This document shows, in pieces, positions 1 through 64,000 of a stretch of DNA of 64,000 bases. Location: the NCBI GenBank assembly GCA_964611645.1, contig CAZTAO010000012.1, positions 44,688 through 108,687 of the forward strand. Direction: 5' to 3'. The position numbers and the translations under genes were made by a program. The DNA comes from an uncultured bacterium (GTDB lineage: Bacteria; Armatimonadota; UBA5829). Each line of letters opens with the position of its first letter. The stretch's first letter is position 1. The notes under the pieces are model-generated. The model had not been told where the DNA came from. It worked only from the letters and a program-made list of their open reading frames with translations, and searched no databases.

Positions 1-666
1 ATATGCGCGTTCAAGATCATCGACCAAGTGGCGAATGCGCGCGGGAGAGAGCGAATGATGTGTAGCTCGTCCGGGAACTACCTTGCGGATGGCCCCACAG
101 ATGCCGCACCTGTCACCCTGCCAAACGTGCTCTCGATCCCTGATCTTCCCGCACGAGATGCACTTGCAGCCGTTCCAGGGATGAGGCAGTTCTGTACCGC
201 ATTGCTCACACTTGCAGAATGTAGGATTATGTCGAGTTGCTTTACAGAGTCTGCAGGTGCATCCACTCCAATGGTGCTCTTGATCCCGTGACTTGAGGCA
301 CTTCTTACACGAACACCCTATCCACTGGTGATCTTCATCCCTCACGCTCCCACACGCTATGCACTTACAGCCGTCCCATTCGTGGCCCTCATCTCTCGTC
401 TTTCCGCAGAGCCTACACTTGCAGCCATCCCACGAGTGGTCCTGATCCCGTTGAGACTTGCTGCCATCCCGACCGTGGACCACGTTTCGGCTCTTTCCAC
501 AGCGCCGACATTTGCAGTCATCCCAATCGTGAGCTTTATCTCTTATCTTGCCGCAGTACTTACACTTACACCCGTGCCACTGATGACGGGTATCGCTCGT
601 CATTCCGCAACGCTCACACTGGCACGCCTTCCAGGCGTGAATCCCTAGCTTGCATAGTACGCTCAC
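1..666 (-). CDS. Cys/His-rich tandem-repeat protein (about ten 18-aa H-x-W-x2-C-x-C-x2-C-G units). The 3' end is cut by the window edge. Absent from the supplied ORF track.
   Basis: The minus-strand frame is open from position 1 to GTG 666-664, preceded by GGAGG (678-674, 7-nt spacer). My own translation reads VSVLCKLGIHAWKACQCERCGMTSDTRHQWHGCKCKYCGKIRDKAHDWDDCKCRRCGK...HEWDGCKCIACGSVRDEDHQWIGCSCKKC...HPWNGCKCISCGKIRDREHVWQGDRCGICG. The motif recurs every 18 aa (54 nt). Plus-strand track ORFs 28-291 and 328-648 look like its shadows. Confidence 0.7.
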   Translation of the reverse strand, partial: MSVLCKLGIHAWKACQCERCGMTSDTRHQWHGCKCKYCGKIRDKAHDWDDCKCRRCGKSRNVVHGRDGSKSQRDQDHSWDGCKCRLCGKTRDEGHEWDGCKCIACGSVRDEDHQWIGCSCKKCLKSRDQEHHWSGCTCRLCKATRHNPTFCKCEQCGTELPHPWNGCKCISCGKIRDREHVWQGDRCGICGAIRKVVPGRATHHSLSPARIRHLVDDLERAY

Positions 667-815
667 GGTGTATCCTCCACGTCAAGCACCTAGACCGAAA
701 CTGCATCTATGGATTTGGCCCACCCCGTTTGCTGTAGGTTTCCCAGATTACGCTCCACAGTATACCACAAGTTCGTGTCGACGGCCTGTTTTGAGTTCCC
801 GAAAGTGCCAACGCC

Positions 816-1382
816 TTACTCCCCCACCTTCTCCCAAGTCTGATAACAGCAGTCATCGCCCGTCAAGAGCATGCCGGTGAATGTGATTTTGTAGCCGTGT
901 TCTTTGGCGTAGGCTTCGTGCCAGGGGAGGCAGATGTGTTGGGCTATCTCTTCCATGCCCATTTCCTTCGCCAGGTTGGCGAAGGGGCATTTGGTTACCC
1001 GCACCACTATCCGCTCCTCGCTGGTCTCGAGGTGGTCGTTTTCGTAGCAGTGGGGGCGGGCGAACATGTCTACCATCTTGTTGAGCAGGTTGCCATACAG
1101 CGCCTTTTCCGCGACACCGGACTCCTGGCCCAGCCTGTAGTAGAGGTCATCCAAAACCTCAAGCACCGCCGGTCCGAAGCGCTCCTGGAATGTCTTTAGC
1201 AGCAGCAGACTCTCTCCTCTGCTGCCGCCGGAGTAGAAGGCCTTGTAGGTGTCCTGGAGTTCATCCTGCGAAGGCTCCCGCTTCGGCCATTGGCCCTTGA
1301 GCGCGCACAGGGTTTCCATATCGTAGCCCTCCGGAAGCCTCGGCTCGCGGACTGGCTTGGGTTCGTTCTTGGGTTTATTCAT
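816..1382 (-). CDS. L-2-amino-thiazoline-4-carboxylic acid hydrolase-like family protein
   Basis: Track ORF 816-1463. The probable start is ATG 1382 (MNKPK...), with GGAG about 11 nt upstream. The C-terminal segment VTKCPFANLAKEMGMEEIAQHICLPWHEAY...TGDDCCYQTW matches my recollection of the ATC-hydrolase (PF14196) Cys pattern. Confidence 0.55.
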   Translation of the reverse strand: MNKPKNEPKPVREPRLPEGYDMETLCALKGQWPKREPSQDELQDTYKAFYSGGSRGESLLLLKTFQERFGPAVLEVLDDLYYRLGQESGVAEKALYGNLLNKMVDMFARPHCYENDHLETSEERIVVRVTKCPFANLAKEMGMEEIAQHICLPWHEAYAKEHGYKITFTGMLLTGDDCCYQTWEKVGE

Positions 1383-1445
1383 TCTGGTTCTTGCTCCATT
1401 GTTACTTGCTTTGGGTGGCGATTCGGAAATCGCCACCCAGGAAGG

Positions 1446-1555
1446 GGTTTCGACTACGCTCAACCCTCAACCCTCAACCCTCTGCTCTCTGCTCTCTGCT
1501 CTCTGCTCTCTGCTCTCTGCTCTCTGCTCATTCATGGTTTCGACTCCGCTCAACC
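1446..1555. repeat. Composite simple-sequence repeat: (CTCAACC)x3 and (CTCTGCT)x7 bracketed by two copies of a 20-nt direct repeat GGTTTCGACT(A/C)CGCTCAACC
   Basis: Read directly. DR copy 1 is at 1446-1465. CTCAACC x3 is at 1459-1479. CTCTGCT x7 is at 1480-1528. DR copy 2 is at 1536-1555. The element is intergenic, between the GH42-like stop (1563) and the start of the next minus-strand gene (1382). Confidence 0.9.
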
Positions 1556-1562
1556 AACGGGC

Positions 1563-4500
1563 CTACTTCCCCACCACCAACCGAGTCTCCAGCGGCTTTA
1601 GGGTGAAGACTCCGGCGACCTTTGCGCCTGTCAGGACGTCTTGGGCTACGAAGGGTTTGCCGTTGGCGGACAGGACTACTTTCATCGGGGTTTTGCGGTA
1701 GTTGCAGAGGTTGACCACCGTGCCGTCCTTGGTCTTGGCCGACAGCCACTCAACGCCCCACACCGGCTCACCGTTGACACCCCTCACGTGGACCAGGGGC
1801 TTGATATTCCTCTCGTTGAAGAATGACCCCAGAGACCTCCAAAGTCGCCGCCAGGAGTCGTTGACCGGGTCGAATGGAGGGCCGTCAGCGGAGCCTGTCC
1901 AGACCTGGGGGCGGTTGTATTCGTCTTTTGACAGCGGGTCCGCTGTTCCGATGAAAAGGATCTTCCCTTTGTACTGCATCAGTGCAGCGCGCGCGGCGTC
2001 GGAGATGTGACCTGCATTGGGGACAAAGATCACCGGAGCGTTGGAGCTTTGCGGATTCCCGCTTCGCTCAAATCCCGAAAGACCGTCCTCCAACTGCCTC
2101 TCATCGATGAAGCCGATCTTTAGGCCGGTGAAGGCGAGGGCGGTGTAGAGGGCGCTCTCGGTGCTCCAGTAGCTGTTGGTGTCCCAAACCAGCGAGGACA
2201 GGCTGTGCAATATCAGGACCTGCGGCTTGATGCGCTGGATTGCAGTTACCTCATTCGCAGCGCGGTTGAGGTCCGAACACACGATCCCCACCGCCTCCGA
2301 GCAAAGCGGCCTGGTCATAATGCTGCCCGCGAAGTCGCTCCTGGGATTGTGCTCGCGCTGCCAGACCCAGATGGTGGTCGCGCTTTCGCCGTGGATAGCG
2401 TCCTGCCAGAGCACCGACCTCACGTGCGCCGTCGGTACCGGAGACAGGTCTCGGTCTACAATGATATGATTCTCGCTGTTGAACACCGGCGCGTCCTTCA
2501 TCGACCGCTGGATGTCATAAGCCATCGCGTTCTGCTGCCAGGCTTGCGCGAACTCGCCGCCCGATGTGCGGTCGTAGAAGTTGCTGGAATCGTTTCCGCT
2601 GATCTCGCTGAACTTGGAGAACAACCCGGCGTCGACCCCGTTGTGCGCGGCGTCGGGCCACAGGAAGCAGCCGCTGCTGGCCTTGACGTGGACCGGCACA
2701 TTGGGCGCGACCGTGTGCACGGCATCCGCCAGCATCTTGTGCCAGCCAGCGAAGAACTCCGCGTTGAAGCGGCAGTAGTCGTAGAACCTGCCCGAGAAGC
2801 GGTCCGGCATATAGGGGGCAATCGTGCTGAAAGGGTTGGGCAGAGTGGCTTCATCGAAACTCTTCAGACTCGTTCCCCAGCGCTCGTTGAGCTTGCCTAT
2901 GCTGCCGTGCCGGTTCTGGAGCCACGCGCGCCATTCTTTAGTCGCGTATTCGCAAGGCTCTTCGAGGTTGTCCGGCTCGTTGCTCAGGCAGATGCTGTGC
3001 AGGGCGGGATGGTCCTTGATCGGCGCGATGGTCTGGGTGATGTAGTCTTTCAGCATCTGCTGGCCCTCGGGCGCGTGGGTGCAGTACTTGATGAACCCGA
3101 TCCGCTGCTTCTTGAGTTCCGGGTATTTGTCCAGAAGCCACTGCGGCGGGCAATGCGGGCTGAGCAGGATATTCACCGCCACCCCCGCCTTCTGCGCGCG
3201 GTCGAGGAGGCTGGTCTCGAATGTCACGGGGCCGGTTGAAACCTCGCCCTCTTTCGGGAACACATCGTATGGCACAGTGTAGTTCTGGATGATGTTGACC
3301 CCGTAGCTGGGGAACTTCTCCACGTCCGCGTTGGCCTGGTCGAAATGACCGTAGCCGATGAAGAACACCGGCCTGGTCCCCAGAGCCTTACCTTTGGAGT
3401 CGGCTACCTGGCTTATGAACGACGGCCCGTCGATCCTGGGCCTCTCGCTCGCCACGAACCTCGGAACAGCCGGCAGCCTGCGCTTGCCCTTGGTCACTTC
3501 CTGAAGCTGGAAAGCCAGCCGCTTGGCCATCGTTTCCATTTCGCCAAGCTGGGTCAGAGCGCGGATGAGGTCCTGGTTCTTGATGTCATCATCCACATAG
3601 TTGGCCGAGTTCTCCAGCACGGTGTAGGTGATGAGAGGATAGGCGATATCCAGACCCTTGGCCTTGAGCATGTCCAGCGTGTTCTTCAGCCCGGGCAGCT
3701 TGGCGCGAATGGCCTCGAGCCTGCGGTTGGCTCCCGCTGCGGATGGGAACCGCGCGGTCACCTTGGCAACCGCAATGCTGCGTCCGTTGTCCAGCGCCCG
3801 CACAGACAACTCGCGAACCGCCGCATCCACTTCAGACGCCTGGCCTTTGACGCTGACCTCGTAAGCGCCGGCTTCGAGCTTCACTATCTGGTTGGGCGCG
3901 CGGCTCGTCCCGCTCAGCGCGGCCTCTACCATACCGTCCTCGACAGAGTTGGGAAGCGTCAGCGTGAAGTCCAAAGAAAACGGCCCATCGCCCTCGATAG
4001 TGCGGTCATATTCCGCCGGTTCGAGGTGCGCGAGGTTGTCGGCGGGCATGCACGGGGTCGCGTGGTCGCCCTCCTCCAGCTTCAGATCATCGATATAGAT
4101 GCCCGGCGTGAGGCTCTGGGTGATTATTCGGAGATAGAACACAGACTCGCTCGCGGACGGGGTGAACGTGCGCGTTACCCGTTTCCAGTGTTCGCGGGAG
4201 ACAGGCAGCGAGACATTGGTCTCCCAACTGCCGATGTATACGCCGTTCCCGCCATCGGACGCGCCCTTCATATAGCAGCTTAGGGTATATGTCTTGCCCG
4301 GCGTCAAGCGGATAGGCTCCGACTTGCTGAGATTGCCAAAGATGTTCGGCCCGTACATAGTGTTATTGACCAGGTAGACAGACCGCGTTCCGGAGTGGGT
4401 CTCCTTGGTCTCAACTGTGCAGGTGGCTTCGGTCCTGCCCTGGCCCCAAGTCCACCCCACAGGCAGCCCATTCGCCCCAACCTCCTCAAAACTGAAGTTG

Positions 4501-4622
4501 GGAATGAGGTTAGGGTTCACCACAGCGGGCTTGACCACAACCTCGTCAATGCCAAGCGTGCCGGCGTGACCACACGCGGCAGCCAGTAGGATAATCAGAA
4601 CCAGGAACACAGGATATCTCAT
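1563..4622 (-). CDS. Secreted lipoprotein glycoside hydrolase: N-terminal CBM4_9-like carbohydrate-binding module plus GH42-like (beta-galactosidase-type) TIM barrel
   Basis: Track ORF 1563-4709. The likely start is ATG 4622 (MRYPVFLVLIILLAAACGHAG, lipobox LAAAC), with GGAGGG upstream. NLIPNFSFEE...GWTWGQG is CBM4_9-like. YGVNIIQ...LLSPHCPPQWLLDKYPEL...CLSNEPDN is GH42-like. Confidence 0.65.
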   Translation of the reverse strand: MRYPVFLVLIILLAAACGHAGTLGIDEVVVKPAVVNPNLIPNFSFEEVGANGLPVGWTWGQGRTEATCTVETKETHSGTRSVYLVNNTMYGPNIFGNLSKSEPIRLTPGKTYTLSCYMKGASDGGNGVYIGSWETNVSLPVSREHWKRVTRTFTPSASESVFYLRIITQSLTPGIYIDDLKLEEGDHATPCMPADNLAHLEPAEYDRTIEGDGPFSLDFTLTLPNSVEDGMVEAALSGTSRAPNQIVKLEAGAYEVSVKGQASEVDAAVRELSVRALDNGRSIAVAKVTARFPSAAGANRRLEAIRAKLPGLKNTLDMLKAKGLDIAYPLITYTVLENSANYVDDDIKNQDLIRALTQLGEMETMAKRLAFQLQEVTKGKRRLPAVPRFVASERPRIDGPSFISQVADSKGKALGTRPVFFIGYGHFDQANADVEKFPSYGVNIIQNYTVPYDVFPKEGEVSTGPVTFETSLLDRAQKAGVAVNILLSPHCPPQWLLDKYPELKKQRIGFIKYCTHAPEGQQMLKDYITQTIAPIKDHPALHSICLSNEPDNLEEPCEYATKEWRAWLQNRHGSIGKLNERWGTSLKSFDEATLPNPFSTIAPYMPDRFSGRFYDYCRFNAEFFAGWHKMLADAVHTVAPNVPVHVKASSGCFLWPDAAHNGVDAGLFSKFSEISGNDSSNFYDRTSGGEFAQAWQQNAMAYDIQRSMKDAPVFNSENHIIVDRDLSPVPTAHVRSVLWQDAIHGESATTIWVWQREHNPRSDFAGSIMTRPLCSEAVGIVCSDLNRAANEVTAIQRIKPQVLILHSLSSLVWDTNSYWSTESALYTALAFTGLKIGFIDERQLEDGLSGFERSGNPQSSNAPVIFVPNAGHISDAARAALMQYKGKILFIGTADPLSKDEYNRPQVWTGSADGPPFDPVNDSWRRLWRSLGSFFNERNIKPLVHVRGVNGEPVWGVEWLSAKTKDGTVVNLCNYRKTPMKVVLSANGKPFVAQDVLTGAKVAGVFTLKPLETRLVVGK

Positions 4623-4692
4623 AGACAATCGCCCTCCGTCTATACCTTCGGCGGAGGGCGCTGTGTTTCCTGCGGGGAGGACTATCCTGAAC

Positions 4693-5736
4693 CTACCCGG
4701 GCAGTCCACAAGCAGGCGCGATGCCTTTCTTTTCGTAGTACTGCTGGTGGTAGTCTTCTGCCGGGTAGAACTCTGGTGCGGGGGTGATTTCTGTGACTAT
4801 CTTGCTGCGGCACTTGCCCGACTTCTCCAACGCCGCCATCGACTCCTCTGCCTGCTTCTTCTGTTCTTCGCTGTGGTAGAAGATGGCAGACCGATACTGC
4901 GAGCCTACATCCGGACCCTGGCGGTAGTATTGGGTGGGGTCGTGGGTGCTCCAGAACCTGTCCAGCAGTTCCTTGTAGCTAATCTTGGCCGGGTCGAACA
5001 CCACCTCCACAGCCTCCGCGTGGCCCGTGGTGTGGGAGCACACGTCCTTGTAGGTCGGGTTCTTAGTTTTGCCGCCCGTGTAGCCGACTCTAGTGGAGAT
5101 CACGCCCTTGCCCATAAGCTCTCGAAACTCCGATTCCACACCCCAGAAGCAGCCTTCCGCGAACGTTGCCGTCTCGGTCTTCGGCTTATCTTCCAGAATT
5201 GCCAACTTCAAGGACAAAGCGTTGATACAGTAGCGCTTGTGGGTCGGCGGAGGGCCATCGTCGAAGACATGCCCGAGGTGGGCGCCGCACCTGGCGCAGT
5301 TGATCTCGGTTCGGCTCATCCCGAAAGAATTGTCCTTAACGTACTTCACATTGAGTTCCGACACCGGCTGCCAGAAACTGGGCCAGCCTGTGCCCGAGTC
5401 GAATTTGTTGCCTTGCATGAACAGGTCAGTGCCACAACACACGCACTCGTATATTCCTGTCTTGCCCTGCGGCGGAAGGCCGCAAGATTGCGAGAAGGGC
5501 GCTTCAGTCCCCGACTTGCGCGTCACTTGGAACTGCTCCGGCGTGAGCAGCTTCTTCCACTGCTCGTCGGACTTGTGAATCCGCTGCACGGTCTCGGTCT
5601 TGCCCGTGTCGGCGTTGTATATCTTGATAGTGTTGTTTGTGTCGGTCATTGCTTGCGTTCCCTTTCGCGTAGCCGCGCAGCTAACCAAGCTGGTTACCAT
5701 AGCTATACCCATAGCCAGAACTACCCACTTACTCAT
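4693..5736 (-). CDS. msrAB: Bifunctional peptide-methionine sulfoxide reductase (MsrB domain then MsrA domain), lipoprotein signal
   Basis: MsrB motifs: [17 protein letters not shown] and [16 protein letters not shown]. MsrA motifs: GCFWGVE and [12 protein letters not shown]...YHQQY. The start is ATG 5736 ([20 protein letters not shown]), with GGGAG 10 nt upstream. The alternative track start is 5766. Confidence 0.9.
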
Positions 5737-5881
5737 TACCCGCAAACTCCCGAAATGCATTTGCACTCATGTATCGAACGTGTGGGAGAGGCCAAGAGTT
5801 CCGAGCACGGCCTGCCGGAAATTGACAAGGCGCACTGGGGGTGGTATAGTCGGGATGTGGTTCCCGAAGGAGGCTGCGCCG

Positions 5882-6535
5882 ATGAAAAACGGGCGTGGAT
5901 TTACTCTCATTGAGCTCCTGGTGGTGATCGCTATCATCGCCGTTCTCGCGGGGATACTTTTCCCGGTGCTGGCCAAGGCGAAGGAAAAGGGCCGCGAGAC
6001 AGTGTGTATCAGTAATCTCAGGCAGCTTGCCATGGCCGGGCTTCAGTATGTTCAGGACTACGATGAGTATTTCCCGGTTATCTCGCTGAGCGAAGCCACT
6101 GCCCACAAGGACTGGTGGGGGTATACCCTGCAGCCCTACATCCGCAACTCGGGGATCTTTGAATGCCCCTCCAAACCCGGGGACTCCCCGAGAAATGACT
6201 ACTGCGTCAACGGCGCTCGCGACCACTCCGGCAAGAGCATCTTCGGCATTCGCTACCCGGGCTACCTGAATGAGGACGCTGGAAAACTCCCATTCAAAGG
6301 CATACTGGAGAAGATCGTCTTTGTGACCGAGGAGACCCGAAGACAGCCCTGGGGCGACTGGCAGAACCAGTTCCACGCCGATGGGTCGCTGATTTTCGAT
6401 CCAGGAGTCCACTACGACGGCATTCACATCCTCTTCGTGGACGGTCACGTAAAGTGGCAGACGGTGCAAGGAATGCCAAGTCTGGACACATGGCCCGAAT
6501 TTCAGATTAGCTGGGATACCCGCTACCAGTTGTAG
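5882..6535 (+). CDS. Prepilin-type N-terminal cleavage/methylation domain protein (DUF1559 / H-X9-DG type)
   Basis: ATG 5882 follows GGAGG. MKNGRGFTLIELLVVIAIIAVLAGILFP is a class III signal. The C-terminal HILFVDGHVKW fits the H-X9-DG motif. Confidence 0.85.
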   Translation: MKNGRGFTLIELLVVIAIIAVLAGILFPVLAKAKEKGRETVCISNLRQLAMAGLQYVQDYDEYFPVISLSEATAHKDWWGYTLQPYIRNSGIFECPSKPGDSPRNDYCVNGARDHSGKSIFGIRYPGYLNEDAGKLPFKGILEKIVFVTEETRRQPWGDWQNQFHADGSLIFDPGVHYDGIHILFVDGHVKWQTVQGMPSLDTWPEFQISWDTRYQL

Positions 6536-6593
6536 CCTCAAGCAGCGTGAACCGTGACCGTTTCTCGCGAGTGATTGCCAGGAGAAGTGCGCC

Positions 6594-7763
6594 ATGATAG
6601 ACCCCACTGCCCACTGCGAGGTCATCCGGGTTCTGGATGAGTTCGAGGAAACCATCAGCACAAAGGAGCAGGCGGCAGTTCGCGGCAGACTCATCCGCGC
6701 GGCTGACTGGGAGACCCTCGACAGACCACCCGTTGTGATAATTCCGCCGTGGGACAGTTCAACCATAGAGACATACCCGATCTGCGAGGCCGTGCTGGAC
6801 CCGTCCAAGATGCTCTACAACGAACTCCACAAGGGCATCGCCTCACCGTACGGATGGATGGCCGTGGGTGATGACCGCCCGCTTCAGGTGCGCCCGGATT
6901 TCGGCTGCGGGCTGGTGTCCAGCGTGTTCGGGGCGCAGGTGAAGGTGGTGGGAAACAACCCCGCCTGGGTGAAGCACCTGAGTGGAGATGACATAGAATC
7001 CGCCGTTGAGAAGGCGATCGACAACCTCGACCTCTCCAGGCTTCCCGACCTCGGCTGGGTTCCCAGATACTGCGAGACCTATGAATACTACCTGGCGTTG
7101 CTTGCAGACTACCCAAACCTCAAATCCAGCATGGCGGTGACTCTGCCGGATATGCAGGGGCCGTTCGACAACGCCGCGATGATGTGGGGCAGTTCTATTT
7201 TTGAAGCCCTCTACACCAATCCCGATCTGGTTTGCCGGTTCTGCGCGGCGGTGGCTGATGTGATGGTCGCCCTCCACGACTTCTTCCGCCGCGACTACGT
7301 GGGCCGGGAACTGCTCCCCAAAGGCTACTCTCACCAACACGGGGTCATCATTCGCGGCAACATTCTCCTGCGCGGCGACTCCAACCTGATGCTGAGCACG
7401 AAAATGTATATCGACGCCATGCGTCCCCACGACAGAGACGTACTGCGAAGGGTCGGCGGCGGGAGCTACCATTCGTGCGGTAAGTGGGAACACAATGTCC
7501 CGGCGGTGATGGCGATGGATGAGATCGGCAGCCTCGATTTCGGCGCGGACCAGAGCTTCCTCAACGACATCGATGCTATCTACAAGGCTGCGGCAGTGGG
7601 CATGAAACACCTCAACCTGGTCACAGCCATGCCGGAGGAACTGTCCTCAGGCAGCATTATCGGACGATTCCCCACAGGCGTCACTTTGTCCTGCATCGTG
7701 GACAGCACCCAGACAGCCTCGGAACTGATGAAGCAGTACGTGAAGGCCGCCGAGAGGGAATAG
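6594..7763 (+). CDS. Uroporphyrinogen decarboxylase (URO-D)-like superfamily protein, function unknown
   Basis: 389-aa ORF with coding-like composition. The C-terminal half (GGGSYHSCGKWEHNVPAVMAMDEIGSLDFG) resembles URO-D/MtaA-like TIM barrels. The assignment is weak. Confidence 0.4.
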   Translation: MIDPTAHCEVIRVLDEFEETISTKEQAAVRGRLIRAADWETLDRPPVVIIPPWDSSTIETYPICEAVLDPSKMLYNELHKGIASPYGWMAVGDDRPLQVRPDFGCGLVSSVFGAQVKVVGNNPAWVKHLSGDDIESAVEKAIDNLDLSRLPDLGWVPRYCETYEYYLALLADYPNLKSSMAVTLPDMQGPFDNAAMMWGSSIFEALYTNPDLVCRFCAAVADVMVALHDFFRRDYVGRELLPKGYSHQHGVIIRGNILLRGDSNLMLSTKMYIDAMRPHDRDVLRRVGGGSYHSCGKWEHNVPAVMAMDEIGSLDFGADQSFLNDIDAIYKAAAVGMKHLNLVTAMPEELSSGSIIGRFPTGVTLSCIVDSTQTASELMKQYVKAAERE

Positions 7764-7964
7764 TTGCCCAGCGCCCAAGCAAGATACTAGAGTTATGTCT
7801 GCTCTCCACAGCCCACGGTGATCGGGATGACCGACCTCACTCCAAGCCTGGGAGTTTGGCATGGCGCCCATACGGGGTACCCTTTGCTCAGATGTACTAG
7901 CCGGGTGGCCTTGTTCCTTGAATGTATGGCAGTGGTCACCGCGGCAGCACTAGAGGTAGATGCG

Positions 7965-8213
7965 ATGGGGATAATCAGTTGGATAATCTTTGGTGGATTG
8001 GCCGGTTGGCTGGCGTCCGTCCTGACAGGCGAGAAAGAAGGATGCCTTACGAGTGTAGCTATCGGGATTGTCGGCGCACTGATCGGTGGGTTTGTCTTCT
8101 CGCTGATCGGCGGTTCGGGAGTGACCGGCTTCAATCTGTACAGCCTGCTTGTGGCTGTCATCGGTTCGCTGATCCTGATTGCGCTGCTGAGAGCCATTCG
8201 ACGACGAGGCTGA
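7965..8213 (+). CDS. GlsB/YeaQ/YmgE family (transglycosylase-associated) small membrane protein
   Basis: ATG 7965 follows GAGG. MGIISWIIFGGLAGWLAS...IVGALIGGFVFSLIGG is typical of this family. Confidence 0.8.
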   Translation: MGIISWIIFGGLAGWLASVLTGEKEGCLTSVAIGIVGALIGGFVFSLIGGSGVTGFNLYSLLVAVIGSLILIALLRAIRRRG

Positions 8214-8270
8214 CACTCGGCATGCGCGTAGCTCAAGTTGATGTGACCATTACCGGCCACACAGAGTGAG

Positions 8271-9389
8271 TCATCCGGATTCGGGGAGCACAAACCAAAA
8301 CGTGCTCCCCTTGCCCACCTCACTGTCCACTCCGATAGAACCACCATGCGCTTCCACCGCCAGCTTGCAGAAGGTGAGCCCCAATCCCGTGGAATATTGG
8401 CGTCGCTGGGTTTGGCCCTGAGCCACCTGCCCAAACTTGTCGAAAATTCGCTCCAGGCTCTCATTGGGGATCCCGGAGCCGCTGTCCTGAACGAACACTC
8501 TCACCCAACCCTCAACTCGCTCCATACCCACACGGATGATTCCGTCATCCTGCGTGAATTTCAGCGCGTTGCCCAGCAGGTTCTGTATCACGCGCGCAAG
8601 CAGCCCGGCATCTGCTGTCACCAAGATCGGCGCTTCCGGCGCCTCAAGAATAAGCTGACGGTTCTCGCGCAAGGATTCCGCGTTGTCCATAACTCCCCGG
8701 ACGATGTCTGCCAGGTCGCACTCTCCCAGCTCCAGGGTCATCTCCCCGGCCTCCATCTTGCTGACGTCCAGCAAAGAACTGATCATATTGATGAGGTTCT
8801 CGGTGGCCTCGGAAGCGATGGCTACGAACTCCTTCCCATCGTCGGACACACACTCCCCCTCCAGCATCTGCAGGAATCCCTTTATGCTGGTCAGAGGGGT
8901 GCGCATGTCGTGCACGACCATGTGCACCAGGCTGTCCCGGAGTTCCTCGAGTTTTCGAAGCTGTTCGTAGCTGTCTTGCAGGAGGGCCCTTTGCCGATGG
9001 AGTTCCAGGTGGGTTGCCACGCGGGCCTGCACTTCTCTCAACTGGAAAGGCTTGGTTATGTAGTCGACCCCACCCACCTCAAACGCCTTGACCTTGTCCA
9101 TGGTCTCGTTGAGGGCGCTGATGAAGATTACCGGGATCTCCGCCAACTGCTCATCTGTCTTCAGCCGCTCACATACCTCGTACCCATTCATCTGGGGCAT
9201 AATGACGTCAAGGAGTATCAGGTCGGGAGGATCGTGCTTTGCCGTCTGGAGGGCGAACTTCCCATCGGAAACGGACCTGACTTTGTACCCCAGATCCTTG
9301 AGCATCCCCGTCAGGAGACGCAGGTTCGCTGGGGTATCGTCAACGACGAGAATATTGGGAACGCGCTGCTGGGCCTGGGTTTTCTCCAA
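8271..9389 (-). CDS. Response-regulator receiver fused to histidine kinase (REC-HisKA-HATPase_c)
   Basis: TTG 9389 has AGGAGA 6 nt upstream. REC: [11 protein letters not shown]...[14 protein letters not shown]...TKPF. H-box: [13 protein letters not shown]-boxes: QDSGSGIP and GLGLTFCK. Confidence 0.9.
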
Positions 9390-9423
9390 GGTACGTCTCC
9401 TATGGGTCGAACGGCATCGCGGT

Positions 9424-10539
9424 CTAGTCTGCTTCGGCTAATGTGAAGTAGAATGTGGCTCCCTCATCGACACGGGCCTCTGCCCAGAGTTCGCCCCCGT
9501 GTCTTGTGACGATTCTGTGTACTATTGCCAAACCAACCCCTGTACCCGGACATGCCTTATCCGAGGGCAGATTCTGGAACGGCGCGAACAGATTGATCCC
9601 GCAATCCTCAGAGAATCCGCTTCCGTTATCTTTCACAAAGAATGCCTTGCGCCCGTCGACAACATTCTTGCCGAACTGTATTCTCGCGCGATCGCGGCCT
9701 GCAGTGAACTTCACGGCATTGCCGAAAATATTCTCCAGCACAACCTCAAGCAGATGGCCATCTCCCACGGCAGAGAGTCCAGGCTCGATCTCAAACTCAA
9801 TCACACGATCAGCATGGCCAATCTGCATGCGTTTGCCAATCCGGGTGGCGATCTTGGAAAGATCAACGCTTTGAGTCTGCACGCCTGCTTGCGACACGCG
9901 CGACAGCTTGAGCAGGTCGTCAACAAACTGCATCATGCCATTGGCTTCCGTTCGCACGCGCTTTACGAATGACCGTCCCTGCTCGTCAAGCCGGTCCGCG
10001 TAGTCCTCCAGGAGCACCTGACTCATGCTGTACATCCGCAGGACCGGCGCTCGCAAGTCGCCCGAAATGGCAGCAGAAAATACCTCCAGTTCCCTGTTGG
10101 CAGTTTCGAGCTTTTCGTAGCTCTCCTCCAGGAGGCGCTTCTGCCGATGAAGTTCCAGGTGGGTGGCAACACGCGCCTGCACCTCCGGGAACTCAAACGG
10201 CTTAGTCACGTAATCAACCCCGCCCACTTCGAACGCTTTCACCTTGTCCATTGTCTGGTTCAGCGCGCTAATGAAGATCACTGGGATCTCCGCCAACTCC
10301 TCATCAGTCTTCAGGCGCTGACAGACCTCGTACCCGTCCATCTCCGGCATCATAATGTCGAGCAGGATCAGGTCGGGTGGGGAATGCTTTGCCGTCTGCA
10401 GGGCAAACTTCCCGCTGGAAACGGCTCTGACTTTGTATCCTAGCTTCTTGAGCATCCCGGTCAGGAGGCGCAGATTTGCTGGAGTATCGTCTACAACGAG
10501 AATGCTTGGCATGGGCTGTGGAATACTGGGCTTCTCCAT
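9424..10539 (-). CDS. REC plus histidine-kinase-like protein with a degenerate H-box (Gly replaces the phospho-accepting His)
   Basis: ATG 10539 overlaps the upstream TAA by 1 nt. The REC domain is about 85% identical to that of the 8271-9389 gene. The dimerisation helix reads FSAAISGDLRAPV (GGC codon) where the canonical sequence is S-H-D-L-R-A-P. The ATP-binding boxes (DNGSGF, GTGVGLAIV) are retained. Confidence 0.85.
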   Translation of the reverse strand: MEKPSIPQPMPSILVVDDTPANLRLLTGMLKKLGYKVRAVSSGKFALQTAKHSPPDLILLDIMMPEMDGYEVCQRLKTDEELAEIPVIFISALNQTMDKVKAFEVGGVDYVTKPFEFPEVQARVATHLELHRQKRLLEESYEKLETANRELEVFSAAISGDLRAPVLRMYSMSQVLLEDYADRLDEQGRSFVKRVRTEANGMMQFVDDLLKLSRVSQAGVQTQSVDLSKIATRIGKRMQIGHADRVIEFEIEPGLSAVGDGHLLEVVLENIFGNAVKFTAGRDRARIQFGKNVVDGRKAFFVKDNGSGFSEDCGINLFAPFQNLPSDKACPGTGVGLAIVHRIVTRHGGELWAEARVDEGATFYFTLAEAD

Positions 10540-13271
10540 TATGATTGTGCTCCCGTCTTGATGCCATCCAGCAGGCACTGGTAGTCGAATGCTTCAATGC
10601 AGTTCCTAAGATACTGCGATTTACGCCTGTCGTATTGCTCGACCTCATCCGCAAGCAGCAGCAGTTGGTCGTGGTCCGCATCCATCGCCGCTTCCCCCAG
10701 ACGGGCAGCCAACTCATCGGGCAGCGGCAAAGCGACTTCCTGAACCTGGGCGCATTCCGATCCGGGGATGCAAGCCTCAGCCTCTTCGGCATCTGCCTGC
10801 GGCTCGCTGCTCGGAGCCCCATTCTCTTTGGCAAACGCCAACGCCAAACTCAACGTCTCCTCGAATTCCTTTATCTTGATGGGTTTGGTGAGATACTGGA
10901 AGAATCCTGCCTCCATTCCCTTTTCGATGTCGCGGGGCATGGCATTCGCGCTGACAGCAACTATGGGTATGTGGGCTGTCGAAGAGTGCTCACGAAGGAT
11001 ATGCATCGCGTCGACCCCACTAATGCCAGGCAGGTTGATGTCCATAAGAATCACATCCGGCTGATGCTTGTGAGCAAGTTCGATGCCGGCATTAGCTTCG
11101 ACTGCGGTCAGCAGCCGCAGATCCGCGTGTCGCGCGATAAGCTGCTCCACCAGTTTCATGTTGGCCGGATTGTCTTCGATATAGAGCAGGGTATGAAGCA
11201 CCAAGCCTTCCTGGTAATGAGCATGGGTGACTTCCGGAGGTCCGGCTTTCTCGACTAACAACATCGGCGCGGTGTCAGCGCTGAACTCTATCCAGAACAC
11301 GCTACCCACCCCAACAGTGCTTTCCACCCCAATGACTCCGTCCATAAGCTCAACAAGTCGCTTGCTCATAACCAGGCCTATGCCTGTGCCTTCCTGGCCG
11401 CCGCCCTCTTGACCAAGCCGATTGAACGACTGGAAAAGCTGCGCCACCTTTTCCGGTGGCAACCCCATACCTGTATCCCTGACGCTGATACGAATCCGGC
11501 CCGGCGTACTCGTTGCGTGGGTCACCACTATTGAGCCTCCCTCGCGGTTGTACTTGATCGCGTTGGAGAGTATATTGATGATGACCTGCTTCAGACGCGT
11601 CCGGTCGGCGTGGACAAAGCATGGGGTGTCCATGTGGGGGAATGTGATACTGATACCCCGCTTCTGAACCTGTGGTTCCATCATTGTCTGGATTTCCAGC
11701 ATGATCTCTGCCAATGACACCGGTTCCATCGACAGCGCGACCTTCCCAGACTCTATAATTGCCAGATCGAGGATTTCATTTATCAGGGCCAGCAGGTACC
11801 ATCCCGCCTCAAGAATCTGGCTGATGCTTGCTTGTTGGGAGGACGTCGGCGGAGGGGTGTCGCCTTCCATAAGCTGCGCGAAACCCAGGATTGCGTTGAG
11901 CGGGCTTCGCAGTTCGTGGCTCATGCTGGAAAGAAACTCCGATTTCGCGCTGTTAGCCTTCTCCGCAACCGACTTGGCGTTCGTGAGCGTTGCCTCGAAT
12001 TGCCTCAGCTCCGTAAGGTCGCGGGTCAGTTTGGCGAAGCCGCGCAAATTGCCATATTGGTCTCGGATCGAGGTAAAAACAACATTTGCCCAGAATGTCA
12101 GCCCATCGTTGCGCACCCGCCATCCTTCGTCCCGGAACCGTCCCTTGGCTGCCGCCTCATCCAGGTCGCGTTGTGGCTTGCCGCTCTTGATGTCTTCACT
12201 GGTGTAGAAGATGGAGAAGTGTCTGCCCAGAATGTCTTCGGCGCGATAGCCGTTAATTCTGTCCGCTCCGGTATTCCAACTGGTTACCCGCCCATCAGGA
12301 TCGAGCATCACTATGGCGTAGTCGGTCACGCTCTCTATCATCAGCCGGAAGCTCTCTTCGGTCCATCGAAGCTCATCTTCCACTTGCTTTCGAGCGGTGT
12401 TGTCGGTTCCGATCAGCAGATATCCGATTATTGTGCCTTGTTCGTCACGCAACGCCGTTACCGACACCATCGCGGGAAACCGGCTGCCGTCCTTGCGGAT
12501 ATAGGTGAGTTCGTATATATCTTCAATCCCTCGGGAGGCTTTGAAGACCAACGCCTCAAAACCCGGCTTGATAGGGGTTCCGAGTTCCTGGCTCAACGCC
12601 TCGGCTCGCGCGATTACTTCCTGTGGGTCGGAGATATCGGCGGGCGTAATCTTGTTCATCACTTCGTCTGCCGTGTAACCCAGCATCCGCTCGGCCCCGA
12701 CATTGAATATCTGGATTACGCCCTTTTCATCGGTGGCAATACTGGAGAAGTTGGCGCTCTTGAAAATCGCGTTCTGCAGGGCGCCCGCTTGAAGCAGCGC
12801 CGCTTCCGCCTGTTTGCGCGCGGTATTGTCGGTTCCGATAAGCAGATAGCCGATAATGGCGTCCTGGGCATCGCGCAGCGCTGTGACCGACACAACCGCT
12901 GGGAAACGGCTGCCATCCTTGCGGATGTAGGTCAGTTCATAGATATCCTCAATCCCTCGGGAGGCCTTGAAGACCAATGCCTCGAAGCCCGGCGTAATCG
13001 GCGTCGAGAGTTCGACGCTCAACTCCTTGGCCCGCGCTATCACTTCCTGCGGATCAGAGATATCTGCAGGCGTGATCTTGTTCATCACTTCGGCAGCCTT
13101 GTAGCCAAGCATCCGCTCGGCTCCGACGTTGAATATCTGGATAACCCCATTCGCATCGGTGGCAATGCTCGAGAAGTTGGCGCTGTTGAAGATCGCACTC
13201 TGCAGAGCGCCCGCCTTGAGTTCGGTGCCGATGAGCAGATAGCCGATGATGGCGTCCTGCGCGTCGCGCAA
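10539..13271 (-). CDS. Hybrid sensor histidine kinase, multi-PAS (PAS modules, HisKA, HATPase_c, REC). This is the body downstream of an in-frame TAG.
   Basis: The track ORF begins at an internal TTG. The same frame stays open up to 13352, directly after TAG 13355-13353. H-box: SHELRSPLNAI. G-boxes: DTGMGLP and GTGIGL. REC: LLYIEDNPANM...VILMDINLPG...TKPI. Confidence 0.85.
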   Translation of the reverse strand: MRDAQDAIIGYLLIGTELKAGALQSAIFNSANFSSIATDANGVIQIFNVGAERMLGYKAAEVMNKITPADISDPQEVIARAKELSVELSTPITPGFEALVFKASRGIEDIYELTYIRKDGSRFPAVVSVTALRDAQDAIIGYLLIGTDNTARKQAEAALLQAGALQNAIFKSANFSSIATDEKGVIQIFNVGAERMLGYTADEVMNKITPADISDPQEVIARAEALSQELGTPIKPGFEALVFKASRGIEDIYELTYIRKDGSRFPAMVSVTALRDEQGTIIGYLLIGTDNTARKQVEDELRWTEESFRLMIESVTDYAIVMLDPDGRVTSWNTGADRINGYRAEDILGRHFSIFYTSEDIKSGKPQRDLDEAAAKGRFRDEGWRVRNDGLTFWANVVFTSIRDQYGNLRGFAKLTRDLTELRQFEATLTNAKSVAEKANSAKSEFLSSMSHELRSPLNAILGFAQLMEGDTPPPTSSQQASISQILEAGWYLLALINEILDLAIIESGKVALSMEPVSLAEIMLEIQTMMEPQVQKRGISITFPHMDTPCFVHADRTRLKQVIINILSNAIKYNREGGSIVVTHATSTPGRIRISVRDTGMGLPPEKVAQLFQSFNRLGQEGGGQEGTGIGLVMSKRLVELMDGVIGVESTVGVGSVFWIEFSADTAPMLLVEKAGPPEVTHAHYQEGLVLHTLLYIEDNPANMKLVEQLIARHADLRLLTAVEANAGIELAHKHQPDVILMDINLPGISGVDAMHILREHSSTAHIPIVAVSANAMPRDIEKGMEAGFFQYLTKPIKIKEFEETLSLALAFAKENGAPSSEPQADAEEAEACIPGSECAQVQEVALPLPDELAARLGEAAMDADHDQLLLLADEVEQYDRRKSQYLRNCIEAFDYQCLLDGIKTGAQS

Positions 13272-13610
13272 CGCCGTGACAGATACAACCGCTGGGAAGC
13301 GGCTGCCGTCCTTGCGGATGTAGGTAAGTTCGTATATGTCCTCAATGCCTCGCTAGGCCTTGAACACCAACGCCTCGAAGCCCGGAGTGATTGGCGTGGA
13401 CAACTCTACGCTTAGCGACTTGGCGCGCGCAATCAATTCCTGCGGATCGGAAATGTCGGCGGGAGTGATCTTGTTCATCACTTCGTCTGCCATGTAACCC
13501 AGCATCCGCTCGGCCCCGACATTGAATATCTGTATGACGCCCTTCTCATCGGTGGCTATACTGGAAAAGTTGGCGCTGTTGAAAATCGCGTTCTGCAAGG
13601 CCCCTGTTAC
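12400..13610 (-). repeat. Three tandem, roughly 85-90% identical PAS-module repeats (about 390-415 nt each) inside the hybrid kinase gene
   Basis: The block GALQ(N/S)AIF.SANFSSIATD..GVIQIFNVGAERMLGY...ITPADISDPQE.IARA...PGFEALVFKASRGIEDIYELTYIRKDGSRFPA.VSVTALRD...IIGYLLIGT occurs three times. The DNA copies are visibly alignable. Confidence 0.85.
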
Positions 13611-13721
13611 CAGGGCCGCCTTGTCCGCGGCAACGCCACGGTGGCGGACGACATCGTTGGACTCGTCCGGAGTGACCAGGCCAGCGTCTAGAGCCGTCGC
13701 TCCCAACTGCTTGTTCTTCAT
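13353..13721 (-). CDS. N-terminal fragment of the same multi-PAS kinase (first PAS module), ending at an in-frame TAG
   Basis: Same reading frame as 10539-13271 (13784 and 13271 are both 2 mod 3). The likely start is ATG 13721 (MKNKQLGATALD...). It ends ...GFEALVFKA-TAG, where the other two repeats read FKA-S-RGIEDIY. Confidence 0.6.
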   Translation of the reverse strand: MKNKQLGATALDAGLVTPDESNDVVRHRGVAADKAALVTGALQNAIFNSANFSSIATDEKGVIQIFNVGAERMLGYMADEVMNKITPADISDPQELIARAKSLSVELSTPITPGFEALVFKA

Positions 13722-14074
13722 TTGTATGTATCCGGAGCCTTTCTGCGCGCGAGAGGGACGGGTGTCGACATAGGGACCCCGCAAATGTTGTGCAAAGTGG
13801 AAGAGCCGCCACCCACGTCAGTCGTGCCGGCTTAGTTGAGACCTCAGATTGCCTGTTTAGTATACCCCGTTTGCCTGTCGCTGAAGAGTTTCTTGGGTCA
13901 CAGAGTATGTGAACGGATGGCGCGTTCCTGAACTAGTCGGCCAACCGCTCTCCCAAGCGCTTTGTTGCTTGTGAATATGGGTATTATTATGAGAAAATGG
14001 AGCGGTTTGGCGCAGTATTCCGCCTCGTCGGAATTCCGCGAAGGGCCAGTTCGACACTAATCGAGGGTATTGCA

Positions 14075-14488
14075 ATGAGAATATCTATGTCTACAGGAAT
14101 GTGTTTGCTTGTGTTACTGGTTGCCTTTGCCGCAACGGCCGTGGCGCAATCGGTCCCCAAGACCCATGATATTTACATGGGCGGCTACGTGATCATGCGA
14201 ATTCGCACGGGATCGGAAGAGCTATCCATCAAGGAGCGCAAGCTGATAGTCCAGCAGCGCGTCACCGACCTGATGCAGTGCACGGATACGGGTGAGATCG
14301 AGGTCAAGGTCACCAAGAACGGCAGCGACTACAACATCACTGCCAACGGCATACTCATAGTCACAGTATCCTCTGACGATGCTCGGGCCAACAAGACCAC
14401 TGCGTGGAAGCAGGCGAAAGCTTGGGCCTCGAACATAGAAAAGACATTCCCAAAAGCCGCATCGGCATGTAAGGCCCCGGCCAAGTAG
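14075..14488 (+). CDS. Secreted protein of unknown function (paralogue 1)
   Basis: ATG 14075 follows GAGGG. Signal peptide: MRISMSTGMCLLVLLVAFAATAVAQ. It shares GGY.IMR.R.G..ELS..ER.LIVQQR.T.LM.CTDTG...ANGILIVTV...A.ANKTT with the 14718-15170 gene. Confidence 0.7.
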   Translation: MRISMSTGMCLLVLLVAFAATAVAQSVPKTHDIYMGGYVIMRIRTGSEELSIKERKLIVQQRVTDLMQCTDTGEIEVKVTKNGSDYNITANGILIVTVSSDDARANKTTAWKQAKAWASNIEKTFPKAASACKAPAK

Positions 14489-14524
14489 CGCCGGGTTCAA
14501 GGGAATATATACGGAACACACAGT

Positions 14525-14555
14525 GAGGGCAGGCGTAGGCCTGCCCTCATTTTGC
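14525..14555 (+). terminator. Rho-independent terminator-like hairpin
   Basis: GAGGGCAGGC-GTAG-GCCTGCCCTC followed by ATTTTG, about 37 nt after the stop at 14488. Confidence 0.6.
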
Positions 14556-14717
14556 ATCTTGACTCCCCCGTTCAGGCCCATCATCGCTCGGGATTGCGCG
14601 GAAACAGCGTGAACAGGACCTGATCCCGGCTGTTTCCCCGTTTCCGGTTTGGTCCAGGCGCGATATGGGTACCCATAATGTGAAGTAACTTGCAGCAAAC
14701 TTTGGAGGTTGATTGGT

Positions 14718-15170
14718 ATGAAGAGAGCATTGGCCGTAGGGATAATGGTGGTGTTGCTCCTGACGCTTATGGCAGGAGTCGCGATGGCGCAAGGCAGCAA
14801 GAAGGTCTACGGGATATATGTAGGGGGATACTTGCTTATGCGACTGCGAGTAGGGACTCCCGAGCTTTCCCTTTCCGAGCGAAGGCTGATAGTGCAGCAG
14901 CGAGCCACGAACTTGATGATGTGCACCGACACCGGCAAGGTGAATGTGTCGAGTATGAAGTCGGTGAAGTGTACGCCGAAGTGCGTTCCGGTCGGCGACA
15001 ACTACAACGTGTATGCTAATGGCATACTGATAGTCACGGTAACCAAGGCAGACGCAGTGGCCAACAAGACTACCGTATATCGCCAGGCAAAGCAATGGGC
15101 GGACCGGATCAAGGAAGTATTTCCCGCCGCATACACAAAATGCAACCCAATGGGGCAGCCTGCGGAGTAG
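14718..15170 (+). CDS. Secreted protein of unknown function (paralogue 2)
   Basis: ATG 14718 lies 9 nt after GGAGG. Signal peptide: MKRALAVGIMVVLLLTLMAGVAMAQ. It is a paralogue of the 14075-14488 gene. Confidence 0.7.
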   Translation: MKRALAVGIMVVLLLTLMAGVAMAQGSKKVYGIYVGGYLLMRLRVGTPELSLSERRLIVQQRATNLMMCTDTGKVNVSSMKSVKCTPKCVPVGDNYNVYANGILIVTVTKADAVANKTTVYRQAKQWADRIKEVFPAAYTKCNPMGQPAE

Positions 15171-15297
15171 TAGTTCGGCTCATAGGACTAGTTGAGTAAC
15201 AAGAGCATCGCGGATAAGTACGGGCTGCCTCTTAACGGGCGGCAGATGTGAGAGCGGTTTCCCTGAGGAAACTGCGAGGGGAATGTCGAAGTAGAGA

Positions 15298-15322
15298 GCG
15301 GGCAGGATTTCGTCCTGCCCGC
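15298..15322 (+). terminator. GC-rich hairpin (possible terminator or attenuator) upstream of the HIT gene
   Basis: GCGGGCAGGA-TTTCG-TCCTGCCCGC. There is no clear U-tract. Confidence 0.35.
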
Positions 15323-15350
15323 ATACTCATTTGCAACAGGAGGCGGATCG

Positions 15351-15695
15351 GTGCAAGACTGCATCTTCTGCGACATCGCCGCCGGCAAGATCGGCAAGCT
15401 CATCTACGAGGACGAATCCGTCGCCGCGTTCGACGACCTCAACCCCCAGGCGCCTGTTCACGTGCTCATTATTCCAAAGCAGCACATCGCCAAGCTTTCG
15501 GATGTGACCAACGAGCCGGAGGCGAACCTGATGGGGCGCATACTGCTGGCAGCCAACCATATCGCCACACAACGAGGCATCGTCGAAGACGGCTATCGCG
15601 TGGTGATCAACTGCAACGAGGGCGCGGGGCAGTCGGTCTGGCACGTCCACTTCCACCTGCTCGGCGGCAGGAAGCTAGGCTGGCCGCCGGGGTAG
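15351..15695 (+). CDS. HIT (histidine triad) family protein, HinT-like
   Basis: GTG 15351 follows GGAGG. Motifs: CIFCDI, PQAPVHVLIIPK and the histidine triad QSVWHVHFHLLGG. Confidence 0.9.
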   Translation: MQDCIFCDIAAGKIGKLIYEDESVAAFDDLNPQAPVHVLIIPKQHIAKLSDVTNEPEANLMGRILLAANHIATQRGIVEDGYRVVINCNEGAGQSVWHVHFHLLGGRKLGWPPG

Positions 15696-15861
15696 TATCC
15701 CCCGATTCTGGGCCGGCAGCAACCCGGCAAGTCTGGGCCGGCAGCAGGTTTGGCAGGTCTAACGGTTCCCTGCCAACACCTGCGAGAGGCTTCCCTGGCA
15801 GGTAATCTCGAGTCTTTCCAGAGATCACGGTGTTTGCGACTGAAATAATAGGGGCCAACTG

Positions 15862-16968
15862 ATGGATGAACCGCAGTACTACGACCTGATCATACTCGGA
15901 GCCGGGCCGGCTGGAATGACGGCCGCAGTATATGCCGCGCGTAAGCAGGTCAAACAGGTGATCCTCTGTCAGAATGTCGGAGGCCAGGCCAACTGGAGTT
16001 CCGGCATCGAGAACTACCTCGGCTACATCTCCATCACAGGCCCGGAACTGGTTCAAAAGTTCGAGGAGCACCTGAACCAGTTTGCGCTGGACCTGAGATA
16101 CGCTAACATCACCAAGCTTTCTGTCGCTCCGGGCGGATACAGAGTGGACACCGACAGCGAGGGCGCGTTCGCGGCAAAAGCGGTAATTGTAGCCACGGGG
16201 AAATCGCCAAGGCTGCTGGGTGTTCCCGGCGAGAGAGAGTTCGCGGGCCGCGGAGTCACCTACTGCGCCACCTGCGACGGCCCGCTGTATGCCGGGAAAG
16301 AGGTGGCGGTGGTCGGCGGGGGAAACTCAGGGCTTGATGCAGTCCTCCAGTTGATGAGGATATGCCCGAAAGTGTACTTGTTTGAGAGTTCGGACAGCCT
16401 TCGAGCGGATCCGATGGTGCAGGTTCGCGCCCTGGCCGCGCCAAACGTGGAAGTGATACTAAGTACGGCGGTTCGGGAGATAAGGGGCGATGTCCTGGTG
16501 AGGGAGATTGTGGTTGAAGACCAGATAACCGGGGCAACGCGCGAGATTGATGTGCAGGGAGTGTTTGTGGAGGTCGGGCTGAGCCCCAACACGAGCTTCC
16601 TGGGCGAATTGCTAAGGCTCAACGAGATTGGCGAGATACAGGTCGACTGCGCGAGCCAGGTGGAGCTTCCCGGCCTGTTTGCCGCGGGAGACGTCACCAG
16701 CGTTCCCGAAAAGCAGATTATCATAGCCGCCGGTGACGGCGCCAAAGCCGCTCTGGGGGCATATTCGTTCCTGGTGCGTTCCCCGGAGGTGGTGGACTGG
16801 GGGCAGTCACCCCCGAGACGCTCAGCGAGTTGGGAACAGGTGCGCACTGGCGTTTCCGCGAGTGGCACGGACGAACTACTCGGCGCCGTCGCAAGCCGGC
16901 AAGACCCCACCCCGAAACCCCAGAGCCTGCTGGATACCAGACCGGACCCGGAATCGAGTTCGGGGTGA
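15862..16968 (+). CDS. Thioredoxin-disulfide reductase-like FAD/NAD(P) oxidoreductase with a low-complexity C-terminal extension of about 60 aa
   Basis: Motifs: LIILGAGPAGMTAAVYAAR, the redox CxxC in YCATCDG, VVGGGNSGLDAV and GLFAAGDV. The tail RSPEVVDWGQSPPRRSASWEQ...PDPESSSG is atypical for this family. Confidence 0.8.
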   Translation: MDEPQYYDLIILGAGPAGMTAAVYAARKQVKQVILCQNVGGQANWSSGIENYLGYISITGPELVQKFEEHLNQFALDLRYANITKLSVAPGGYRVDTDSEGAFAAKAVIVATGKSPRLLGVPGEREFAGRGVTYCATCDGPLYAGKEVAVVGGGNSGLDAVLQLMRICPKVYLFESSDSLRADPMVQVRALAAPNVEVILSTAVREIRGDVLVREIVVEDQITGATREIDVQGVFVEVGLSPNTSFLGELLRLNEIGEIQVDCASQVELPGLFAAGDVTSVPEKQIIIAAGDGAKAALGAYSFLVRSPEVVDWGQSPPRRSASWEQVRTGVSASGTDELLGAVASRQDPTPKPQSLLDTRPDPESSSG

Positions 16969-17000
16969 CGTGTTGTATAGGCGCATATTGAGAACCTGCG

Positions 17001-17025
17001 AAGCCCGCTTCGGCGGGCTTTGTTG
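17001..17025 (+). terminator. Rho-independent terminator
   Basis: AAGCCCGC-TTCG-GCGGGCTT followed by TGTTG, 33 nt after the stop at 16968. Confidence 0.65.
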
Positions 17026-17108
17026 CGTCAGCCCGGTGTTTGAACGCCGGGGCGCTGTCAGGGCAATGTGGTATACTCTTTCAAGCAGCGAAATGGAGGA
17101 GCTAGTTG

Positions 17109-17855
17109 ATGAACGGCAAGGTAGCTTTGGTAACTGGCGGCTCGCGGGGTCTTGGAGCGGCGACGGCAGTGGCTCTGGCGAAGGCCGGGGCACGCGTGTT
17201 CATCAACTACACTTCCAGTGAGACTGCGGCGCTTGAGATTGCGGCACAGATAGCATCCTTTGGCGGAGAGGCCATAGTCCATCGCGCTGACGTAGCAAGC
17301 GAAGACGAAGTCAGAGAGATGATGGATCGATGTGCCAGCCAGCTTGGTTCGTTGGACATACTCGTCAACAACGCCGCCGTGAACTCAGACTACCTGGTTG
17401 AAGAGATGGCGGTGGAGGAGTGGGACCGGGTGATGGCGGTCAACCTCCGCGGGACGTTTCTCTGCTCCAAGCATGTGATCCCGCCTATGAGACAGGGCGG
17501 GTATGGCAGGATCATCAACCTCGCCAGCCAGGGAGTGCGCAAGGGATCGATTGCCCACGCACACTATTCGGCTACTAAGATGGGTATCATCGGCTTCACC
17601 CGCTCACTCGCAAGAGAGCTTGGCAGCGATGGGATAACGGTGAACACGGTCTCGCCCGGCAGAATAATGACCGATATGCTCGCCTCCAACCTCCGGCATA
17701 CCAACAAGGCTGATGAATGGCTCAAGCAGACACCTCTCGGCAGGTTCGGGGAGCCGGAGGATGTTGCGGAGATGATAGTGTTTCTTGCCTCGGATAGGGC
17801 TTCATACATAACAGGGCAGGTCTTCGCCGTAGACGGCGGCCTGCTGATGCAGTAG
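17109..17855 (+). CDS. SDR family oxidoreductase (FabG-like 3-oxoacyl-ACP reductase type)
   Basis: ATG 17109 lies 9 nt after GGAGG. Motifs: TGGSRGLG, NNAA and the catalytic YSATK. Confidence 0.85.
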   Translation: MNGKVALVTGGSRGLGAATAVALAKAGARVFINYTSSETAALEIAAQIASFGGEAIVHRADVASEDEVREMMDRCASQLGSLDILVNNAAVNSDYLVEEMAVEEWDRVMAVNLRGTFLCSKHVIPPMRQGGYGRIINLASQGVRKGSIAHAHYSATKMGIIGFTRSLARELGSDGITVNTVSPGRIMTDMLASNLRHTNKADEWLKQTPLGRFGEPEDVAEMIVFLASDRASYITGQVFAVDGGLLMQ

Positions 17856-17866
17856 AGGGTACGAAT

Positions 17867-18601
17867 ATGAGTCTGGATGGCAAAGTAGCGGTTATCACCG
17901 GCGGCGCATCGGGGATCGGCAAGGCCAGCGCCAAGGCATTGGCGGCGATGGGAGCGAGTGTCTGCCTGTGCGATTTGAGCCTGGCATCGGCCAAGGCGGC
18001 GGCAAAACAGATAGGTCCGCTGGCTTCGGCCTGGCAGGTTGATGTCTCGGACTCTGCGCAGGTCAGCCGGGTGTTCGGAGCCATCGAGGTCATGATGGGA
18101 AGCGTTGACATACTGGTCACCGCAGCCGGAGTCCCAGGCCACGGGCTGGTGTCCACTCTTGACGATGACACCTGGCAGAAGGTTATGGACATCAACCTCA
18201 ACGGCGTGTTCTACTGTATGCGTGAAGCTGTGAAGCAGATGCTGCGCAAGGGCGGCGGATGCATAGTCAACATCTCCTCGATATGCGGGGTTATGGGCTG
18301 CGCCACCTGCCCAGCCTACTCGGCATCCAAGGCCGGGGTGATAGGCATCAGCAAGTCGGTAGCCCGCCGACATACCGAGGACGACATAAGGGTAAACGTA
18401 GTCGCGCCGGGCTTGGTCGACACCCCATTCGTCGAACCCGACCGCGAGATGGGCAAGCTGGAAAACGGCATCAAGAAAATCCCAATGGGCCGAATGGGCA
18501 CCCCCGAGGAGATAGGAGACCTGGTAGCCTACCTATGCACCGACTCCGCCTCATTCATAGCCGGCCAGGTGATAAGCCCTAATGGGGGACAGATGATCTA
18601 G
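17867..18601 (+). CDS. SDR family oxidoreductase (second FabG-like copy)
   Basis: Motifs: TGGASGIG, the catalytic YSASK and PGLVDTP. Confidence 0.85.
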   Translation: MSLDGKVAVITGGASGIGKASAKALAAMGASVCLCDLSLASAKAAAKQIGPLASAWQVDVSDSAQVSRVFGAIEVMMGSVDILVTAAGVPGHGLVSTLDDDTWQKVMDINLNGVFYCMREAVKQMLRKGGGCIVNISSICGVMGCATCPAYSASKAGVIGISKSVARRHTEDDIRVNVVAPGLVDTPFVEPDREMGKLENGIKKIPMGRMGTPEEIGDLVAYLCTDSASFIAGQVISPNGGQMI

Positions 18602-18616
18602 GGAGATCGCGCGAAG

Positions 18617-18654
18617 GTGTTTCGGGATTTGAGCCGCAGCGGAAATCCCGAAAC
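18617..18654. repeat. REP-like hairpin, family A (GTGTTTCGGGATTT...AAATCCCGAAAC)
   Basis: A 12-bp perfect stem, located 16 nt after the SDR stop. Other copies are at 40437-40513, 40537-40575 and 62615-62660. Confidence 0.85.
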
Positions 18655-18669
18655 GAGAAAAGCCCCCAG

Positions 18670-19281
18670 ATGACAACACCAACGGTTAGTGCTATCATAA
18701 GCACAAGCAACCAGCGGGAGGCAGGCGTGAGCAGATCGAAAGCGACAGAAGCGACGGTAGTGGAGCAGTCGGAGGAATTTCGCCCATACAGCCGAGAGGT
18801 TCAAAGGCGGTATTACATTCTGAACGCGCCGATAGGGCTGCTTCTGTTCTTGGGATATTGCGCCGTGTGGTCCCAAGAGAATCTCAGAGGCTTTGAGAGA
18901 CTGGTCGTGTGGTTGTACGCCCTCTTCCTGCTTGCGCTGCCAGTATATGGTGTGTATGAATGGACATGCAAGCGGAGAGTGGTCTTCTCTGCAGCAGGGG
19001 TTGTCATTGATAGACTACAAGTGATTCCGTGGCATCGTGTAGTCGGTGTGAAGAGAACTCAGGTGAAACCCTGGTTGGTTCGAGCGGGGCAAGAAAGGCT
19101 TCTCGTTCAGATGGCACCGGAAAGAGCGATTCGAGTTACCGGCGCGTGGTCGCTGTTGCGTCGGGTTCAGCAGGCCTTGGCTCCCAAACCGCAGGAGTTC
19201 GCTCACTTCATACACCCGCCAGAGGTCATTGACCAGATCGTAGCCGCGATGGAGAAGTACTCAGGCAAGGATTTCCACTAG
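18670..19281 (+). CDS. Hypothetical membrane protein (two TM helices plus a PH-like C-terminal region)
   Basis: 203-aa ORF with hydrophobic segments APIGLLLFLGYCAVW and LVVWLYALFLLALPVYGVY. I recognise no family, and the start is uncertain. Confidence 0.5.
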   Translation: MTTPTVSAIISTSNQREAGVSRSKATEATVVEQSEEFRPYSREVQRRYYILNAPIGLLLFLGYCAVWSQENLRGFERLVVWLYALFLLALPVYGVYEWTCKRRVVFSAAGVVIDRLQVIPWHRVVGVKRTQVKPWLVRAGQERLLVQMAPERAIRVTGAWSLLRRVQQALAPKPQEFAHFIHPPEVIDQIVAAMEKYSGKDFH

Positions 19282-19377
19282 CCTTACGCTGAAGGAACCG
19301 CCCCCTAACCCGCCTTTCGCAGCATTGATCCGCGAAGCTGCTTTCGGCCAGCGCCTCCTGGCGCGGAGGGGGGATTA

Positions 19378-20238
19378 CTAACCCTTCACCCCCGAAACCA
19401 CCACTCCCTGTATGAAGTACTTCTGCCCGATGATGAAGATTATCAGCAGGGGCAGCATTACGACCGTGGATGCGGCCATCAGGTAGTTCCAGTCTACCGC
19501 GTATTGGCCTTGGAAGGCGTATAGGCCTAGCGCGAGGGTGCGTTTGGCGGGGGAGTCCAGGTAGATTAGCGGACCAAGGAAGTCGTTCCAGCTTCCCATG
19601 AAAGCGAAAATCGAGACTGTCGCAAGCGCGGGTTTCATCTGGGGCAGCAGCACGTGCCGGTAGACCTGCCAGGTGCTCGCGCCGTCGATTCTGGCGGCTT
19701 CGTCCATCTCTCGGGGGATGGTCATCAGGTACTGCCTGAGCAGGAAGATGAAGAACGGCGCGCCGAAGTAGCTTGGGACGATGAGCGGCAGGAATGTGTC
19801 GTACCAGCCAAGGGTCGCAAAGATCTTGAATACCGGAATCATAGTCACCTGCGCTGGCAGCATCATCGTTGAAAGCAGCACAACAAACAGCACGTCCCGA
19901 CCCGGGAACCGCATCCTTGCAAACCCGAACGCCACCAGCGAGCTGGATATAAGCTGGCCTATCAGCGACAGCCCGGTTATCTGCAGGGTGTTCCATGTAT
20001 ACAGGGCGAACGGCAGCCGCTCGAAGGCCTTGGTGTAGTTGGACCACAACCACGGGTTGGGAATCCACTGGATTGGGTCGGAGAAGATGAACGTGGGATC
20101 CTTGAACGATGATCCCAGCATCCAGACGAACGGGATCAGCGAGACCACTGACCCGACAATCAGGACGGTGTAGCCAATGATCCGCCAGATGCGATTGGAC
20201 CTGCCCTGGTTTCGACTTCGCTCAACCAATGGCTTCAT
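19378..20238 (-). CDS. Carbohydrate ABC transporter permease (CUT1, MalG-like)
   Basis: Six-TM permease with the EAA-type loop MTIPREMDEAARIDGAS..QVYRHVLLP. ATG 20238 overlaps the upstream TGA (ATGA). Confidence 0.9.
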   Translation of the reverse strand: MKPLVERSRNQGRSNRIWRIIGYTVLIVGSVVSLIPFVWMLGSSFKDPTFIFSDPIQWIPNPWLWSNYTKAFERLPFALYTWNTLQITGLSLIGQLISSSLVAFGFARMRFPGRDVLFVVLLSTMMLPAQVTMIPVFKIFATLGWYDTFLPLIVPSYFGAPFFIFLLRQYLMTIPREMDEAARIDGASTWQVYRHVLLPQMKPALATVSIFAFMGSWNDFLGPLIYLDSPAKRTLALGLYAFQGQYAVDWNYLMAASTVVMLPLLIIFIIGQKYFIQGVVVSGVKG

Positions 20239-21146
20239 CGCTTCAACTCCGACTCATAGTAGACCCACGCGCTCGAGGCTTTGAGCATCAGGAGCGTGAG
20301 CGCCAGGATCACCAGAAACAGTATCCACGCCAGCGCGCAGGCGTAGCCCATCTTGAGATACATAAACGCGTTCTGGTAGAGGTACAGCACATAGAACAGT
20401 GTGGAGTAGGCGGGCCCGCCCTGGGTCATGACAAAGGAACTGGCGAACACCTGGAAGCTGCCGATTATGCTCATTATCAGGTTGAACAGAATAGTCGGCG
20501 AGATCATCGGCAGGGTCACATTGCGGAACTTGCTCCGACTCCCCGCGCCGTCTATTTCGGCTGACTCATAGAGCTGCGTGGGCACGCTCTGCAGGCCGGC
20601 AAGGTAGATAATCATCCCACCGCCAACTCCCCACAGGCTCATCAGGATGAACGATGGCAGCGCCCACTCCGGGGTGGTCAGCCACGGCACCGGCCCCAGA
20701 CCGACCTTGCCCAGCAGCACGTTCAGAATACCGCCGTACGGCTTGAACAGCATCAGCCACAGCATCGACACCGCAATCGGGGGCAGGATCGCCGGAATGT
20801 AGAATATCGCCCGGAACGCCCGCATGCCCCGCAGGTTCAAATTGAGCAGCATCGCCAGAGCCAGAGAGCAAGCCAGCCCGAGCGGCACCGACAGCGAAGC
20901 GTAGATGAGAGTCACCTTGAGAGACTGCCTGAACCGGAAGTCGTCGGCGACAATGGTGGCATAGTTGCCCATCCCAACAAACTCAGGAGAGTTGATCATA
21001 TCCCACTTGGTCAGGCTGATGATAAGTGAAAAGATCACCGGTCCCACCGTAAGAAACAAAAAACCAATCAGCCACGGCGATATGCAAAGGAACCCCTCGA
21101 TGGCTTCCTTGCGGCGCATCTGTGAAAGTTTGGGATGGTTTGTCAT
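20235..21146 (-). CDS. Carbohydrate ABC transporter permease (CUT1, MalF/UgpA-like)
   Basis: RRKEAIEGFLCISPWLIGFLFLTVGPV is a typical N-terminus. EAA loop: LYESAEIDGAGSRSKFRNVTLP. ATG 21146 lies 5 nt after the SNF2 stop. The track start 21155 is a TTG. Confidence 0.9.
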   Translation of the reverse strand: MTNHPKLSQMRRKEAIEGFLCISPWLIGFLFLTVGPVIFSLIISLTKWDMINSPEFVGMGNYATIVADDFRFRQSLKVTLIYASLSVPLGLACSLALAMLLNLNLRGMRAFRAIFYIPAILPPIAVSMLWLMLFKPYGGILNVLLGKVGLGPVPWLTTPEWALPSFILMSLWGVGGGMIIYLAGLQSVPTQLYESAEIDGAGSRSKFRNVTLPMISPTILFNLIMSIIGSFQVFASSFVMTQGGPAYSTLFYVLYLYQNAFMYLKMGYACALAWILFLVILALTLLMLKASSAWVYYESELKR

Positions 21147-21151
21147 TCTAC

Positions 21152-22615
21152 TCAATCCCTATGTCCCTGCATTTGTGTTGGATGGCGTGATGCCGTTTGT
21201 CTCCGCTTCGGCGGCTGCATATCGAATAGCCCGAATATGTCTGCCTCCGTAAGGTACTTCTGCAGGTCCAGGCAAACGTCGTCAACGTACTCCGAGAACA
21301 GAGCTTTCTTTGCGAGCAGTATCTGCTGGATGCGCTCTTCTATGGTGCCCTCACAGATGTACTTGTAGACGTTTACTCCTCTGGTTTGACCGATTCTATG
21401 CGTCCTGTCCTCTGCCTGAAGCTCACTTGCAGGGTTCCACCACCGGTCAAAGTGAAACACGTAAGAGGCGCTCTGAATGTTCAGACCGACGCCACCGGCC
21501 TTCAGAGACAAGATCATCACGCCCGCCTCGTGGTACTTCGTGAATACCTCAATAGCCTCCTGCCGCTGGTCAAGACCCATGTCGCCTGTGTAAATGACCG
21601 GCGTGAACCTGGCCAGAGCTTTCCGAAGCCTCCTTACACCGAATTCCTCGCTCGTGTACTGAGAGAATATGAGGGCCTTAGCACCCGCTTCGTGGAGCGA
21701 AGCCAAGCGCATTTCGATGTCGTTTAGCTTAGAGGAGCGGCCCGTTCGCAGGGAGAAGTTACAGACTTGTTTGAGCTTGGTTATAAGCGCAAGCACGTCT
21801 GTCACTGTAACGCTCTCGCCCTTTTCGAGAAGCTCTACTCTGCCTTCAGTAAACAGTTGGTCATATTCGTCGCGTTGATCACGCGTCAGTGATACCTCCA
21901 ACTCAGTGATAATCTTTGCCGGAAGCCTTTCGAGAACGTCTGCCTTTTTTCTCCGTAGTTGCACTTGCTGAAGTATGTCCGGTATGTCCGCATCCCGGAT
22001 AGCCGCCAGTCGCCTGCCACCTGCGCCATCTCGCAGGACAAAGGACAATATCGTGCGCAGGTCTTCCACGCTGTTTTCGAGTGGTGTTCCGGTGAGCGCC
22101 CATCGCCTTTGAGAATGCAGTCGCCTTGCTGCCATGCTGACGCCGGAATCGGGGTTCTTGATTCGCTGCGCTTCATCCAGGCAGATCAAGTCCCAGCCAG
22201 GGAAGTCCGGCCTTGGGGCCACCGCAATCCGCACGTCGTTGCGAAGAGTTTCATAGCCAACTATCTTAACGTGAACATCAGACCGCCACTTCCATCTGCG
22301 CTCACACTGCGCACCGCTAATCTCAATGACTCTGAGATCAGGCGCCCACTTGGCGAGTTCGCTCCGCCAGTTACGCAGAATGCCAGCCGGCGCCACTATC
22401 AGGACTCTTTGCAGTTCACCACGGCGGATCAGCAGCCGCATCGCGGCAATGGCCTGGATGGTCTTGCCTAGTCCCATGTCATCGGCGAGAAGGACGCCTG
22501 GCTTCTCCATCAACACGCCTATGCCCGTTTTCTGGAAGCTGTAGAATTCGTCCGGCCACTCGATTGGACCGGACATAGACAAGGAAGTGTCCGGTGGGGA
22601 TTGGAGAATTGTCAC
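21152..22615 (-). CDS. Compact SNF2-family helicase/translocase (cassette gene D)
   Basis: GTG 22615 has AGGA 7 nt upstream. Motif I DDMGLGKT, motif II DEAQRIKN, motif III LTGTPLEN. Helicase-C: SLKAGGVGLNIQ...FDRWWNPASELQAEDRTHRIGQ. I see no accessory domains. Confidence 0.9.
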   Translation of the reverse strand: MTILQSPPDTSLSMSGPIEWPDEFYSFQKTGIGVLMEKPGVLLADDMGLGKTIQAIAAMRLLIRRGELQRVLIVAPAGILRNWRSELAKWAPDLRVIEISGAQCERRWKWRSDVHVKIVGYETLRNDVRIAVAPRPDFPGWDLICLDEAQRIKNPDSGVSMAARRLHSQRRWALTGTPLENSVEDLRTILSFVLRDGAGGRRLAAIRDADIPDILQQVQLRRKKADVLERLPAKIITELEVSLTRDQRDEYDQLFTEGRVELLEKGESVTVTDVLALITKLKQVCNFSLRTGRSSKLNDIEMRLASLHEAGAKALIFSQYTSEEFGVRRLRKALARFTPVIYTGDMGLDQRQEAIEVFTKYHEAGVMILSLKAGGVGLNIQSASYVFHFDRWWNPASELQAEDRTHRIGQTRGVNVYKYICEGTIEERIQQILLAKKALFSEYVDDVCLDLQKYLTEADIFGLFDMQPPKRRQTASRHPTQMQGHRD

Positions 22616-22639
22616 CGCAGTATCCTTGCTTTGCAGAGC

Positions 22640-23905
22640 TTACTGAAGCTCGCTATCGAGTGGTTCTTCTTCTCGTGCCAAGTCGTCGTCTTCGGAGTAA
22701 TCCTGCACCACTTCATCCACCACGACCTCGGGCCTGTAGTCCGGGTTGAGAAGTATGAGGTCCCATTGTGTGATCCAGGACTTGAGGTGCTCGCGGACGG
22801 AACTCGATGCTCCTCTTCTGCAATCGGCTAGGTGGGGCGCTTCCCAACCAAAGGCCACGCAGTGCAGTCGCCGCACACGTTCCTGCAAGTCATCCAGTTC
22901 GTCGGCCTGGGCGCGTCGCAGCCGCATGCTTTTCTTGAGCAGCTTCATTCCCGTCTCCGCCGCGCGAGCCAACTCCTCGTCTCCCGGCCTGCCTCTCGAG
23001 CGCAGCCACGCGGGTATTTCCTCCGAGTCGTTCAACTTGCCGTCCGCATGCTCCCAAAACTCAGCGGCAACAGCGAAGACAGGCAGCAACCCGCAGACCT
23101 GAAAGTCCTTCATCATCCCCGCAAGTCTCGCCACCTGGGCATAGGACTTGGCGCGCTGAAGCCGTGTGTAGCGAAGAATCAGCTCGACCTCATCGATAAG
23201 GACTATCCAGCCGCCGTATCCCGCCGCGCGGAACAGGCGCGGGAGAAACCGCCACAACTGACCTGCCAACTCCTGCTGGCGGATAGCCTTGACACGGTAG
23301 TTCTTATCCTGTCCTATCTCCTTGAGGGAAGCGCGAAGCTCAACTGTCCTCATCGGATAGCCGGACCATTCCATGGCTATCTTGTCCAGCAACTCGTCGC
23401 TTCCAATGGGCCGCTCCTCGAACACTTTGACAATCGGAGCCAGCCTGCTCTCAAAACTCGCGTCTTCATGAACCCACTTGAACAGTTCGGCGAACTCCTC
23501 GGTGTTGGTCTTCAGCGTGAAGAGTATCTCAGGCACCGCGCGCCCGGTCTTGTCGCTCACAACCGCCGTCTCCGCGGCTGACCGCAGAAGCTTCAGTGGA
23601 TTGGAGAGCGCAGTCTCTTTGCTGACAACCACATGGCTGCATACGCAGTGGTGTTCGAATGCCTCGTGACGGAGGTACTCGAGAATGTGCGACTTGCCCG
23701 CGCCGAACCCCCCGGAGACAACAAGCGAGTTCCTGGATGCCGCGCCGGTTGTTGCCGATTCCCTCATATCCCGCAGGAGATCAGCGAACTTCTGGGTCAC
23801 TTCGCCCTGGAACACACCGAGATGCCTGACTGCGTCACGGTTAGGCACTCCGGATCGCAGGGCCTCAATTGCTCTTCTAGCCTGTATCTTGTCACCATTG
23901 CTCAT
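22640..23905 (-). CDS. P-loop ATPase, DUF2791 / BREX BrxC-BrxD-like (cassette gene C)
   Basis: The N-terminal ARRAIEALRSGVPNRDAVRHLGV helix is followed by Walker A VVSGGFGAGKSH and Walker B GGWIVLIDEVE. The C-tail is acidic (DYSEDDDLAREEEPLDSE). The family call is from recollection. Confidence 0.75.
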   Translation of the reverse strand: MSNGDKIQARRAIEALRSGVPNRDAVRHLGVFQGEVTQKFADLLRDMRESATTGAASRNSLVVSGGFGAGKSHILEYLRHEAFEHHCVCSHVVVSKETALSNPLKLLRSAAETAVVSDKTGRAVPEILFTLKTNTEEFAELFKWVHEDASFESRLAPIVKVFEERPIGSDELLDKIAMEWSGYPMRTVELRASLKEIGQDKNYRVKAIRQQELAGQLWRFLPRLFRAAGYGGWIVLIDEVELILRYTRLQRAKSYAQVARLAGMMKDFQVCGLLPVFAVAAEFWEHADGKLNDSEEIPAWLRSRGRPGDEELARAAETGMKLLKKSMRLRRAQADELDDLQERVRRLHCVAFGWEAPHLADCRRGASSSVREHLKSWITQWDLILLNPDYRPEVVVDEVVQDYSEDDDLAREEEPLDSELQ

Positions 23906-23911
23906 GTTGTC

Positions 23912-24889
23912 TTAGCCCGCCCCATCTCTCTCGTCCGCCGCGTGGACCATAGCCGCCAGGAGATTCTGGCAACTCGCGTCGTGAGCCTCGTTCCTTAGCC
24001 TGTTGTTCAATGCGTAGTAGTCTTTTAGCGCTCTGGCCTGACCAGTCTCGAACTCTATCGGAGCGACAGCGCAGATGAGGCAGTGAAGTGTTTCGTCCAT
24101 ACCATCGATGAATTCCCGCAGCACCTCACAGGCATCGAGGAATCCCGCTTTGGTGTAGATGAGGGAAGTCGCATCTTTCGCCGCGCCTCTCGCGCGCTGC
24201 TTGAGCAATGCGCTCAGTTCGAGACCGATAACAACACCGGAACCCGTGGATTTCGCCAGCCAGTGGGTCAGGCTCTTGAACATATCTCTGGCATTGTGCC
24301 GCTCTATCCGCGAGTAGATTCCCAACTTCCGAAGAGCTGCCAGGCTCACTTTCTCTCCCCGAAGCCAGCCGATCAGGATACTCGCGTCCTCAGCTCCGAC
24401 ATCGCGAGGGAAGAACTGGGATGCGCGAATCCTCGCGAGAGCCGTCCGCAGTTCCTTGCACATGCCGTGGTCCCGTATGATCTCTTCATTTGTGGCTCTG
24501 CGTATTGCTGCCGCCAGTTCGTTCTGGGTGCATCCATTGAACTCCGCTATTGCGGCAATGTCTCCCAGTCCCGCTCCCGGAGGCAGGCCATAGTCATGCC
24601 TGGAGAGAAAGCTCTCTGCGTCACTGGTGGCCAGGGCTTCCCAATCTATGGTCCTGGTGATCGCCAGGAGAAGCTGGTCAATCCGGTCGACTCGGGTCTC
24701 GGAAGCAGATACCTGGGCATAGAAGAAGCCACGCTCCCCCGCAAGTTCGCGAATTCCAAAGAGAGTGGAAGAATTTTGCTCCTCATTCTCTGTCAACACG
24801 AGCTTGAACGCGGAGCCACCGTTCTTGATGAAGTCGCTCAGGTAGTACTCGTCGATTACGTTGAGCCAATTGGCAGCACAGGGTACCAT
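23912..24889 (-). CDS. Uncharacterised protein, apparent Walker-A-less paralogue of the adjacent ATPase (cassette gene B)
   Basis: ATG 24889 lies 4 nt after the gene A stop, with GAGG upstream. FKLVLTENEEQNSSTLFGIRELAGERGFFYAQVSASET aligns with LVVSGGFGAGKSHILEYLRHEAFEHHCVCSHVVVSKET. GSGVVIGLELSALL aligns with YGGWIVLIDEVELIL. Confidence 0.7.
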   Translation of the reverse strand: MVPCAANWLNVIDEYYLSDFIKNGGSAFKLVLTENEEQNSSTLFGIRELAGERGFFYAQVSASETRVDRIDQLLLAITRTIDWEALATSDAESFLSRHDYGLPPGAGLGDIAAIAEFNGCTQNELAAAIRRATNEEIIRDHGMCKELRTALARIRASQFFPRDVGAEDASILIGWLRGEKVSLAALRKLGIYSRIERHNARDMFKSLTHWLAKSTGSGVVIGLELSALLKQRARGAAKDATSLIYTKAGFLDACEVLREFIDGMDETLHCLICAVAPIEFETGQARALKDYYALNNRLRNEAHDASCQNLLAAMVHAADERDGAG

Positions 24890-24893
24890 ATTC

Positions 24894-25679
24894 CTACCTC
24901 GCTATCGGGTCAAATCGGACGGTGCAGTAAAGCCGTCGCTGCCCCTCCCGGGTTATGATCTCCAGGACTTTGGACTTGTCCCGTGTTCCGCTGCTTTGTT
25001 CAAAACCTGCTACGTACCCACCGATTTCCAGTTGCTCTCCGGAGAAGTCCAACAGATAGATGTCTCGCACAAACTCCTGCTCGGAGTAGTCGCTGCCTGG
25101 GGCTGCCGATAGCACTTCATACATGTCCTTGAGGAAGATCGGCTTGCCGTGCCACAGCTCTGACTTCTTCAGATTGGCGGAGGCAAGCGCCTTGTACACT
25201 TTGAACAGAGAGCGCAGGAATCTGCCGGCGGGGAACTTGCTGGGCCGCTTCTGTATATCGCGGAGAATGGTCGCCAGTGTCTTGGGGCGCAGACGACTCT
25301 CCATCTTCTTGTCTATCCGCGCCGCAGTCATATTCGCTTCCAGCCTTACAAGCGCGGGGTAGACGTATAGCACGTCGCCCAGCGGGTAACTGCTGACATC
25401 AGCGTCCGCGAGGCCCGAGGCCAGTTCCTCTCTGTATTCGGGTGAACCGAAGTACTCGCCCAGACTCTGGTCTTCCCAAAATGCCCTGAAAGAACGGATT
25501 CCTTCAGCCGCACTCGACAGCGCCTCTTCCGCTTCCGCCAGTTTCTTGTCGATAGTTCGGATTGCGCCGTCACCCAGCATCTTGTGCGAAGATGCCGCCG
25601 CTGCGGCGCCCTTCTTTGCCGCCTTCAAGGTAGGCTCCAAGTCTGCGAGTCCAGCTACAATAGTCTCTTCAAAAGTCAT
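24894..25679 (-). CDS. Uncharacterised protein, no recognisable domain (cassette gene A)
   Basis: ATG 25679 (MTFEETIVAGL...) has GGAG 8 nt upstream. It encodes 261 aa, with a helical Ala/Glu/Lys-rich N-terminus, and is the first gene of the operon. Confidence 0.65.
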   Translation of the reverse strand: MTFEETIVAGLADLEPTLKAAKKGAAAAASSHKMLGDGAIRTIDKKLAEAEEALSSAAEGIRSFRAFWEDQSLGEYFGSPEYREELASGLADADVSSYPLGDVLYVYPALVRLEANMTAARIDKKMESRLRPKTLATILRDIQKRPSKFPAGRFLRSLFKVYKALASANLKKSELWHGKPIFLKDMYEVLSAAPGSDYSEQEFVRDIYLLDFSGEQLEIGGYVAGFEQSSGTRDKSKVLEIITREGQRRLYCTVRFDPIAR

Positions 25680-25751
25680 TGTTTCGTCTCCACACCTCGT
25701 CCAATCCCACAACTTCGGCTCGAACCAACATCATGTCAGTTGAGCGCAACA

Positions 25752-25780
25752 ATCATATCAACACGGCACAATGAAGTCAA
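25752..25780 (-). promoter_or_regulatory. Near-consensus sigma70-type promoter for the four-gene cassette
   Basis: The minus strand reads TTGACT (25780-25775), a 17-nt spacer, then TATGAT (25757-25752). This lies about 70 nt upstream of the gene A ATG, in an AT-richer 145-nt gap. Confidence 0.45.
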
Positions 25781-25824
25781 CGCAGACCGCATTGCGAGCA
25801 CATCCGGCATTCCGCCCCTTGGCG

Positions 25825-27111
25825 TCATTTATCCCTATGCCTCAGCAACTGGTCGAGGATCGGTTTCAGATTCAGGCAGGCTTCCTTGGCGGACTTCTTT
25901 CCCAGCATTACCAGGTCTAGTTCGTTGCCGATTATCTGGTTCATTTCGGCGTAGCAGGAGACGTGCGGGGTGGCGCGGCCGTATTTGATCATGTCCAGGT
26001 AGACTTTGCGGTTCCTGGGCGGCTCGTTGCGGTCCAGGAAGACCTCCGACTCAGCCAGCGACTTCCTCGTGGGCACCTGGGCGTTTAGGATGGCCTGGTC
26101 GGTCTGGTAGCCTTTTCCGGTCAGCCACTTCAGCACCTCCCACGCCTCGTCCTTGTGCTTGGAGCGGGATATCATAGACCACGCCGCACCGCCGATGAAG
26201 GTGCATCTGGTCTTTGGGCCTTTGGGGATCGGCCCGGCGTCATACTCAAAATCCTTTACTTCTTTCTCAAAGACCAGTTGCGCCGCATACGGGCCGCCGA
26301 TCATCATCCCTATCTTGCCGGAGGTGAACATCTTCCAGTTGCCCTGGCCTGTGGACTCCTCGCGAGTGGGCGCGACGTGATGCTTGTTCACCAAATCCGC
26401 CATCCGCTGGATGCCCTCATAAGCGGCGGGCTGGTCGAGGGTGCAGGTGTTCATGTCCGGGCTGACTATGCTCCCGCCATTTTCATATACGAACAGTTGC
26501 CAGAATGCGATAGACGCCCCCCACTGGTCGGTCTTGCCGTCTCCATCGAGGTCTTTGGTCAGCTTCTTGGCAGCTTCGAGGTAGGTATCGTAGTCCCAGG
26601 ACCAGTCGGGGTAAGGCACTCCGGCTTTGTCGAACATGGTCTTGTTGAAGTAGAGCGCCTCCACATCGACATCGCCGGGGATGGTGTATATCTTGTCGTT
26701 ATACTTCCCCCACCCCTCGATGGCCTCGGGGTAGAAGTCCCAGATATCCCAGTTGTCGCGCTTGATGAATGGGTCAAGTGGCTCCAACAGGCCCTTCGCG
26801 GCCAGCGGAACATACCATTCCGAACTCACGCGGCTGATGTCCGGAGGACGCCCACCCGCCGTGGAAACCATCACCTTCCAACTCAGCCGGTCCCACGTGG
26901 CGATCTCAAGCTCGACCTTGATATTGGGATGAAGTTTCTCGAACTCGGCCAGCGACGCCCGCATGGCCTTCTCTTCTTTGTCATTGGACCAAACAGCCAC
27001 CCGGACCACCGTCTTGCCGGTCTCTTTCTTCCCACAGCCGGGAAGAAGACACACAACCAGGACAGCAGCCAGCAGAAGCCACATCCGAATATGACTGGCG
27101 AGTGTATACAT
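25825..27111 (-). CDS. ABC transporter extracellular solute-binding protein (CUT1 sugar-binding lipoprotein)
   Basis: The sequence has a lipobox (MWLLLAAVLVVCLLPGCGKK) followed by VRVAVWSNDKEE...FEKLHPNIKVELE...GGRPPDI, which is typical of family 1 SBPs. The start is ATG 27111 or 27084. Confidence 0.85.
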   Translation of the reverse strand: MYTLASHIRMWLLLAAVLVVCLLPGCGKKETGKTVVRVAVWSNDKEEKAMRASLAEFEKLHPNIKVELEIATWDRLSWKVMVSTAGGRPPDISRVSSEWYVPLAAKGLLEPLDPFIKRDNWDIWDFYPEAIEGWGKYNDKIYTIPGDVDVEALYFNKTMFDKAGVPYPDWSWDYDTYLEAAKKLTKDLDGDGKTDQWGASIAFWQLFVYENGGSIVSPDMNTCTLDQPAAYEGIQRMADLVNKHHVAPTREESTGQGNWKMFTSGKIGMMIGGPYAAQLVFEKEVKDFEYDAGPIPKGPKTRCTFIGGAAWSMISRSKHKDEAWEVLKWLTGKGYQTDQAILNAQVPTRKSLAESEVFLDRNEPPRNRKVYLDMIKYGRATPHVSCYAEMNQIIGNELDLVMLGKKSAKEACLNLKPILDQLLRHRDK

Positions 27112-27257
27112 ATCACTGGAATTGTAGGGTAGATGGGTATGGGAGGTCAAGTTGGGGGCCAGGCCAACCCCGCCAGTCCTGAGTAGACGCGAGGCGCTGC
27201 CCTGAGCGCAGCGAAGGGAACGAGCGGCGTATCGAAGGACGGAACTGACCAACAGCC

Positions 27258-28016
27258 CTACTCTGCCAATACAGCCCCAGCCTGCTTGGGATTCAGCCAC
27301 TCAGGCCATTTTGTGCCTTTGCTATAGAGCGCTCCATTGAGCTTGATGAACTTCATAGGGTCCAAACGACCAACGCCATCACCAAAAACCTTCAGACCGG
27401 ACAGATCGGCGTCCTGCAGGTTAGCCCGGGACAGATCTACGTTGGTCGCCAGACAATCGAAGCTCGCACCACGCAGGTTGGCGCCATCCCAGATAGTATT
27501 GCTGATAGCCACCTTCTTGATGATCACGCCTGCAAGGTTCGCCCCTCGGAAGGTGGAGTTCGTAAAATCGGTGCCAAGTATCACCACGCCGTGAATCTTC
27601 CCGGTCTGGAACTGTGCGCCGCGAAAGTCGGCTTTGTCAAAGATGCAGTTGCGCAATACAGTACCGACGAACAGCGCCTCCCTCAAATCGGCACCCGTAA
27701 AATCAGCCTCGCTAGCAACCGTATGGTTCGACCTCTCATTGAGTACCACAACACCAAACTGGGCACCACGCAACACCGCCCCCGAGAGGTCAGCTTTCTT
27801 CAAGTCAGCGGCGCTTAGATTGGCCTTTGTGAGATCAGCCCCTTTGAGGTCACGATTGCCGAACTTGGCGAAGCGGAGGTCCTGCCCGGCGAAACTTTCC
27901 CCACCGTTCTGAAGTCTCTTCGAACCGCCCTGCGCTGACTCACCAGTGCGAGTGGAGCATCCCGCACAAATAAGAAGACTCCCAAGAAACAAGCAAAGCA
28001 TTGCTCTTGTGTTCAT
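27258..28016 (-). CDS. Pentapeptide-repeat lipoprotein
   Basis: ATG 28016 (MNTRAMLCLFLGSLLICAGC, lipobox) is followed by runs of A(D/N)L.G repeats (ADLKKADLSGAVLRGAQF..., ANLRGASF..., ANLQDADLSG). Confidence 0.8.
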   Translation of the reverse strand: MNTRAMLCLFLGSLLICAGCSTRTGESAQGGSKRLQNGGESFAGQDLRFAKFGNRDLKGADLTKANLSAADLKKADLSGAVLRGAQFGVVVLNERSNHTVASEADFTGADLREALFVGTVLRNCIFDKADFRGAQFQTGKIHGVVILGTDFTNSTFRGANLAGVIIKKVAISNTIWDGANLRGASFDCLATNVDLSRANLQDADLSGLKVFGDGVGRLDPMKFIKLNGALYSKGTKWPEWLNPKQAGAVLAE

Positions 28017-28137
28017 ATCGATACCCCGCATTCCTCGTTCGATCCGAAACCCGTCGCAGTGGAATTGTAGGCTAATCGCCTTACGGACGTCAAATGTGCC
28101 CACGGGAGGATACCGACCCTCCCACGTGGAACTCTCT

Positions 28138-29322
28138 ATGGATATGCAAAGACTAGACTCGCTCCGCACCAAACTATACAGTTTCGCCATCGCAGCCTCC
28201 ATGGACGGAATGCTGGGGTTTGTGATCCTCGCCACACCGCTGTTCGCCATCAAGCTGGGAGCCACCGCATGGCAACTCGGGATGCTTGGGTGGGTCTCCC
28301 AGATGATACGTGTGCCGTTCACGCTGTTCGCCGGCAGGGTGTCCGACAGAGTCGGGCGCAACACTGTGATCTATCCCTCGGCAGCCTTGGGGGTGATAGG
28401 CTGCGTGGGGCTTGTCTACTCGCACACATTCACGCACGTGCTGATCTCCTATACACTAGTGATGATTGCGATGGGTGGGTTCTACCCCGGGCTGATGGCT
28501 TTCATCGGCGACCGCAGCCCTCAGGGGCAACTGCGAAAGAACCTCTCATTCTTCAATGCCGGTTGGGCCTCGAGCAGCTCTGTGTGCGGGTTGGCGGTTG
28601 GGGCCATGCTTGCGCTCGGGATGTGGACACCGTTCGCGGCAGGAGCTGTCCTGGTGAGTCTGTCCATAGTCCTGGTCTATAGCTGGTCCAAACAGCCATA
28701 TCAGGCGGTCCCCGACGCTCCTGTCGAGGCGGATTCCCTCGCAGCCCCGGCTTCACCCGGCCACATGCTCCTCATCGCTCGGATCAGCCTCTTCCTCACG
28801 GTTTTCGGCTTCTCAATCGTGGCCGGCCTCTTCCCCAAGCTCGGCAAGGATCTCGATATGTCTGACTCCAAGATAAGTATCATAGTCGGGATGCTGCTGG
28901 TCGGGCAGGCCACGGGAATACTGATAGCCGGTGTAAGTCCGTGGTGGCGAGGCAAGCTCTGGCCGCACCTGCTGGCGCACGTCGCAACCCTCTTTGCAGC
29001 GCTGAGCATCCTATTCACGCACTCGGCAGTGGTCTTCGGAGCAGCGATCCTCGTTATCGGCACCGGCGTAGGCGTCACCTACTCCGCCGCGCTCTACTAC
29101 AGCCTCCAGTCGCGCTCCGAGATGGGCAAGAACACAGGAATCCACGAATCGATGATAGCGGTCGCGAGCATAGCCGGGAACCTCGCCGGAGGAGCCACCG
29201 CCCAGATGTTCACCCTGCGCACACCGTACACAGTAACCGCAGTGTTGTCCGGCGTAGCGCTGGTGGTCACTGTCCTGTATTGGATAGCAAAGAGGGATTC
29301 GCTCAGCAAGCCTGCCGAATGA
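28138..29322 (+). CDS. MFS transporter
   Basis: ATG 28138. About 12 hydrophobic helices and an MFS-type loop GRVSDRVGRN. Confidence 0.8.
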   Translation: MDMQRLDSLRTKLYSFAIAASMDGMLGFVILATPLFAIKLGATAWQLGMLGWVSQMIRVPFTLFAGRVSDRVGRNTVIYPSAALGVIGCVGLVYSHTFTHVLISYTLVMIAMGGFYPGLMAFIGDRSPQGQLRKNLSFFNAGWASSSSVCGLAVGAMLALGMWTPFAAGAVLVSLSIVLVYSWSKQPYQAVPDAPVEADSLAAPASPGHMLLIARISLFLTVFGFSIVAGLFPKLGKDLDMSDSKISIIVGMLLVGQATGILIAGVSPWWRGKLWPHLLAHVATLFAALSILFTHSAVVFGAAILVIGTGVGVTYSAALYYSLQSRSEMGKNTGIHESMIAVASIAGNLAGGATAQMFTLRTPYTVTAVLSGVALVVTVLYWIAKRDSLSKPAE

Positions 29323-29349
29323 CATATACCCCCGGATGCCGGCCGGAAC

Positions 29350-30867
29350 CTACAGCATCGGCGGGGCCTCTATGCCCAGTTCGCTTGCTGCTTCCTTTAC
29401 CAGCTCGTACATCTCGTTTCCGAGTTCGTTGTCCGGCTCTACTTCTCGGCCTTTGGCTTTCTGCGCCTCGACCGACGCCGCTACCCTGTCCAGTATCTCG
29501 GCGGTCTGGGTGTGGTTCTTGTCGTGCTGCGCGCCCGCGGAGAGGCCCCTGTAGAAGAAGGAACTGAACGGAATGCCGTCCTGCATATACTCGATGGTAT
29601 GCTCGGTGGACATGTGCACGCCCTGCTCGAACCTGGCCGCAACGATCTCATCTACTCCCAGGGCCTCATCACTAGCCTCGAAACCGTGAGTCAGCTCCGC
29701 GAACTCCTTGATGATCTCCATATCGATCAACGCCTGCTGGGGGGAGAGCATGTTGCCGTTGCACAGCCCACCGATCTCGGCGAATGTATTGGGCCGGTGC
29801 AAGCCGGAGAAGAACAGGCCATTGAACGCAAACTCATACGCAGCCTGGAGACCAGGTTCATTTGCGTCTCTGTACCAAGTCAGCGGCCAGGCGTCCACCC
29901 CAATGCCCCGCTGCAATAGCTCGCAAAGAGCCAGGTTGCACAGGTGGGTGTGCATCCCCATATAGCTCACACGCGCGGTGCGAAGGTCAAGCGTGCCTGT
30001 GCAGACGTTTCCCATCAGGCCGTAGCCCGGCCTGAGGATTCTAAAGAACGTGAGGGCCGCAAGCACCTCAGCCAGGGCCGTCACCGCGAGGCCCGCGGCA
30101 GTCACTGGCGCGCTCATCCCGCTCACAGACATCGGCCCGATACCCATGGAGTTGCAGATACCAGTATCCACCCTGGCCAGCATCGTCTTGATCCCGCGCA
30201 GCCCCATCCGGAACGGCGGGTTCACATACTCCCACTGGGCCATCGGCTGCTTGGTCCCGCGGTGCTTCTCGTAGACCGACGACATCTTGTCCAGGTAGAC
30301 CACGTGAATCGGCTCGGTCGGCTGCTCGTGGAGGACATTCTTCCGGCAGTGCTTGGCCATCAGCGCGTAGTTGTAGATGGGGGTAAGCCTCTGGTCCACA
30401 TCCTTGAGCATCATCGGGAAGAGATCGCCGATCTGGTCGCAGCCCTGTGCCCAATTGCACAGTTCCACCATATCCTGCCGTGTTGGCCCCTTGGCGGTCC
30501 AGTTGTCCCAGTCGAAGATCAGGTTGCCGCCATTACCCACCCAGAATGCCTTCGGGCAGCCTTCGTCGTTTCTGGCTAACTCTCGGAACGGCTTGGGTAC
30601 GGGAACGGTCTTCACCATCACAGCCATTGTCTCCTCGATCTGCTGTCGGGTGAACATCGCTGCCTTGGCAGGCCAATCGATGCGCGCGCCCTTGCTTTCA
30701 GCTTCCTCCAGGTAGACCTTGCCGCCGTCCTCATCGACCCTCAGGCCGACATTCACCGCCACATCAACGGCTTTCTGCACCATCTCATCAATGGTCCCCT
30801 GGTCCCACGACAGCATACTCGCGTGGTGGGCAACCGGGATGTTCAGATACACTCTCTGCTTTTCCAC
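29350..30867 (-). CDS. MttB (trimethylamine methyltransferase) superfamily protein, non-pyrrolysine type
   Basis: Uninterrupted 505-aa ORF. GMSAPVTAAGLAVTALAEVLAALTFFRILRPGYGLM resembles the MttB-family GG.SPVT.AG...Q..AE.LAG segment. There is no in-frame TAG. Confidence 0.65.
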   Translation of the reverse strand: MEKQRVYLNIPVAHHASMLSWDQGTIDEMVQKAVDVAVNVGLRVDEDGGKVYLEEAESKGARIDWPAKAAMFTRQQIEETMAVMVKTVPVPKPFRELARNDEGCPKAFWVGNGGNLIFDWDNWTAKGPTRQDMVELCNWAQGCDQIGDLFPMMLKDVDQRLTPIYNYALMAKHCRKNVLHEQPTEPIHVVYLDKMSSVYEKHRGTKQPMAQWEYVNPPFRMGLRGIKTMLARVDTGICNSMGIGPMSVSGMSAPVTAAGLAVTALAEVLAALTFFRILRPGYGLMGNVCTGTLDLRTARVSYMGMHTHLCNLALCELLQRGIGVDAWPLTWYRDANEPGLQAAYEFAFNGLFFSGLHRPNTFAEIGGLCNGNMLSPQQALIDMEIIKEFAELTHGFEASDEALGVDEIVAARFEQGVHMSTEHTIEYMQDGIPFSSFFYRGLSAGAQHDKNHTQTAEILDRVAASVEAQKAKGREVEPDNELGNEMYELVKEAASELGIEAPPML

Positions 30868-30890
30868 AAATCTCCTCCGATATCTCTTTT

Positions 30891-31892
30891 CTACGCCGAT
30901 CCCCTCAGCAGAATGGTTGGTTCAAGGACCGCGCTCTGTATCTCGCGATCAGGCTCGGCCATACGGTTCTTCAGAAACCCCCACGCCATCTCGCACATCC
31001 TCGGCACGGGGTAACAGATGGTGCTCAGCGGTGGGTCGAGATACTCGCCGTCCGGAACGCCGTCGCAGCCGAACAGCGCCACATCCTCAGGCATCCGCAG
31101 CCCGAGGTCCTTCAGGCCCCGGTGCGCGCCGACGGCGTGGGAGTCGCTGGCCGATATTATCCCCTCCGGCGCGCCAAACTCCCCAACATATTCCACAACC
31201 GCCCGCCGGGAAGCCGCGCGGATATCCTCGCCGGGGCCCAGCCTGATCTCTATCGAGTCCAGCCCAAGTCCACTCTCTTCAAGGACCGACTTCAGGGCTG
31301 AAAGAAACTCATCGCCGGTAACATCCATTCCCGAGGTTGCGAAGCTGGCAATCCTCGTGCGCCCCTGCTGCACCAGATGCTCCACCGCCTTGCGCAATCC
31401 CTGGCTGATGTCGAAGCCAACGTGGTCCACGTGGGTCTCGTAGTAGAACCCCATGCTGACAATCGGCGGAGCGTATGACGCCCGCGCCTCAAGCCATTCC
31501 CGCAGGGCGCTTGCGCCGCTGTCCAGCGCCAACACGCCATCCACCGGCCAGCCGGCGGTCCGCTCGGCGCGAAGTCTGGTTCCATAGAAGAACCCCAGGT
31601 TACTAATGAGCATCTCCAGCTTCTCGGCTTCCAGAATCTTCTGCACGCTCTCCGCAACCAGCACTTGAAAAGCAGTCAGCCCACCGACCCAAAGCCCGAT
31701 CACCCCGGTCCGACCCGTCGCCAAAGCCCGCGCCGCCCGGTTGGGCACATACCCCATCTCCTTGGCCGCAGCAAGCACCCGGACTCGGGTAGCTTCGGAG
31801 ATGTAGTTGTTGGTCCGCCCATTGAGCACCCGCGAGACAGTCGCGTGCGTAAGCCCAACCTGCTTGGCTATGTCTACAATCGTGACTCTCAA
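30891..31892 (-). CDS. LacI family transcriptional regulator
   Basis: HTH: VTIVDIAKQVGLTHATVSRVLNG...YVPNRAARAL, followed by a periplasmic-binding-like fold. TTG 31892 lies 8 nt after GGAGG. The alternative start is GTG 31910. Confidence 0.85.
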   Translation of the reverse strand: MRVTIVDIAKQVGLTHATVSRVLNGRTNNYISEATRVRVLAAAKEMGYVPNRAARALATGRTGVIGLWVGGLTAFQVLVAESVQKILEAEKLEMLISNLGFFYGTRLRAERTAGWPVDGVLALDSGASALREWLEARASYAPPIVSMGFYYETHVDHVGFDISQGLRKAVEHLVQQGRTRIASFATSGMDVTGDEFLSALKSVLEESGLGLDSIEIRLGPGEDIRAASRRAVVEYVGEFGAPEGIISASDSHAVGAHRGLKDLGLRMPEDVALFGCDGVPDGEYLDPPLSTICYPVPRMCEMAWGFLKNRMAEPDREIQSAVLEPTILLRGSA

Positions 31893-32055
31893 GAGCAGTG
31901 CCTCCTGCACGGTACACGTGTACCGGAATAGGATAGCATTGGGGTCCGGGGTTTGTCAATGCGTCCCTTGCAGGTTCGTGTGGCTAGTGCTATTATAGGT
32001 GAGCCACATGCCGCCGTGATGGCATATTTGCTGGAGAGTGAAGGAGTTATACGCC

Positions 32056-33126
32056 GTGATTACACGCAGAGCTGGTGCGCTGACCCTTCTAGTCCTGACT
32101 GCGGGAATGTTCACTGGGTGCGGTGCCAAAGTCCTCAAGGCCGTGGGAAGTCTGCCTACCGACACGAAGGCAGCGGTCTACTCAGGTCACGGCAACGATC
32201 TCATTGTGCTGAGATCGAACCGGATCTGGCTCTTCAGCGACAGGAAGCTGACTGCAGTGGAGACCGCATCGGGATTGCCTCTCTTGATAGAGTGGAACGC
32301 GAAGATAGGTTTGGTACTCCCAGCAGACCGAAGCAAACTCCTGGTGCGCGAAGGGAAGCCTCCGACTGGCCCTGGGCTGGGGCACGAGGGGTCGGTCTAC
32401 CTGACTGGGCTTGGCGTGTACTCTGGAAAGACACAGCGGCTCTTCCAGATTGCCAATGGTACCCTGAAAGTACTGCCTAACGACGACTTGAGTCTTGTAG
32501 CCGTAACGAGGTCACTGGGTGCCTCGGGGAGTATACGGGACGGTTACCAACTTACGGTGTCCACAGTCCCTGGCGGTCTTTCGCGGACGGTCGCGATCGC
32601 GCCGAGGAGTATTCTGTTGGCGATAGCTTGGGATCATGGCCGCCTCATCTGGGCGGTCAGCGAGAGGGGAGCGTTCTCCATTCAGGAGTTCGATCCCAAG
32701 ACAGGGGTGAGCAGAGAACTGTGTAGGATTGACGATCCACTTGCTGCCTGGCGAGTCGTATACATGGGCAACAAGCAAGTGCTGTGTGGTGATAACAGTG
32801 GCGGAGTCGCGAACGTCGATCTCGAGTCCGGCATCAGTCGGCCGGTGGCCAAGCTGCGAGAGGGACTATATGCGTCACGGATCGACCTCTCTCACGACGG
32901 CAGGTTTGCCGTGCTGGACTGCCGCGATCCTAACAAGGAGTCGTATTCATCGCAGGCAATTCTGAACGTTGCGTCCGGGTGCATCACGTACCTTGGCGAG
33001 ACCTCAGACGTGCAACGTGCGGGACTCTGGTTTCAGGACTGGCATCCCAAGGAGGATCGAGCGCTATTCTCGGACAGAAGCGATACCGGCGTGACGTTGC
33101 GTGAGTGGAGGCCGCCGACCCGGTAA
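32056..33126 (+). CDS. Hypothetical lipoprotein, possibly beta-propeller-like
   Basis: GTG 32056 lies 9 nt after GGAG. The signal is VITRRAGALTLLVLTAGMFTGCG. The composition is repetitive and beta-rich. I recognise no family. Confidence 0.55.
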   Translation: MITRRAGALTLLVLTAGMFTGCGAKVLKAVGSLPTDTKAAVYSGHGNDLIVLRSNRIWLFSDRKLTAVETASGLPLLIEWNAKIGLVLPADRSKLLVREGKPPTGPGLGHEGSVYLTGLGVYSGKTQRLFQIANGTLKVLPNDDLSLVAVTRSLGASGSIRDGYQLTVSTVPGGLSRTVAIAPRSILLAIAWDHGRLIWAVSERGAFSIQEFDPKTGVSRELCRIDDPLAAWRVVYMGNKQVLCGDNSGGVANVDLESGISRPVAKLREGLYASRIDLSHDGRFAVLDCRDPNKESYSSQAILNVASGCITYLGETSDVQRAGLWFQDWHPKEDRALFSDRSDTGVTLREWRPPTR

Positions 33127-33220
33127 CTGGCGCGAGTGTGAGCCGACGCTTCCTGTAGGTCGCTCAAGCGCCCGTGCTGTACCTACGAAATCTCTGCCGG
33201 GTTTGACGCGCGATCATGCC

Positions 33221-33901
33221 TTACCCGCTCCTCCAGACCTTGAACACGTCCTGCCACCTTACGGTGTTATCGGATTCCAGCCACTGCGCCTGGTTCAGCA
33301 GGTCTTCGTGGGGATAGCAGATGTAGGCTATGCGTATGGCACGAGGGTTGGTTGAGAGGCTGGTGTGCAGGTTTTCGAGGAACCTCTGCATCGTGGACGC
33401 GCCGAAGGGGTTGAAGAGGAAGAAGACAGTGCCCTCGCCGGGGTCCCAGGTAGCGGCGTCGGCCTCTATTATTTCTATGGGCGTTTCCGTCTCGACGTGG
33501 TCTGCGTTGGTCCTGGCGGCTTCAGCCAACTCGGGGGACAGCTCAACCCCAATCGCCTTGCTGCATCCACGCTCTGCCGCGGCCAGCACAGCCCTGCCCT
33601 TGCCGCATCCCAAGTCGACGAACACGTCATCTTTGCCAAGCTTAAGATGGTCCAGGACGGGCCGAAGCAGGTAACAGTTGATGGGAGAGTACCTCACGGA
33701 GTCCTGGCCGAGGCTGTTCTCCGGGCCGGCGTCTGTGGAACCGTAGGTGTCGATGCCTGCTGCTGCCTCGCGCCGGCGCTCAAGGCGATGCTCTGCCTTC
33801 ATCAGCGCTCTCTGGAGCGGGTCCAACAGCCATCTTCCCCTGAGCTGCCGGTCGCAAAACCAGCATGCCCTTTCGCAAAGATCGGTCAGCAATGCAATCA
33901 T
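33221..33901 (-). CDS. Class I SAM-dependent methyltransferase
   Basis: Motif I VFVDLGCGKGRAVL, followed by GVELSPELA and FFLFNPFG. Confidence 0.75.
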   Translation of the reverse strand: MIALLTDLCERACWFCDRQLRGRWLLDPLQRALMKAEHRLERRREAAAGIDTYGSTDAGPENSLGQDSVRYSPINCYLLRPVLDHLKLGKDDVFVDLGCGKGRAVLAAAERGCSKAIGVELSPELAEAARTNADHVETETPIEIIEADAATWDPGEGTVFFLFNPFGASTMQRFLENLHTSLSTNPRAIRIAYICYPHEDLLNQAQWLESDNTVRWQDVFKVWRSG

Positions 33902-33977
33902 TCGCGCCTCTGTGGAAACGCCCAGGGACCTTGTCCCTGGGCGTCTATCTTCTGTAATGTCACCAACAGCCGATATG

Positions 33978-35531
33978 CTACTTCGCGAAATCGGTTGCTC
34001 TCGTCTCGCGGATCACCGTGACCTTTATCTGGCCCGGATACTCCATCTCGGCCTCGATCCGCCTTGCTGCGTCGTGCGCCAGCTTCACTGCCGCGTCGTC
34101 GCTGATGTCGTGCGGCTTCACCATCACCCGGATCTCGCGCCCAGCCTGCACGGCGTAGGTCTTCTCAACTCCGGCAAAGGAGTCCGCGATCTCTTCCAGC
34201 TTCTGGAGCCGCTTGACGTAGGTCTCCAGGGTCTCACGCCGTGCGCCCGGCCTTGCCGCGCTTATGGCGTCCGCTGCAACCACCAGCACCGCTTCCACTG
34301 AATGCGGCTCGATGTCGTGGTGATGAGCGCCTGCCGCGTGAACAACCTCAGGCGGCTCATGGTACTTCTTGAGCATGTCCATAGAGATGATCGCGTGCGG
34401 CTTCTCTATTTCAAAGTCCACTGCCTTGCCCAGGTCGTGCAGCAAAGCCGCCCGCTTGGCAAGAGGAACATTGACCTCCAACTCAGCGGCGATCACACCT
34501 GCCAGGTGCGCAACCTCTATGCTGTGCTGAAGCACGTTCTGCCCGTAACTGGTCCTGTAGCGGAGCCTGCCCAGCAGTTTCATAAGCTCGGGGTCAAGCC
34601 CGGTAACACCGGTCTCGAAGACCGCCTGCTCGGCGGCTTCCTTCATAATGACCTCGACATCCGCCTCAGCCCTTGCTATGGTCTCTTCTATTCGGCCCGG
34701 ATGGATACGGCCATCGTTGATGAGAGTGCTGAGGGCAAGTCTCGCGATCTCTCGCCGCACGGGGTCGAAACCGGAGATAACAACCGCCTCGGGGGTGTCG
34801 TCGATAATCAGGTCGCAGCCGGTAAGGGTCTCGAACGCTCTGATGTTGCGGCCCTCTCTACCAATGATGCGGCCTTTCATATCGTCGCCAGGCAGCGGAA
34901 CTACAGAAACGGTGGTCTCCATCACCTGGTCAACAGAGCATTTCTGCACTGCCATGGTGATGATATCTCTGGCGATGCGTTCGGAGTCTTCCTTGGCCTG
35001 CTCCTCGGACTGCCGGATCATCTTCGCCGATTCCCGCTCCAGCTCTCTCTCAAGCTGCTTGAGCAGGAACTCTTTGGCTTCCTCGTTGGACATTCGAGCT
35101 ACTCTTTCAAGCTCTTCCTTCTGCTGCACCACCAGCGCACTTGCTTCGTCTAGCTTTACCTGCGCCGTGCCTTCCATCTCCTCGATGGTCTTTTCTTTCC
35201 TGTCCAGGTTGTCGATTCTCCTGTCCAGGCTCTCTTCTTTCTGGGTCAGTCTTCGCTCGAGCCTCTGGATCTCTGCTTTCTTCTCTTTGTTGTCTCGTTC
35301 GATCTCCGCCCGGATCCGGAAAGCTTCTTCCTTAGCTTCAAGAAGCACTTCCTTCCTCTTGGCCTCGGTCTCCCTCTTGAGTTCGTCTTCGCGTTCCTGA
35401 ATCTCTTTCTGAGATGCCCCGATCTTCTCCAGGGCGGGCTTCACGCGGTTCTTGACCAGCGTGGATGTGACAACAAATCCCGCGACAACTGCCACAATCA
35501 CGCCGATAATAGCTGCTACGGCGTATTCCAT
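33978..35531 (-). CDS. rny: Ribonuclease Y
   Basis: An N-terminal TM helix, a Lys/Glu-rich coiled coil, a KH domain ([18 protein letters not shown]) and an HD domain (HSIEVAHL...LLHDLGK). ATG 35531 lies 9 nt after GAGG. Confidence 0.93.
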
Positions 35532-35619
35532 ATACATAATCCTCACTTCCAGTGTTTTTTGGAGGTGAGGCAGAGCGAATAGTCCTTGTCAGGGCAGCCA
35601 TCACAAAATCGGTTTGCCC

Positions 35620-35688
35620 GTCATGCTGAACTTGGTTCAGCATCCACAGCTTCTGGACCCTGAATCAGGTTCAGGGTGACGTGGTCAC
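35620..35688. repeat. REP-like double hairpin, family B (ATGCTGAAC..GTTCAGCAT plus ACCCTGAA..TTCAGGGT)
   Basis: Hairpins at 35623-35643 and 35657-35677, in the recX-rny intergenic region. The same composite occurs in inverted orientation at 37411-37481. Confidence 0.85.
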
Positions 35689-35745
35689 CGCGTAGCAACT
35701 GCTGCCGATGTTGTTAGAACTCTCTTCTCATGCCACGCCTGCGCT

Positions 35746-36369
35746 CTAATCTTGAGAGCACAGGTCACCAATAACTCGACTTACAATTCCCCAGCCAAAC
35801 CCTCTTCTCTGGAGGTATCCGGCCACTTTCTTTCTTGCATCGATTCCGATGCCGAGCCTGCCGATCTTCGGCTCTGCCAGTTTCCTGGCCAGCTCGTACT
35901 CCTGTAGGTCATCCACCTGGGCAACTGCCTGCCCAGCGACCTCCCGGTCAACTCCTCTACGCCGGAGTTCCCATTTCAACCGCGACTTCCCCATCGGCTT
36001 GTTGGCCGTTCGGGACCTGACCCACGCATCGCTGAAGGTAACATCGTTCAGCATTTCCAGCCGCGCTAGTCTCTCAATCGCACCGGACACCACTTCCTCT
36101 CCAAAACCCTCTTTGGAGAGCCTAGTCCGGATTTCCCCTGTTGAGCGACTCCTGTAACTTATCAGGCTCAACGCTCTCTCAAACGCTCTTCGGGCGCCGT
36201 CGGGACTGCACAGGTTTGCTGCATCCTCCTCAGACAGCTCCTGGCCGACGCTCCACCCCATAGCGGACACCGCGTCCGCGTTACATCCCACGGCGTACTT
36301 GCCGTCAATATATACCGACACCCTGTCGGCTCGTCTCTTCTGCCTGTTTATGGCAGTTATGCGGCCCAT
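35746..36369 (-). CDS. recX: Recombination regulator RecX
   Basis: ITAINRQKRRADRVSVYIDGKYA... plus three-helix repeats, directly downstream of recA. ATG 36369 overlaps the recA TGA. The alternative start is GTG 36384. Confidence 0.85.
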   Translation of the reverse strand: MGRITAINRQKRRADRVSVYIDGKYAVGCNADAVSAMGWSVGQELSEEDAANLCSPDGARRAFERALSLISYRSRSTGEIRTRLSKEGFGEEVVSGAIERLARLEMLNDVTFSDAWVRSRTANKPMGKSRLKWELRRRGVDREVAGQAVAQVDDLQEYELARKLAEPKIGRLGIGIDARKKVAGYLQRRGFGWGIVSRVIGDLCSQD

Positions 36370-37352
36370 CAGGCCTCTTCGCACTTCGCGCGTATCAGAA
36401 CCTCAAGTTCCGTGAGTAGTTCCGGATTGTCCTCGAGGGTCTTGCGCGCGTTTTCCCGACCCTGGCCGAGCCTCTGCTCGCCGTAATTGAACCAGGTGCC
36501 GGTTTTGGTAATAAACCCCATATCCGTGGCAAGGTCCAGGATATCGCCGACCTTGGATATACCCTTGCCGAAAATAATCTCGAACTCGGCGTTCTTGAAA
36601 GGCGGCCCGACCTTGTTCTTGGCCACTTTCACCTTGACCCTGTTCCCAATCGCCTCGCCGCCGACCTTTATTGTCTCCATCCTGCGAACTTCCAACCGGA
36701 CACTCGCCCAGAACTTCAGCGCGCGACCGCCAGGGGTGGTCTCAGGGTTGCCGAACATAACGCCGATCTTCTCGCGGATCTGGTTGATGAAGATAGCCGC
36801 CGTGTTGGACTTAGACAACGACCCGCCGACCTTGCGCAGCGCCTGCGACATCAGCCTGGCCTGCAGGCCCATGTGCGAGTCGCCCATGTCGCCTTCGATC
36901 TCGGCCTTGGGGACCAGCGCCGCCACCGAGTCGAGCACCACCACGTCGATGGCGCCGCTCCGAATGAGGGCGTCCATTATCTCTAACGCTTCCTCACCGG
37001 TATCCGGTTGGGAAACCAGGAGTGCATCTATATCTACTCCCAGATTCGCCGCGTACGTCGCGTCCACGGAATGCTCCGCGTCCACAAATGCAGCTATACC
37101 GCCGGCCTTCTGAGCCTCGGCGATAATGTGGTAGGCCAGGGTCGTCTTACCCGAGGACTCCTGACCGTAGATCTCAATTATCCTGCCACGTGGTATGCCG
37201 CCAACCCCCAGCGCGATATCCAGCGACAACGAACCCGTGGATATTACCGACACATCCATCTTGGGCTTCTCACCCAACCTGATCACCGAACCCCGGCCAA
37301 ACTGCTTATCTATCTGGGCCAGAGCCATATCGAGGGCTTTGGTCTTATCCAT
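36369..37352 (-). CDS. recA: Recombinase RecA
   Basis: Motifs: [18 protein letters not shown], Walker [16 protein letters not shown] and the L2 region. Confidence 0.97.
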
Positions 37353-37410
37353 TAGCGCGCACCCCTTGGCTATGATTTATCGCTCAACGAGCGTCCCGTC
37401 TCACGTCTCT

Positions 37411-37481
37411 CGCGTCACCCTGAACTTGTTTCAGGGTCTCCTCTTGATCCAGAACAGATGCTGAAACAAGTTCAGCATGAC
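37411..37481. repeat. REP-like double hairpin, family B (inverted copy)
   Basis: Hairpins at 37417-37437 (ACCCTGAA-CTTGT-TTCAGGGT) and 37458-37478 (ATGCTGAA-ACAAG-TTCAGCAT). The second overlaps the thpR stop codon. Confidence 0.85.
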
Positions 37482-38050
37482 GTTTCTCCCAGTGGCAACG
37501 AGTGCAGGACCGTATAGACCGGCCCGGCGCTGGTGAGTTCGCTCGCCATCACCGCCACTTCGCCGACCCGCGCTACTCCCAATTTGTCGGCGCTTGTCTT
37601 GTCAATCGCTTCGGCCAAACACGCCGGAGCGCCGCGTTCCCTTGCCCTGCAAATAGCGATATGCGGGACGAAACGCTTTTCATCGCCCTTGAACCCGGCT
37701 TGCGCCAGGGCCTCTTCCACCCTTTTCGCAAGCTCTGTAAGCTGGTCCGCGCCATCGGAGACTCCCGCCCACACGGTTCTGGCTCTGCGAATGTTCGGAA
37801 ACACCCCCAGCCCGGAGACAGTCATCTCAAACGGCTCTATACCTGCCGCGGCATCTTTGACTGCAGCGGCCACCTGTGCCATACCCTCTTCGGGAACATC
37901 TCCCAGGAACTGGAGCGTGATGTGGAAGCAGTCGGGCTTGACCCAACGCATATCGGGGGCGAGCTTCCTCAACTCGGCCTGGACCCGGGCGATTTCTCGC
38001 CTGAGGTCCTCGTCGAGAAGGACAGCCACGAAGGTGCGGATGACTTTCAT
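37472..38050 (-). CDS. thpR: RNA 2',3'-cyclic phosphodiesterase (2H / LigT family)
   Basis: ATG 38050 overlaps the cinA TGA. There are two H-x-T/S-type motifs: FHITLQFLG and PHIAICR. Confidence 0.85.
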   Translation of the reverse strand: MKVIRTFVAVLLDEDLRREIARVQAELRKLAPDMRWVKPDCFHITLQFLGDVPEEGMAQVAAAVKDAAAGIEPFEMTVSGLGVFPNIRRARTVWAGVSDGADQLTELAKRVEEALAQAGFKGDEKRFVPHIAICRARERGAPACLAEAIDKTSADKLGVARVGEVAVMASELTSAGPVYTVLHSLPLGETSC

Positions 38051-39297
38051 CAGGTTCGGGTTAGCAGCGCCAGTCTGATCATATTCAAGGCGACCTGGGT
38101 TGCGCGTTGTTTCACATCTTCCCTGCCGCCCGGGAACTGGTTCCTTGTTGTCTGGGTGTGTCCATCGATGCAAAGGGACATATATACCAATCCAACAGGC
38201 TTGGTCGGAGTTCCGCCTGTTGGCCCGGCTATTCCGGTAATGCCAACCGAGACATCGCTCCCCGACACCCGCCTGACTCCCTCGGCCATCGACGCGGCCA
38301 CCTCTTCGCTGACCGCTCCGCGCTCTGCTATCATATCTTCCGGCACGCCCAGCAGCTTCGATTTAGACTGATTGCTATAGCTCACAATGCCCATCTCCAG
38401 GACATCGGAGCTTCCCGGCACATTCGTGATTCTGTTGGCTAACAGCCCGCCCGTGCAGCTCTCCGCGACCGACAAAGTCAGTCCTTTCTCCCGGAGAAGC
38501 CCCACTACCACGTCTTCCAGTCTCTGCTTGTCTCTCCCGTAAACGCTTTCGCCCAGAATCGACACCAGCCTGGCATCGGTTTCATCCAGCATGGCATCAG
38601 CTTCAGGCCCACTGCCTGCCTTCGCGGTGATCCGCAGATGCACTTCCCACGAACCGGCCAGCGGAGCGACAGTAGGGTTGTCGGAAGACAACAAGCTCCT
38701 AACTTTATCTTCTACACTCGATTCGCCAACTCCTGCAATTCGTAAAACTCGGCTTCTGATAATTGATACGCATTCGCCGAGCCGCTGCCGCAGGAGCGGC
38801 AACACCTGTTCGTCAACCATCGGGTTGAACTCTCGCGGCGGCCCCGGCATCGATATTACCAGTTTGCCTTGACCCGCCTCAAACAAAGCCCCGGGGGCCG
38901 TGCCGTTGGGGTTGGGGACTTTCGCCCCTCGCTTCGGAAGCATCGCTTGCTTAAGGTTTGTTGCAGGCATTTCGATCCCTCGGGTCTTGAAAAACGCCCG
39001 CAGATCAGCCGCCGATTCCTCGTCCAAAACCAACTCATCGCCCAGGACTTTCGCCACTGTCTCCTTGGTAAGATCGTCCTGGGTTGGGCCAAGCCCACCG
39101 ATAGTAAAGACCACATCCGAGCGGCTGAGCGCAAGCTCAAGCGCGCTCACGAGGCGGGCTTCGTTATCTCCCACGGTAGACCGGAAATGGAGGTCAATCC
39201 CAAGCTCGGGAAGTCTCGAAGACAGGTACGCCGCGTTGGTGTCGGTAATCTGACCCAACAGCAGTTCAGTGCCCACGGAGATAATCTCGGCTCGCAT
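38050..39297 (-). CDS. cinA: CinA family competence/damage-inducible protein (MoCF-binding domain plus PncC nicotinamide-nucleotide amidase domain)
   Basis: MRAEIISVGTELLLGQITDTNAAYLS...GGLGPTQDDLTKE. The C-terminal region has ESCTGG and the PncC domain. ATG 39297 follows GGAG. Confidence 0.92.
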   Translation of the reverse strand: MRAEIISVGTELLLGQITDTNAAYLSSRLPELGIDLHFRSTVGDNEARLVSALELALSRSDVVFTIGGLGPTQDDLTKETVAKVLGDELVLDEESAADLRAFFKTRGIEMPATNLKQAMLPKRGAKVPNPNGTAPGALFEAGQGKLVISMPGPPREFNPMVDEQVLPLLRQRLGECVSIIRSRVLRIAGVGESSVEDKVRSLLSSDNPTVAPLAGSWEVHLRITAKAGSGPEADAMLDETDARLVSILGESVYGRDKQRLEDVVVGLLREKGLTLSVAESCTGGLLANRITNVPGSSDVLEMGIVSYSNQSKSKLLGVPEDMIAERGAVSEEVAASMAEGVRRVSGSDVSVGITGIAGPTGGTPTKPVGLVYMSLCIDGHTQTTRNQFPGGREDVKQRATQVALNMIRLALLTRT

Positions 39298-39426
39298 TAG
39301 CTTCCACTCCTTCCTTATTAAATTGTAGCGCAGAGAGTCACATTTTCGCAAACGAGAGCGCTGGGGCACGCCAGTTCTATGTTCTGAGTTCAGAGTTCCG
39401 GGTTGGGGCTACGGAAGGCAGCACAA

Positions 39427-39510
39427 TGTCATTCCGAGCTTGCGAGGAATCTGCTTTTCAAACCCACGGAGCAACGGTTGATTCCTCAGTCGCAAGCTCT
39501 TTCCGAATGA
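39427..39510. repeat. Imperfect 24/32-nt inverted repeat (GTCATTCCGAGCTTGCGAGGAATC ... GATTCCTCAGTCGCAAGCTCTTTCCGAATGAC)
   Basis: Read directly, in the divergent cinA / PRC-barrel intergenic region. Confidence 0.75.
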
Positions 39511-39600
39511 CACATCCGTCTTGTGTCCTTCCGAGGAAGTGGTCGTCTGGCTCGTTTGACCCCCTTTCGCATCGGGTAAGTTACTACCAGAGGTGGCGAT

Positions 39601-40407
39601 ATGTATCATAGTGCAAAAAGCATAACCGGGTCCAAAGTCAGCGCAAGCGATGGCGAAGTCGGCAAGGTATACGACCTGTACTTCGACGGGAAGTCGTGGG
39701 AGATTCGATATCTAGCGGTGGACACAGGCCAGTGGCTTGAAGGGCAGTGCGTCTGGGGTTCGCCAATGTCGATCCAGCAGGTGGATTGGGACAATCGGGT
39801 GATCCAGGTCAATTTCACCAGGGAGCACATCCAAAGCAGTCCGGACGTTGATACGGTCAAGCCCGAGGAACTGCGAAAGCTGGAGGATCTTCGCAAGAAT
39901 GCCTCATGGCCTGCATTCCGGGTCTTTCCCATGTCTTCAGGCTACTCCGGCGTCGGGTACCCGTTCAACTCACCGGGCGCAGCGGTTCTCGGAGTTGTGC
40001 CGGGCCGTATAGACGGCGAGCCTGGGACGCTGGCAACGGAGCCTCCAGAGGAGGTCCCGGAGCCTACGATCGAAGACACCCCGCTGCGAAGCGCGATTCA
40101 GGTCGAAAGCTACAAGATATCCGCTGAGGACGGGCAAATAGGGCGCGTTCAGGACTTCCTGATAGACGACAAGACCTGGACCATAGGCTACGTGGTGGTG
40201 AACACGGGGAGTTGGCTGCCGGGCAAGCAGGTATTGGTGCCGGTGGATTTCGTCACTGAGGCAAACTGGCAGCAGTCGCTCGTAGGCCTTTGTGTCTCCC
40301 GAGACCAGGTCAAGAGCAGCCCTGCGTATGATGACTCGGTCCCGCTGACCCGCGAATACGAATCGAAACTCTACGAACACTACGGACTGCCCAAGCGTTG
40401 GGAATGA
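39601..40407 (+). CDS. Tandem PRC-barrel domain protein
   Basis: Two copies of the PRC-barrel signature: KVSASDGEVGKVYDLYFDGKSWEIRYLAVDTG and KISAEDGQIGRVQDFLIDDKTWTIGYVVVNTG. Confidence 0.8.
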   Translation: MYHSAKSITGSKVSASDGEVGKVYDLYFDGKSWEIRYLAVDTGQWLEGQCVWGSPMSIQQVDWDNRVIQVNFTREHIQSSPDVDTVKPEELRKLEDLRKNASWPAFRVFPMSSGYSGVGYPFNSPGAAVLGVVPGRIDGEPGTLATEPPEEVPEPTIEDTPLRSAIQVESYKISAEDGQIGRVQDFLIDDKTWTIGYVVVNTGSWLPGKQVLVPVDFVTEANWQQSLVGLCVSRDQVKSSPAYDDSVPLTREYESKLYEHYGLPKRWE

Positions 40408-40436
40408 GTTGGTTGAGGGTTGCGATGATTCCCCAG

Positions 40437-40575
40437 GTGTTTCGGGATTTGAGGAGCGACCACGAGCCTACGAATAGGAGAATCGGCCTCAACGGCTCCG
40501 GAAATCCCGAAACATTATGCCACATACGAGAGATAAGTTTCGGGACTTCCGCTGCGGCTCAAGTCCCGAAACACC
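40437..40575. repeat. Two family A REP-like hairpins in opposite orientation
   Basis: 40437-40513 has family A arms with a loop insertion of about 40 nt. 40537-40575 is a reverse-complement copy with a compensated T-A to C-G stem change. Confidence 0.85.
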
Positions 40576-40610
40576 GGACACCGGACCTCAGTACTAATAA
40601 GGAGATACCG

Positions 40611-41003
40611 ATGAAGAAGAATGTGGGTTTGTGGATCGACCACAGGAATGCTCTGATTGTGATTCCCAACGGCGAATCGGACGAGATAAAGAAGATACTG
40701 TCCAACGTGGAGAAGCGCGGCTGGTTCTCCGGCCCGGCCGCCCAGGACCGCACCGCAGACGACATCCGCGACCGGGGAATAGCTAGCGACCTCGGCAAGT
40801 ACTATGACCAGGTGATATGCGCGGTTCGCGAGTTCGATTCCATCCTCATCACAGGCCCCGGCGAAGCCAAGAGAGAACTCCAGAAGAAGCTGGAGAAAGA
40901 AGGCCTGGGCAAGCGAATAGTAGCCGTTGAAACAGCCGACAAAATGACCGACCGTCAATTCGTAGCCAAAGTGCGGCAGAGGTTTGTGAAGGTGGCGGTC
41001 TGA
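40611..41003 (+). CDS. Hypothetical protein, possibly host-attachment/baeRF-like
   Basis: ATG 40611 follows AAGGAG. VGLWIDHRNALIV...ILITGPGEAKRELQKKL weakly recalls an eRF1/Pelota domain-3-like fold. Confidence 0.5.
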   Translation: MKKNVGLWIDHRNALIVIPNGESDEIKKILSNVEKRGWFSGPAAQDRTADDIRDRGIASDLGKYYDQVICAVREFDSILITGPGEAKRELQKKLEKEGLGKRIVAVETADKMTDRQFVAKVRQRFVKVAV

Positions 41004-41189
41004 CCTCGTACAAGCAAGGGGGCGCGTTTCACTAATAGAGATGCCCAAATTTGACGTGCCTGGTTAGCACTGATACCGGGCGGCGGGCCGACAATCTCAG
41101 ATACCCGCGCTTTGGTTGAGGATAACGCGCCCCAATTGAATTCTACCACCATTTCCCCGGCAGTCAAGGCCTTGGCGGAAAAAATGTGG

Positions 41190-41335
41190 GGGTTATTTTT
41201 ACATGGATGTACAGGATGAACAGGACATGGAGATCGGATCGGTGTAGCTTCGCCCTCCCGACTTCCGCGTCATCCGCCGGAATCCGCGTGATTCGCGATT
41301 CAACCCGATCTCCATCTGTGCCATCTGCGGTTAAC
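41190..41335. repeat. Composite interspersed repeat, family C
   Basis: GGATGTACAGGATGAACAGGA is followed by GGAGATCGG...CGCCCTCCCGACTTCCGCGTCATCCGCCGGAATCCGCGTGATTCGCGATTCA...CCGATCTCC and then CCATCTGTGCCATCTGCGGTTAAC. Related copies are at 43764-43817 and 55226-55262. Confidence 0.75.
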
Positions 41336-41438
41336 TCCGTTCTCCTTCGACCTCTCAGACATTGCGTAAAACACCTACTGTGTCCTATCCTGTAGACAAA
41401 TCCGCGGGTTGCGGGCGTCTATATATGTGTGAACGGAT

Positions 41439-41996
41439 ATGACACAGGACAGCGCTGAGTTGAGACCTTGGGCGGTGAGAGCCGCTGGGGAACGGGAAGA
41501 TGCTTCCGACAGGGAGTTTCTGGAAGCGATGTATGACCACTTCTCGCGGCCTTTGTATCGTTACGCCCGCGCCATTCTGGACTCCGACGACGATGCCGAG
41601 GATGCAATCAGCGCCATGTTCGCGAGGCTGGCCCGGGATATGGGCGGGGCGAGGCGGGCAGACGACCTTCGCGCCTACCTCTTTCGATCAGCCCGCCACG
41701 CAGCCTACGACATTCTCCGGGCCAAGCGCAGAAGGGTCCAATTGGAGCAGGCGTCTGTTGATAACTGCGAGGCAGCATCTTCAATGGACCCGGAAACCGA
41801 TTCCCTGCGCACCCAACTTCTGGCCCTGCCGATGGAGCAGCGGGAAGTGGTGGTATTGAAGGTCTTCGAGCAGATGACCTTTGGCGAAATAGCGGAACTG
41901 CTGGGCAAACCAGCCAACACAGTCGCCAGCCGATACCGTTACGCTATGGACAAGCTCAGGCGAGAGCTTACCGACCAAGGACAAAGCAATGGATGA
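41439..41996 (+). CDS. ECF-type RNA polymerase sigma-70 factor
   Basis: Region 2: YRYARAILDSDDDAEDAISAMF. Region 4: REVVVLKVFEQMTFGEIAELLGKPANTVASRYRYAMDKLR. Confidence 0.85.
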   Translation: MTQDSAELRPWAVRAAGEREDASDREFLEAMYDHFSRPLYRYARAILDSDDDAEDAISAMFARLARDMGGARRADDLRAYLFRSARHAAYDILRAKRRRVQLEQASVDNCEAASSMDPETDSLRTQLLALPMEQREVVVLKVFEQMTFGEIAELLGKPANTVASRYRYAMDKLRRELTDQGQSNG

Positions 41997-42312
41997 CCAA
42001 ACGCTGGAAAAGAAACTGAAAGCCGCCTGGGACCCCACCCCACCCGACGGAATGCGGGAACGGGTGCTGGCCAAGGCGATGAATGAACTGCCAACGCCCG
42101 CAAGACCTCGAGTCTTCACCTGGCGGGTCGCGCTATCGATGGCGGCGGTGGTGGTGGTGATCGGCTGCAACCTGCTGGACAACCACTGGATGGGCGGAGC
42201 CAACCTGCCACCCGCCAACAGCCATATCTATCAAGCCTTGAGATCGAGGACTGAACTTGCTCGGGCGCTGGGTGATATCAGCGGCGAGGTTCCGGGAGGG
42301 CATTACCGATGA
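41989..42312 (+). CDS. Putative membrane-anchored anti-sigma factor
   Basis: It overlaps the sigma-factor stop by 8 nt and has a single TM helix (VALSMAAVVVVIGCNLL). The call rests on position. Confidence 0.5.
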   Translation: MDDQTLEKKLKAAWDPTPPDGMRERVLAKAMNELPTPARPRVFTWRVALSMAAVVVVIGCNLLDNHWMGGANLPPANSHIYQALRSRTELARALGDISGEVPGGHYR

Positions 42313-43736
42313 GCAGCAATGGCGCATTTCCAACATTTGCCCGTATACCGGGTCTGCTATTTCACGCGCTGGTGCGGCTATTCGTGTGGTTCTTCCGCAT
42401 GCTGCTTCGCCGATGGAAACCAGTCTTGGGAACGCTATTGATCATTGCAGTGATCTACGCTGCCGCGAGCGCGGTCCTAAGTTACAAGGTGTCGCGCGAG
42501 CTGGCAAGGATCAAGGCGGAAGGAAGCCCGGTTGAGATGAGCGACCTCGCGGGTCCGGCTGTTCCTGACTCAGAGAATGGCGCTCTTATCTACGAGCAAG
42601 CATTTGAAGGCATTAGGGCTATTGAGCGCTCCAGGTTGTTCAATGATTTCTACTACCGCGAGAACGATAGCCCAAGTTTCCTGCCGCGCCCTAAGGCACA
42701 CAGCGAGGCGTGGTGGAATGACGCTTACGCCCTGTTCAGAAGGTACGACCGCGCCTATTACTCCAAAGTGCTGCAGGCCCAAGCAATGCCGACATGCTAC
42801 TTCCAGTATGACTACTCTACCGGCCGCGATATCACAAACACGGTGAATGAGCATCTTGAGCCGCTGATGTCACTCGGGCGCGTACTGAGCCTGAGAAGCC
42901 TAGCGATGGCAAGGCAGGGTAAGGTTGACGAAGCGGTCGATTCCCTGGTCGCCGAAGTGAGGCTCCAGAAAGCTATCGCGCACGGTCAGACGCTCTTCCA
43001 CACACTGACGGGCTACGCGATACTGTACAGAGCGACTGACACTGCCGCGGAAGTGGCGCAGCTAAGCCAACTCACTGAAGCGCAAGCCCAGAGACTCGAT
43101 CGGGTCTTGGCGAGCACAGACCCGCAACCCAGCCTGATCTCGGGCCTCAATGCTGAGAGGGCCTTGTGCATCTGGGGATACCGAGCCAGCCGCAAGGATC
43201 CATCGGCCCTGAGAAGTCTTGGTATCATTGAGACGTCTTCTCTCGCGCCGATATCGCTGCGGATCAGGCCTCTGTTCTATGCAGATTTCCTCGCATACCT
43301 GAGAGCGACACGCAAGCACCTCGACCTTTCCCGCTTGCCATATAGGGAGGCTCAGGACGGGATTGCGCAATGCGACGAAAAGTTGGCGAAGCTGCCGAGG
43401 TTCTGGCTATCCCCGTTTCTAGGATCAGTTCCCGGACCGTTCATGAAGAGAAGAGATACCGCAATTGCCGACCTCAGCGGCGCGCGGATCGTAATAGCCC
43501 TTCACCAGTACAAGCAGCGGTATGGACAGTTCCCGCCATCGTTAGCTGTGATGAGTTCAACTCTGAAGTGGACAGCTCCGATTGACCCCTTTGCCGGCGG
43601 CCCATTCAAATACAAACGCCAGGGCGATGGATTCCTCCTATATAGCATAGGCGGAGACCTCAAGGACAATGACGGAGTAGAAGAGAGGGCGATCCCGGTG
43701 CAAAGACGCGAAGGCGACATCGTCTGGCGGGAATAG
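42309..43736 (+). CDS. Hypothetical membrane-anchored protein
   Basis: ATGA overlap with the upstream gene. It has an N-terminal TM helix and a helical repeat-like body. The C-terminus reads DPFAGGPFKYKRQGDGFLLYSIGGDLKDNDG. Confidence 0.55.
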   Translation: MSSNGAFPTFARIPGLLFHALVRLFVWFFRMLLRRWKPVLGTLLIIAVIYAAASAVLSYKVSRELARIKAEGSPVEMSDLAGPAVPDSENGALIYEQAFEGIRAIERSRLFNDFYYRENDSPSFLPRPKAHSEAWWNDAYALFRRYDRAYYSKVLQAQAMPTCYFQYDYSTGRDITNTVNEHLEPLMSLGRVLSLRSLAMARQGKVDEAVDSLVAEVRLQKAIAHGQTLFHTLTGYAILYRATDTAAEVAQLSQLTEAQAQRLDRVLASTDPQPSLISGLNAERALCIWGYRASRKDPSALRSLGIIETSSLAPISLRIRPLFYADFLAYLRATRKHLDLSRLPYREAQDGIAQCDEKLAKLPRFWLSPFLGSVPGPFMKRRDTAIADLSGARIVIALHQYKQRYGQFPPSLAVMSSTLKWTAPIDPFAGGPFKYKRQGDGFLLYSIGGDLKDNDGVEERAIPVQRREGDIVWRE

Positions 43737-43763
43737 CCGTAGGCATTCGGCTCGGCGCACCAA

Positions 43764-43817
43764 CGCCCTCCCAACTTCCGCGTCATCCGCCTGAATCCGC
43801 GTAATCCGCGATTCAGA
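43764..43817. repeat. Family C interspersed repeat copy
   Basis: CGCCCTCCCAACTTCCGCGTCATCCGCCTGAATCCGCGTAATCCGCGATTCAGA is near-identical to 41241-41300. Confidence 0.8.
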
Positions 43818-43895
43818 CTCGCGCTACCCCAATCACCTTCCACTTGTGCTACAATTCTTGAAGCAAGCCATTACATTGAGCGGGGTGTGTTGGAA

Positions 43896-45302
43896 ATGCG
43901 GAAGCTTACTCTCGGCCTGATTGTGGGCCATAGGAATGTGTTCCCGGGGCAGTTGTCTGCTGACGGGCGAGAAGAGATACTGGCGGCGCTGGCGAAGATA
44001 GGGGTCGAAGCGATCCTGCCCGATGAGGCAGCTACCACATTCGGCGCAATCGCCGATTACCAGGACGCCAAGGCCTGCGCTGAGCTTTTCCGAAGCCGAG
44101 CCAAGGACATTCAGGGGATACTGGTGTGCCTGCCCAACTTCGGCGACGAACGGGCGGTTGCGGATACCATCAAGCTAGCCGGGCTGAGTGTGCCGGTGTT
44201 CGTGCAGGCTTACCCGGACGATCCCACCAAAATGGGCAGCCAGGACCGCCGCGATAGCTTCTGCGGGAAGATATCGGTGTGCAATGTGCTGAGGCAGTAT
44301 GGAATCCCATTCACCATCGGCGAGACCCATACCGTCCATCCGACCTCAGATGAGTTCGCTCGCGAGATCGAGCAGTTTGGGGCGGTGTGCAGGGTAACCA
44401 ACGGCCTGAGGAGCGCCCGCCTTGGCTGCATCGGCGCGCGCACCACCCCTTTCAAGACCGTGCGATACAGCGAGAAACTGCTGGAGTTGAGCGGAATGTC
44501 CGTGGACACGGTGGACCTGTCCGAGATATTCGCCGCGGCCGAGAAGTTTGACCAGAAGAGCGAGGAGGTGCAGTCCAGGCTTGCGAAGCTGTCCGGCTAC
44601 TTGCCGACTGGCGACACAACCCCCGAATCTCTGGTCTCGATGGCGAAGTTTGCGGCGGCGGTTGATGGATGGGTCTCAGGCAACGAACTGGACGCCTGCG
44701 CTATCCAGTGTTGGCCAGCTTTGCAGGGCGCGATGAAAATATTCCCGTGCGCGGTGATGGGGATGATGAGCGAATCCCTGATGCCCGCCGCCTGCGAGAC
44801 CGATGTCACCGGGGCCATCAGTATGTATGCCCTCCAGCTTGCCGGCGGGACCCCCTCCGGCCTGATGGACTGGAACAACAACTACGGCGACGACCCGGAC
44901 AAGCTGGTCTACTTCCACTGCAGCAACGCGCCCAAGTCCCTTCTGGATAACCCGAAGATGGACTATAACGCCATCGCCGCCAAATTCGACCCGATAGAGG
45001 ACACATACGGCTGCTGCTACGGAATGATCAAGTCTGGGCCATTTACTTATACAAAGGTATCCACCGATGACGCCGCGGGCGAGATAGTGGCCTACACCGG
45101 CCAGGGCGAGTTCACCACGGACAAACTCGACTCATTCGGGGCTGTTGGCGTAGCGCACATACCGGGCTTGCAGGACCTGCTCAAGTTCATCTGCCTAAAC
45201 GGCTTCGAGCACCACGTAGCCATCAGCCACACCCAAACCGCCACCGCAATCACCGAAGCGTTCACGAGGTATCTGGGGTGGTCTGTTTATAGGCACGGGT
45301 AG
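43896..45302 (+). CDS. L-fucose/L-arabinose isomerase family protein
   Basis: LGLIVGHRNVFPG...ILVCLPNFGDERAVADT...RRDSFCGKISVCNVLRQYGIPFT resembles the FucI-like family. The start is ATG 43896 or GTG 43887. Confidence 0.65.
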   Translation: MRKLTLGLIVGHRNVFPGQLSADGREEILAALAKIGVEAILPDEAATTFGAIADYQDAKACAELFRSRAKDIQGILVCLPNFGDERAVADTIKLAGLSVPVFVQAYPDDPTKMGSQDRRDSFCGKISVCNVLRQYGIPFTIGETHTVHPTSDEFAREIEQFGAVCRVTNGLRSARLGCIGARTTPFKTVRYSEKLLELSGMSVDTVDLSEIFAAAEKFDQKSEEVQSRLAKLSGYLPTGDTTPESLVSMAKFAAAVDGWVSGNELDACAIQCWPALQGAMKIFPCAVMGMMSESLMPAACETDVTGAISMYALQLAGGTPSGLMDWNNNYGDDPDKLVYFHCSNAPKSLLDNPKMDYNAIAAKFDPIEDTYGCCYGMIKSGPFTYTKVSTDDAAGEIVAYTGQGEFTTDKLDSFGAVGVAHIPGLQDLLKFICLNGFEHHVAISHTQTATAITEAFTRYLGWSVYRHG

Positions 45303-45397
45303 GTCATAGGTCGTCGGTCGATGGTCACTGGTGGCACAGTTTGTCCCGTGACGCGCGAGTTGTTACAATTGACCTCAGGAAGCAATGGAGGATTGGA

Positions 45398-47800
45398 ATG
45401 AAACTTCTCTGCGTTCTCAGTTGTCTGTTCGTTCTGGCAGCGTCAGCAGCATTCGCGCAGGAGCGCAACCTTGTGCTGAAGCGGGCTTACGAAATGTGGC
45501 CTGTGCCCAACTATGGGGGTACCGAAGAGTGTACCGATGCGGGCGACGTGGTCCAGCTTACTGATGGCGAGACATTCTACCAACGGGGCCGTATCTGGGG
45601 GGACAAGTCGACCGTTGGGTGGGCGATGCCGCTCAATGAGCCGGCTGTGATGTGGTTCGACCTCGGCGAAGAGGCTACCCTCTCCGAGCTTCGCTTCAAC
45701 ACCTGCGGTGGAGGCGGAGCGGGTGTGGTGGATGTCGGCCTGCGCATCTTCGGCAGCGTTGATGACAAGAACTACATCCCCATTGGAGAGCGTCTTCCTC
45801 CGGGCGCCGCCGAAGCCGACCAGGGGACAATTCGCGGCGTGCAGATGGTTGTGCCTCTGAATGGAGTTAAGGCTCGGTACGTGGCAATCGCCGCAATGGC
45901 GCCAGCGCCGTGGTACTTTGTGTTTGTCGATGAGATCGAGATAATGGGAATAGCCCCAGCCGATCCGCGCTCGACCTTGCCCGTGCTCACAGGCATATCG
46001 GCAAGCGGCGCGAAAGGCATTCAGCAGGTTCTCGGGGGCGGCTTGCGGACTTCGCAGTATATGACAAACCTGCTCGCCCCCGTGAAGCAGCAGATTGCTT
46101 CGTGGCCGGAAGCAGTTGCCGCGCAGCAGAAGACTGATATCGACCTATTCATGGCCCGGAGCCTGACTGAGTTCAAGGATTACCCCAAGCTGCGCGCCGA
46201 GGCTACCGAGAAGCACCGCGTTCTGGCCCGGCAGGTCCTCCAAATCGGTTCTCTGATCTGGACGGTCTTCCCAGATGAGATGCTCGGGATGCTGTCTCTT
46301 CCCGCCTCGCCCAAGGCCTCGCGGAACCCGGTCGTGCATACCATTATCAACGCGCTGGAGGCTGCTGCCCTCGGCGCAGCCAACCTGACCGACAAGGAGC
46401 AGCCGCTCAAGGTAGAAGTGACCGGCAACCGTAAGGGCGCGCCAACGGTCACCCCTCGCATCTCACGTTTCGCTTCCACCACCAACGCGATGTACGTCCC
46501 GGACATCCTTCTCGCCACCGATTGCCCTCAGACAATCCCCAGCGGGGAGTCGAAGCTGGTATGGCTGGGAGTTGAGAGCACTGGAGTGAAGCCGGGCAAG
46601 TACTTCTATAAGGTAAGCGTCGAGATCGGCAATGTGACCCATAAGTCTGTTCTGGAAGTGCGGGTCCACAAGGTCACACTTTCAAGAGAGACACCACTGG
46701 AGACAGGAACCTGGTCCGACCTGGACGACTGCAAGCTGCCGGTGCAAAAGGATGTGCGCGATGATATGCTGAAGCACCGGATGACGGTCGGCGCGTGCTC
46801 GTGTGGCCCCTTGCCTTTCCCGAAGAAGGACGCAAGCGGAAAAGCCATAAGGCCGATAGTCCCGGACTTCACAGCGCTGGATGGGGCGCTTGAAATGCAC
46901 AAGGACTTCCCGCAGATGTTCTGGTTCATCCCGATGCATCCCGCAAGCAATCCTCCCTCCAACGACTGGTTCGGCAGCGCGCCCTATATGAGCGATGAGT
47001 ACAAGAGCGTATTTGCCGAATGGTTGACCAACTACGTGAAGCACATCAGAGCCAAAGGCAGGGATTACGACAGGTTCTACCTGCAGATATTCGATGAGAC
47101 TCTCGATCCCAAAGCTGCCGAAGTCTTCAGGCTGGTCAAGAGCATCGATCCCAAGATCAGGCTGTTTGTCACCATCCCGCAGGCAACTGCGGACGCTGTG
47201 AAAGAGTTCGTAGCCGCGGGCGTGGATGCGTACTGCTACCACGCAACCGGTTTGTGGCTTGGGAATGCTCCGGACGGCTTCCCGATTCTGCGCTCCGATG
47301 GCCGAAAACTTGAGATCTACGGCGCGGCGGACTCGGCATACGGCGCGGGCAAGGAGCGCGACCCGCTGGAGTTCTACCGGCTTATGCATTGGAGGGCGTT
47401 CCACTACGGCGCGACCGGCGTCCATTTCTGGAACCAACTCAACAACCGCACCAGCGGCTGGATAGACGAGACCCCGGCGGAGGTCTACTGGCCGCAGGTC
47501 TACCCAATTGGCCAAGGCTTCCCCGCGCCACCCGCCGACATCAAGACCGCTGAAACGGTCATCCCCAGCAGGCGGTGGGAATACCAGCGGATGGGCATAG
47601 AAGACTACATGCTCCTCAAGATGGCCCAAGACAAGATCAGCAAACTGGGGCCCAAAGGCGCGAACTACCAGAAGCAGCTCGATGCCATCGTGAAGACAGT
47701 CCTGACCAACCGAATCCAGGATCGCACCGTATTCCACAGTCAGCGGGCCACGCTGGTTGCGCTCGTGGAGAAGCTGTCACAGAGGAATGCCGCCAAGTAG
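45398..47800 (+). CDS. Secreted glycan-active protein: F5/8 type C (CBM32-like) domain plus DUF4091/GH123-like domain
   Basis: ATG 45398 follows GGAGG. Signal peptide: MKLLCVLSCLFVLAASAAFAQ. The discoidin-like domain ends ARYVAIAA...VFVDEIEIMG. The C-terminal RWEYQRMGIEDYMLLKM is typical of DUF4091. Confidence 0.6.
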   Translation: MKLLCVLSCLFVLAASAAFAQERNLVLKRAYEMWPVPNYGGTEECTDAGDVVQLTDGETFYQRGRIWGDKSTVGWAMPLNEPAVMWFDLGEEATLSELRFNTCGGGGAGVVDVGLRIFGSVDDKNYIPIGERLPPGAAEADQGTIRGVQMVVPLNGVKARYVAIAAMAPAPWYFVFVDEIEIMGIAPADPRSTLPVLTGISASGAKGIQQVLGGGLRTSQYMTNLLAPVKQQIASWPEAVAAQQKTDIDLFMARSLTEFKDYPKLRAEATEKHRVLARQVLQIGSLIWTVFPDEMLGMLSLPASPKASRNPVVHTIINALEAAALGAANLTDKEQPLKVEVTGNRKGAPTVTPRISRFASTTNAMYVPDILLATDCPQTIPSGESKLVWLGVESTGVKPGKYFYKVSVEIGNVTHKSVLEVRVHKVTLSRETPLETGTWSDLDDCKLPVQKDVRDDMLKHRMTVGACSCGPLPFPKKDASGKAIRPIVPDFTALDGALEMHKDFPQMFWFIPMHPASNPPSNDWFGSAPYMSDEYKSVFAEWLTNYVKHIRAKGRDYDRFYLQIFDETLDPKAAEVFRLVKSIDPKIRLFVTIPQATADAVKEFVAAGVDAYCYHATGLWLGNAPDGFPILRSDGRKLEIYGAADSAYGAGKERDPLEFYRLMHWRAFHYGATGVHFWNQLNNRTSGWIDETPAEVYWPQVYPIGQGFPAPPADIKTAETVIPSRRWEYQRMGIEDYMLLKMAQDKISKLGPKGANYQKQLDAIVKTVLTNRIQDRTVFHSQRATLVALVEKLSQRNAAK

Positions 47801-47911
47801 AAGAATTGTCGACAACTATCAAATGTGATATAGTTGGGGAATCAAAATACACCTGTTTCCCCGACAGACCGATAGTTGCCCCAATTGGCCGCTACCAGGA
47901 GGAGTGTGGAA

Positions 47912-49072
47912 GTGCTTTCGCGAGAACGTTTGCTCACAGCCATAGACTGCAAGGTTCCCGATCGAGTTCCTCTGTACATCCGTGAGTTCAGCACGGTTCG
48001 GGTTCCCAACCATCTGCGCCACAAGGCCGCTTTCGAGCGCGTGCTGCGCTGGGCCGCGCTGGAAGTGGACGACATCATAGACATGCCCGCTCCCTGGGGC
48101 CACCACCCCAGCGTAACCACCCGGGCCTGGCGCGAGGAACCTACAGCCGACGAGCAGTACCCGCTGCTGCATAAGGAGTACGATACGCCTGCCGGGACGC
48201 TCAGGCAAATTGTCCGCAAGACCCCTGATGAAGCCGGTTGGCCCCCGCAGATGGATGAGATCCAACTCATAGATGACTTCAATGTCCCGCGGGCGGTGGA
48301 GCATGCTGTGAGCGGGCCGGAGGATTTGCCGAAACTGCGGTATCTTCTTACCGAGCCTTCCAAGGACCAGTTGGCGGCGTTCAGGACCCAGATGAAGGAA
48401 ACACGTGACTGGGCACAGGAGCACGGCACGCTGCTTGCCGGCTGGGGATCGTGCGGCGCGGACGGCGCGGTTTGGTTCTGTGGGATGGAGGGCGCTGTGC
48501 TGGCGGCGATGGACTCTCCGGACTTCATGGATGAACTGCTGGACATAATTCACGCCTACGACAAGCGCTGCATCGAACTGCACGTGGAACAGGGCGTGGA
48601 TATGATCGTACACCGGGGCTGGTACCAGACCACACGGCTTTGGTCCCCCGCGCTGTACAGACGTTTCATCAAGCCGCGTCTGAATGAGCTGGTTTCCCTG
48701 GCCCACCAGAACGGCACCCGCTTCGCCTACACAATGAGCAGCGGAATCATGCCTTTGCTGGACGATTTCCTGGATATCGGCTTCGACTGCCTCTACCACG
48801 TAGACCCCGTTCAGGGGGACGCCGACCTCAAGGCTGTGAAAGAGAAGCTTGGCGGCAAGATTGCACTGCTGGGTGGCATGAACTCCACCGTTACCATGAA
48901 CTTCGGCACCCGCGAAGAGATCAGGCAGGCCGTGTTCAATGCGGTCGAGATGCTGGCCAAGGATGGCGGGTTCATCCTCAACCCGGTCGACAACGTCTGG
49001 CCGGACACCCCCAAGGAAAGCATAGACACACTGATCGAGGCGTGGCGCGAGGTACGCGATTACTACAAGTAG
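47912..49072 (+). CDS. Uroporphyrinogen decarboxylase (URO-D) family protein
   Basis: LSRERLLTAIDCKVPDRVPLY and GGMNSTVTMNFGTREEIRQAV...DGGFILNPVDNVWPDTPKESIDTLIEAW are typical of the family. GTG 47912 lies 9 nt after AGGAGG. The track start is 47876. Confidence 0.7.
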   Translation: MLSRERLLTAIDCKVPDRVPLYIREFSTVRVPNHLRHKAAFERVLRWAALEVDDIIDMPAPWGHHPSVTTRAWREEPTADEQYPLLHKEYDTPAGTLRQIVRKTPDEAGWPPQMDEIQLIDDFNVPRAVEHAVSGPEDLPKLRYLLTEPSKDQLAAFRTQMKETRDWAQEHGTLLAGWGSCGADGAVWFCGMEGAVLAAMDSPDFMDELLDIIHAYDKRCIELHVEQGVDMIVHRGWYQTTRLWSPALYRRFIKPRLNELVSLAHQNGTRFAYTMSSGIMPLLDDFLDIGFDCLYHVDPVQGDADLKAVKEKLGGKIALLGGMNSTVTMNFGTREEIRQAVFNAVEMLAKDGGFILNPVDNVWPDTPKESIDTLIEAWREVRDYYK

Positions 49073-49079
49073 GAGGCGC

Positions 49080-50030
49080 ATGATGGAACAGGCCAACAAC
49101 ACAACCAACCCCGGACTGTCCCAGGCTGATATAGTCGCCGGTCTGCGCCGCGTGGGGCTGAAGTCCGGGGATGTGGTCCTCGTGCATTCAGCCATGCGCA
49201 CTCTCGGCCGGGTGCAGGGCGGGCCAAACACGGTTATCGAGGCGTTGTTGGAGGTAGTAGGCCCGACCGGGACCCTGGTGGCGCCAACATTCAACTTCCA
49301 GCACGCCATCAGTTCACCCGACCCGCTCATCGATCCAATCGACGATCCATCGGAAATGGGGATCATCACGGAAACCGTGCGGCTGCGGCCGGACGCTCGA
49401 AGATCGATCACCTTCCGCCACAGCTTCGCAGCTATCGGGCGCAGAGCGAAGGAGATCACGGAGGTCGATCCGGCTCTGTCTCCATTTGACCTGCGCTCTT
49501 CCTTCGGGGTGATGCTGGCGCTGGACACCCAGGTCATCCTGCTCGGCGTAACCTACGACTCCTCGACCACCCATCACATGGCGGAGTATCTCTCCGAAGT
49601 GCCCTATAGGCACATGGTCAAGGTCGATGTAAGGCTGCGGCTGCCGGACGGAAAAGAAGTCCGGTATCCAATGGACGACTACCAGGCCAAACCCGGCGCG
49701 GATGGCTCGTGGTTCGGAACCCGAAACCCCGACTTCAACCGCCTGGGCAGGATGCTGGAGGAGAAGGGCGTTGTTGAGATGACCGCGATAGGTAATGCAG
49801 CCGTGCGCCGATACGCCATGCGAGATCTGATCAAGCTGGCCGTGGCCGAGGGAACCAAGGACCCCGACGTCTTCCGAACCGACGAAGGCAAGCTGGAAGA
49901 TTACACCCCCCTGGATTTCGGCGAGATAGTCCTGGGGCCATGGGTACTCGACGCCAAGAAGCGTCCCATCCTGAGGCACCAGTGGGCCGTAATGGACTCC
50001 GCAAAACTGGCAATGCCGGATCATTCTTGA
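49080..50030 (+). CDS. AAC(3)-family (Antibiotic_NAT) N-acetyltransferase
   Basis: Motifs: GLKSGDVVLVHSAMRTLG, GPTGTLVAPTFNF, MGIITETVR and LLGVTYDSSTTHHMAEY. Confidence 0.75.
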   Translation: MMEQANNTTNPGLSQADIVAGLRRVGLKSGDVVLVHSAMRTLGRVQGGPNTVIEALLEVVGPTGTLVAPTFNFQHAISSPDPLIDPIDDPSEMGIITETVRLRPDARRSITFRHSFAAIGRRAKEITEVDPALSPFDLRSSFGVMLALDTQVILLGVTYDSSTTHHMAEYLSEVPYRHMVKVDVRLRLPDGKEVRYPMDDYQAKPGADGSWFGTRNPDFNRLGRMLEEKGVVEMTAIGNAAVRRYAMRDLIKLAVAEGTKDPDVFRTDEGKLEDYTPLDFGEIVLGPWVLDAKKRPILRHQWAVMDSAKLAMPDHS

Positions 50031-50042
50031 AAAGGTAACACA

Positions 50043-51776
50043 ATGGAATACACAAAAGGCATGAACATGGCAAAGGCAACAGTTCTCATCGGCGCGAAGG
50101 GGCCTGCCGACCTGAAGTCCCACGCCAAGGTAATCAACAAGATCCTGCAGATGGATGGGGACAAAGTCGCCCGCGAGCTTCCGGCGGAGCATCAGCTTCT
50201 GGTGGATGGTTGGGGGCGTGATATTTTCCTGCCATCCCTGGTCTATATGCCCGAGAAAGACAGGCTGCTGCTGCGGTTTGGCTTGAGGGAGATCGCGCGG
50301 GACGAGAAGCTGCTGCCGATGCAGGCTCTTCTTATCTCCAGCGATGACCACGGCAAGACCTGGAGCGCGCCAATCGACAGGCCCACGGTCTGCCCGGAGA
50401 CAAGCGCCCCGGGTATGGTGCTGAGCTATCTGGGCAACGGGAAACTGCTGGAGGTAGGCGAGGCCACCGGGGAGAACACCAGGTGGTTCAGTTCGGACTT
50501 CGGCGAGACCTGGGGCTACTATCCGGCTGCTCATACATCAAGCGGCTTTGCGTTCTACGTGTGGGACCCCTGCTACTCCGACAAAGACCCCAAAACAGGC
50601 GAGCCCGTGCGCGTGATGATAGGCGGATACCGCGCGGGGATGGAAAGGCGATTCGACGGCGCGAAGAGGCTGGCGGTTCTGCCAGAAGAGTGGCATTGGA
50701 AGCACGACCCCACGGACAAAGGCATGGCCGAAGAGTGGTTCAAAGACCAATCGACCAGCAACTGGCCACGAATGATGCGGATCGACCGGCATTGGACCAT
50801 GCAGGGCGAACCGGGCGGCGTGGGCTGGTACGCGGTGGATTTCGAGATAACGGACACGGGCGGCGCGCCAGTGATGATCCTCTTCGGCTCTGTGGACGGC
50901 ATCTGCGACGTCTTTATCGATGGCGAAAAGGTCGGCGAGCAGAAGCTGCCGCCCGAGATAATGTGGAACAAGCCCTTCCATATACCCGTCAGCGCGGGGC
51001 TATCGCCCGGCAAGCACACGATGGTTGTGAGGGTTGAGAAGGAGATCAAGTCGGACACGAACGCGGGCATCTGGGGGCCGGTCCAGATTGTCGATGCGAC
51101 AGGCTTCGATGACTGTGAAGACAAGCCCAACTGGCCGGAACTGCACGCGCTCATCCAGTTCAGCCACGATGGCGGCAAGACCTGGCCGGAGGAGATCGAG
51201 CCGCCGAGCTGGAACGGGGCGAATCTGTATGGGGTTAATGAAGTCTCGCTGAGCCGGGCCGCCAATGGCGACGTCATCGCCGCCTGCCGAGTTCAGCATC
51301 CGAAATACTGGCTCGACAATGCCAATGACACTATCGACCACTACTGCGGCCTGGGGACCTCGGTTTCAAAGGACAACGGCTACACATGGTCGCCGCTCAA
51401 CATCCTCTATGAGTTCGGCCACATGCACCCAAGCATGGCCCTGATGCCCAACGGCGACATCGTGATGACTTATGTCGAGCGAATGGGCGCGCTGAAGCCC
51501 GAAGACAGGGCACAAGATGAGGACGGCTTTTCCCGGTGGGGAGTCGAGGCAGTAATCAGCCGGGACAACGGCCAGACCTGGGACCTGGAGCACAAGTACA
51601 TACTGGCCAGATGGTCCGGCCCGCACCACGCGCAGTCGACTTCCACGGTCCTCCTGCCCGACGGCTCCCTGCTAACAGCCTTCGGCTCAGGCTACCTCAG
51701 CCGCCCGGAGGAGCGAAAGGAAATAGACATAACGCACGAAGTATGCCTGCTGAGATGGAGTCCGGATGGCGAGTAG
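50043..51776 (+). CDS. BNR-repeat (sialidase-fold) protein with an inserted galactose-binding-like domain
   Basis: Five Asp-box/BNR motifs: SSDDHGKTW, SSDFGETW, SHDGGKTW, SKDNGYTW and SRDNGQTW. The central GWYAVDFEITD...LFGSVDGICDVFIDGEKVG resembles a GH2 sugar-binding domain. Confidence 0.75.
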   Translation: MEYTKGMNMAKATVLIGAKGPADLKSHAKVINKILQMDGDKVARELPAEHQLLVDGWGRDIFLPSLVYMPEKDRLLLRFGLREIARDEKLLPMQALLISSDDHGKTWSAPIDRPTVCPETSAPGMVLSYLGNGKLLEVGEATGENTRWFSSDFGETWGYYPAAHTSSGFAFYVWDPCYSDKDPKTGEPVRVMIGGYRAGMERRFDGAKRLAVLPEEWHWKHDPTDKGMAEEWFKDQSTSNWPRMMRIDRHWTMQGEPGGVGWYAVDFEITDTGGAPVMILFGSVDGICDVFIDGEKVGEQKLPPEIMWNKPFHIPVSAGLSPGKHTMVVRVEKEIKSDTNAGIWGPVQIVDATGFDDCEDKPNWPELHALIQFSHDGGKTWPEEIEPPSWNGANLYGVNEVSLSRAANGDVIAACRVQHPKYWLDNANDTIDHYCGLGTSVSKDNGYTWSPLNILYEFGHMHPSMALMPNGDIVMTYVERMGALKPEDRAQDEDGFSRWGVEAVISRDNGQTWDLEHKYILARWSGPHHAQSTSTVLLPDGSLLTAFGSGYLSRPEERKEIDITHEVCLLRWSPDGE

Positions 51777-51794
51777 GTGAGGGAGCTGGGGAAC

Positions 51795-53174
51795 ATGAAC
51801 AGGCCGCTATCACACCTGTCTTTGTGTTTGTCTGTGATATTCGCATCACTATCCCTCGCGCAACCGGCCGGGAGTGAGCCGGGGTCGACCCAAGGAGTGA
51901 AAGCCATGAAATCCTCTGATAGCCCGCAAGCCGAGTTGCCGGTTCGGCTGCGGAAGCCGCCGGTCGCCCACCCTGAGCGGTGGATGACCATCCGGGTCTA
52001 CGGCAACATACTGTATACCACCGGGGTCTGGGCAAAGGATGGCAAAGTCGATCCTGCGAAGGTCCGTCCTCTCAAGCCCGAAGACATAGACTCCTGGGCC
52101 AAAGACTGCGCGGAACACGGCGCGACCGCCATCTTGTGGCAATCCAACTGCGGCGGCACATCCACCCACCCAAGCCCGGTGCTGGTGCTCTCGGGCCCGC
52201 CTGTCGAGGTGCACAATGACGCCTGGAAAGAGGGTTGGATCACGCTGGGCCAGGACATACGGCGGTTCGACACTCTGGTCGCCGGTATTGCCGCTGCGCA
52301 CAAGAATGGCCTGAGGTTCGTGTATTCGCTGTGCCCGTGGGATTTGGTGGGCTCTCCGTATGAGAAAAGCCCGTTCTACCCCAACCTGTGGATGATGCCG
52401 TACGAGGGCGAGGGGTTCCATGGCGTGCCGTGTTATGCCGAAGCTGAGGCTGTGAAGCTGATGCTGAAGCACGTGCGAAGCGTCCTGGATCGGGGAGTCG
52501 ACGACCTCGCCATCTCCCCATTCGCCCACACGCAGGGGATGGGAGAGGACAAACCAAGCCTCTACTGCTACAACCCGCCGGTCAAAGAAGCCTACAAGAA
52601 GAAGTACGGCGTCGAGCTGACCCCCGAGACCTTTGACCGCACAAAATGGGACGCTCTCTACGGCGACTTCTTCACCGGCTTCATGCGCAAGCTCCATCAC
52701 GAGACCTCGAAGCGAGGCCAGCGGCTAATAGGCTTCACTACCCGCAACGGCAAGTTGGGCTGGGGAGGCAAGGGTGGCAAGCAATTCTATGACCACAATG
52801 TTCTGGGAGCCGCCGAGCCGACAGTCGACCCCGGCTGCGGGATAGAGTTCCAGTATAAGAAATGGGCTGAAGAGGGGATTGTGGAAGGGCTGCTGGTGGT
52901 GGCTCCTCCGGATAATGCTGTGGAGATCGCCGCGGAAGTGCGGGCTTCGACCGGCAAGCCCGTCCTTCTCTGGCAGAACGCCACCCCCGGCAGCACCGAG
53001 GCGCAGTGGGAAGCTTTCAGGCGAGAAGCGACAAAGGTCGGCGCAGGCAAGCTGGACGGCTACGCCCTGCACTCAATGATCACAGTAAACTACGGCGACT
53101 ACCCCGACCACCTGTGGGAGGTATTGCGGGCTGCGGCAGGGAAGGGGAAAGTGACGTTGTCTGCGAGTCCGTAG
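51795..53174 (+). CDS. Secreted hypothetical protein (possible TIM-barrel glycosidase-like)
   Basis: ATG 51795. Signal peptide: MNRPLSHLSLCLSVIFASLSLAQP. I recognise no family. Confidence 0.55.
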   Translation: MNRPLSHLSLCLSVIFASLSLAQPAGSEPGSTQGVKAMKSSDSPQAELPVRLRKPPVAHPERWMTIRVYGNILYTTGVWAKDGKVDPAKVRPLKPEDIDSWAKDCAEHGATAILWQSNCGGTSTHPSPVLVLSGPPVEVHNDAWKEGWITLGQDIRRFDTLVAGIAAAHKNGLRFVYSLCPWDLVGSPYEKSPFYPNLWMMPYEGEGFHGVPCYAEAEAVKLMLKHVRSVLDRGVDDLAISPFAHTQGMGEDKPSLYCYNPPVKEAYKKKYGVELTPETFDRTKWDALYGDFFTGFMRKLHHETSKRGQRLIGFTTRNGKLGWGGKGGKQFYDHNVLGAAEPTVDPGCGIEFQYKKWAEEGIVEGLLVVAPPDNAVEIAAEVRASTGKPVLLWQNATPGSTEAQWEAFRREATKVGAGKLDGYALHSMITVNYGDYPDHLWEVLRAAAGKGKVTLSASP

Positions 53175-53216
53175 GAAACACGTCCGCGCCACACGATCTA
53201 TACAGGAGGATTAGCC

Positions 53217-54632
53217 ATGAAGCCGATAGGTGTTTGCTCTGTGTTAGTGTTCGCTGTGCTATTTGTGTTGCTCTCCGGGGCCGCCATGTCCGCCAATGTG
53301 CGCGAACTCGGCGCTGTGGGGGATGGAGTTGCCGATGATACCGCGGCCATACAAACGGTCATCGATGCTCTGCCAGTGGGAGGAGGGAGGGTCTACTTGC
53401 CTGCCGGCATATACCTGGTGAAGAAGCTGGCCCTCAAGACCGGCGTCACCCTTCAAGGAGACGGCCCCAGCACTGTTCTGCTCGCTGCTCAGACGTCGCC
53501 ATACCTGGTAACATTCGCCAGTGGCACTGCGGAGCGTGTCCGGATCGCTGACCTGACACTCGACGGCAATGCCCCATCTCAGAAAGACAGTGCTTTTGGC
53601 CTCTACCTTCCGCCTGGTTGCGCAGTGAGTGATCTCACGGTAGAACGGGTGCATTTCCGCAACCATCCCGCCCACGCTATCGCAATCGGCAAGGCGGACC
53701 ACCACGGACTGAGATTCAATAAGCTGGATATCGTCAAGCCCGGCGGGAACGGCTTCTGGATCGATGGCGGCGCCGACATCTCGATCACAGACTGCCGTAT
53801 CTCCGGGGCCGGGGGCAGCAAGGATGCCCACGGCATCGAGACTACCTACAAGTCCAACGTGGGGAATCTCCTGATAGCGCACTGCACCGTCTCAGGCTCC
53901 GGCGGGCACAACATTTTCCTTGGAGACACCAGCAATACCAGGATCGAAGACAATATGCTCGACTTCGCCGGGCGAGTCAACGATACCATGAGTGGAATCC
54001 AGGCCAACCGGGCTTACTCGCCGACTATGGTCGGGCTGGTGATCAGCGGCAATGTCATAGACAACTCCCAGGGCTATGGGATCTGCTGTTCGGGGGTGGA
54101 CGAGTTCATCATCCAGGGCAATCGGCTTCACAGAGGTGGAGACCCGGCCATCGAGATCACAGGAGGTTGCCACGATTGGATCATCGCCGATAATACGATC
54201 ACCGATGTCCCCAGCGTAGCCTTGAGCATCATCGCGGAGCCGGTGGACCAACCGTACAATGCGGTCATTAAAGGCAATGTGATCAGGCGCAACGGCATGA
54301 TGGGTATCGCCGTCAGCGCGGGTCAGGAACTGGTCATCAGCGGCAACACGATTCTGAACAACGGCTACATGTTCTCCAAGGCCGGTGACAAAGCCGATCC
54401 GGCGGACTACAGCGGCATCGCGTTGATCAACGCGCGCCACAACGTGATCACGGGAAACCGCGTCGGCAACAACGCCAACTCACAGACCCAGGCGTTGGGT
54501 ATAGTGGAGTCACACGGTTCCGACTACAATCTTGTCCAGGGCAACGATCTCATCGGTAACCTGAAGAAGGCTTTGGTGCTCAAAGGCTCCCACAGCCGAG
54601 CAAGCGGGAACCTGGGCGTTTCGGGCAGGTAA
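53217..54632 (+). CDS. Secreted right-handed parallel beta-helix protein (pectate-lyase-3 / GH28-related N-terminus)
   Basis: A strong AGGAGG RBS and a signal peptide. VRELGAVGDGVADDTAAIQTVIDAL..GGRVYLPAGIYLV is followed by repeated beta-helix coils (ISGN.I.NN). Confidence 0.75.
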   Translation: MKPIGVCSVLVFAVLFVLLSGAAMSANVRELGAVGDGVADDTAAIQTVIDALPVGGGRVYLPAGIYLVKKLALKTGVTLQGDGPSTVLLAAQTSPYLVTFASGTAERVRIADLTLDGNAPSQKDSAFGLYLPPGCAVSDLTVERVHFRNHPAHAIAIGKADHHGLRFNKLDIVKPGGNGFWIDGGADISITDCRISGAGGSKDAHGIETTYKSNVGNLLIAHCTVSGSGGHNIFLGDTSNTRIEDNMLDFAGRVNDTMSGIQANRAYSPTMVGLVISGNVIDNSQGYGICCSGVDEFIIQGNRLHRGGDPAIEITGGCHDWIIADNTITDVPSVALSIIAEPVDQPYNAVIKGNVIRRNGMMGIAVSAGQELVISGNTILNNGYMFSKAGDKADPADYSGIALINARHNVITGNRVGNNANSQTQALGIVESHGSDYNLVQGNDLIGNLKKALVLKGSHSRASGNLGVSGR

Positions 54633-54700
54633 GGCAGACAGGACAGAAGCAACGGGGCTCTGCTGGCTCGCCAACAGGTTGGCCTGGCAATCAGGCGACG

Positions 54701-55195
54701 CTACAGTAGATCGACCAGAAAGAATCCTTCAATGACTGCAGGCACAATCACCCCGAGGACTATCAGCGCGACCCCAAGCGAGATTCGCCATCCGTTGTTG
54801 AGGCGGTTGGCAAGGTTGCCGACCGCCCATGTGCCAAGAACCGCGATGGCTGCTGCAACAGGGGCGACGAGCAACGCCTGGAGAGGCGGAGCATCTACTG
54901 CCTGGTGTGAGAGCATTCCCAGGAGGCCGCCCATCAAAGCTAGAGTGCCGGCGATGTAAAGGAAAACGGGATCACGGTAGCCGCGCACATTTGTTATCAG
55001 ACGCCAGCCGAGAATCACCGTCACAAACCCTGCCGACAATAGGATGGGGCCGAGAATGCCTGGGATCACAACGGCCAGAAACGCGACCATGGTCTGGAAG
55101 ACCAGCACCGCGACCATGCCCGAACAGCCTCCGGCGGCGAACTTGATCAATTGGGCCGGAATCAGGTCGTCTTTCTTCTCTTCATCGTTGCTCAC
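54701..55195 (-). CDS. Hypothetical integral membrane protein
   Basis: GTG 55195 lies 9 nt after GGAGG. It has 4-5 hydrophobic helices. I recognise no family. Confidence 0.5.
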   Translation of the reverse strand: MSNDEEKKDDLIPAQLIKFAAGGCSGMVAVLVFQTMVAFLAVVIPGILGPILLSAGFVTVILGWRLITNVRGYRDPVFLYIAGTLALMGGLLGMLSHQAVDAPPLQALLVAPVAAAIAVLGTWAVGNLANRLNNGWRISLGVALIVLGVIVPAVIEGFFLVDLL

Positions 55196-55303
55196 GGTTG
55201 ATATCCTCCTGAGCGGGCACACTATCCCGTTCCCATCTGCGACATCTGCGACATCTGCGGATAACCAAGTCCCTTCCAACACCTAACACCCAACACCCAT
55301 CAC

Positions 55304-57268
55304 CTAAACGATAACGCTAGGCCCTACCAGACCGGGGTATGTCATGCCGACATCCGGCACCCGGCCTTCTCTGCCGCTGCAGCAGGGGAGGCGCTTTTCC
55401 TCAAGTTCTTCTATCTTGTCGATCCGGCCTGAGAGGTAGTCTTCCAGCCTCATCGCGGTCGATTCCAGCCTTGCGATGATCCCGCCATATCTGCGGTCCA
55501 GAGCCTCCCAGCCGTTGGCTTTCCTGGTCGCGAACCAGACCTTGCGGTGCGCCTCGCGCAGCCGCTTCATCTTCAGCACGATCTTCGGGAGCACTCTAGA
55601 CTTCAGTTCCTCGAGTACGGCAGTATCTTTCGCGGCGTATGCATCCAGCAGCCTGATTCCCAGGTCGGCCTTGTCCTGCAAAACCTCCGCAAGCCTCAGC
55701 GCATAGTTCAGGCTCAATTCGGGCGCGCCGTCTTTCTTGAGCGCCTTTCGCAGGTTTCTTGCGAGCTTGAAGTAGTGATCGCTAAGTGGGATTCCCCGGA
55801 TCTGCTCATCGCACAGCCCCAGCAGAGGGTCCTGCCAGAGAATGAACTTGCTGGGGTTGGCCAGAACCCACTTCTTGCCGTCGTTGGCTATCTTCTTGTC
55901 CACAGACTCCGGCAGCGGCCAGCCTATCCTGTCCATGTACTCAGCCATCGATTCCAGCCCAGGGGTCTCATCCAGCTTGCAACCAAGCAGCCAGTCCGAC
56001 ATATCGGTCCCGCAGGAGCCTTTGAAAGTGCGCGCCATGCTCTTGTCGGTAACTTCCGAACTGTAGCCGTTGTCGGCGAAGTGCTGCAGGCCGGGGAACA
56101 TAGACATCGGGTCGCACTCCGCGCCGTCGTCGTACCAGGAGGTAGTGATGGCCTCGCGCACTCCTTTCTCCCTGCACGCGGCCATTCCGGCGTCTACATC
56201 CACCCGAGTCCTGGTGAAATTGAGCCACATGCCGTGCCACGTCCATACACCCGGCGCAAAGATAGGCTCCGAGCCAAGCTTGCGGTGACGGTCGATCCAC
56301 TCCAGGTAGAACTCTTTGTCGGGGTGGTAGTAGTCCCAATAGATAAGCTGCACATCCTTGGGTATGTCCTTGGCGACTCCCTTGGGGATGACTGCGTCCC
56401 AGTCGTAGTAGTCGTCGTTCTTGGAGCCGAGGCGGAAGTACATGTCGCTCCACATCATCGGCTTCAGTTTGAACTTGCGGGTGATCTCCACTACCTTGGC
56501 CAAGTGCTTGTTCATAATGTCGAAGCGCTTCTTGGGACCGTGAAGCTGCAGGTATCTGCCCAGGCCCAGTCCGTGGGCTTCGTCCATCCCGATGTGGATC
56601 CTCTTGGACCGGTAAGGCTCGCTGGCGGCCTTGACCATTTGCTCGATCAGTTCGTAGGTCCTGGGTTCATCGACCAGCAGGATGTCGCCGGTGTCTTTGA
56701 CTGATGTATACTCCGGCCAACGCAGCATCTGGGCGAGGTGACCGAGGGTCTGGATGCAGGGGACCATCTCGATGCCCAGGGTGTAGGCGTAGTTGTCCAG
56801 TTCCTTCTGCTCCGCCTGTGTGTATCTGCCCCGGAGGTAGCCGATGTAGGGCTGGCCCGGGACCTCGTAGGTCTCCTCGGCGTAGAGCTGGAGCATATTC
56901 ATCCCCATCAGCGCCATCCGCCGGAGGAGGAGCTTCACAAACCCGACAGTCGCGACCCCGTTCCGCGAGACATCGAGCATAAGCCCAAGGGTCTTGAATG
57001 AGGCGGTCTCGTAGTGCTGTTTGGGAATATCCCCGGATTCCATAAACCCCCGCAGCAAAGCCAGCGACCGAAGCATCTGGGGCAGATTGGCCCCGTGTAT
57101 CTCATAGACGCCGCCCTTGGTCGTGAACCCAGTCTTCCCGTGCGCCAGCTTGAAGCTCAGGTGCAGGGAACTCGCATTCCCCTTGACCCCGACGGGGAAG
57201 TCCTCGGAGATCAACTCCAAAGCGGCAACTACCGCCTCGGAAGTATGTGAACGATCATAGGTGAACAA
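55304..57268 (-). CDS. GH20-family beta-N-acetylhexosaminidase-like glycoside hydrolase
   Basis: TTG 57268 lies 9 nt after GGAGGG. LGLMLDVSRNG...MNMLQLYAEETY...VPCIQTLGHL...RIHIGMDEAHGLG is a GH20-type TIM barrel. Confidence 0.75.
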   Translation of the reverse strand: MFTYDRSHTSEAVVAALELISEDFPVGVKGNASSLHLSFKLAHGKTGFTTKGGVYEIHGANLPQMLRSLALLRGFMESGDIPKQHYETASFKTLGLMLDVSRNGVATVGFVKLLLRRMALMGMNMLQLYAEETYEVPGQPYIGYLRGRYTQAEQKELDNYAYTLGIEMVPCIQTLGHLAQMLRWPEYTSVKDTGDILLVDEPRTYELIEQMVKAASEPYRSKRIHIGMDEAHGLGLGRYLQLHGPKKRFDIMNKHLAKVVEITRKFKLKPMMWSDMYFRLGSKNDDYYDWDAVIPKGVAKDIPKDVQLIYWDYYHPDKEFYLEWIDRHRKLGSEPIFAPGVWTWHGMWLNFTRTRVDVDAGMAACREKGVREAITTSWYDDGAECDPMSMFPGLQHFADNGYSSEVTDKSMARTFKGSCGTDMSDWLLGCKLDETPGLESMAEYMDRIGWPLPESVDKKIANDGKKWVLANPSKFILWQDPLLGLCDEQIRGIPLSDHYFKLARNLRKALKKDGAPELSLNYALRLAEVLQDKADLGIRLLDAYAAKDTAVLEELKSRVLPKIVLKMKRLREAHRKVWFATRKANGWEALDRRYGGIIARLESTAMRLEDYLSGRIDKIEELEEKRLPCCSGREGRVPDVGMTYPGLVGPSVIV

Positions 57269-57343
57269 GAAGCCCCACCCTCCAATAATATAAGTCTGCC
57301 CTCAATGATAGCTTCAAGAGGAGATTTTCGGCAAGTGGGGGGA

Positions 57344-57958
57344 TCAGCGCGGCCCGGCGGTCTGAATGCTTACGAGCATGATGAGAGCTACCAGACTGGC
57401 CACCAGCATCAGCAAGTTCAGCCATGGCCTTATCTCATTCACGCTGCGTCCCGGCTTCATTACCCACGATTGGACTACGGGGCTGATGGATGTGGCGAGA
57501 GCACTGATAAACATGGAAGCGAGCGGTATGATATGGCGCCAGTTCACAGGGTTTTGCCCGGAATTCTGTTCGCCCGCCAGGTAGCAGAGCCTGGCCCATA
57601 GCGCCGCGATAGCAATGACCGCCACCCACTGCACCGGCATCGCCGATCTCTTCAGTTCACTCTCCGGAGGCGCGGAAGGCTTGAAGCCTGTCTCTGCAAT
57701 CTGCGTGATGACTTTGTCGACCCCGCCGGATGCGCTGAAGAGAATCTGCGCAGGGTATTCCGGCACGTTGTGGCGAATCCGCACCCCGGAACCCATGATG
57801 GAGCTGTACTTCTCGATGGCGATAACCTGCTCCGGGTAGAACACGTAGTTTCCCAGGATCACCACGTTCAATTCCAGTCGGTTCATGTCGGCTTTCAGCA
57901 CGGCCATCGGCCAACTCGCATTCACCAGACTGATCGAAGCCCCACCCCTGATTTCCAT
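57344..57958 (-). CDS. Membrane protein of unknown function (tandem paralogue 1)
   Basis: ATG 57958 (MEIRG...) lies 9 nt after GGAGG. It shares IRIRHNVPEYPAQILF, RSAMPV.W and LATSISP.VQSWV..PGRSV.EI.PWL with the 58039-58635 gene. Confidence 0.65.
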   Translation of the reverse strand: MEIRGGASISLVNASWPMAVLKADMNRLELNVVILGNYVFYPEQVIAIEKYSSIMGSGVRIRHNVPEYPAQILFSASGGVDKVITQIAETGFKPSAPPESELKRSAMPVQWVAVIAIAALWARLCYLAGEQNSGQNPVNWRHIIPLASMFISALATSISPVVQSWVMKPGRSVNEIRPWLNLLMLVASLVALIMLVSIQTAGPR

Positions 57959-58038
57959 AGCCAGCCGCCTCCACCTGTGCAAAGGTTAGCAGAGTTGGGG
58001 AGTGGGAGTCAATCAGACGATGGCTGCGGCCAGATCGG

Positions 58039-58635
58039 TCACAGAAGGGTAGTCACAGCCATGGCCAGGGTCATTCCACCCGAGATCAGGGCCAGAAACG
58101 TCAGCCACGGCTGAATCTCGGTGACACTGCGGCCAGGCTCCAGTACCCACGACTGCACTCTTGGGCTTATGGAGGTAGCAAGCGTGGTAATGAAGAGCAG
58201 CCCGACAGGCAGGAGATGGTACGGCGTCCAGTCCCCCGGATGCGCAGAATGCGAGTCTGCCAGAGCGAACAGGACATTCCACATAACGACGACAGCGATC
58301 ACAACGGACCATCGCACCGGCATCGCAGATCTTCTCTGGGCGCTTTCGCGAGGCGCGGCGGAGCGGAACCCCGTATCATATATCCGCTTCAGCAGATTGT
58401 GAGAGCTCAGGGTATAACAGCCAAACAGGATTTGAGCAGGATACTCCGGCACGTTGTGACGAATCCGAATTGCGGGATACCAGTACCACGGACATTGTCG
58501 TATAGATATCACCTGCTCGGGTGAGAAAGTGTACGTGGCTCCCCATCCGTTCACCACAAGGCAATCCGGAGTAACCGTCAGTTTGCTCCATCCGTCTCTC
58601 ATCCAGTTGATCATAGTATAGCCGCGCAGCTCCAA
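58039..58635 (-). CDS. Membrane protein of unknown function (tandem paralogue 2)
   Basis: TTG 58635 (MELRG...) lies 6 nt after AAGGAGG. It is a paralogue of the 57344-57958 gene. Confidence 0.65.
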   Translation of the reverse strand: MELRGYTMINWMRDGWSKLTVTPDCLVVNGWGATYTFSPEQVISIRQCPWYWYPAIRIRHNVPEYPAQILFGCYTLSSHNLLKRIYDTGFRSAAPRESAQRRSAMPVRWSVVIAVVVMWNVLFALADSHSAHPGDWTPYHLLPVGLLFITTLATSISPRVQSWVLEPGRSVTEIQPWLTFLALISGGMTLAMAVTTLL

Positions 58636-58749
58636 CGTGCTCCTCCTTACCGGCTTGTTTTCGTTAGCCTATCAGAGTCCACTCCGATCCGTCAACGTCA
58701 CCCCCACCATGCTATACTTATACCGTAATTCCCGTCGGAGGTGGTTCCC

Positions 58750-61700
58750 TTGCGATTCCTGTCACTGGTGCTGCTGGTTGCATGCTTCGTTCTGGCTTGC
58801 GTTCCCTGTGGGGCTAAGGTGTTGTTTCTGGCCCACTGGAATGACACGCTTACGGCTGAGGTCTCGGGTGGGAGCCCTAATGCGGCGCAGGTTGGTACTT
58901 TGCCTCAGACTGTTGGCGGCGGGTATCCGTTCGGCAACAGCATGCCTGCTATCGGGGGGCTTTCCATTACCGATGGCTCTGTATTGGGGTATGAGTCGGC
59001 GGGGAACATCCTGCCCAGGAGTGGGACTGTCGACTTCTGGATATACCTGCGCAAGGATTTCCAGGCGGGGCCTGAGACCCCTGAGCATTTCTTTGTCCTC
59101 AACAATGCCCCGACCGGCCAGCACACCTGGGCGAATGTGATGGCGCTGACCTACGGCGGCTGGAACCAGGTGCTTACATTCTACATCTCAGACTCAAAGA
59201 ACGACTGGGTTGCGGCGGTGGGTTGCACCGTGGACAAGTGGCGCGCGAATACCAAGTGGCACAGGATCGCGATCAGTTGGGACCCCAAGCGTATACGGAT
59301 GTTTGTCGACGGCAGGCTGGAGAAGGAAGAGGCCAATCCGAAGCTGCTGGAATCGATGCCGCCATACTTCTATATCGGCTCAAGCCGGGGCTGGCAGGCC
59401 TTCGCGCCGCACACTTTCGACGAGTTCCGAATCCTCGACCGGGAGCTTACCCAGCCGGAAGCCGCGTCAGACTACTACCGAACCTATGAGTTCACTGCGG
59501 ACGACCCCGGCGGGGCGCTCGACGCTTTCGAGCCTATAGACATATCATCGGTCGCGAAGACCCCATTTGAAGATGATCAGGCCAACGACCAGAAGGGCGG
59601 CTGGACCGACCAAGGCTCCGGCAACGATATGCGCTCCATCCCGCGGGGCGATATGACCATCAAGGACATGCCTTTCAAGATAGCCGACGGCTGCGTGGTG
59701 CTGGCGAACGCCGCGAGGCAGCATTACCCCCAGAGTGTGACTATACCGGTCGGCAAGAGTTACGGCGGCCTCTTGTTCCTGCACACGTCCGCCTGGATGC
59801 TTGCGGCGGATAGGGTTCCCGCGAAGTACGTTGTCCGATACGACGATGGAAGCTCGGTGGAGGTCCCGTGGCAGTCGCACCAGAACGTGGGTGACTGGTG
59901 GGTGGTGAGCGATCTTGTGAACGCGGCTGGGATCAAGCTGGGTTCCGGTGGGCAAAGCGACGGGACAGGGGCGTATCTGTTCTTCTGGAAGAACCCCAAC
60001 CCCGACAAAGGCATAAAGGACATCATCTTCGAGACTGCAAATGACGAGGCAATGCCGATACTGATAGCGATTACAGGTGTGAAACCCGGTATGGGCGAGC
60101 CTTTCTATAAGGGGCTGTCGCTGATAGCCAGTGTAAAGAGCGATGCAGCGGCTGAGTTTGCGGAGATGGCCTCGAAGTACCAGTCGAAGATCTCCGCGTT
60201 GGAGAAGATAGAGGCCGACCTGAAGGCGTTGAAGCTGCCGGCGTCAGCTTTCGATTCGTTCCATGGCAGAGAGGCTGCGCGGCGGTTGGATGAGTGTGGA
60301 GTCTACATAAAGGAACTTCGTGACCGGCAGGAGGAAATGGCCAAGGCTATCAAGACCACCGAAGTCGGGATGGCCTATGAACTTGGCAAGCAGATAACAT
60401 TTGTCGATTCCGCAGCCGAGATGCTCAAGATGGCCGGTGAACTCAAGGCCAAGGCAGCCCAGGAAAAGCCGATGCAGCCTTACACCCCCAAGTCTGCCGC
60501 CTACCCGAAGCAGGCTGAGAATGTGATCGGCAAGGCGGTCCGGGCGCAGATACTCCTCAATGGCACATGGGAGAAGAGCGAATCCACCGACCCCACAGAC
60601 CCCGGCAAAGAGTGGAAGCCATTCTATGTGCCGACCAAGAAGGGCGGCTGGGTGCGGCGGACGGTGGCCGTGCCTGCCGCGTGGAAGGGCAAGAGGGTTG
60701 AGCTTTGGATAGAGGCTGCGGGGCCGTTTGCGGAGGTCTACATCAATCGCCGCTTCGCCGGCAGGCATCTGGGGTTGGGGCCGTTTGGTATAGATGTGAC
60801 AAAGCAGACCGTGCCGGGGGCTGTGAACGAGGTTATGGTATATGCGTGGAGCATTCCCGAGCCCGCGAAGTACACCAGAGTCCCCTACGGCGGCTTCAAC
60901 GGTATCCATGAGGACATATGGCTGCGAGCAATGCCAAGGGTCAGCATTTCTAACTCCGACGCATACGCCCGGCTGGATTCCAAGAACACGTTCATCCTGA
61001 CTGGCAAGATCAACAACTGCAAGCCGGGCAAGACATATTCGCTGGCAGTCTCAGCGAACTCAGGTGCCTCAAAGCACGACTTCGGCAACTTCACCATCAA
61101 GCCTGCGGCGGATGGCTCGTTCGAGGTCCGTAAGCCCTGGCCGAAGCCTATCCTTTGGGGCATCGGCGGAGAGTATGGCAAGCCGAATCTCGTGTTCCTG
61201 AGGATGAAGCTGGCGGATGGCGGGAAGCAGCTTGACGACTACACCCTGCGCACCGGGTTCTCGAAGTTCGAGATTCGGGACAAGATATACTTCTACCTCA
61301 ACGGCAAGAAGATATTCCTGCAAGGCGACCACACGATGGCGCCGCCCTACGGGATATGGGGCACTACCTCGCGCAGCTTTATGACCCGATACTACCGCCT
61401 TGCCCGCGAGGCCAACTTCAACATCCAGCGGCCCCACTTTATCGATGGCGGCAACACCCAGCCTAGCCACCTGGACGTGGCGGATGAGCTTGGGTTTCTG
61501 GTTGAAAACGAAGGCTGCGGGGAGGGCGATTACGGCGACCCGGTGTTCCGCCGAAACGCAGAGGACTACTACACCCAGTTCGCCCGCAAGATCCGCACCC
61601 ATCCCAGCTCGGTCATCTTCTCGCTGCAGAACGAGCTTCTGATGAGCGTTGGCCCGCAGACCGAGGACGCGGTGAAGCTGTTTGTCCACCTGGAGAAGAT

Positions 61701-62565
61701 GCTGGAGAAGGAGATGCCGGGGGTTGTTCTCACGGAGCAGGGCAACAACTGGCGCAAGGAGTTCAAGACATTCGATGTCCACTACGCCATGGGCAAAGCG
61801 CTGGAGAACTGGCAGACGCGCGGAGACCGCCCCCTGATCAACGGCGAGTGGAGCATATATGAGGGCGGCTACTTCGATATGAACCACAAAGACAAAGCAG
61901 TGGCCGCCAAGGGCATGAAGACTGCGGCGGAGGGCTATGAGAAGGAGATCAGGAATGAGAAGGCGAACGGGGTCGCGGGCACTTTCCCATTCCCTGCCTA
62001 CTACCTCAGCTACTTCTGCACCTCCGACAAGAAGTTCATGGGGCCGTGGGCGGAGGAAATCAGCAAGATAGAGGTCGGATACATCCCAGGCCGCTGGTAT
62101 CTGCCCTATTACGTCAACTACGAGACCAAGGTCGACTGGCCGGCACTTTCCGGGAACGGAATGAGGATCGACACCACGCTTGCAGGCACCCAGGCGGACA
62201 ACATCAACTGGTTCGACCCGACCAGGGTAGAGGCCACCCCCAACGATGTCTACTACGCGTTCCAACGAGCATTCGACCCAATGCCCCCGCTGAGGCAGTT
62301 CATTAGTCCTGAGGCTATCGTAACCAAGCCCAAGGGTCAGGCGGACTACCCGGTCTGGAGCCAGAAGCAGGGCGAGACTGCGCTGGTAGGAGTGCTGCCG
62401 GATGCCGAGGGCAGGGCGTGGTTCGAGTTCCCATCAGCGGGAGCCTACAGGCTAATGCGGGCAGAAGCCTCCGGCTTTGCCAGCAAGGACCACGCCGCGA
62501 AGCTCAAGCCCCTGAAGCAGAAACCGGGGTATGGGTATATCGACAGAATACGGTTGGGGAATTAG
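58750..62565 (+). CDS. Large secreted glycoside hydrolase: LamG/concanavalin-like domain plus GH2-like sugar-binding, Ig-like and TIM-barrel domains
   Basis: Signal peptide: RFLSLVLLVACFVLACVPCGA. The LamG-like domain has GTVDFWIYL...WHRIAISWDPKRIRMFVDG...FDEFRILD. The GH2-like core has NFNIQRPHF...LDVADELGFLVENEG. TTG 58750 lies 8 nt after GGAGG. The track start is 58741. Confidence 0.7.
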   Translation: MRFLSLVLLVACFVLACVPCGAKVLFLAHWNDTLTAEVSGGSPNAAQVGTLPQTVGGGYPFGNSMPAIGGLSITDGSVLGYESAGNILPRSGTVDFWIYLRKDFQAGPETPEHFFVLNNAPTGQHTWANVMALTYGGWNQVLTFYISDSKNDWVAAVGCTVDKWRANTKWHRIAISWDPKRIRMFVDGRLEKEEANPKLLESMPPYFYIGSSRGWQAFAPHTFDEFRILDRELTQPEAASDYYRTYEFTADDPGGALDAFEPIDISSVAKTPFEDDQANDQKGGWTDQGSGNDMRSIPRGDMTIKDMPFKIADGCVVLANAARQHYPQSVTIPVGKSYGGLLFLHTSAWMLAADRVPAKYVVRYDDGSSVEVPWQSHQNVGDWWVVSDLVNAAGIKLGSGGQSDGTGAYLFFWKNPNPDKGIKDIIFETANDEAMPILIAITGVKPGMGEPFYKGLSLIASVKSDAAAEFAEMASKYQSKISALEKIEADLKALKLPASAFDSFHGREAARRLDECGVYIKELRDRQEEMAKAIKTTEVGMAYELGKQITFVDSAAEMLKMAGELKAKAAQEKPMQPYTPKSAAYPKQAENVIGKAVRAQILLNGTWEKSESTDPTDPGKEWKPFYVPTKKGGWVRRTVAVPAAWKGKRVELWIEAAGPFAEVYINRRFAGRHLGLGPFGIDVTKQTVPGAVNEVMVYAWSIPEPAKYTRVPYGGFNGIHEDIWLRAMPRVSISNSDAYARLDSKNTFILTGKINNCKPGKTYSLAVSANSGASKHDFGNFTIKPAADGSFEVRKPWPKPILWGIGGEYGKPNLVFLRMKLADGGKQLDDYTLRTGFSKFEIRDKIYFYLNGKKIFLQGDHTMAPPYGIWGTTSRSFMTRYYRLAREANFNIQRPHFIDGGNTQPSHLDVADELGFLVENEGCGEGDYGDPVFRRNAEDYYTQFARKIRTHPSSVIFSLQNELLMSVGPQTEDAVKLFVHLEKMLEKEMPGVVLTEQGNNWRKEFKTFDVHYAMGKALENWQTRGDRPLINGEWSIYEGGYFDMNHKDKAVAAKGMKTAAEGYEKEIRNEKANGVAGTFPFPAYYLSYFCTSDKKFMGPWAEEISKIEVGYIPGRWYLPYYVNYETKVDWPALSGNGMRIDTTLAGTQADNINWFDPTRVEATPNDVYYAFQRAFDPMPPLRQFISPEAIVTKPKGQADYPVWSQKQGETALVGVLPDAEGRAWFEFPSAGAYRLMRAEASGFASKDHAAKLKPLKQKPGYGYIDRIRLGN

Positions 62566-62614
62566 CAGGCACACCCATCATCCTGAGCCTGTCGAAGGAT
62601 GCGCGTGAGTTGAG

Positions 62615-62660
62615 GTGTTTCGGGATTTGAGCGGAGCCTGCGGAGCGGAAATCCCGAAAC
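62615..62660. repeat. Family A REP-like hairpin
   Basis: GTGTTTCGGGATTTGAGCGGAGCCTGCGGAGCGGAAATCCCGAAAC, located 50 nt after the GH2 stop. It is preceded by a CATCATCCTGAGCCTGTCGAAGGATGCG element. Confidence 0.85.
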
Positions 62661-62685
62661 AGACTGGCGCAACGAGGTAACAGCA

Positions 62686-64000
62686 ATGCAGCGAATTGAG
62701 CCAATCCGGTTCCTCTCTCCCGAGGAGATGCAGCGCATACACGAGGCGGCAAAGCACATCCTTGAGAGAGTTGGGATTAAGGTGGAGAGCGCGGTGGCTC
62801 GGGAGTATCTGGCGGGGGCGGGGTGCTTGGTGGATAATGACTCCTGCCTGGTGCGGTTCCCGGAGTCTCTGGTGGAAGAGAATGTGGCTCGGATGCGGGC
62901 TCAATACTCTAATCCGCAGCGAGTGCCCCGGCGGATGGGGGTGCGGTATTCACAGATTCAGTTCACCGGTTCTGAGTTCCGGGTGCATCCGGACTTTTCG
63001 CTGAGCGCCGGGGGGTTCTGCTGCTTTGCTGCCGGGCTTGATGGCGGGAAGCGCCTTGCCACACTCGACGACACCCGCGCGGCGCTTCGGTTGGCTAATG
63101 CTCTTCCGGAGATCACGTTCACCGGTATACCGTGCGCGGCGCAGGATGTGCCGCTTTCTCTGCGACCTATCAAGATGGCGGCGGAGTTGGCTAAGGCTAC
63201 CCGCAAGTTCGGCGGGGTCGAGGTGTTCAATCTGTTTGATATCGAGTATGTCACGCGGATTGCGGCGGTTGTGGCTGGCGGCGAGGAGCAACTCAAGCGG
63301 AATCCGATAATGGTCGGGTATGGGGAAGCTCGGAGCCCGCTGTGTTTGGATGCGGTGATGTCGGATATCTTCATTGAATACATCCGCCGAGGGATGCCCC
63401 AAAGTCTGGACACAATGCCCTGCAGCGGGACTACCGCGCCGGGCAGCATCGCGGGGACGCTGGTTCAGGGGATTGCGGAGACGCTGGCGGGGCTGTGCCT
63501 GGGGTATGCGGTGGATAACGACGCGACTCTGGCGGTGGACATTGTGCCCAGCTTCCCCGACAAGCGCAGCATGCTCTTCAGCTACGGCAGCATCTTCCGC
63601 CAGCGGTGGATCGCTTGCCGGGTGCAGATGATCAGCGAGTTCTACGGCTGCCCCAGCGGAATACACGGCTCCAAGACCGATAGCTGCTTCCATGACATCC
63701 AGGCAGGCGTGGAGAAAGCGACCTCGATCCTGATGCCGGTGCTTGCTGGAGCTATCGGTATAGGCACAGCAGGCCACCTGGAGAATGCGCTGACCTTCTC
63801 CCCCGCCCAGTTGGTCATAGATGCCGAGATAGCCCGATGCGTGCGCCGGATGCTGCGAGGGGTGGAAGTGACCGACCGCACCCTCGCCCTGGACCTCATC
63901 GAGCGAGTAGGCCCCAACGGAAGTTTTCTCGTGGACGACGACAACCTCGACCTGATGATGGATGAGCTGGACCACTCAGACCTCTTCGCCTGCCAACCGT
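62686..64000 (+). CDS. MttB superfamily methyltransferase-like protein. The 3' end is cut by the window edge. Absent from the supplied ORF track.
   Basis: ATG 62686 lies 8 nt after GAGG. My own translation has no stop through position 64000: MQRIEPIRFLSPEEMQRIHEAAKHILERVGIKVESAVAREYLAGAGCLVD...CSGTTAPGSIAGTLVQGIAETLAGLCLGY. The N-terminus and the G.TAP...G.LVQ..AE.LAG segment are MttB-like. Confidence 0.75.
   Translation, partial: MQRIEPIRFLSPEEMQRIHEAAKHILERVGIKVESAVAREYLAGAGCLVDNDSCLVRFPESLVEENVARMRAQYSNPQRVPRRMGVRYSQIQFTGSEFRVHPDFSLSAGGFCCFAAGLDGGKRLATLDDTRAALRLANALPEITFTGIPCAAQDVPLSLRPIKMAAELAKATRKFGGVEVFNLFDIEYVTRIAAVVAGGEEQLKRNPIMVGYGEARSPLCLDAVMSDIFIEYIRRGMPQSLDTMPCSGTTAPGSIAGTLVQGIAETLAGLCLGYAVDNDATLAVDIVPSFPDKRSMLFSYGSIFRQRWIACRVQMISEFYGCPSGIHGSKTDSCFHDIQAGVEKATSILMPVLAGAIGIGTAGHLENALTFSPAQLVIDAEIARCVRRMLRGVEVTDRTLALDLIERVGPNGSFLVDDDNLDLMMDELDHSDLFACQP

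Follow-up and report, generated by a model that had tools for sequence, protein, structure and literature searches.

A CUT1 transporter operon with four additional genes

The window, a 64,000-nucleotide stretch of a freshwater Armatimonadota genome, holds seven genes on the minus strand between positions 19378 and 27111. Their arrangement and coordinates, first laid out in a sequence-only reading, agree with open reading frame (ORF) calls and Pfam matches for every gene. At the upstream end lies the gene of a CUT1-type solute-binding protein (SBP; 25825–27111, 428 amino acids; Pfam SBP_bac_1, 8e-44). It also matches SBP_bac_8 (3e-32), which places it among the family 1 extracellular solute-binding proteins expected of a CUT1 importer. 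A predicted promoter-like site precedes it (27121–27150, minus strand; TTGACC-18-TACAAT, 10 of 12 consensus matches). At the downstream end are two intact permease genes, the MalF/UgpA-like permF (20235–21146, 303 amino acids; BPD_transp_1) and the MalG/UgpE-like permG (19378–20238, 286 amino acids; BPD_transp_1, 9.5e-25), with the permG start overlapping the permF stop. Their best NCBIfam matches are UgpA/UgpE, GlcT/GlcU and MalF/MalG, all under the equivalog cutoffs. The locus therefore encodes two MalF/MalG-type permeases together with an SBP, as a CUT1 operon does, but the unbroken SBP–permease–permease order is lacking, with 4.67 kb and four genes, here termed A to D, lying between SBP and permF.

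Gene A (24894–25679) encodes 261 amino acids, modelled by AlphaFold (pLDDT 91.6) as an N-terminal helical hairpin (residues 1–73), a common arrangement, followed by alpha/beta domains. It has no match in Pfam, NCBIfam or PADLOC and belongs to no named family; Foldseek returned nothing at E ≤ 0.001, and a PDB profile search gave only coiled-coil noise. VIA-align matches (Z 8–9) are limited to the hairpin, the C-terminal domains having been queried only within the whole chain. Gene B (23912–24889, 325 amino acids) is distantly BrxD-like and matches BrxD profiles only (Pfam 1.9e-4, below cutoff; NCBIfam 2.5e-6; PADLOC 2.1e-6); no Walker A motif was found in it by regular expression, and it has no pairwise BLASTP similarity to C. 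Gene C (22640–23905, 421 amino acids) encodes a BrxD-like ATPase (PF10923, ORC/Cdc6-type AAA+; Pfam BrxC_BrxD, 2.3e-20) with an intact Walker A motif, GGFGAGKS. It scores 54 bits against the NCBIfam BrxD model, whose cutoff is 350, and matches BrxD in PADLOC at 7e-15. Gene D (21152–22615, 487 amino acids) consists of an SNF2 helicase core alone (SNF2-rel_dom, 8e-48, and Helicase_C), with the helicase motifs intact in alignment.

The 145-nt gap between SBP and A (25680–25824) is AT-richer than its surroundings, as had been claimed (GC 0.54 versus 0.57–0.58 in the flanks), and a consensus scan places in it the promoter-like element also claimed there, TTGACT-17-TATGAT with a TG-extended −10 box (25752–25780, minus strand). 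At the other end, only 5 nt separate the D stop codon (TGA, 21154–21152) from the permF ATG at 21146, again as first read.

Orthologous loci lack the cassette

Sixteen orthologous loci were compared, 12 in related genomes and four on metagenome contigs, ranging from the same family to the same class. Cassette genes lie between SBP and permF in none of them (0/16). The SBP–permF–permG order, contiguous or nearly so, is found in 15, while at the sixteenth (L023, genome G039) the SBP gene alone was matched by the queries used. The SBP orthologues, with permF always downstream, share 78–81% identity with the window's protein in genome G011 and metagenome contig L062, its nearest relatives, and 52–59% in the others; identities to G011 and L062 are 87–88% for permF (over residues 1–303) and 85–90% for permG. 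This conserved synteny excludes the alternative that the SBP belongs to a different transporter.

The SBP–permF gap measures a few to ~70 nt in most relatives. The earlier statement that CUT1 operons run without interruption proved too strong for the present orthologue group, as six of the 16 relatives hold other material at the same junction. Such material comprises REP-like fillers in G011 and L062, a 195-bp spacer in G017, a 283-amino-acid ORF in G027, a URO-D-like gene in G030 and ~200 bp in each of L064 and L078. The comparison defines the junctions of the window's cassette and supports the insertion reading: because related genomes have the operon without the cassette, we regard this as a clean gene gain, and the 4.67-kb segment was very likely acquired in this lineage, between the SBP and permease genes of an ancestral CUT1 operon.

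Composition is in part consistent with such a gain. GC at third codon positions (GC3) is 0.77–0.79 in the transporter genes versus 0.63–0.70 in the cassette genes, corresponding to the 85th–94th and 15th–39th percentiles among the genome's long ORFs, and the tetranucleotide distance of the insert from the genome lies at the 95.6th percentile, every cassette value falling within the genome's normal range. The compositional check that the sequence-only reading had suggested is thus divided in its outcome, with GC3 stepping at the junctions but overall GC nearly equal (0.566 in the cassette versus 0.581 in the genome).

That near-equality, together with the lack of any mobility gene, would suit a seven-gene order that is ancestral, or an assembly or binning chimera, with nothing inserted. 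Such an account is highly improbable. Besides the 16 cassette-free loci and the GC3 steps, it is opposed by the flanking direct repeat and the junction restored on excision (described below), and by the assembly itself. Logan contigs of run X1 cover 19572–24678 and 25436–27207 with 0–1 mismatch and bridge both junctions; X1 is possibly the source sample, though its contigs come from an independent assembler. The insert lies ~21 kb within a 110-kb contig and has Armatimonadota-like flanks on either side. The junctions are real and no assembly artefact.

A 9-bp direct repeat bounds the insert

The inserted segment, absent at the 16 orthologous loci, spans 4667 bp (21164–25830, minus strand) and comprises a leader with the promoter-like site and genes A to D. 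It is flanked by two exact copies of the 9-bp direct repeat CATAGGGAT, in minus-strand reading. The left copy (25831–25839) encodes the last SBP codons before the insert, His-Arg-Asp, and keeps the SBP C terminus, which now reads RHRDK-stop, the final Lys and the stop codon coming from the insert. The right copy (21155–21163) supplies the same three residues as the last codons of D, with the stop just after it, so closing the helicase frame; it also keeps the AGGGA Shine–Dalgarno-like element of permF, the homologue of which (AGGGATT) stands upstream of permF in G011 and L062. In silico excision of 21164–25830 with one repeat copy yields QLLRHRD-stop, 5 nt and ATG, which aligns with the relatives. 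The repeat is exact (9/9) at junctions that homology had defined independently, and we estimate the chance of such a repeat at no more than ~1e-4 (4^-9 multiplied by a few offsets).

A direct target duplication is a mark of transposons and insertion sequences (IS). No transposase domain was found in A to D by Pfam, PADLOC or NCBIfam, and no integrase domain among the ORFs scanned around the locus. A repeat search found no terminal inverted repeats pairing the two insert ends, and neither end was found repeated elsewhere in the genome, in which the insert matches only itself. There is no tRNA gene within 10000–36000, and an Rfam scan of 19000–27500 gave nothing at E ≤ 0.1. The sequence-only reading had proposed an insertion without integrase, transposase or obvious target-site duplication: the first two are indeed absent, but the exact 9-bp repeat contradicts the third.

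The nearest relatives bear directly on the age of this repeat. Both G011 and L062 hold the target twice, imperfectly, around a REP-like filler, with 9/11 and 10/11 bases matching (in G011, ACAGGGACTAA on the left and ACAGGGATTAG on the right; in L062, ATAGAGATTAG and ATAGGGATTAG, respectively), and the two fillers share a homologous 37-nt REP-like core at an equal offset from the SBP stop. Because these relatives duplicate the same target around REP-like filler, the duplication may be older than the cassette, or the junction may be a hot spot. According to the former account, a REP-like element entered a common ancestor with G011 and L062 and its filler was later swapped for the cassette, so that the repeat would say nothing on how the cassette arrived. 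We consider this unlikely, as the window shows no REP trace (alignments of the filler to the insert score no better than shuffled sequence, and the genome of the window contains nothing matching the L062 filler), its two copies are identical with the cassette exactly filling the space between them, and a filler swap requires an extra unexplained recombination event. An uninterrupted allele was also sought. The predicted empty site gave no match in metagenome contigs as an exact 23-mer, and neither an insert-skipping joint nor a high-identity empty-site allele was seen in four runs, results that do not imply absence of the allele.

A reduced member of an unnamed cassette family

The A–B–C order recurs at 23 loci in relatives and in Proteobacteria (at one, L043, A was found only by an HMMER-based search), and the window cassette shows the same co-oriented, tightly spaced succession of A, a Walker A-less B and a Walker A-bearing C. 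Identity to copies in order-level relatives is 50–64%. Homologues of A occur in 51 of the phylum's 401 genomes and 42 of its 207 genera, and 13 relatives out of 61 have a C homologue, sited elsewhere in the genome; G011 carries its own cassette copy ~2.5 Mb from its intact operon. In a tree of C proteins the window falls within a 100/100 clade of seven order-level copies, and we make no claim as to a donor because branching inside this clade is too weakly supported.

Order-level relatives have the order A-B-C-E-D. Their E has an EndoV/UvrC-C fold (pLDDT 88; Foldseek match to 3hd0, E = 7e-6, TM 0.61), and in the family it stands alone or is fused to the helicase. Their D genes are extended at the N terminus and in most cases carry an Mrr nuclease domain. 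Mrr_cat is present in D of L035, L037 and L038 and in all seven of the closest non-self D homologues (60–63% identity, 663–741 amino acids). The window's copy has neither the extension nor Mrr, and no E gene lies in the 24-nt spacer between C and D; tblastn against the whole genome likewise gave no E homologue (best match E = 0.94). The tail of D resembles the pre-Mrr linker of its homologues and then ends at the junction, and on alignment the right end of the insert appears to cut through the gene. Both nuclease-like parts are thus missing, yet all four ORFs remain intact, as do their motifs. Lacking a nuclease, the copy may have weakened activity or none; since E-less and Mrr-less cassettes also occur in L054 and L048, the four-gene form might instead be functional as it stands, and not decayed.

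Judged by its sequence, the cassette is a member of an unnamed family made up of A, a dead BrxD-like ATPase, a live BrxD-like ATPase, the EndoV-like E and an SNF2–Mrr helicase, and probably a DNA-targeting, anti-phage defence module. Literature searches found no paper naming a BrxD-pair/SNF2–Mrr cassette, and none of the libraries searched names it. The window's copy shares with the family the A-B-C-...-D order, the protein families, the patchy spread and a promoter-like site of its own. It differs in lying inside an operon and in having its helicase frame closed by target sequence, which is not so in the copies examined in relatives.

Elsewhere the cassette is flanked by unrelated housekeeping genes, without mobility genes. 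This setting, the duplication of the same site around unrelated fillers in sister lineages and the other genes at the junction in G027 and G030 would fit a recurrent, sequence-specific target at which an enzyme acting in trans makes a staggered cut, the cassette being a non-autonomous mobile unit. We hold this to be improbable. The insert lacks terminal inverted repeats, and its ends occur only once in the genome; its right end, apparently cutting D, favours a random fragment over a defined element; the sequence upstream of A is not conserved among the copies; and nothing consistent was found in the repeats flanking seven other cassette copies. The best of these, a 12-mer in G005 (p ~0.01, uncorrected for seven tests), belongs to a motif that recurs locally. 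In five family-level relatives, neither of the genes next to the G027 cassette has an orthologue, and no second pair of filled and empty sites was obtained. A more specific form, in which CATAGGGAT, which runs on to TAG in relatives, serves as a reusable insertion target cut in staggered fashion for promoter-bearing defence cassettes and REP-like elements alike, would be very improbable. The cutting enzyme in such a scheme would be encoded elsewhere or be the cassette's own nuclease–motor proteins.

Expression of the split operon

TTGAC-type sites, read by eye, also stand upstream of A in the relatives' cassettes, and no terminator-like site was found between D and permF in the window. As the cassette has a promoter-like site and no terminator-like site at its end, read-through is the most likely route of permease transcription, and we infer that the permeases are co-transcribed with the cassette. 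The sequence-only reading had offered insertion and co-transcription as alternatives; the two are probably true together. Two metatranscriptome libraries yielded contigs with 100%-identity matches to A, C, D and the boundary between B and C, which is weak evidence because DNA carry-over is possible. The transporter genes have no cover in the RNA-library contigs, an outcome uninformative on their expression.

Discussion

Insertion of accessory genes by illegitimate recombination, and IS-type insertion with a 9-bp target-site duplication, are both established. The locus resembles them in that a foreign segment is bordered by a short duplication of the target and the functions on either side are kept. 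It departs from IS-type insertion in having no transposase, no terminal inverted repeats and ends unique in the genome, and in that one end of the insert apparently falls within a gene carried by the incoming DNA. We favour entry by illegitimate recombination, which would have proceeded through staggered-break insertion or a single crossover at microhomology. The landing point would be the place where, in the ancestral operon, the stop codon of SBP almost overlaps the ribosome-binding site of the permease gene. The cassette would bring its own predicted sigma-70-like promoter, and the permeases would be transcribed by read-through from it, from the SBP promoter or from both, with translation still starting from the original ribosome-binding site.

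Several known defence systems share parts with the cassette. SNF2 helicases occur in Zorya (ZorD, with an Mrr-like nuclease), Dpd (DpdE) and DISARM (DrmD), and D has a homologous core (PADLOC ZorD 2.8e-82, DpdE 1.5e-65). The SNF2 plus Mrr architecture of ZorD is common to the relatives' D genes, but the window's D matches over the helicase core only, scoring 173 bits against the NCBIfam ZorD cutoff of 1500. No ZorABC, Dpd or Drm partners adjoin D, and A, B and C have no Zor matches in PADLOC, so that the locus does not qualify as type I Zorya. Shango combines the TerB protein SngA, the ATPase SngB and the helicase SngC. The cassette follows the same three-part logic of an unknown or sensor protein, an ATPase and a helicase, and C matches the SngB profile (1.7e-8), but A has no TerB or PADLOC match, the helicase is of SNF2 type rather than SngC, and a second, dead ATPase is present.

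A further parallel is the BrxD–BrxHI accessory dyad of type 2 BREX (Pgl), for which a helicase-loading role of BrxD has been proposed (Rakesh & Krishnan, NAR 2026, PMC12839542). There too a stand-alone ORC/Cdc6-type ATPase of the BrxD family is tightly linked to an SF2 helicase (PMC12839542), although BrxHI is Ski2/Lhr-like whereas D is SNF2, and A and B are extra here. None of the type 2 BREX proteins PglX, PglZ, PglW and BrxC is encoded in the ten ORFs scanned (19378–28364 and 29350–31910). DUF499, on which BREX-related systems are centred (PMC12839542), was not found in the window cassette. In a complete cassette, the ATPase pair may load or regulate the SNF2 motor, which would deliver the nucleases.

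In kind this is a fairly ordinary case, illegitimate recombination being a well-known route of gene gain and patchy defence cassettes being likewise familiar. It provides base-pair boundaries for one cassette gain, from a leader of ~150 nt with a promoter-like site through the helicase, and this gain needed no recombinase gene of the cassette's own. It also illustrates the tolerance of an operon, in which nine duplicated bases keep both the upstream C terminus and the downstream ribosome-binding site, while the permease genes now probably depend on transcription through a foreign module. As a natural reduced variant with intact ORFs, the window's copy is a ready-made comparison for which parts of the cassette are needed. 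Were the junction indeed a reusable target, it would let this unnamed cassette family pass from one housekeeping operon to another without a recombinase.

Gene order and cassette-free operons in relatives

The locus comprises seven genes, all on the minus strand. The gene for the family-1 solute-binding protein (SBP; 25825-27111, 428 aa) is followed by the cassette genes A (24894-25679, 261 aa, matching no Pfam or NCBIfam family), B (23912-24889, 325 aa, BrxD-like by profile only and lacking a Walker A motif), C (22640-23905, 421 aa, a PF10923 BrxC/BrxD ATPase with the Walker A motif GGFGAGKS) and D (21152-22615, 487 aa, a SNF2 helicase core), and then by the BPD_transp_1 permease genes permF (20235-21146, 303 aa) and permG (19378-20238, 286 aa). 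The ORF listing and Pfam/NCBIfam assignments agree with the layout proposed in the sequence-only reading, and two of its finer points are likewise seen in the window: the permF ATG lies 5 nt from the D stop, and the 145-nt gap between SBP and A has a lower GC content (0.54) and contains a promoter-like TTGACT-17-TATGAT element with a TG extension. A second promoter-like site (27150-27121) lies upstream of the SBP gene. The stretch is present in freshwater and lake metagenomes from three studies.

None of 16 orthologous loci, 12 of them fetched after an SBP search of 40 related genomes and four taken from metagenome contigs, carries cassette genes at the SBP/permF junction. The seven-gene order is thus not a conserved arrangement. 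The SBP belongs to this transporter, permF and permG following it in 15 of the 16 loci; in L023, from genome G039, the SBP gene alone matched with the queries used. The distance from SBP stop to permF start is a few to about 70 nt in most loci, and in most the permF Shine-Dalgarno element overlaps the last SBP codons, as in genome G015 (...AGGCATAGGGAATAG-AT-ATG). The nearest relatives are genome G011 (SBP 78% and permeases 87-90% identical to the window) and metagenome contig L062 (81% and 85-88%).

The junction is nonetheless permissive, as relatives hold fillers or other genes there: a 283-aa ORF on the opposite strand without a Pfam match in G027 (L021 3455-4306), a co-oriented URO-D-superfamily gene in G030 (L025 3390-4457) and a 195-bp spacer in G017. 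The near-identical pair L064/L078 has about 200 bp between permF and permG. The premise that such operons run without interruption is therefore too strong for this orthologue group.

Boundaries and composition of the insert

An exact 9-bp direct repeat, CATAGGGAT in minus-strand reading, is found at both junctions (25831-25839 and 21155-21163), and the likeness around it extends imperfectly to 14 of 17 bases. In-silico excision of 21164-25830 together with one repeat copy restores ...QLLRHRD-stop, GTAGA and ATG, a junction that aligns with the uninterrupted operons. The insert is single-copy, and no repeats of its ends were found elsewhere in the genome. Both junctions are supported by reads, as independently assembled contigs from sequencing run X1, possibly the source sample itself, span 19572-24678 and 25436-27207 with no more than one mismatch.

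Composition, which the sequence-only reading had proposed to compare with the flanks, sets the insert apart in some measures but not in others. GC3 is 0.77-0.79 in SBP, permF and permG (85th-94th percentile of long ORFs) and 0.63-0.70 in A-D (15th-39th percentile), and the tetranucleotide distance between insert and genome falls at the 95.6th percentile, whereas overall GC is close to that of the genome (0.566 versus 0.581). With the cassette absent from all orthologous loci, a flanking repeat, an excision that restores the junction and a shift in GC3, the suggestion that the module was inserted into the operon is borne out; we regard insertion at the SBP/permF junction as very nearly certain.

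A patchily distributed cassette family

Homologues of C occur in 13 of 61 relatives, each at a different place from that in the window. Of 401 genomes of the phylum, 51 have a homologue of A, nearly always in single copy; they represent 42 of 207 genera. A tree of C proteins places the window, with 100/100 support, in a clade of seven order-level copies (50-63% identity), inside which the branching order is weakly supported; copies from Acetobacteraceae and other Proteobacteria, at about 35% identity, are nested within the diversity of the phylum. The copies in relatives are flanked by unrelated housekeeping genes (GH2, CoA-transferase, GH28, ThiC, GFO-type oxidoreductase and RNase J).

The canonical gene order in the order-level clade is A-B-C-E-D. 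The additional protein, E, has 168-190 aa, and its predicted model (pLDDT 88) matches Endonuclease V and the C-terminal half of UvrC in Foldseek (E=7e-6, probability 1.0, TM ~0.6). D has 600-750 aa in this clade, consisting of an N-terminal extension of about 100 aa, the SNF2 core and, in most cases, an Mrr_cat nuclease. Protein A is predicted to combine a helical hairpin with alpha/beta domains (pLDDT 91.6), and no solved structural relative was found in searches that really tested the hairpin only. PADLOC, NCBIfam and Pfam contain no named system comprising A-D; the profiles matched (BrxD, SngB and the cores of ZorD/DpdE/DrmD) all score well under their equivalog cutoffs, and a literature search found no paper naming the cassette.

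Copies in relatives vary in content. That of G027 is a full five-gene copy, with E and Mrr. The A-B-C copy of G011 (L041 5165-16569), which adjoins mfd (TRCF), has two ORFs of 223 and 361 aa without Pfam matches where E and the SNF2 helicase would be expected, and at four other loci (L055, L057, L059 and L061) no SNF2 match was detected downstream of A-B-C, which suggests that A-B-C is a conserved core and that the modules following it can be exchanged. An extra 345-aa ORF without a Pfam match lies between C and E in G026 (L038 10228-11265). The copies in G005 (L040 7815-13084) and G002 (L044 878-6656) look decayed, with C and D interrupted by stops or shifts of frame; a 12-bp direct repeat, GATTCGGAAATC, flanks that of G005 and also forms part of a local repeat. 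In G013 (L039 3029-12574) the cassette lies co-oriented about 200 nt after permG of a different CUT1 operon (SBP 26% and permeases 42-54% identical to those of the window), a proximity that may be coincidental, these genomes having many such operons.

A probably reduced copy in the window

The four ORFs of the window copy and its helicase and Walker motifs are intact. E is absent from this cassette, and no E homologue was found across the whole genome. D starts exactly at the first conserved core motif, with a GTG preceded by an AAGGA ribosome-binding site, 24 nt from the C stop. This stop (TAA) and the GTG (22615-22642) are in the same frame, eight codons apart, and the eight spacer codons have no detectable likeness to the N-terminal extension of relatives' D. 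At its other end D lacks the Mrr domain, which is present in all seven of the closest database homologues (60-63% identity, 663-741 aa). Its tail (…PPKRRQTASRHPTQM) is similar to their linker just ahead of Mrr and ends in QG-HRD-stop, of which HRD and the stop are target sequence. It is fairly likely that this copy has lost both ends of D and that the incoming DNA had its right edge within that gene; we hold this no more firmly because Mrr-less and E-less variants occur elsewhere (L036, L054 and L048).

Arrival of the cassette

No integrase, transposase, tRNA or terminal inverted repeat was found at the locus. A 9-bp target duplication could result from insertion at a staggered break, or from one crossover that joined a circular fragment to the chromosome through 9 bp of microhomology. 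If the right end does cut gene D, as seems fairly likely, a random fragment is a better fit than a defined element.

The repeat itself may have an older history. G011 also has the target twice (ACAGGGACTAA and ACAGGGATTAG), as does L062 (ATAGAGATTAG and ATAGGGATTAG), around short fillers of 183 and 428 bp, respectively. These have no detectable likeness to the window's insert, but their 37-nt REP-like cores are homologous to each other and equally distant from the SBP stop. Since the same target is doubled around fillers unrelated to the cassette, either sister lineages were struck at this site independently of one another, or a single duplication, in the common ancestor of the window lineage, G011 and L062, later had its filler exchanged. 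In the latter case the repeat would not be the scar of the cassette.

REP-like hairpin elements with motifs such as CCTTCGATACGC and GCTGCGCTCAG also lie upstream of the window's SBP gene (27160-27260), and elements with shared motifs fill the SBP-permF junction of G011 (L014 11392-11575) and, as tandem copies, of L062 (6574-6985). At 27159-27400 the summed contig depth of run X1 rises from about 7 to 31 and a number of contigs end loosely, the pattern that a repeated element would give.

Probable consequences for the transporter

The left repeat copy preserves the SBP C-terminus, with a single Lys added, and the right copy preserves an AGGGA element 5-12 nt before the permF ATG. Judged from sequence, the transporter is probably still in use, because SBP, permF and permG are full-length and well conserved. 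As no terminator-like site was found between D and permF, transcription of the permease genes most likely comes from read-through that begins at the cassette promoter, the SBP promoter or both. Contigs of two metatranscriptome libraries from another study are 100% identical to the window in A, C, D and across the B/C boundary, which is a weak hint, given possible DNA carry-over, that the cassette is expressed.

This lineage has gained, within a sugar-transporter operon, a reduced copy of a defence-like cassette that has no name, and the limits of the gained segment are precisely defined; we consider this explanation probable as a whole. It is a neat instance of a familiar type of event and does not represent a novel type of system.

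Follow-up and report, generated by a model that had tools for sequence, protein, structure and literature searches.

The 64,000-nucleotide stretch of DNA analysed here (the window) carries four minus-strand genes, A to D, which by sequence comparison are a reduced, four-gene derivative of a widespread, unnamed operon whose usual form is A-B-C-E-D. No description of an A-B-C-E-D operon was found in full-text literature searches. The first-pass annotation had treated the four genes as the unit, a claim that had to be abandoned because the common form has five genes, with a protein E of predicted endonuclease V (EndoV) fold and a fusion of SNF2 and Mrr domains. On balance, we lean towards reading the cassette as a reduced copy of a new system of the defence type, presumably anti-phage, with an SNF2 motor that would work together with an ATPase acting as loader or sensor.

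Genes of the cassette and their insertion site

The cassette and the features adjoining it in the window were as follows:

19378-21155, minus strand: two ABC-transporter permeases (21155-20235 and 20238-19378), BPD_transp_1 in both, directly downstream of D
21152-22615, minus strand: gene D, 487 aa, GTG start, bare SNF2 translocase core
21155-21171, no strand: downstream copy of a direct repeat, forming the final codons of D immediately ahead of the permease start
22616-22639, minus strand: C-D spacer of 24 nt, the place where relatives have E, often also toxin-antitoxin genes, and the 5' end of D
22640-23905, minus strand: gene C, 421 aa, predicted BrxD-family AAA+ ATPase with intact motifs
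23912-24889, minus strand: gene B, 325 aa, BrxD-family (ORC/Cdc6-type AAA+) paralogue with degenerate P-loop and Walker B
24894-25679, minus strand: gene A, 261 aa, ATG start in agreement with homologues
25752-25780, minus strand: sigma-70-like promoter match some 73 nt upstream of A, with TTGACT and a TG-extended TATGAT 17 nt apart
25825-27300, minus strand: ABC-transporter solute-binding protein (SBP_bac_1, 151 bits), likely true start about 27111, lipoprotein signal sequence
25831-25847, no strand: upstream copy of the direct repeat, 17 nt, imperfect, located at the binding-protein stop codon

The positions and minus-strand orientation of the four open reading frames, with spacers of 4, 6 and 24 nt (A-B, B-C and C-D), were read directly from the sequence and agreed with the first-pass annotation. 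All four frames are intact, as are the motifs it had listed in C (GGFGAGKSH, WIVLIDEVE and an acidic tail) and D (DDMGLGKT, DEAQRIKN, LTGTPLEN and QAEDRTHRIGQ). Its assignment of a separate Shine-Dalgarno sequence to each gene stood for B and D (GAGG/AAGGA type), that of C being only weak and G-rich. The near-consensus promoter that it placed upstream of A is present, with 10/12 consensus matches and a TG upstream, but such sites were no commoner in the region than in shuffled sequences (4 found vs. 3.3 ± 1.5), so that TTGACT-17-TATGAT is a consensus match only.

A sugar ABC-transporter operon is interrupted by the cassette, which separates its binding-protein gene from its permease genes; the first permease gene has a probable ATG at 21146. 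This location had been missed in the first-pass annotation. The two repeat copies are 14/17 identical and account for the likeness between the end of D (GHRD-stop) and that of the binding protein (RHRDK-stop); the repeat is short and has two copies only, and is thus no more than suggestive. The same binding-protein C-terminus lies upstream of A in an 89%-identical relative (locus L015), with which the window has the insertion site in common. Window neighbours are sugar-transport and housekeeping genes (RecA, CinA and RNase Y nearby), not a defence island.

Architecture and distribution of the operon family

No family in Pfam, PADLOC or NCBIfam covers protein A, in line with the earlier statement that it lacks a recognisable motif. 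It is not an orphan, as had been claimed: a profile search (E ≤ 1e-3) returned relatives in 754 representative clusters from several phyla, the named ones coming from MAGs of Armatimonadota, Nitrospirae, Chloroflexi, Gemmatimonadaceae, Peptococcaceae and Deltaproteobacteria. When 69 members were compared with Pfam, each family was matched by at most 2/69, always weakly (best E 8.6e-4). The AF2 model of A (pLDDT 90.1, pTM 0.79) begins with an antiparallel helical hairpin at the N terminus, continues as an alpha/beta region and had no Foldseek match (best E = 0.24 in the PDB and 0.07 in BFVD). A is the signature protein of the operon family and, judged from this model, has a novel fold.

The first-pass annotation had named as grounds for refutation that homologues of A and B might lie apart from the ATPase and helicase in other genomes. 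Instead, among those of 80 metagenome loci with enough sequence, A was followed downstream by B in 58/59, by C in 41/41 and by the SNF2 gene in 22/22; at least 587 metagenome loci were confirmed for the family. The window belongs with these loci, A being followed by B and C across the 4- and 6-nt gaps and by an SNF2 gene downstream. It lacks E, the N-terminal extension of D and the Mrr domain that characterise the common form: E and the extended D were found in 20/21 complete metagenome loci, and Mrr on D in 15/21. E and the extension were either both present or both absent, with no exceptions among the loci compared. A minimal A-B-C-D form like that of the window occurred in one of the 21 complete loci (L053, with a D of 492 aa), and in three further loci (L019-L021) A is accompanied by a B-C fusion and a D of 478 aa. 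Because these four loci likewise lack E, the D extension and Mrr, these features are frequent in the family rather than universal, and the minimal form appears from the locus comparison to recur independently elsewhere.

E, a protein of about 185 aa, left no trace in the window (tblastn). The top 16 Foldseek matches of its model were all endonuclease V (E = 8e-7 to 3e-5, TM 0.45-0.59), with Argonaute PIWI and UvrC domains ranking next; this fold was obtained in a single confident model out of five, and E shows no conservation of Asp at the canonical first catalytic position of an RNase H fold.

The identification of D as an SNF2 helicase held, with matches to SNF2-rel_dom (PF00176, 163 bits) and Helicase_C. 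Its best PDB match was 1z63, a Sulfolobus SNF2 core (E = 4e-61, residues 40-445). It shares 59-63% identity with the SNF2 cores of Armatimonadota relatives and aligns to residues 98-561 of the 678-aa protein of one of them (L003), lacking the N-terminal extension of about 100 aa and the C-terminal Mrr nuclease domain of its closest relatives. The earlier statement that the locus has no nuclease is therefore correct for the window copy and incorrect for the operon family, which has Mrr on D and the EndoV-fold protein E. The Mrr motif D...QxK is intact in 15/15 distant Mrr-bearing loci. Catalytic residues of Mrr are mutated in several close relatives (L001, L016 and L003), and two others (L011 and L014) lack both E and D, so that the effector half may be dispensable or decaying in this clade.

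These losses could also mean that the window copy is a decaying, non-functional remnant whose nuclease half, comprising Mrr, E and the D extension, was removed by an insertion or deletion, the rest being carried along because its promoter and read-through now serve the permeases. Among Armatimonadota-clade loci with D, the window copy is the only one in which E, the extension and Mrr are missing; D ends in codons derived from the duplicated junction sequence; relatives with decayed Mrr active sites or with A-B-C alone exist; and the cassette lies within a transporter operon with no terminator between it and the permease genes. We nevertheless consider a remnant unlikely. The four frames are intact and their catalytic motifs conserved, and a dN/dS of 0.086 for A (window vs. 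L015) indicates, for this sequence pair, strong purifying selection since the cassette insertion. Moreover, the minimal form arose or persisted independently in L053 and L019-L021, which argues that A-B-C with a bare SNF2 core is viable.

The ATPase pair and a possible role in defence

The description of C as a DUF2791/BrxD-like ATPase was borne out by its match to PF10923 (BrxC_BrxD, 73 bits). Of the PADLOC models, BrxD matched C at 53 bits and SngB more weakly (32 bits, E = 1.7e-8). Walker A (GGFGAGKSH) and Walker B (LIDEVE) are kept in 34 orthologues, and the window protein has an acidic C-terminal tail; the closest solved structure was DnaA, a weak match (E = 0.075) with none better. C is predicted to be an active BrxD-family AAA+ ATPase. 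B, described earlier as a Walker-A-less ATPase paralogue, is likewise of the BrxD family, with weak matches to BrxD that span E = 2e-4 to 2e-6 across Pfam (20.9 bits, cut-off 22.2), PADLOC (E = 2e-6) and NCBIfam (E = 2.5e-6); its orthologues in L001, L003, L016 and L017 bear precomputed PF10923 matches. The family consensus of B is degenerate throughout, without GK[ST] and with D-I where D-E is expected, and B is predicted to be catalytically inactive. By profile-profile comparison alone, B and C are weakly linked (hhalign E = 0.02). In L019-L022, B is fused N-terminally to C in proteins of 752-766 aa, which supports a B/C heteromer.

In the mechanism that we propose, B (inactive) and C (active) would act as a pseudo-dimer of BrxD-type, ORC/Cdc6-like AAA+ ATPases and would form, with the novel-fold A, an ATP-dependent DNA sensor or loader. 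The putative A-B-C complex would recruit or license D, the SNF2 dsDNA translocase, on foreign DNA. D of the full system bears an Mrr-type PD-(D/E)xK nuclease, its N-terminal extension probably docks the EndoV-fold E, and translocation would drive DNA cleavage in a coupled manner, like that of ZorD or type I/III restriction enzymes. In the order of events that we infer, the window copy was inserted in the sugar ABC-transporter operon and lost E, the D extension and Mrr. With the nuclease modules lost, the window copy, if still active, must work without a nuclease of its own, possibly with its motor evicting or blocking replication or transcription complexes, or together with a nuclease acting in trans.

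A defence-type role, as suggested in the first-pass annotation, is in keeping with the pairing of BrxD and a helicase as a recurring theme in defence (PMC12839542), and only in part with genomic context. Type I restriction-modification genes, DNA methyltransferases, MADS-like and AriA-like genes lie within 5 kb of some loci, context varies from locus to locus, and most inspected loci have ordinary metabolic neighbours. About 10/148 ORFs flanking the operon matched defence models vs. 2 weak matches in the 45 other window ORFs, which are not an adequate control; at E ≤ 1e-10 in PADLOC, those 45 ORFs gave only a weak mad2 and a CARF/LolE-type match. Defence-gene enrichment beside the operon is thus modest, and the window copy lies outside any defence island.

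Alternatively, the operon might encode a housekeeping or stress DNA-transaction machine rather than immunity, with an SNF2 motor and ORC/Cdc6-like loaders serving repair or the remodelling of replication forks or transcription complexes. Conservation across phyla is high (40-50% identity for A and at least 66% for E among the top 120 clusters), locations are chromosomal only (searches of plasmids, phages and viral contigs yielded no member of the operon family), and RecA, CinA and RNase Y are among the window neighbours. The EndoV/UvrC-like fold predicted for E is typical of repair enzymes, and Mrr is dispensable in many lineages. We judge this role improbable, however, as Armatimonadota-type search patterns returned only 7 loci from 185,579 species-representative genomes, the D half is missing in some close relatives, and nearly every locus has a different genomic context. 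Furthermore, at least five loci carry toxin-antitoxin pairs within the operon, and C and D have their closest sequence relatives among defence proteins, namely BrxD and SngB in the case of C and ZorD, DpdE and DrmD in that of D.

Comparison with known systems

The model matches of C to BrxD and SngB, ZorD as the best PADLOC match of D (275 bits) and the tight linkage of the BrxD-helicase dyad in type-2 BREX (PMC12839542) would all be expected if the defence-type cassette were a divergent member of a named system, be it a type-2 BREX accessory module (BrxD and BrxHI), Shango (SngABC) or the ZorCD part of Zorya. We regard this as very improbable. Scores fell far under the curated cut-offs of the NCBIfam equivalogs, at 54 (C) and 27 bits (B) vs. 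350 for BrxD and 173 bits vs. 1500 for ZorD, and A and E have no PADLOC model. As the first-pass annotation had held, no complete known system is present at the locus, C being a weak match to BrxD and SngB and partner genes being absent. Neither the 64-kb window nor the conserved operon (80 loci) contained PglZ, PglX, BrxC/PglY, PglW or a methyltransferase of BREX, and likewise the ZorA/ZorB MotAB-like membrane motor and ZorC of Zorya were found in neither the window nor the conserved operon.

Shango, too, is a compact operon that joins a BrxD/DUF2791-type ATPase and a helicase to an accessory protein; its ATPase SngB belongs to the same superfamily as C, which is not clearly its orthologue. 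Its accessory protein SngA has a TerB domain, whereas A matched neither SngA nor TerB in PADLOC or among the listed weak Pfam matches of the 69 members, in agreement with the earlier remark that a TerB protein is absent. Shango also has no second, inactive ATPase, EndoV-fold protein or Mrr fusion, and its partner genes were not found in the rest of the window. The best 25 of the 43 PADLOC families matched by D comprised ZorD, DpdE, DrmD, BrxHI/HII and HmaA models and not SngC; the latter is mentioned in papers on HamB, the Ski2-like helicase of Hachiman.

The closest sequence relative of D is ZorD of type I Zorya, which is reported to target DNA and to carry an Mrr-like nuclease domain (PMC11890865); the part of ZorD models matched by D is confined to their C-terminal two-thirds. 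Full-length D of the operon family covers positions 442-1059 of 1071 in the ZorD model PDLC00631, so that both SNF2 and Mrr-like nuclease parts align; the N-terminal 440 aa or so of ZorD are missing from D, and the window protein lacks the nuclease as well. The SNF2/Rad54-like protein 1z63 of Sulfolobus solfataricus is, like D, a minimal two-lobe dsDNA translocase core of about 500 aa, but this archaeal protein is not known to belong to the operon described here and is uninformative on partner proteins.

BREX differs from the operon family in having no counterparts of A and E, and from the operon family's duplication of the ATPase into an inactive and an active copy. Its helicase BrxHI is Ski2/Lhr-like, being described as Ski2-like in PMC12839542, whereas D is of the SNF2 type. 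In type 2 BREX (Pgl), BrxD-BrxHI is likewise a pair of a stand-alone PF10923 ORC/Cdc6-type AAA+ ATPase and an SF2 helicase, and a proposal for BREX is that the ATPase loads the helicase or activates it (PMC12839542).

Cassette genes and distribution of the protein A family

Four minus-strand ORFs were found at the places and in the shared direction reported by the first-pass annotation. Direct reading of the sequence returned the same intergenic gaps (4, 6 and 24 nt), and every motif quoted for the cassette proteins was present.

Genes of the cassette in the window
25679-24894, minus strand: A, 261 aa
24889-23912, minus strand: B, 325 aa, putative degenerate BrxD-type ATPase
23905-22640, minus strand: C, 421 aa, BrxD-type ATPase
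22615-21152, minus strand: D, 487 aa, GTG start, SNF2 helicase

C matched BrxC_BrxD (PF10923) with 73 bits in the Pfam scan, and BrxD (53 bits) and SngB (32 bits) in the PADLOC scan. The BrxD match of B was weak (Pfam, 20.9 bits with a cut-off of 22.2; PADLOC, E = 2e-6; NCBIfam, E = 2.5e-6). D contained SNF2-rel_dom (163 bits) and Helicase_C in Pfam, its top PADLOC matches being the ZorD, DpdE and DrmD models, and A had no match in Pfam, PADLOC or NCBIfam scans. The near-consensus promoter proposed upstream of A (TTGACT-17-TATGAT) does exist, at 25780-25752, but such matches are not commoner in the region than in shuffled sequence.

Protein A had been regarded as an orphan, which was not borne out: a profile search against 1.84 billion representative proteins returned 754 clusters of relatives at E <= 1e-3, of which 521 also passed E <= 1e-10. 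A word-indexed search gave 55 clusters of homologues, 51 of them with 50-100% identity to A, and the named ones were Armatimonadota metagenome-assembled genomes (MAGs), with one labelled Deltaproteobacteria. Additionally, MAGs of Nitrospirae, Chloroflexi, Gemmatimonadaceae, Peptococcaceae and Deltaproteobacteria were added by a second profile search, the listed members of which were all annotated as 'hypothetical' and carried no Pfam domain; a Pfam scan of 69 family members likewise gave no consistent match. At least 587 metagenome-contig loci were confirmed from one A peptide pattern. Co-localisation of A and B homologues with the ATPase and an SNF2 helicase gene, which the first-pass annotation had suggested checking in other genomes, was near-perfect in 80 fetched loci: among loci with enough sequence, B lay downstream of A in 58 of 59, C in 41 of 41 and an SNF2 gene in 22 of 22.

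The AlphaFold2 (AF2) model of A was confident (pLDDT 90.1, pTM 0.79), and in it an alpha/beta region follows a long helical hairpin at the N-terminus. Foldseek found no significant counterpart of this model in either PDB or BFVD. The sequence profile of A matched solely designed helical bundles in PDB, over the N-terminal hairpin, and these matches were judged compositional and discounted. The modelled fold thus appears undescribed, and our guess is that A may act as a DNA-binding or adaptor protein.

The ATPase pair and the common five-gene form

In 34 orthologues of C, both the Walker A (GdFGxGKSH) and Walker B (LLiDEvEL) motifs were kept, whereas B consistently lacked GK[ST] and had D-I instead of D-E. 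No solved relatives of C were found. Profile-profile alignment of B with C by hhalign was weak (E = 0.02, probability 2%), so their paralogy rests on BrxD HMM matches and gene fusions. B and its orthologues matched BrxD models, B and C were fused into one protein of 752-766 aa, B being N-terminal, in four relatives' loci (L019-L022), and the PADLOC BrxD model matched the fused protein over its B-derived half. Together these observations support the view that B is a probable inactive, BrxD-type partner for C. A published classification places BrxD among the ORC/Cdc6-type AAA+ ATPases; in type-2 BREX, BrxD and its helicase make up a tight dyad, in which the ATPase has been proposed to load or activate the helicase (PMC12839542). 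The arrangement of a BrxD-type AAA+ ATPase adjoining an SF2 helicase is a recurring pairing, found in type-2 BREX and Shango as well as here.

Of the 21 metagenome loci that held the operon in full, 20 had the order A-B-C-E-D, with an additional gene E. D of these relatives had an N-terminal extension of about 90-210 aa (mostly about 120), and in 15 of the 21 loci it also carried a C-terminal Mrr_cat nuclease domain (64 bits against PF04471 for D of L003, an Armatimonadota-clade relative). The Mrr catalytic motif D...QxK was intact in all 15 distant Mrr-bearing copies, and full-length D aligned with positions 442-1059 of a 1071-position ZorD model, which cover both the SNF2 and the Mrr part.

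The E protein is conserved and about 185 aa long; Pfam and PADLOC scans assigned it to no family, and no solved relatives were found. Its best AF2 model had a pLDDT of 81, the remaining four being poor. The top 16 Foldseek matches of this model were all endonuclease V (E = 8e-7 to 3e-5, TM 0.45-0.59), followed by Argonaute PIWI and UvrC endonuclease domains. Endonuclease V, Argonaute PIWI and UvrC endonuclease domains all have the EndoV-type RNase H fold. The canonical beta-1 Asp was not conserved in E, and GEPxEF, D64, E94 and EPFxR were nearly invariant. On the model, E is predicted to be an EndoV-fold protein, and any catalytic activity of it is putative. Since E and the D extension were always both present or both absent, we infer that E may dock on the extension. 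With A and E annotated as 'hypothetical' everywhere and without a Pfam or PADLOC model, the operon is invisible to current annotation.

The trimmed copy in the window and its insertion site

D of the window aligned with residues 98-561 of the 678-aa L003 protein. The E gene and roughly the first 97 codons of D are gone, the deletion mapping to the junction between C and E, and the Mrr domain is gone as well, cut at a repeat beside a permease gene. The window thus holds a trimmed, nuclease-free copy inserted into a sugar ABC-transporter operon. A gene for a solute-binding protein (SBP_bac_1, 151 bits) directly precedes the cassette, and two permease genes (BPD_transp_1) directly follow it, the probable ATG of the permease beginning 5 nt after the D stop codon. 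Each end of the 4.68-kb cassette coincides exactly with a copy of a 17-nt imperfect direct repeat (14/17 identical).

Direct-repeat copies (family D16)
25831-25847: copy at one cassette end
21155-21171: copy at the other cassette end

Because of this repeat, D ends in GHRD-stop, mirroring the RHRDK-stop of the binding protein. The repeat and the mirrored ends fit insertion at a former ATGA stop/start overlap, although the repeat is short and counts as suggestive only; it could stem from target-site duplication at the insertion or from microhomology. No integrase gene was found within the cassette. On the contig of an 89%-identical relative, L015 (ERZ4201064), A is preceded by a binding-protein gene with the same C-terminus, so L015 and the window share the insertion. 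The cassette has settled inside a transporter operon without breaking it.

A role of the operon in regulating or assisting the ABC transporter was considered and rejected, since the contexts in nearly all other loci were unrelated. In another Armatimonadota lineage (L005 5843-9775 and L006 1-495), the operon lies directly downstream of ABC-transporter genes, one for an 867-aa fusion of binding protein and permease and one for a further permease. Elsewhere the window carries ordinary chromosomal genes (RecA, CinA, RNase Y, histidine kinases, sugar enzymes); PADLOC returned two weak matches only from 45 other window ORFs, and the neighbourhood is not a defence island. Two pairs of adjacent genes were also recorded in the window.

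Other gene pairs in the window
8271-9389 and 9424-10578, minus strand: adjacent paralogous response-regulator-type genes with nearly identical N-terminal receiver sequences, indicating a recent tandem duplication
29350-30867 and 30891-31910, minus strand: MttB-family (trimethylamine methyltransferase-like) gene beside a LacI-type regulator, upstream of the transporter region

Relatives varied in operon content. The full operon was present in the Armatimonadota-clade loci L001, L003, L005, L016 and L017. A-B-C alone, with no adjoining E or SNF2 gene, was found in the same clade in L011 (10001-13036; OW818698.1, an 8.2-Mb chromosome) and L014 (347-3388), followed by two unannotated ORFs and a fumarase gene, respectively. 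In L085 (7869-11089), A-B-C was followed by just a minus-strand ORF, with no E or D in about 1.1 kb after C. In these three loci the sensor half might stand by itself, or its motor might lie at another place in the genome. The Mrr QxK motif was intact in L017 and mutated in three loci of the clade.

Mutated Mrr QxK motifs
L001 13937-15985: RCL
L016 15343-17322: RCV
L003 13548-15584: QCR

The Mrr nuclease domain therefore appears to be decaying in the Armatimonadota clade and, judging from the varied operon content and the mutated Mrr residues, the effector half looks labile there. In two MAGs labelled MFD01112, frameshifts split B, C and D (L018 1432-6665) and E and D (L007 13088-15264); these could be pseudogenes or sequencing errors.

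The window copy might be read as a leftover in its genome, a reading that partly overlaps with a defence role. We consider it unlikely, as the four ORFs and their motifs are intact, A shows a low dN/dS ratio against L015 (dN = 0.061, dS = 0.71, ratio 0.086), and the identical minimal layout, A-B-C plus an SNF2 core of about 480-490 aa with nothing attached, occurs independently in L053 and, with B and C fused, in L019-L021. These observations speak against the window copy being simply dead.

A possible defence role and comparison with known systems

We lean slightly towards the operon being a defence system. C and D have defence proteins as their nearest relatives, most copies include the Mrr nuclease and the EndoV-fold protein, and the distribution is patchy, with a different genomic context in almost every locus. 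Additionally, toxin-antitoxin pairs were repeatedly inserted between C and E.

Insertions between C and E
L001 12795-13411, L017 3449-5279, L018 3820-4436: Phd/PIN pair (PhdYeFM and PIN)
L017 3449-5279: further ParE and HicB genes
L032 7324-7967: DUF433 and partner
L070 8700-9400: unannotated small pair
L016 13050-14522: toxin-antitoxin-type insertion

Insertions at this junction, PhdYeFM and ParE pairs among them, occurred in close and distant relatives, and the window copy lost E and the D extension at the same place; the junction looks like an intra-operon hot spot.

Proximity to defence genes, which the first-pass annotation had also raised, gave a modest signal, with the 45 window ORFs as its sole control: the 148 ORFs within 5 kb of the operon (28 loci) include type I restriction-modification, DNA methyltransferase, MADS-like and AriA-like genes. 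Against a defence role, the neighbours are mostly metabolic genes and the family was not found in the plasmid and phage collections searched (tblastn with a distant A homologue, covering 72,556 plasmids as well as 50,697 phage records, and a scan of viral contigs for the A family, both without a match). That the operon is instead a housekeeping DNA-transaction machine seems improbable. Upstream of the operon in L001, an Armatimonadota MAG, positions 267-8424 hold genes for ThiF (E1-like), Multi_ubiq, HD/HD_assoc_2 and PRiA4_ORF3 proteins, an HTH_XRE gene whose partner encodes 321 aa, and small ORFs; this region may be a defence island with a ubiquitin-like conjugation system.

If the operon is immune in function, it would add a widespread system spanning several phyla and at least 750 protein clusters. 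A more specific proposal, which we regard as a long shot, is that it founds a new immune-system family. In this proposal, B and C would form a pseudo-dimeric BrxD-type ORC/Cdc6 ATPase pair that, with novel-fold A, licenses the SNF2 translocase on invading DNA. The four-gene nuclease-free form (the window, L053, L019-L021) would still protect without DNA cleavage, the motor alone stripping or stalling replication or transcription complexes. If correct, the proposal would also explain in general terms how the BrxD-helicase dyads in type-2 BREX and in Shango work. The natural variants (B-C fusion, presence or absence of E and the D extension, presence or absence of Mrr) provide a ready-made dissection, and the window copy is informative on one question, whether the half made up of ATPases and SNF2 motor can function without a nuclease.

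No description of the operon was found in a full-text search of the open-access literature, and PADLOC v2 (2023) contains no model for A or E. BREX-related 'BR' systems (PMC12839542) were rejected as its identity, being centred on DUF499 and a methyltransferase. The observation of the first-pass annotation was confirmed, and its interpretation, a cassette that matches no described system, was supported in part. By gene content and scores, the operon does not qualify as type-2 BREX, Shango or Zorya: it is without the PglX, PglZ, BrxC and PglW genes of BREX, the TerB-type protein of Shango and the ZorA, ZorB and ZorC genes of Zorya, and the equivalog scores of the cassette proteins were far under the cut-offs. 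Moreover, D is an SNF2 helicase, whereas BrxHI of type-2 BREX is described as Ski2-like. The operon nevertheless resembles the BrxD-helicase dyads of type-2 BREX and Shango as well as ZorD-type SNF2-nuclease effectors, and apparently represents an undescribed, widespread family on the known theme of an AAA+ ATPase, an SF2 motor and a nuclease.
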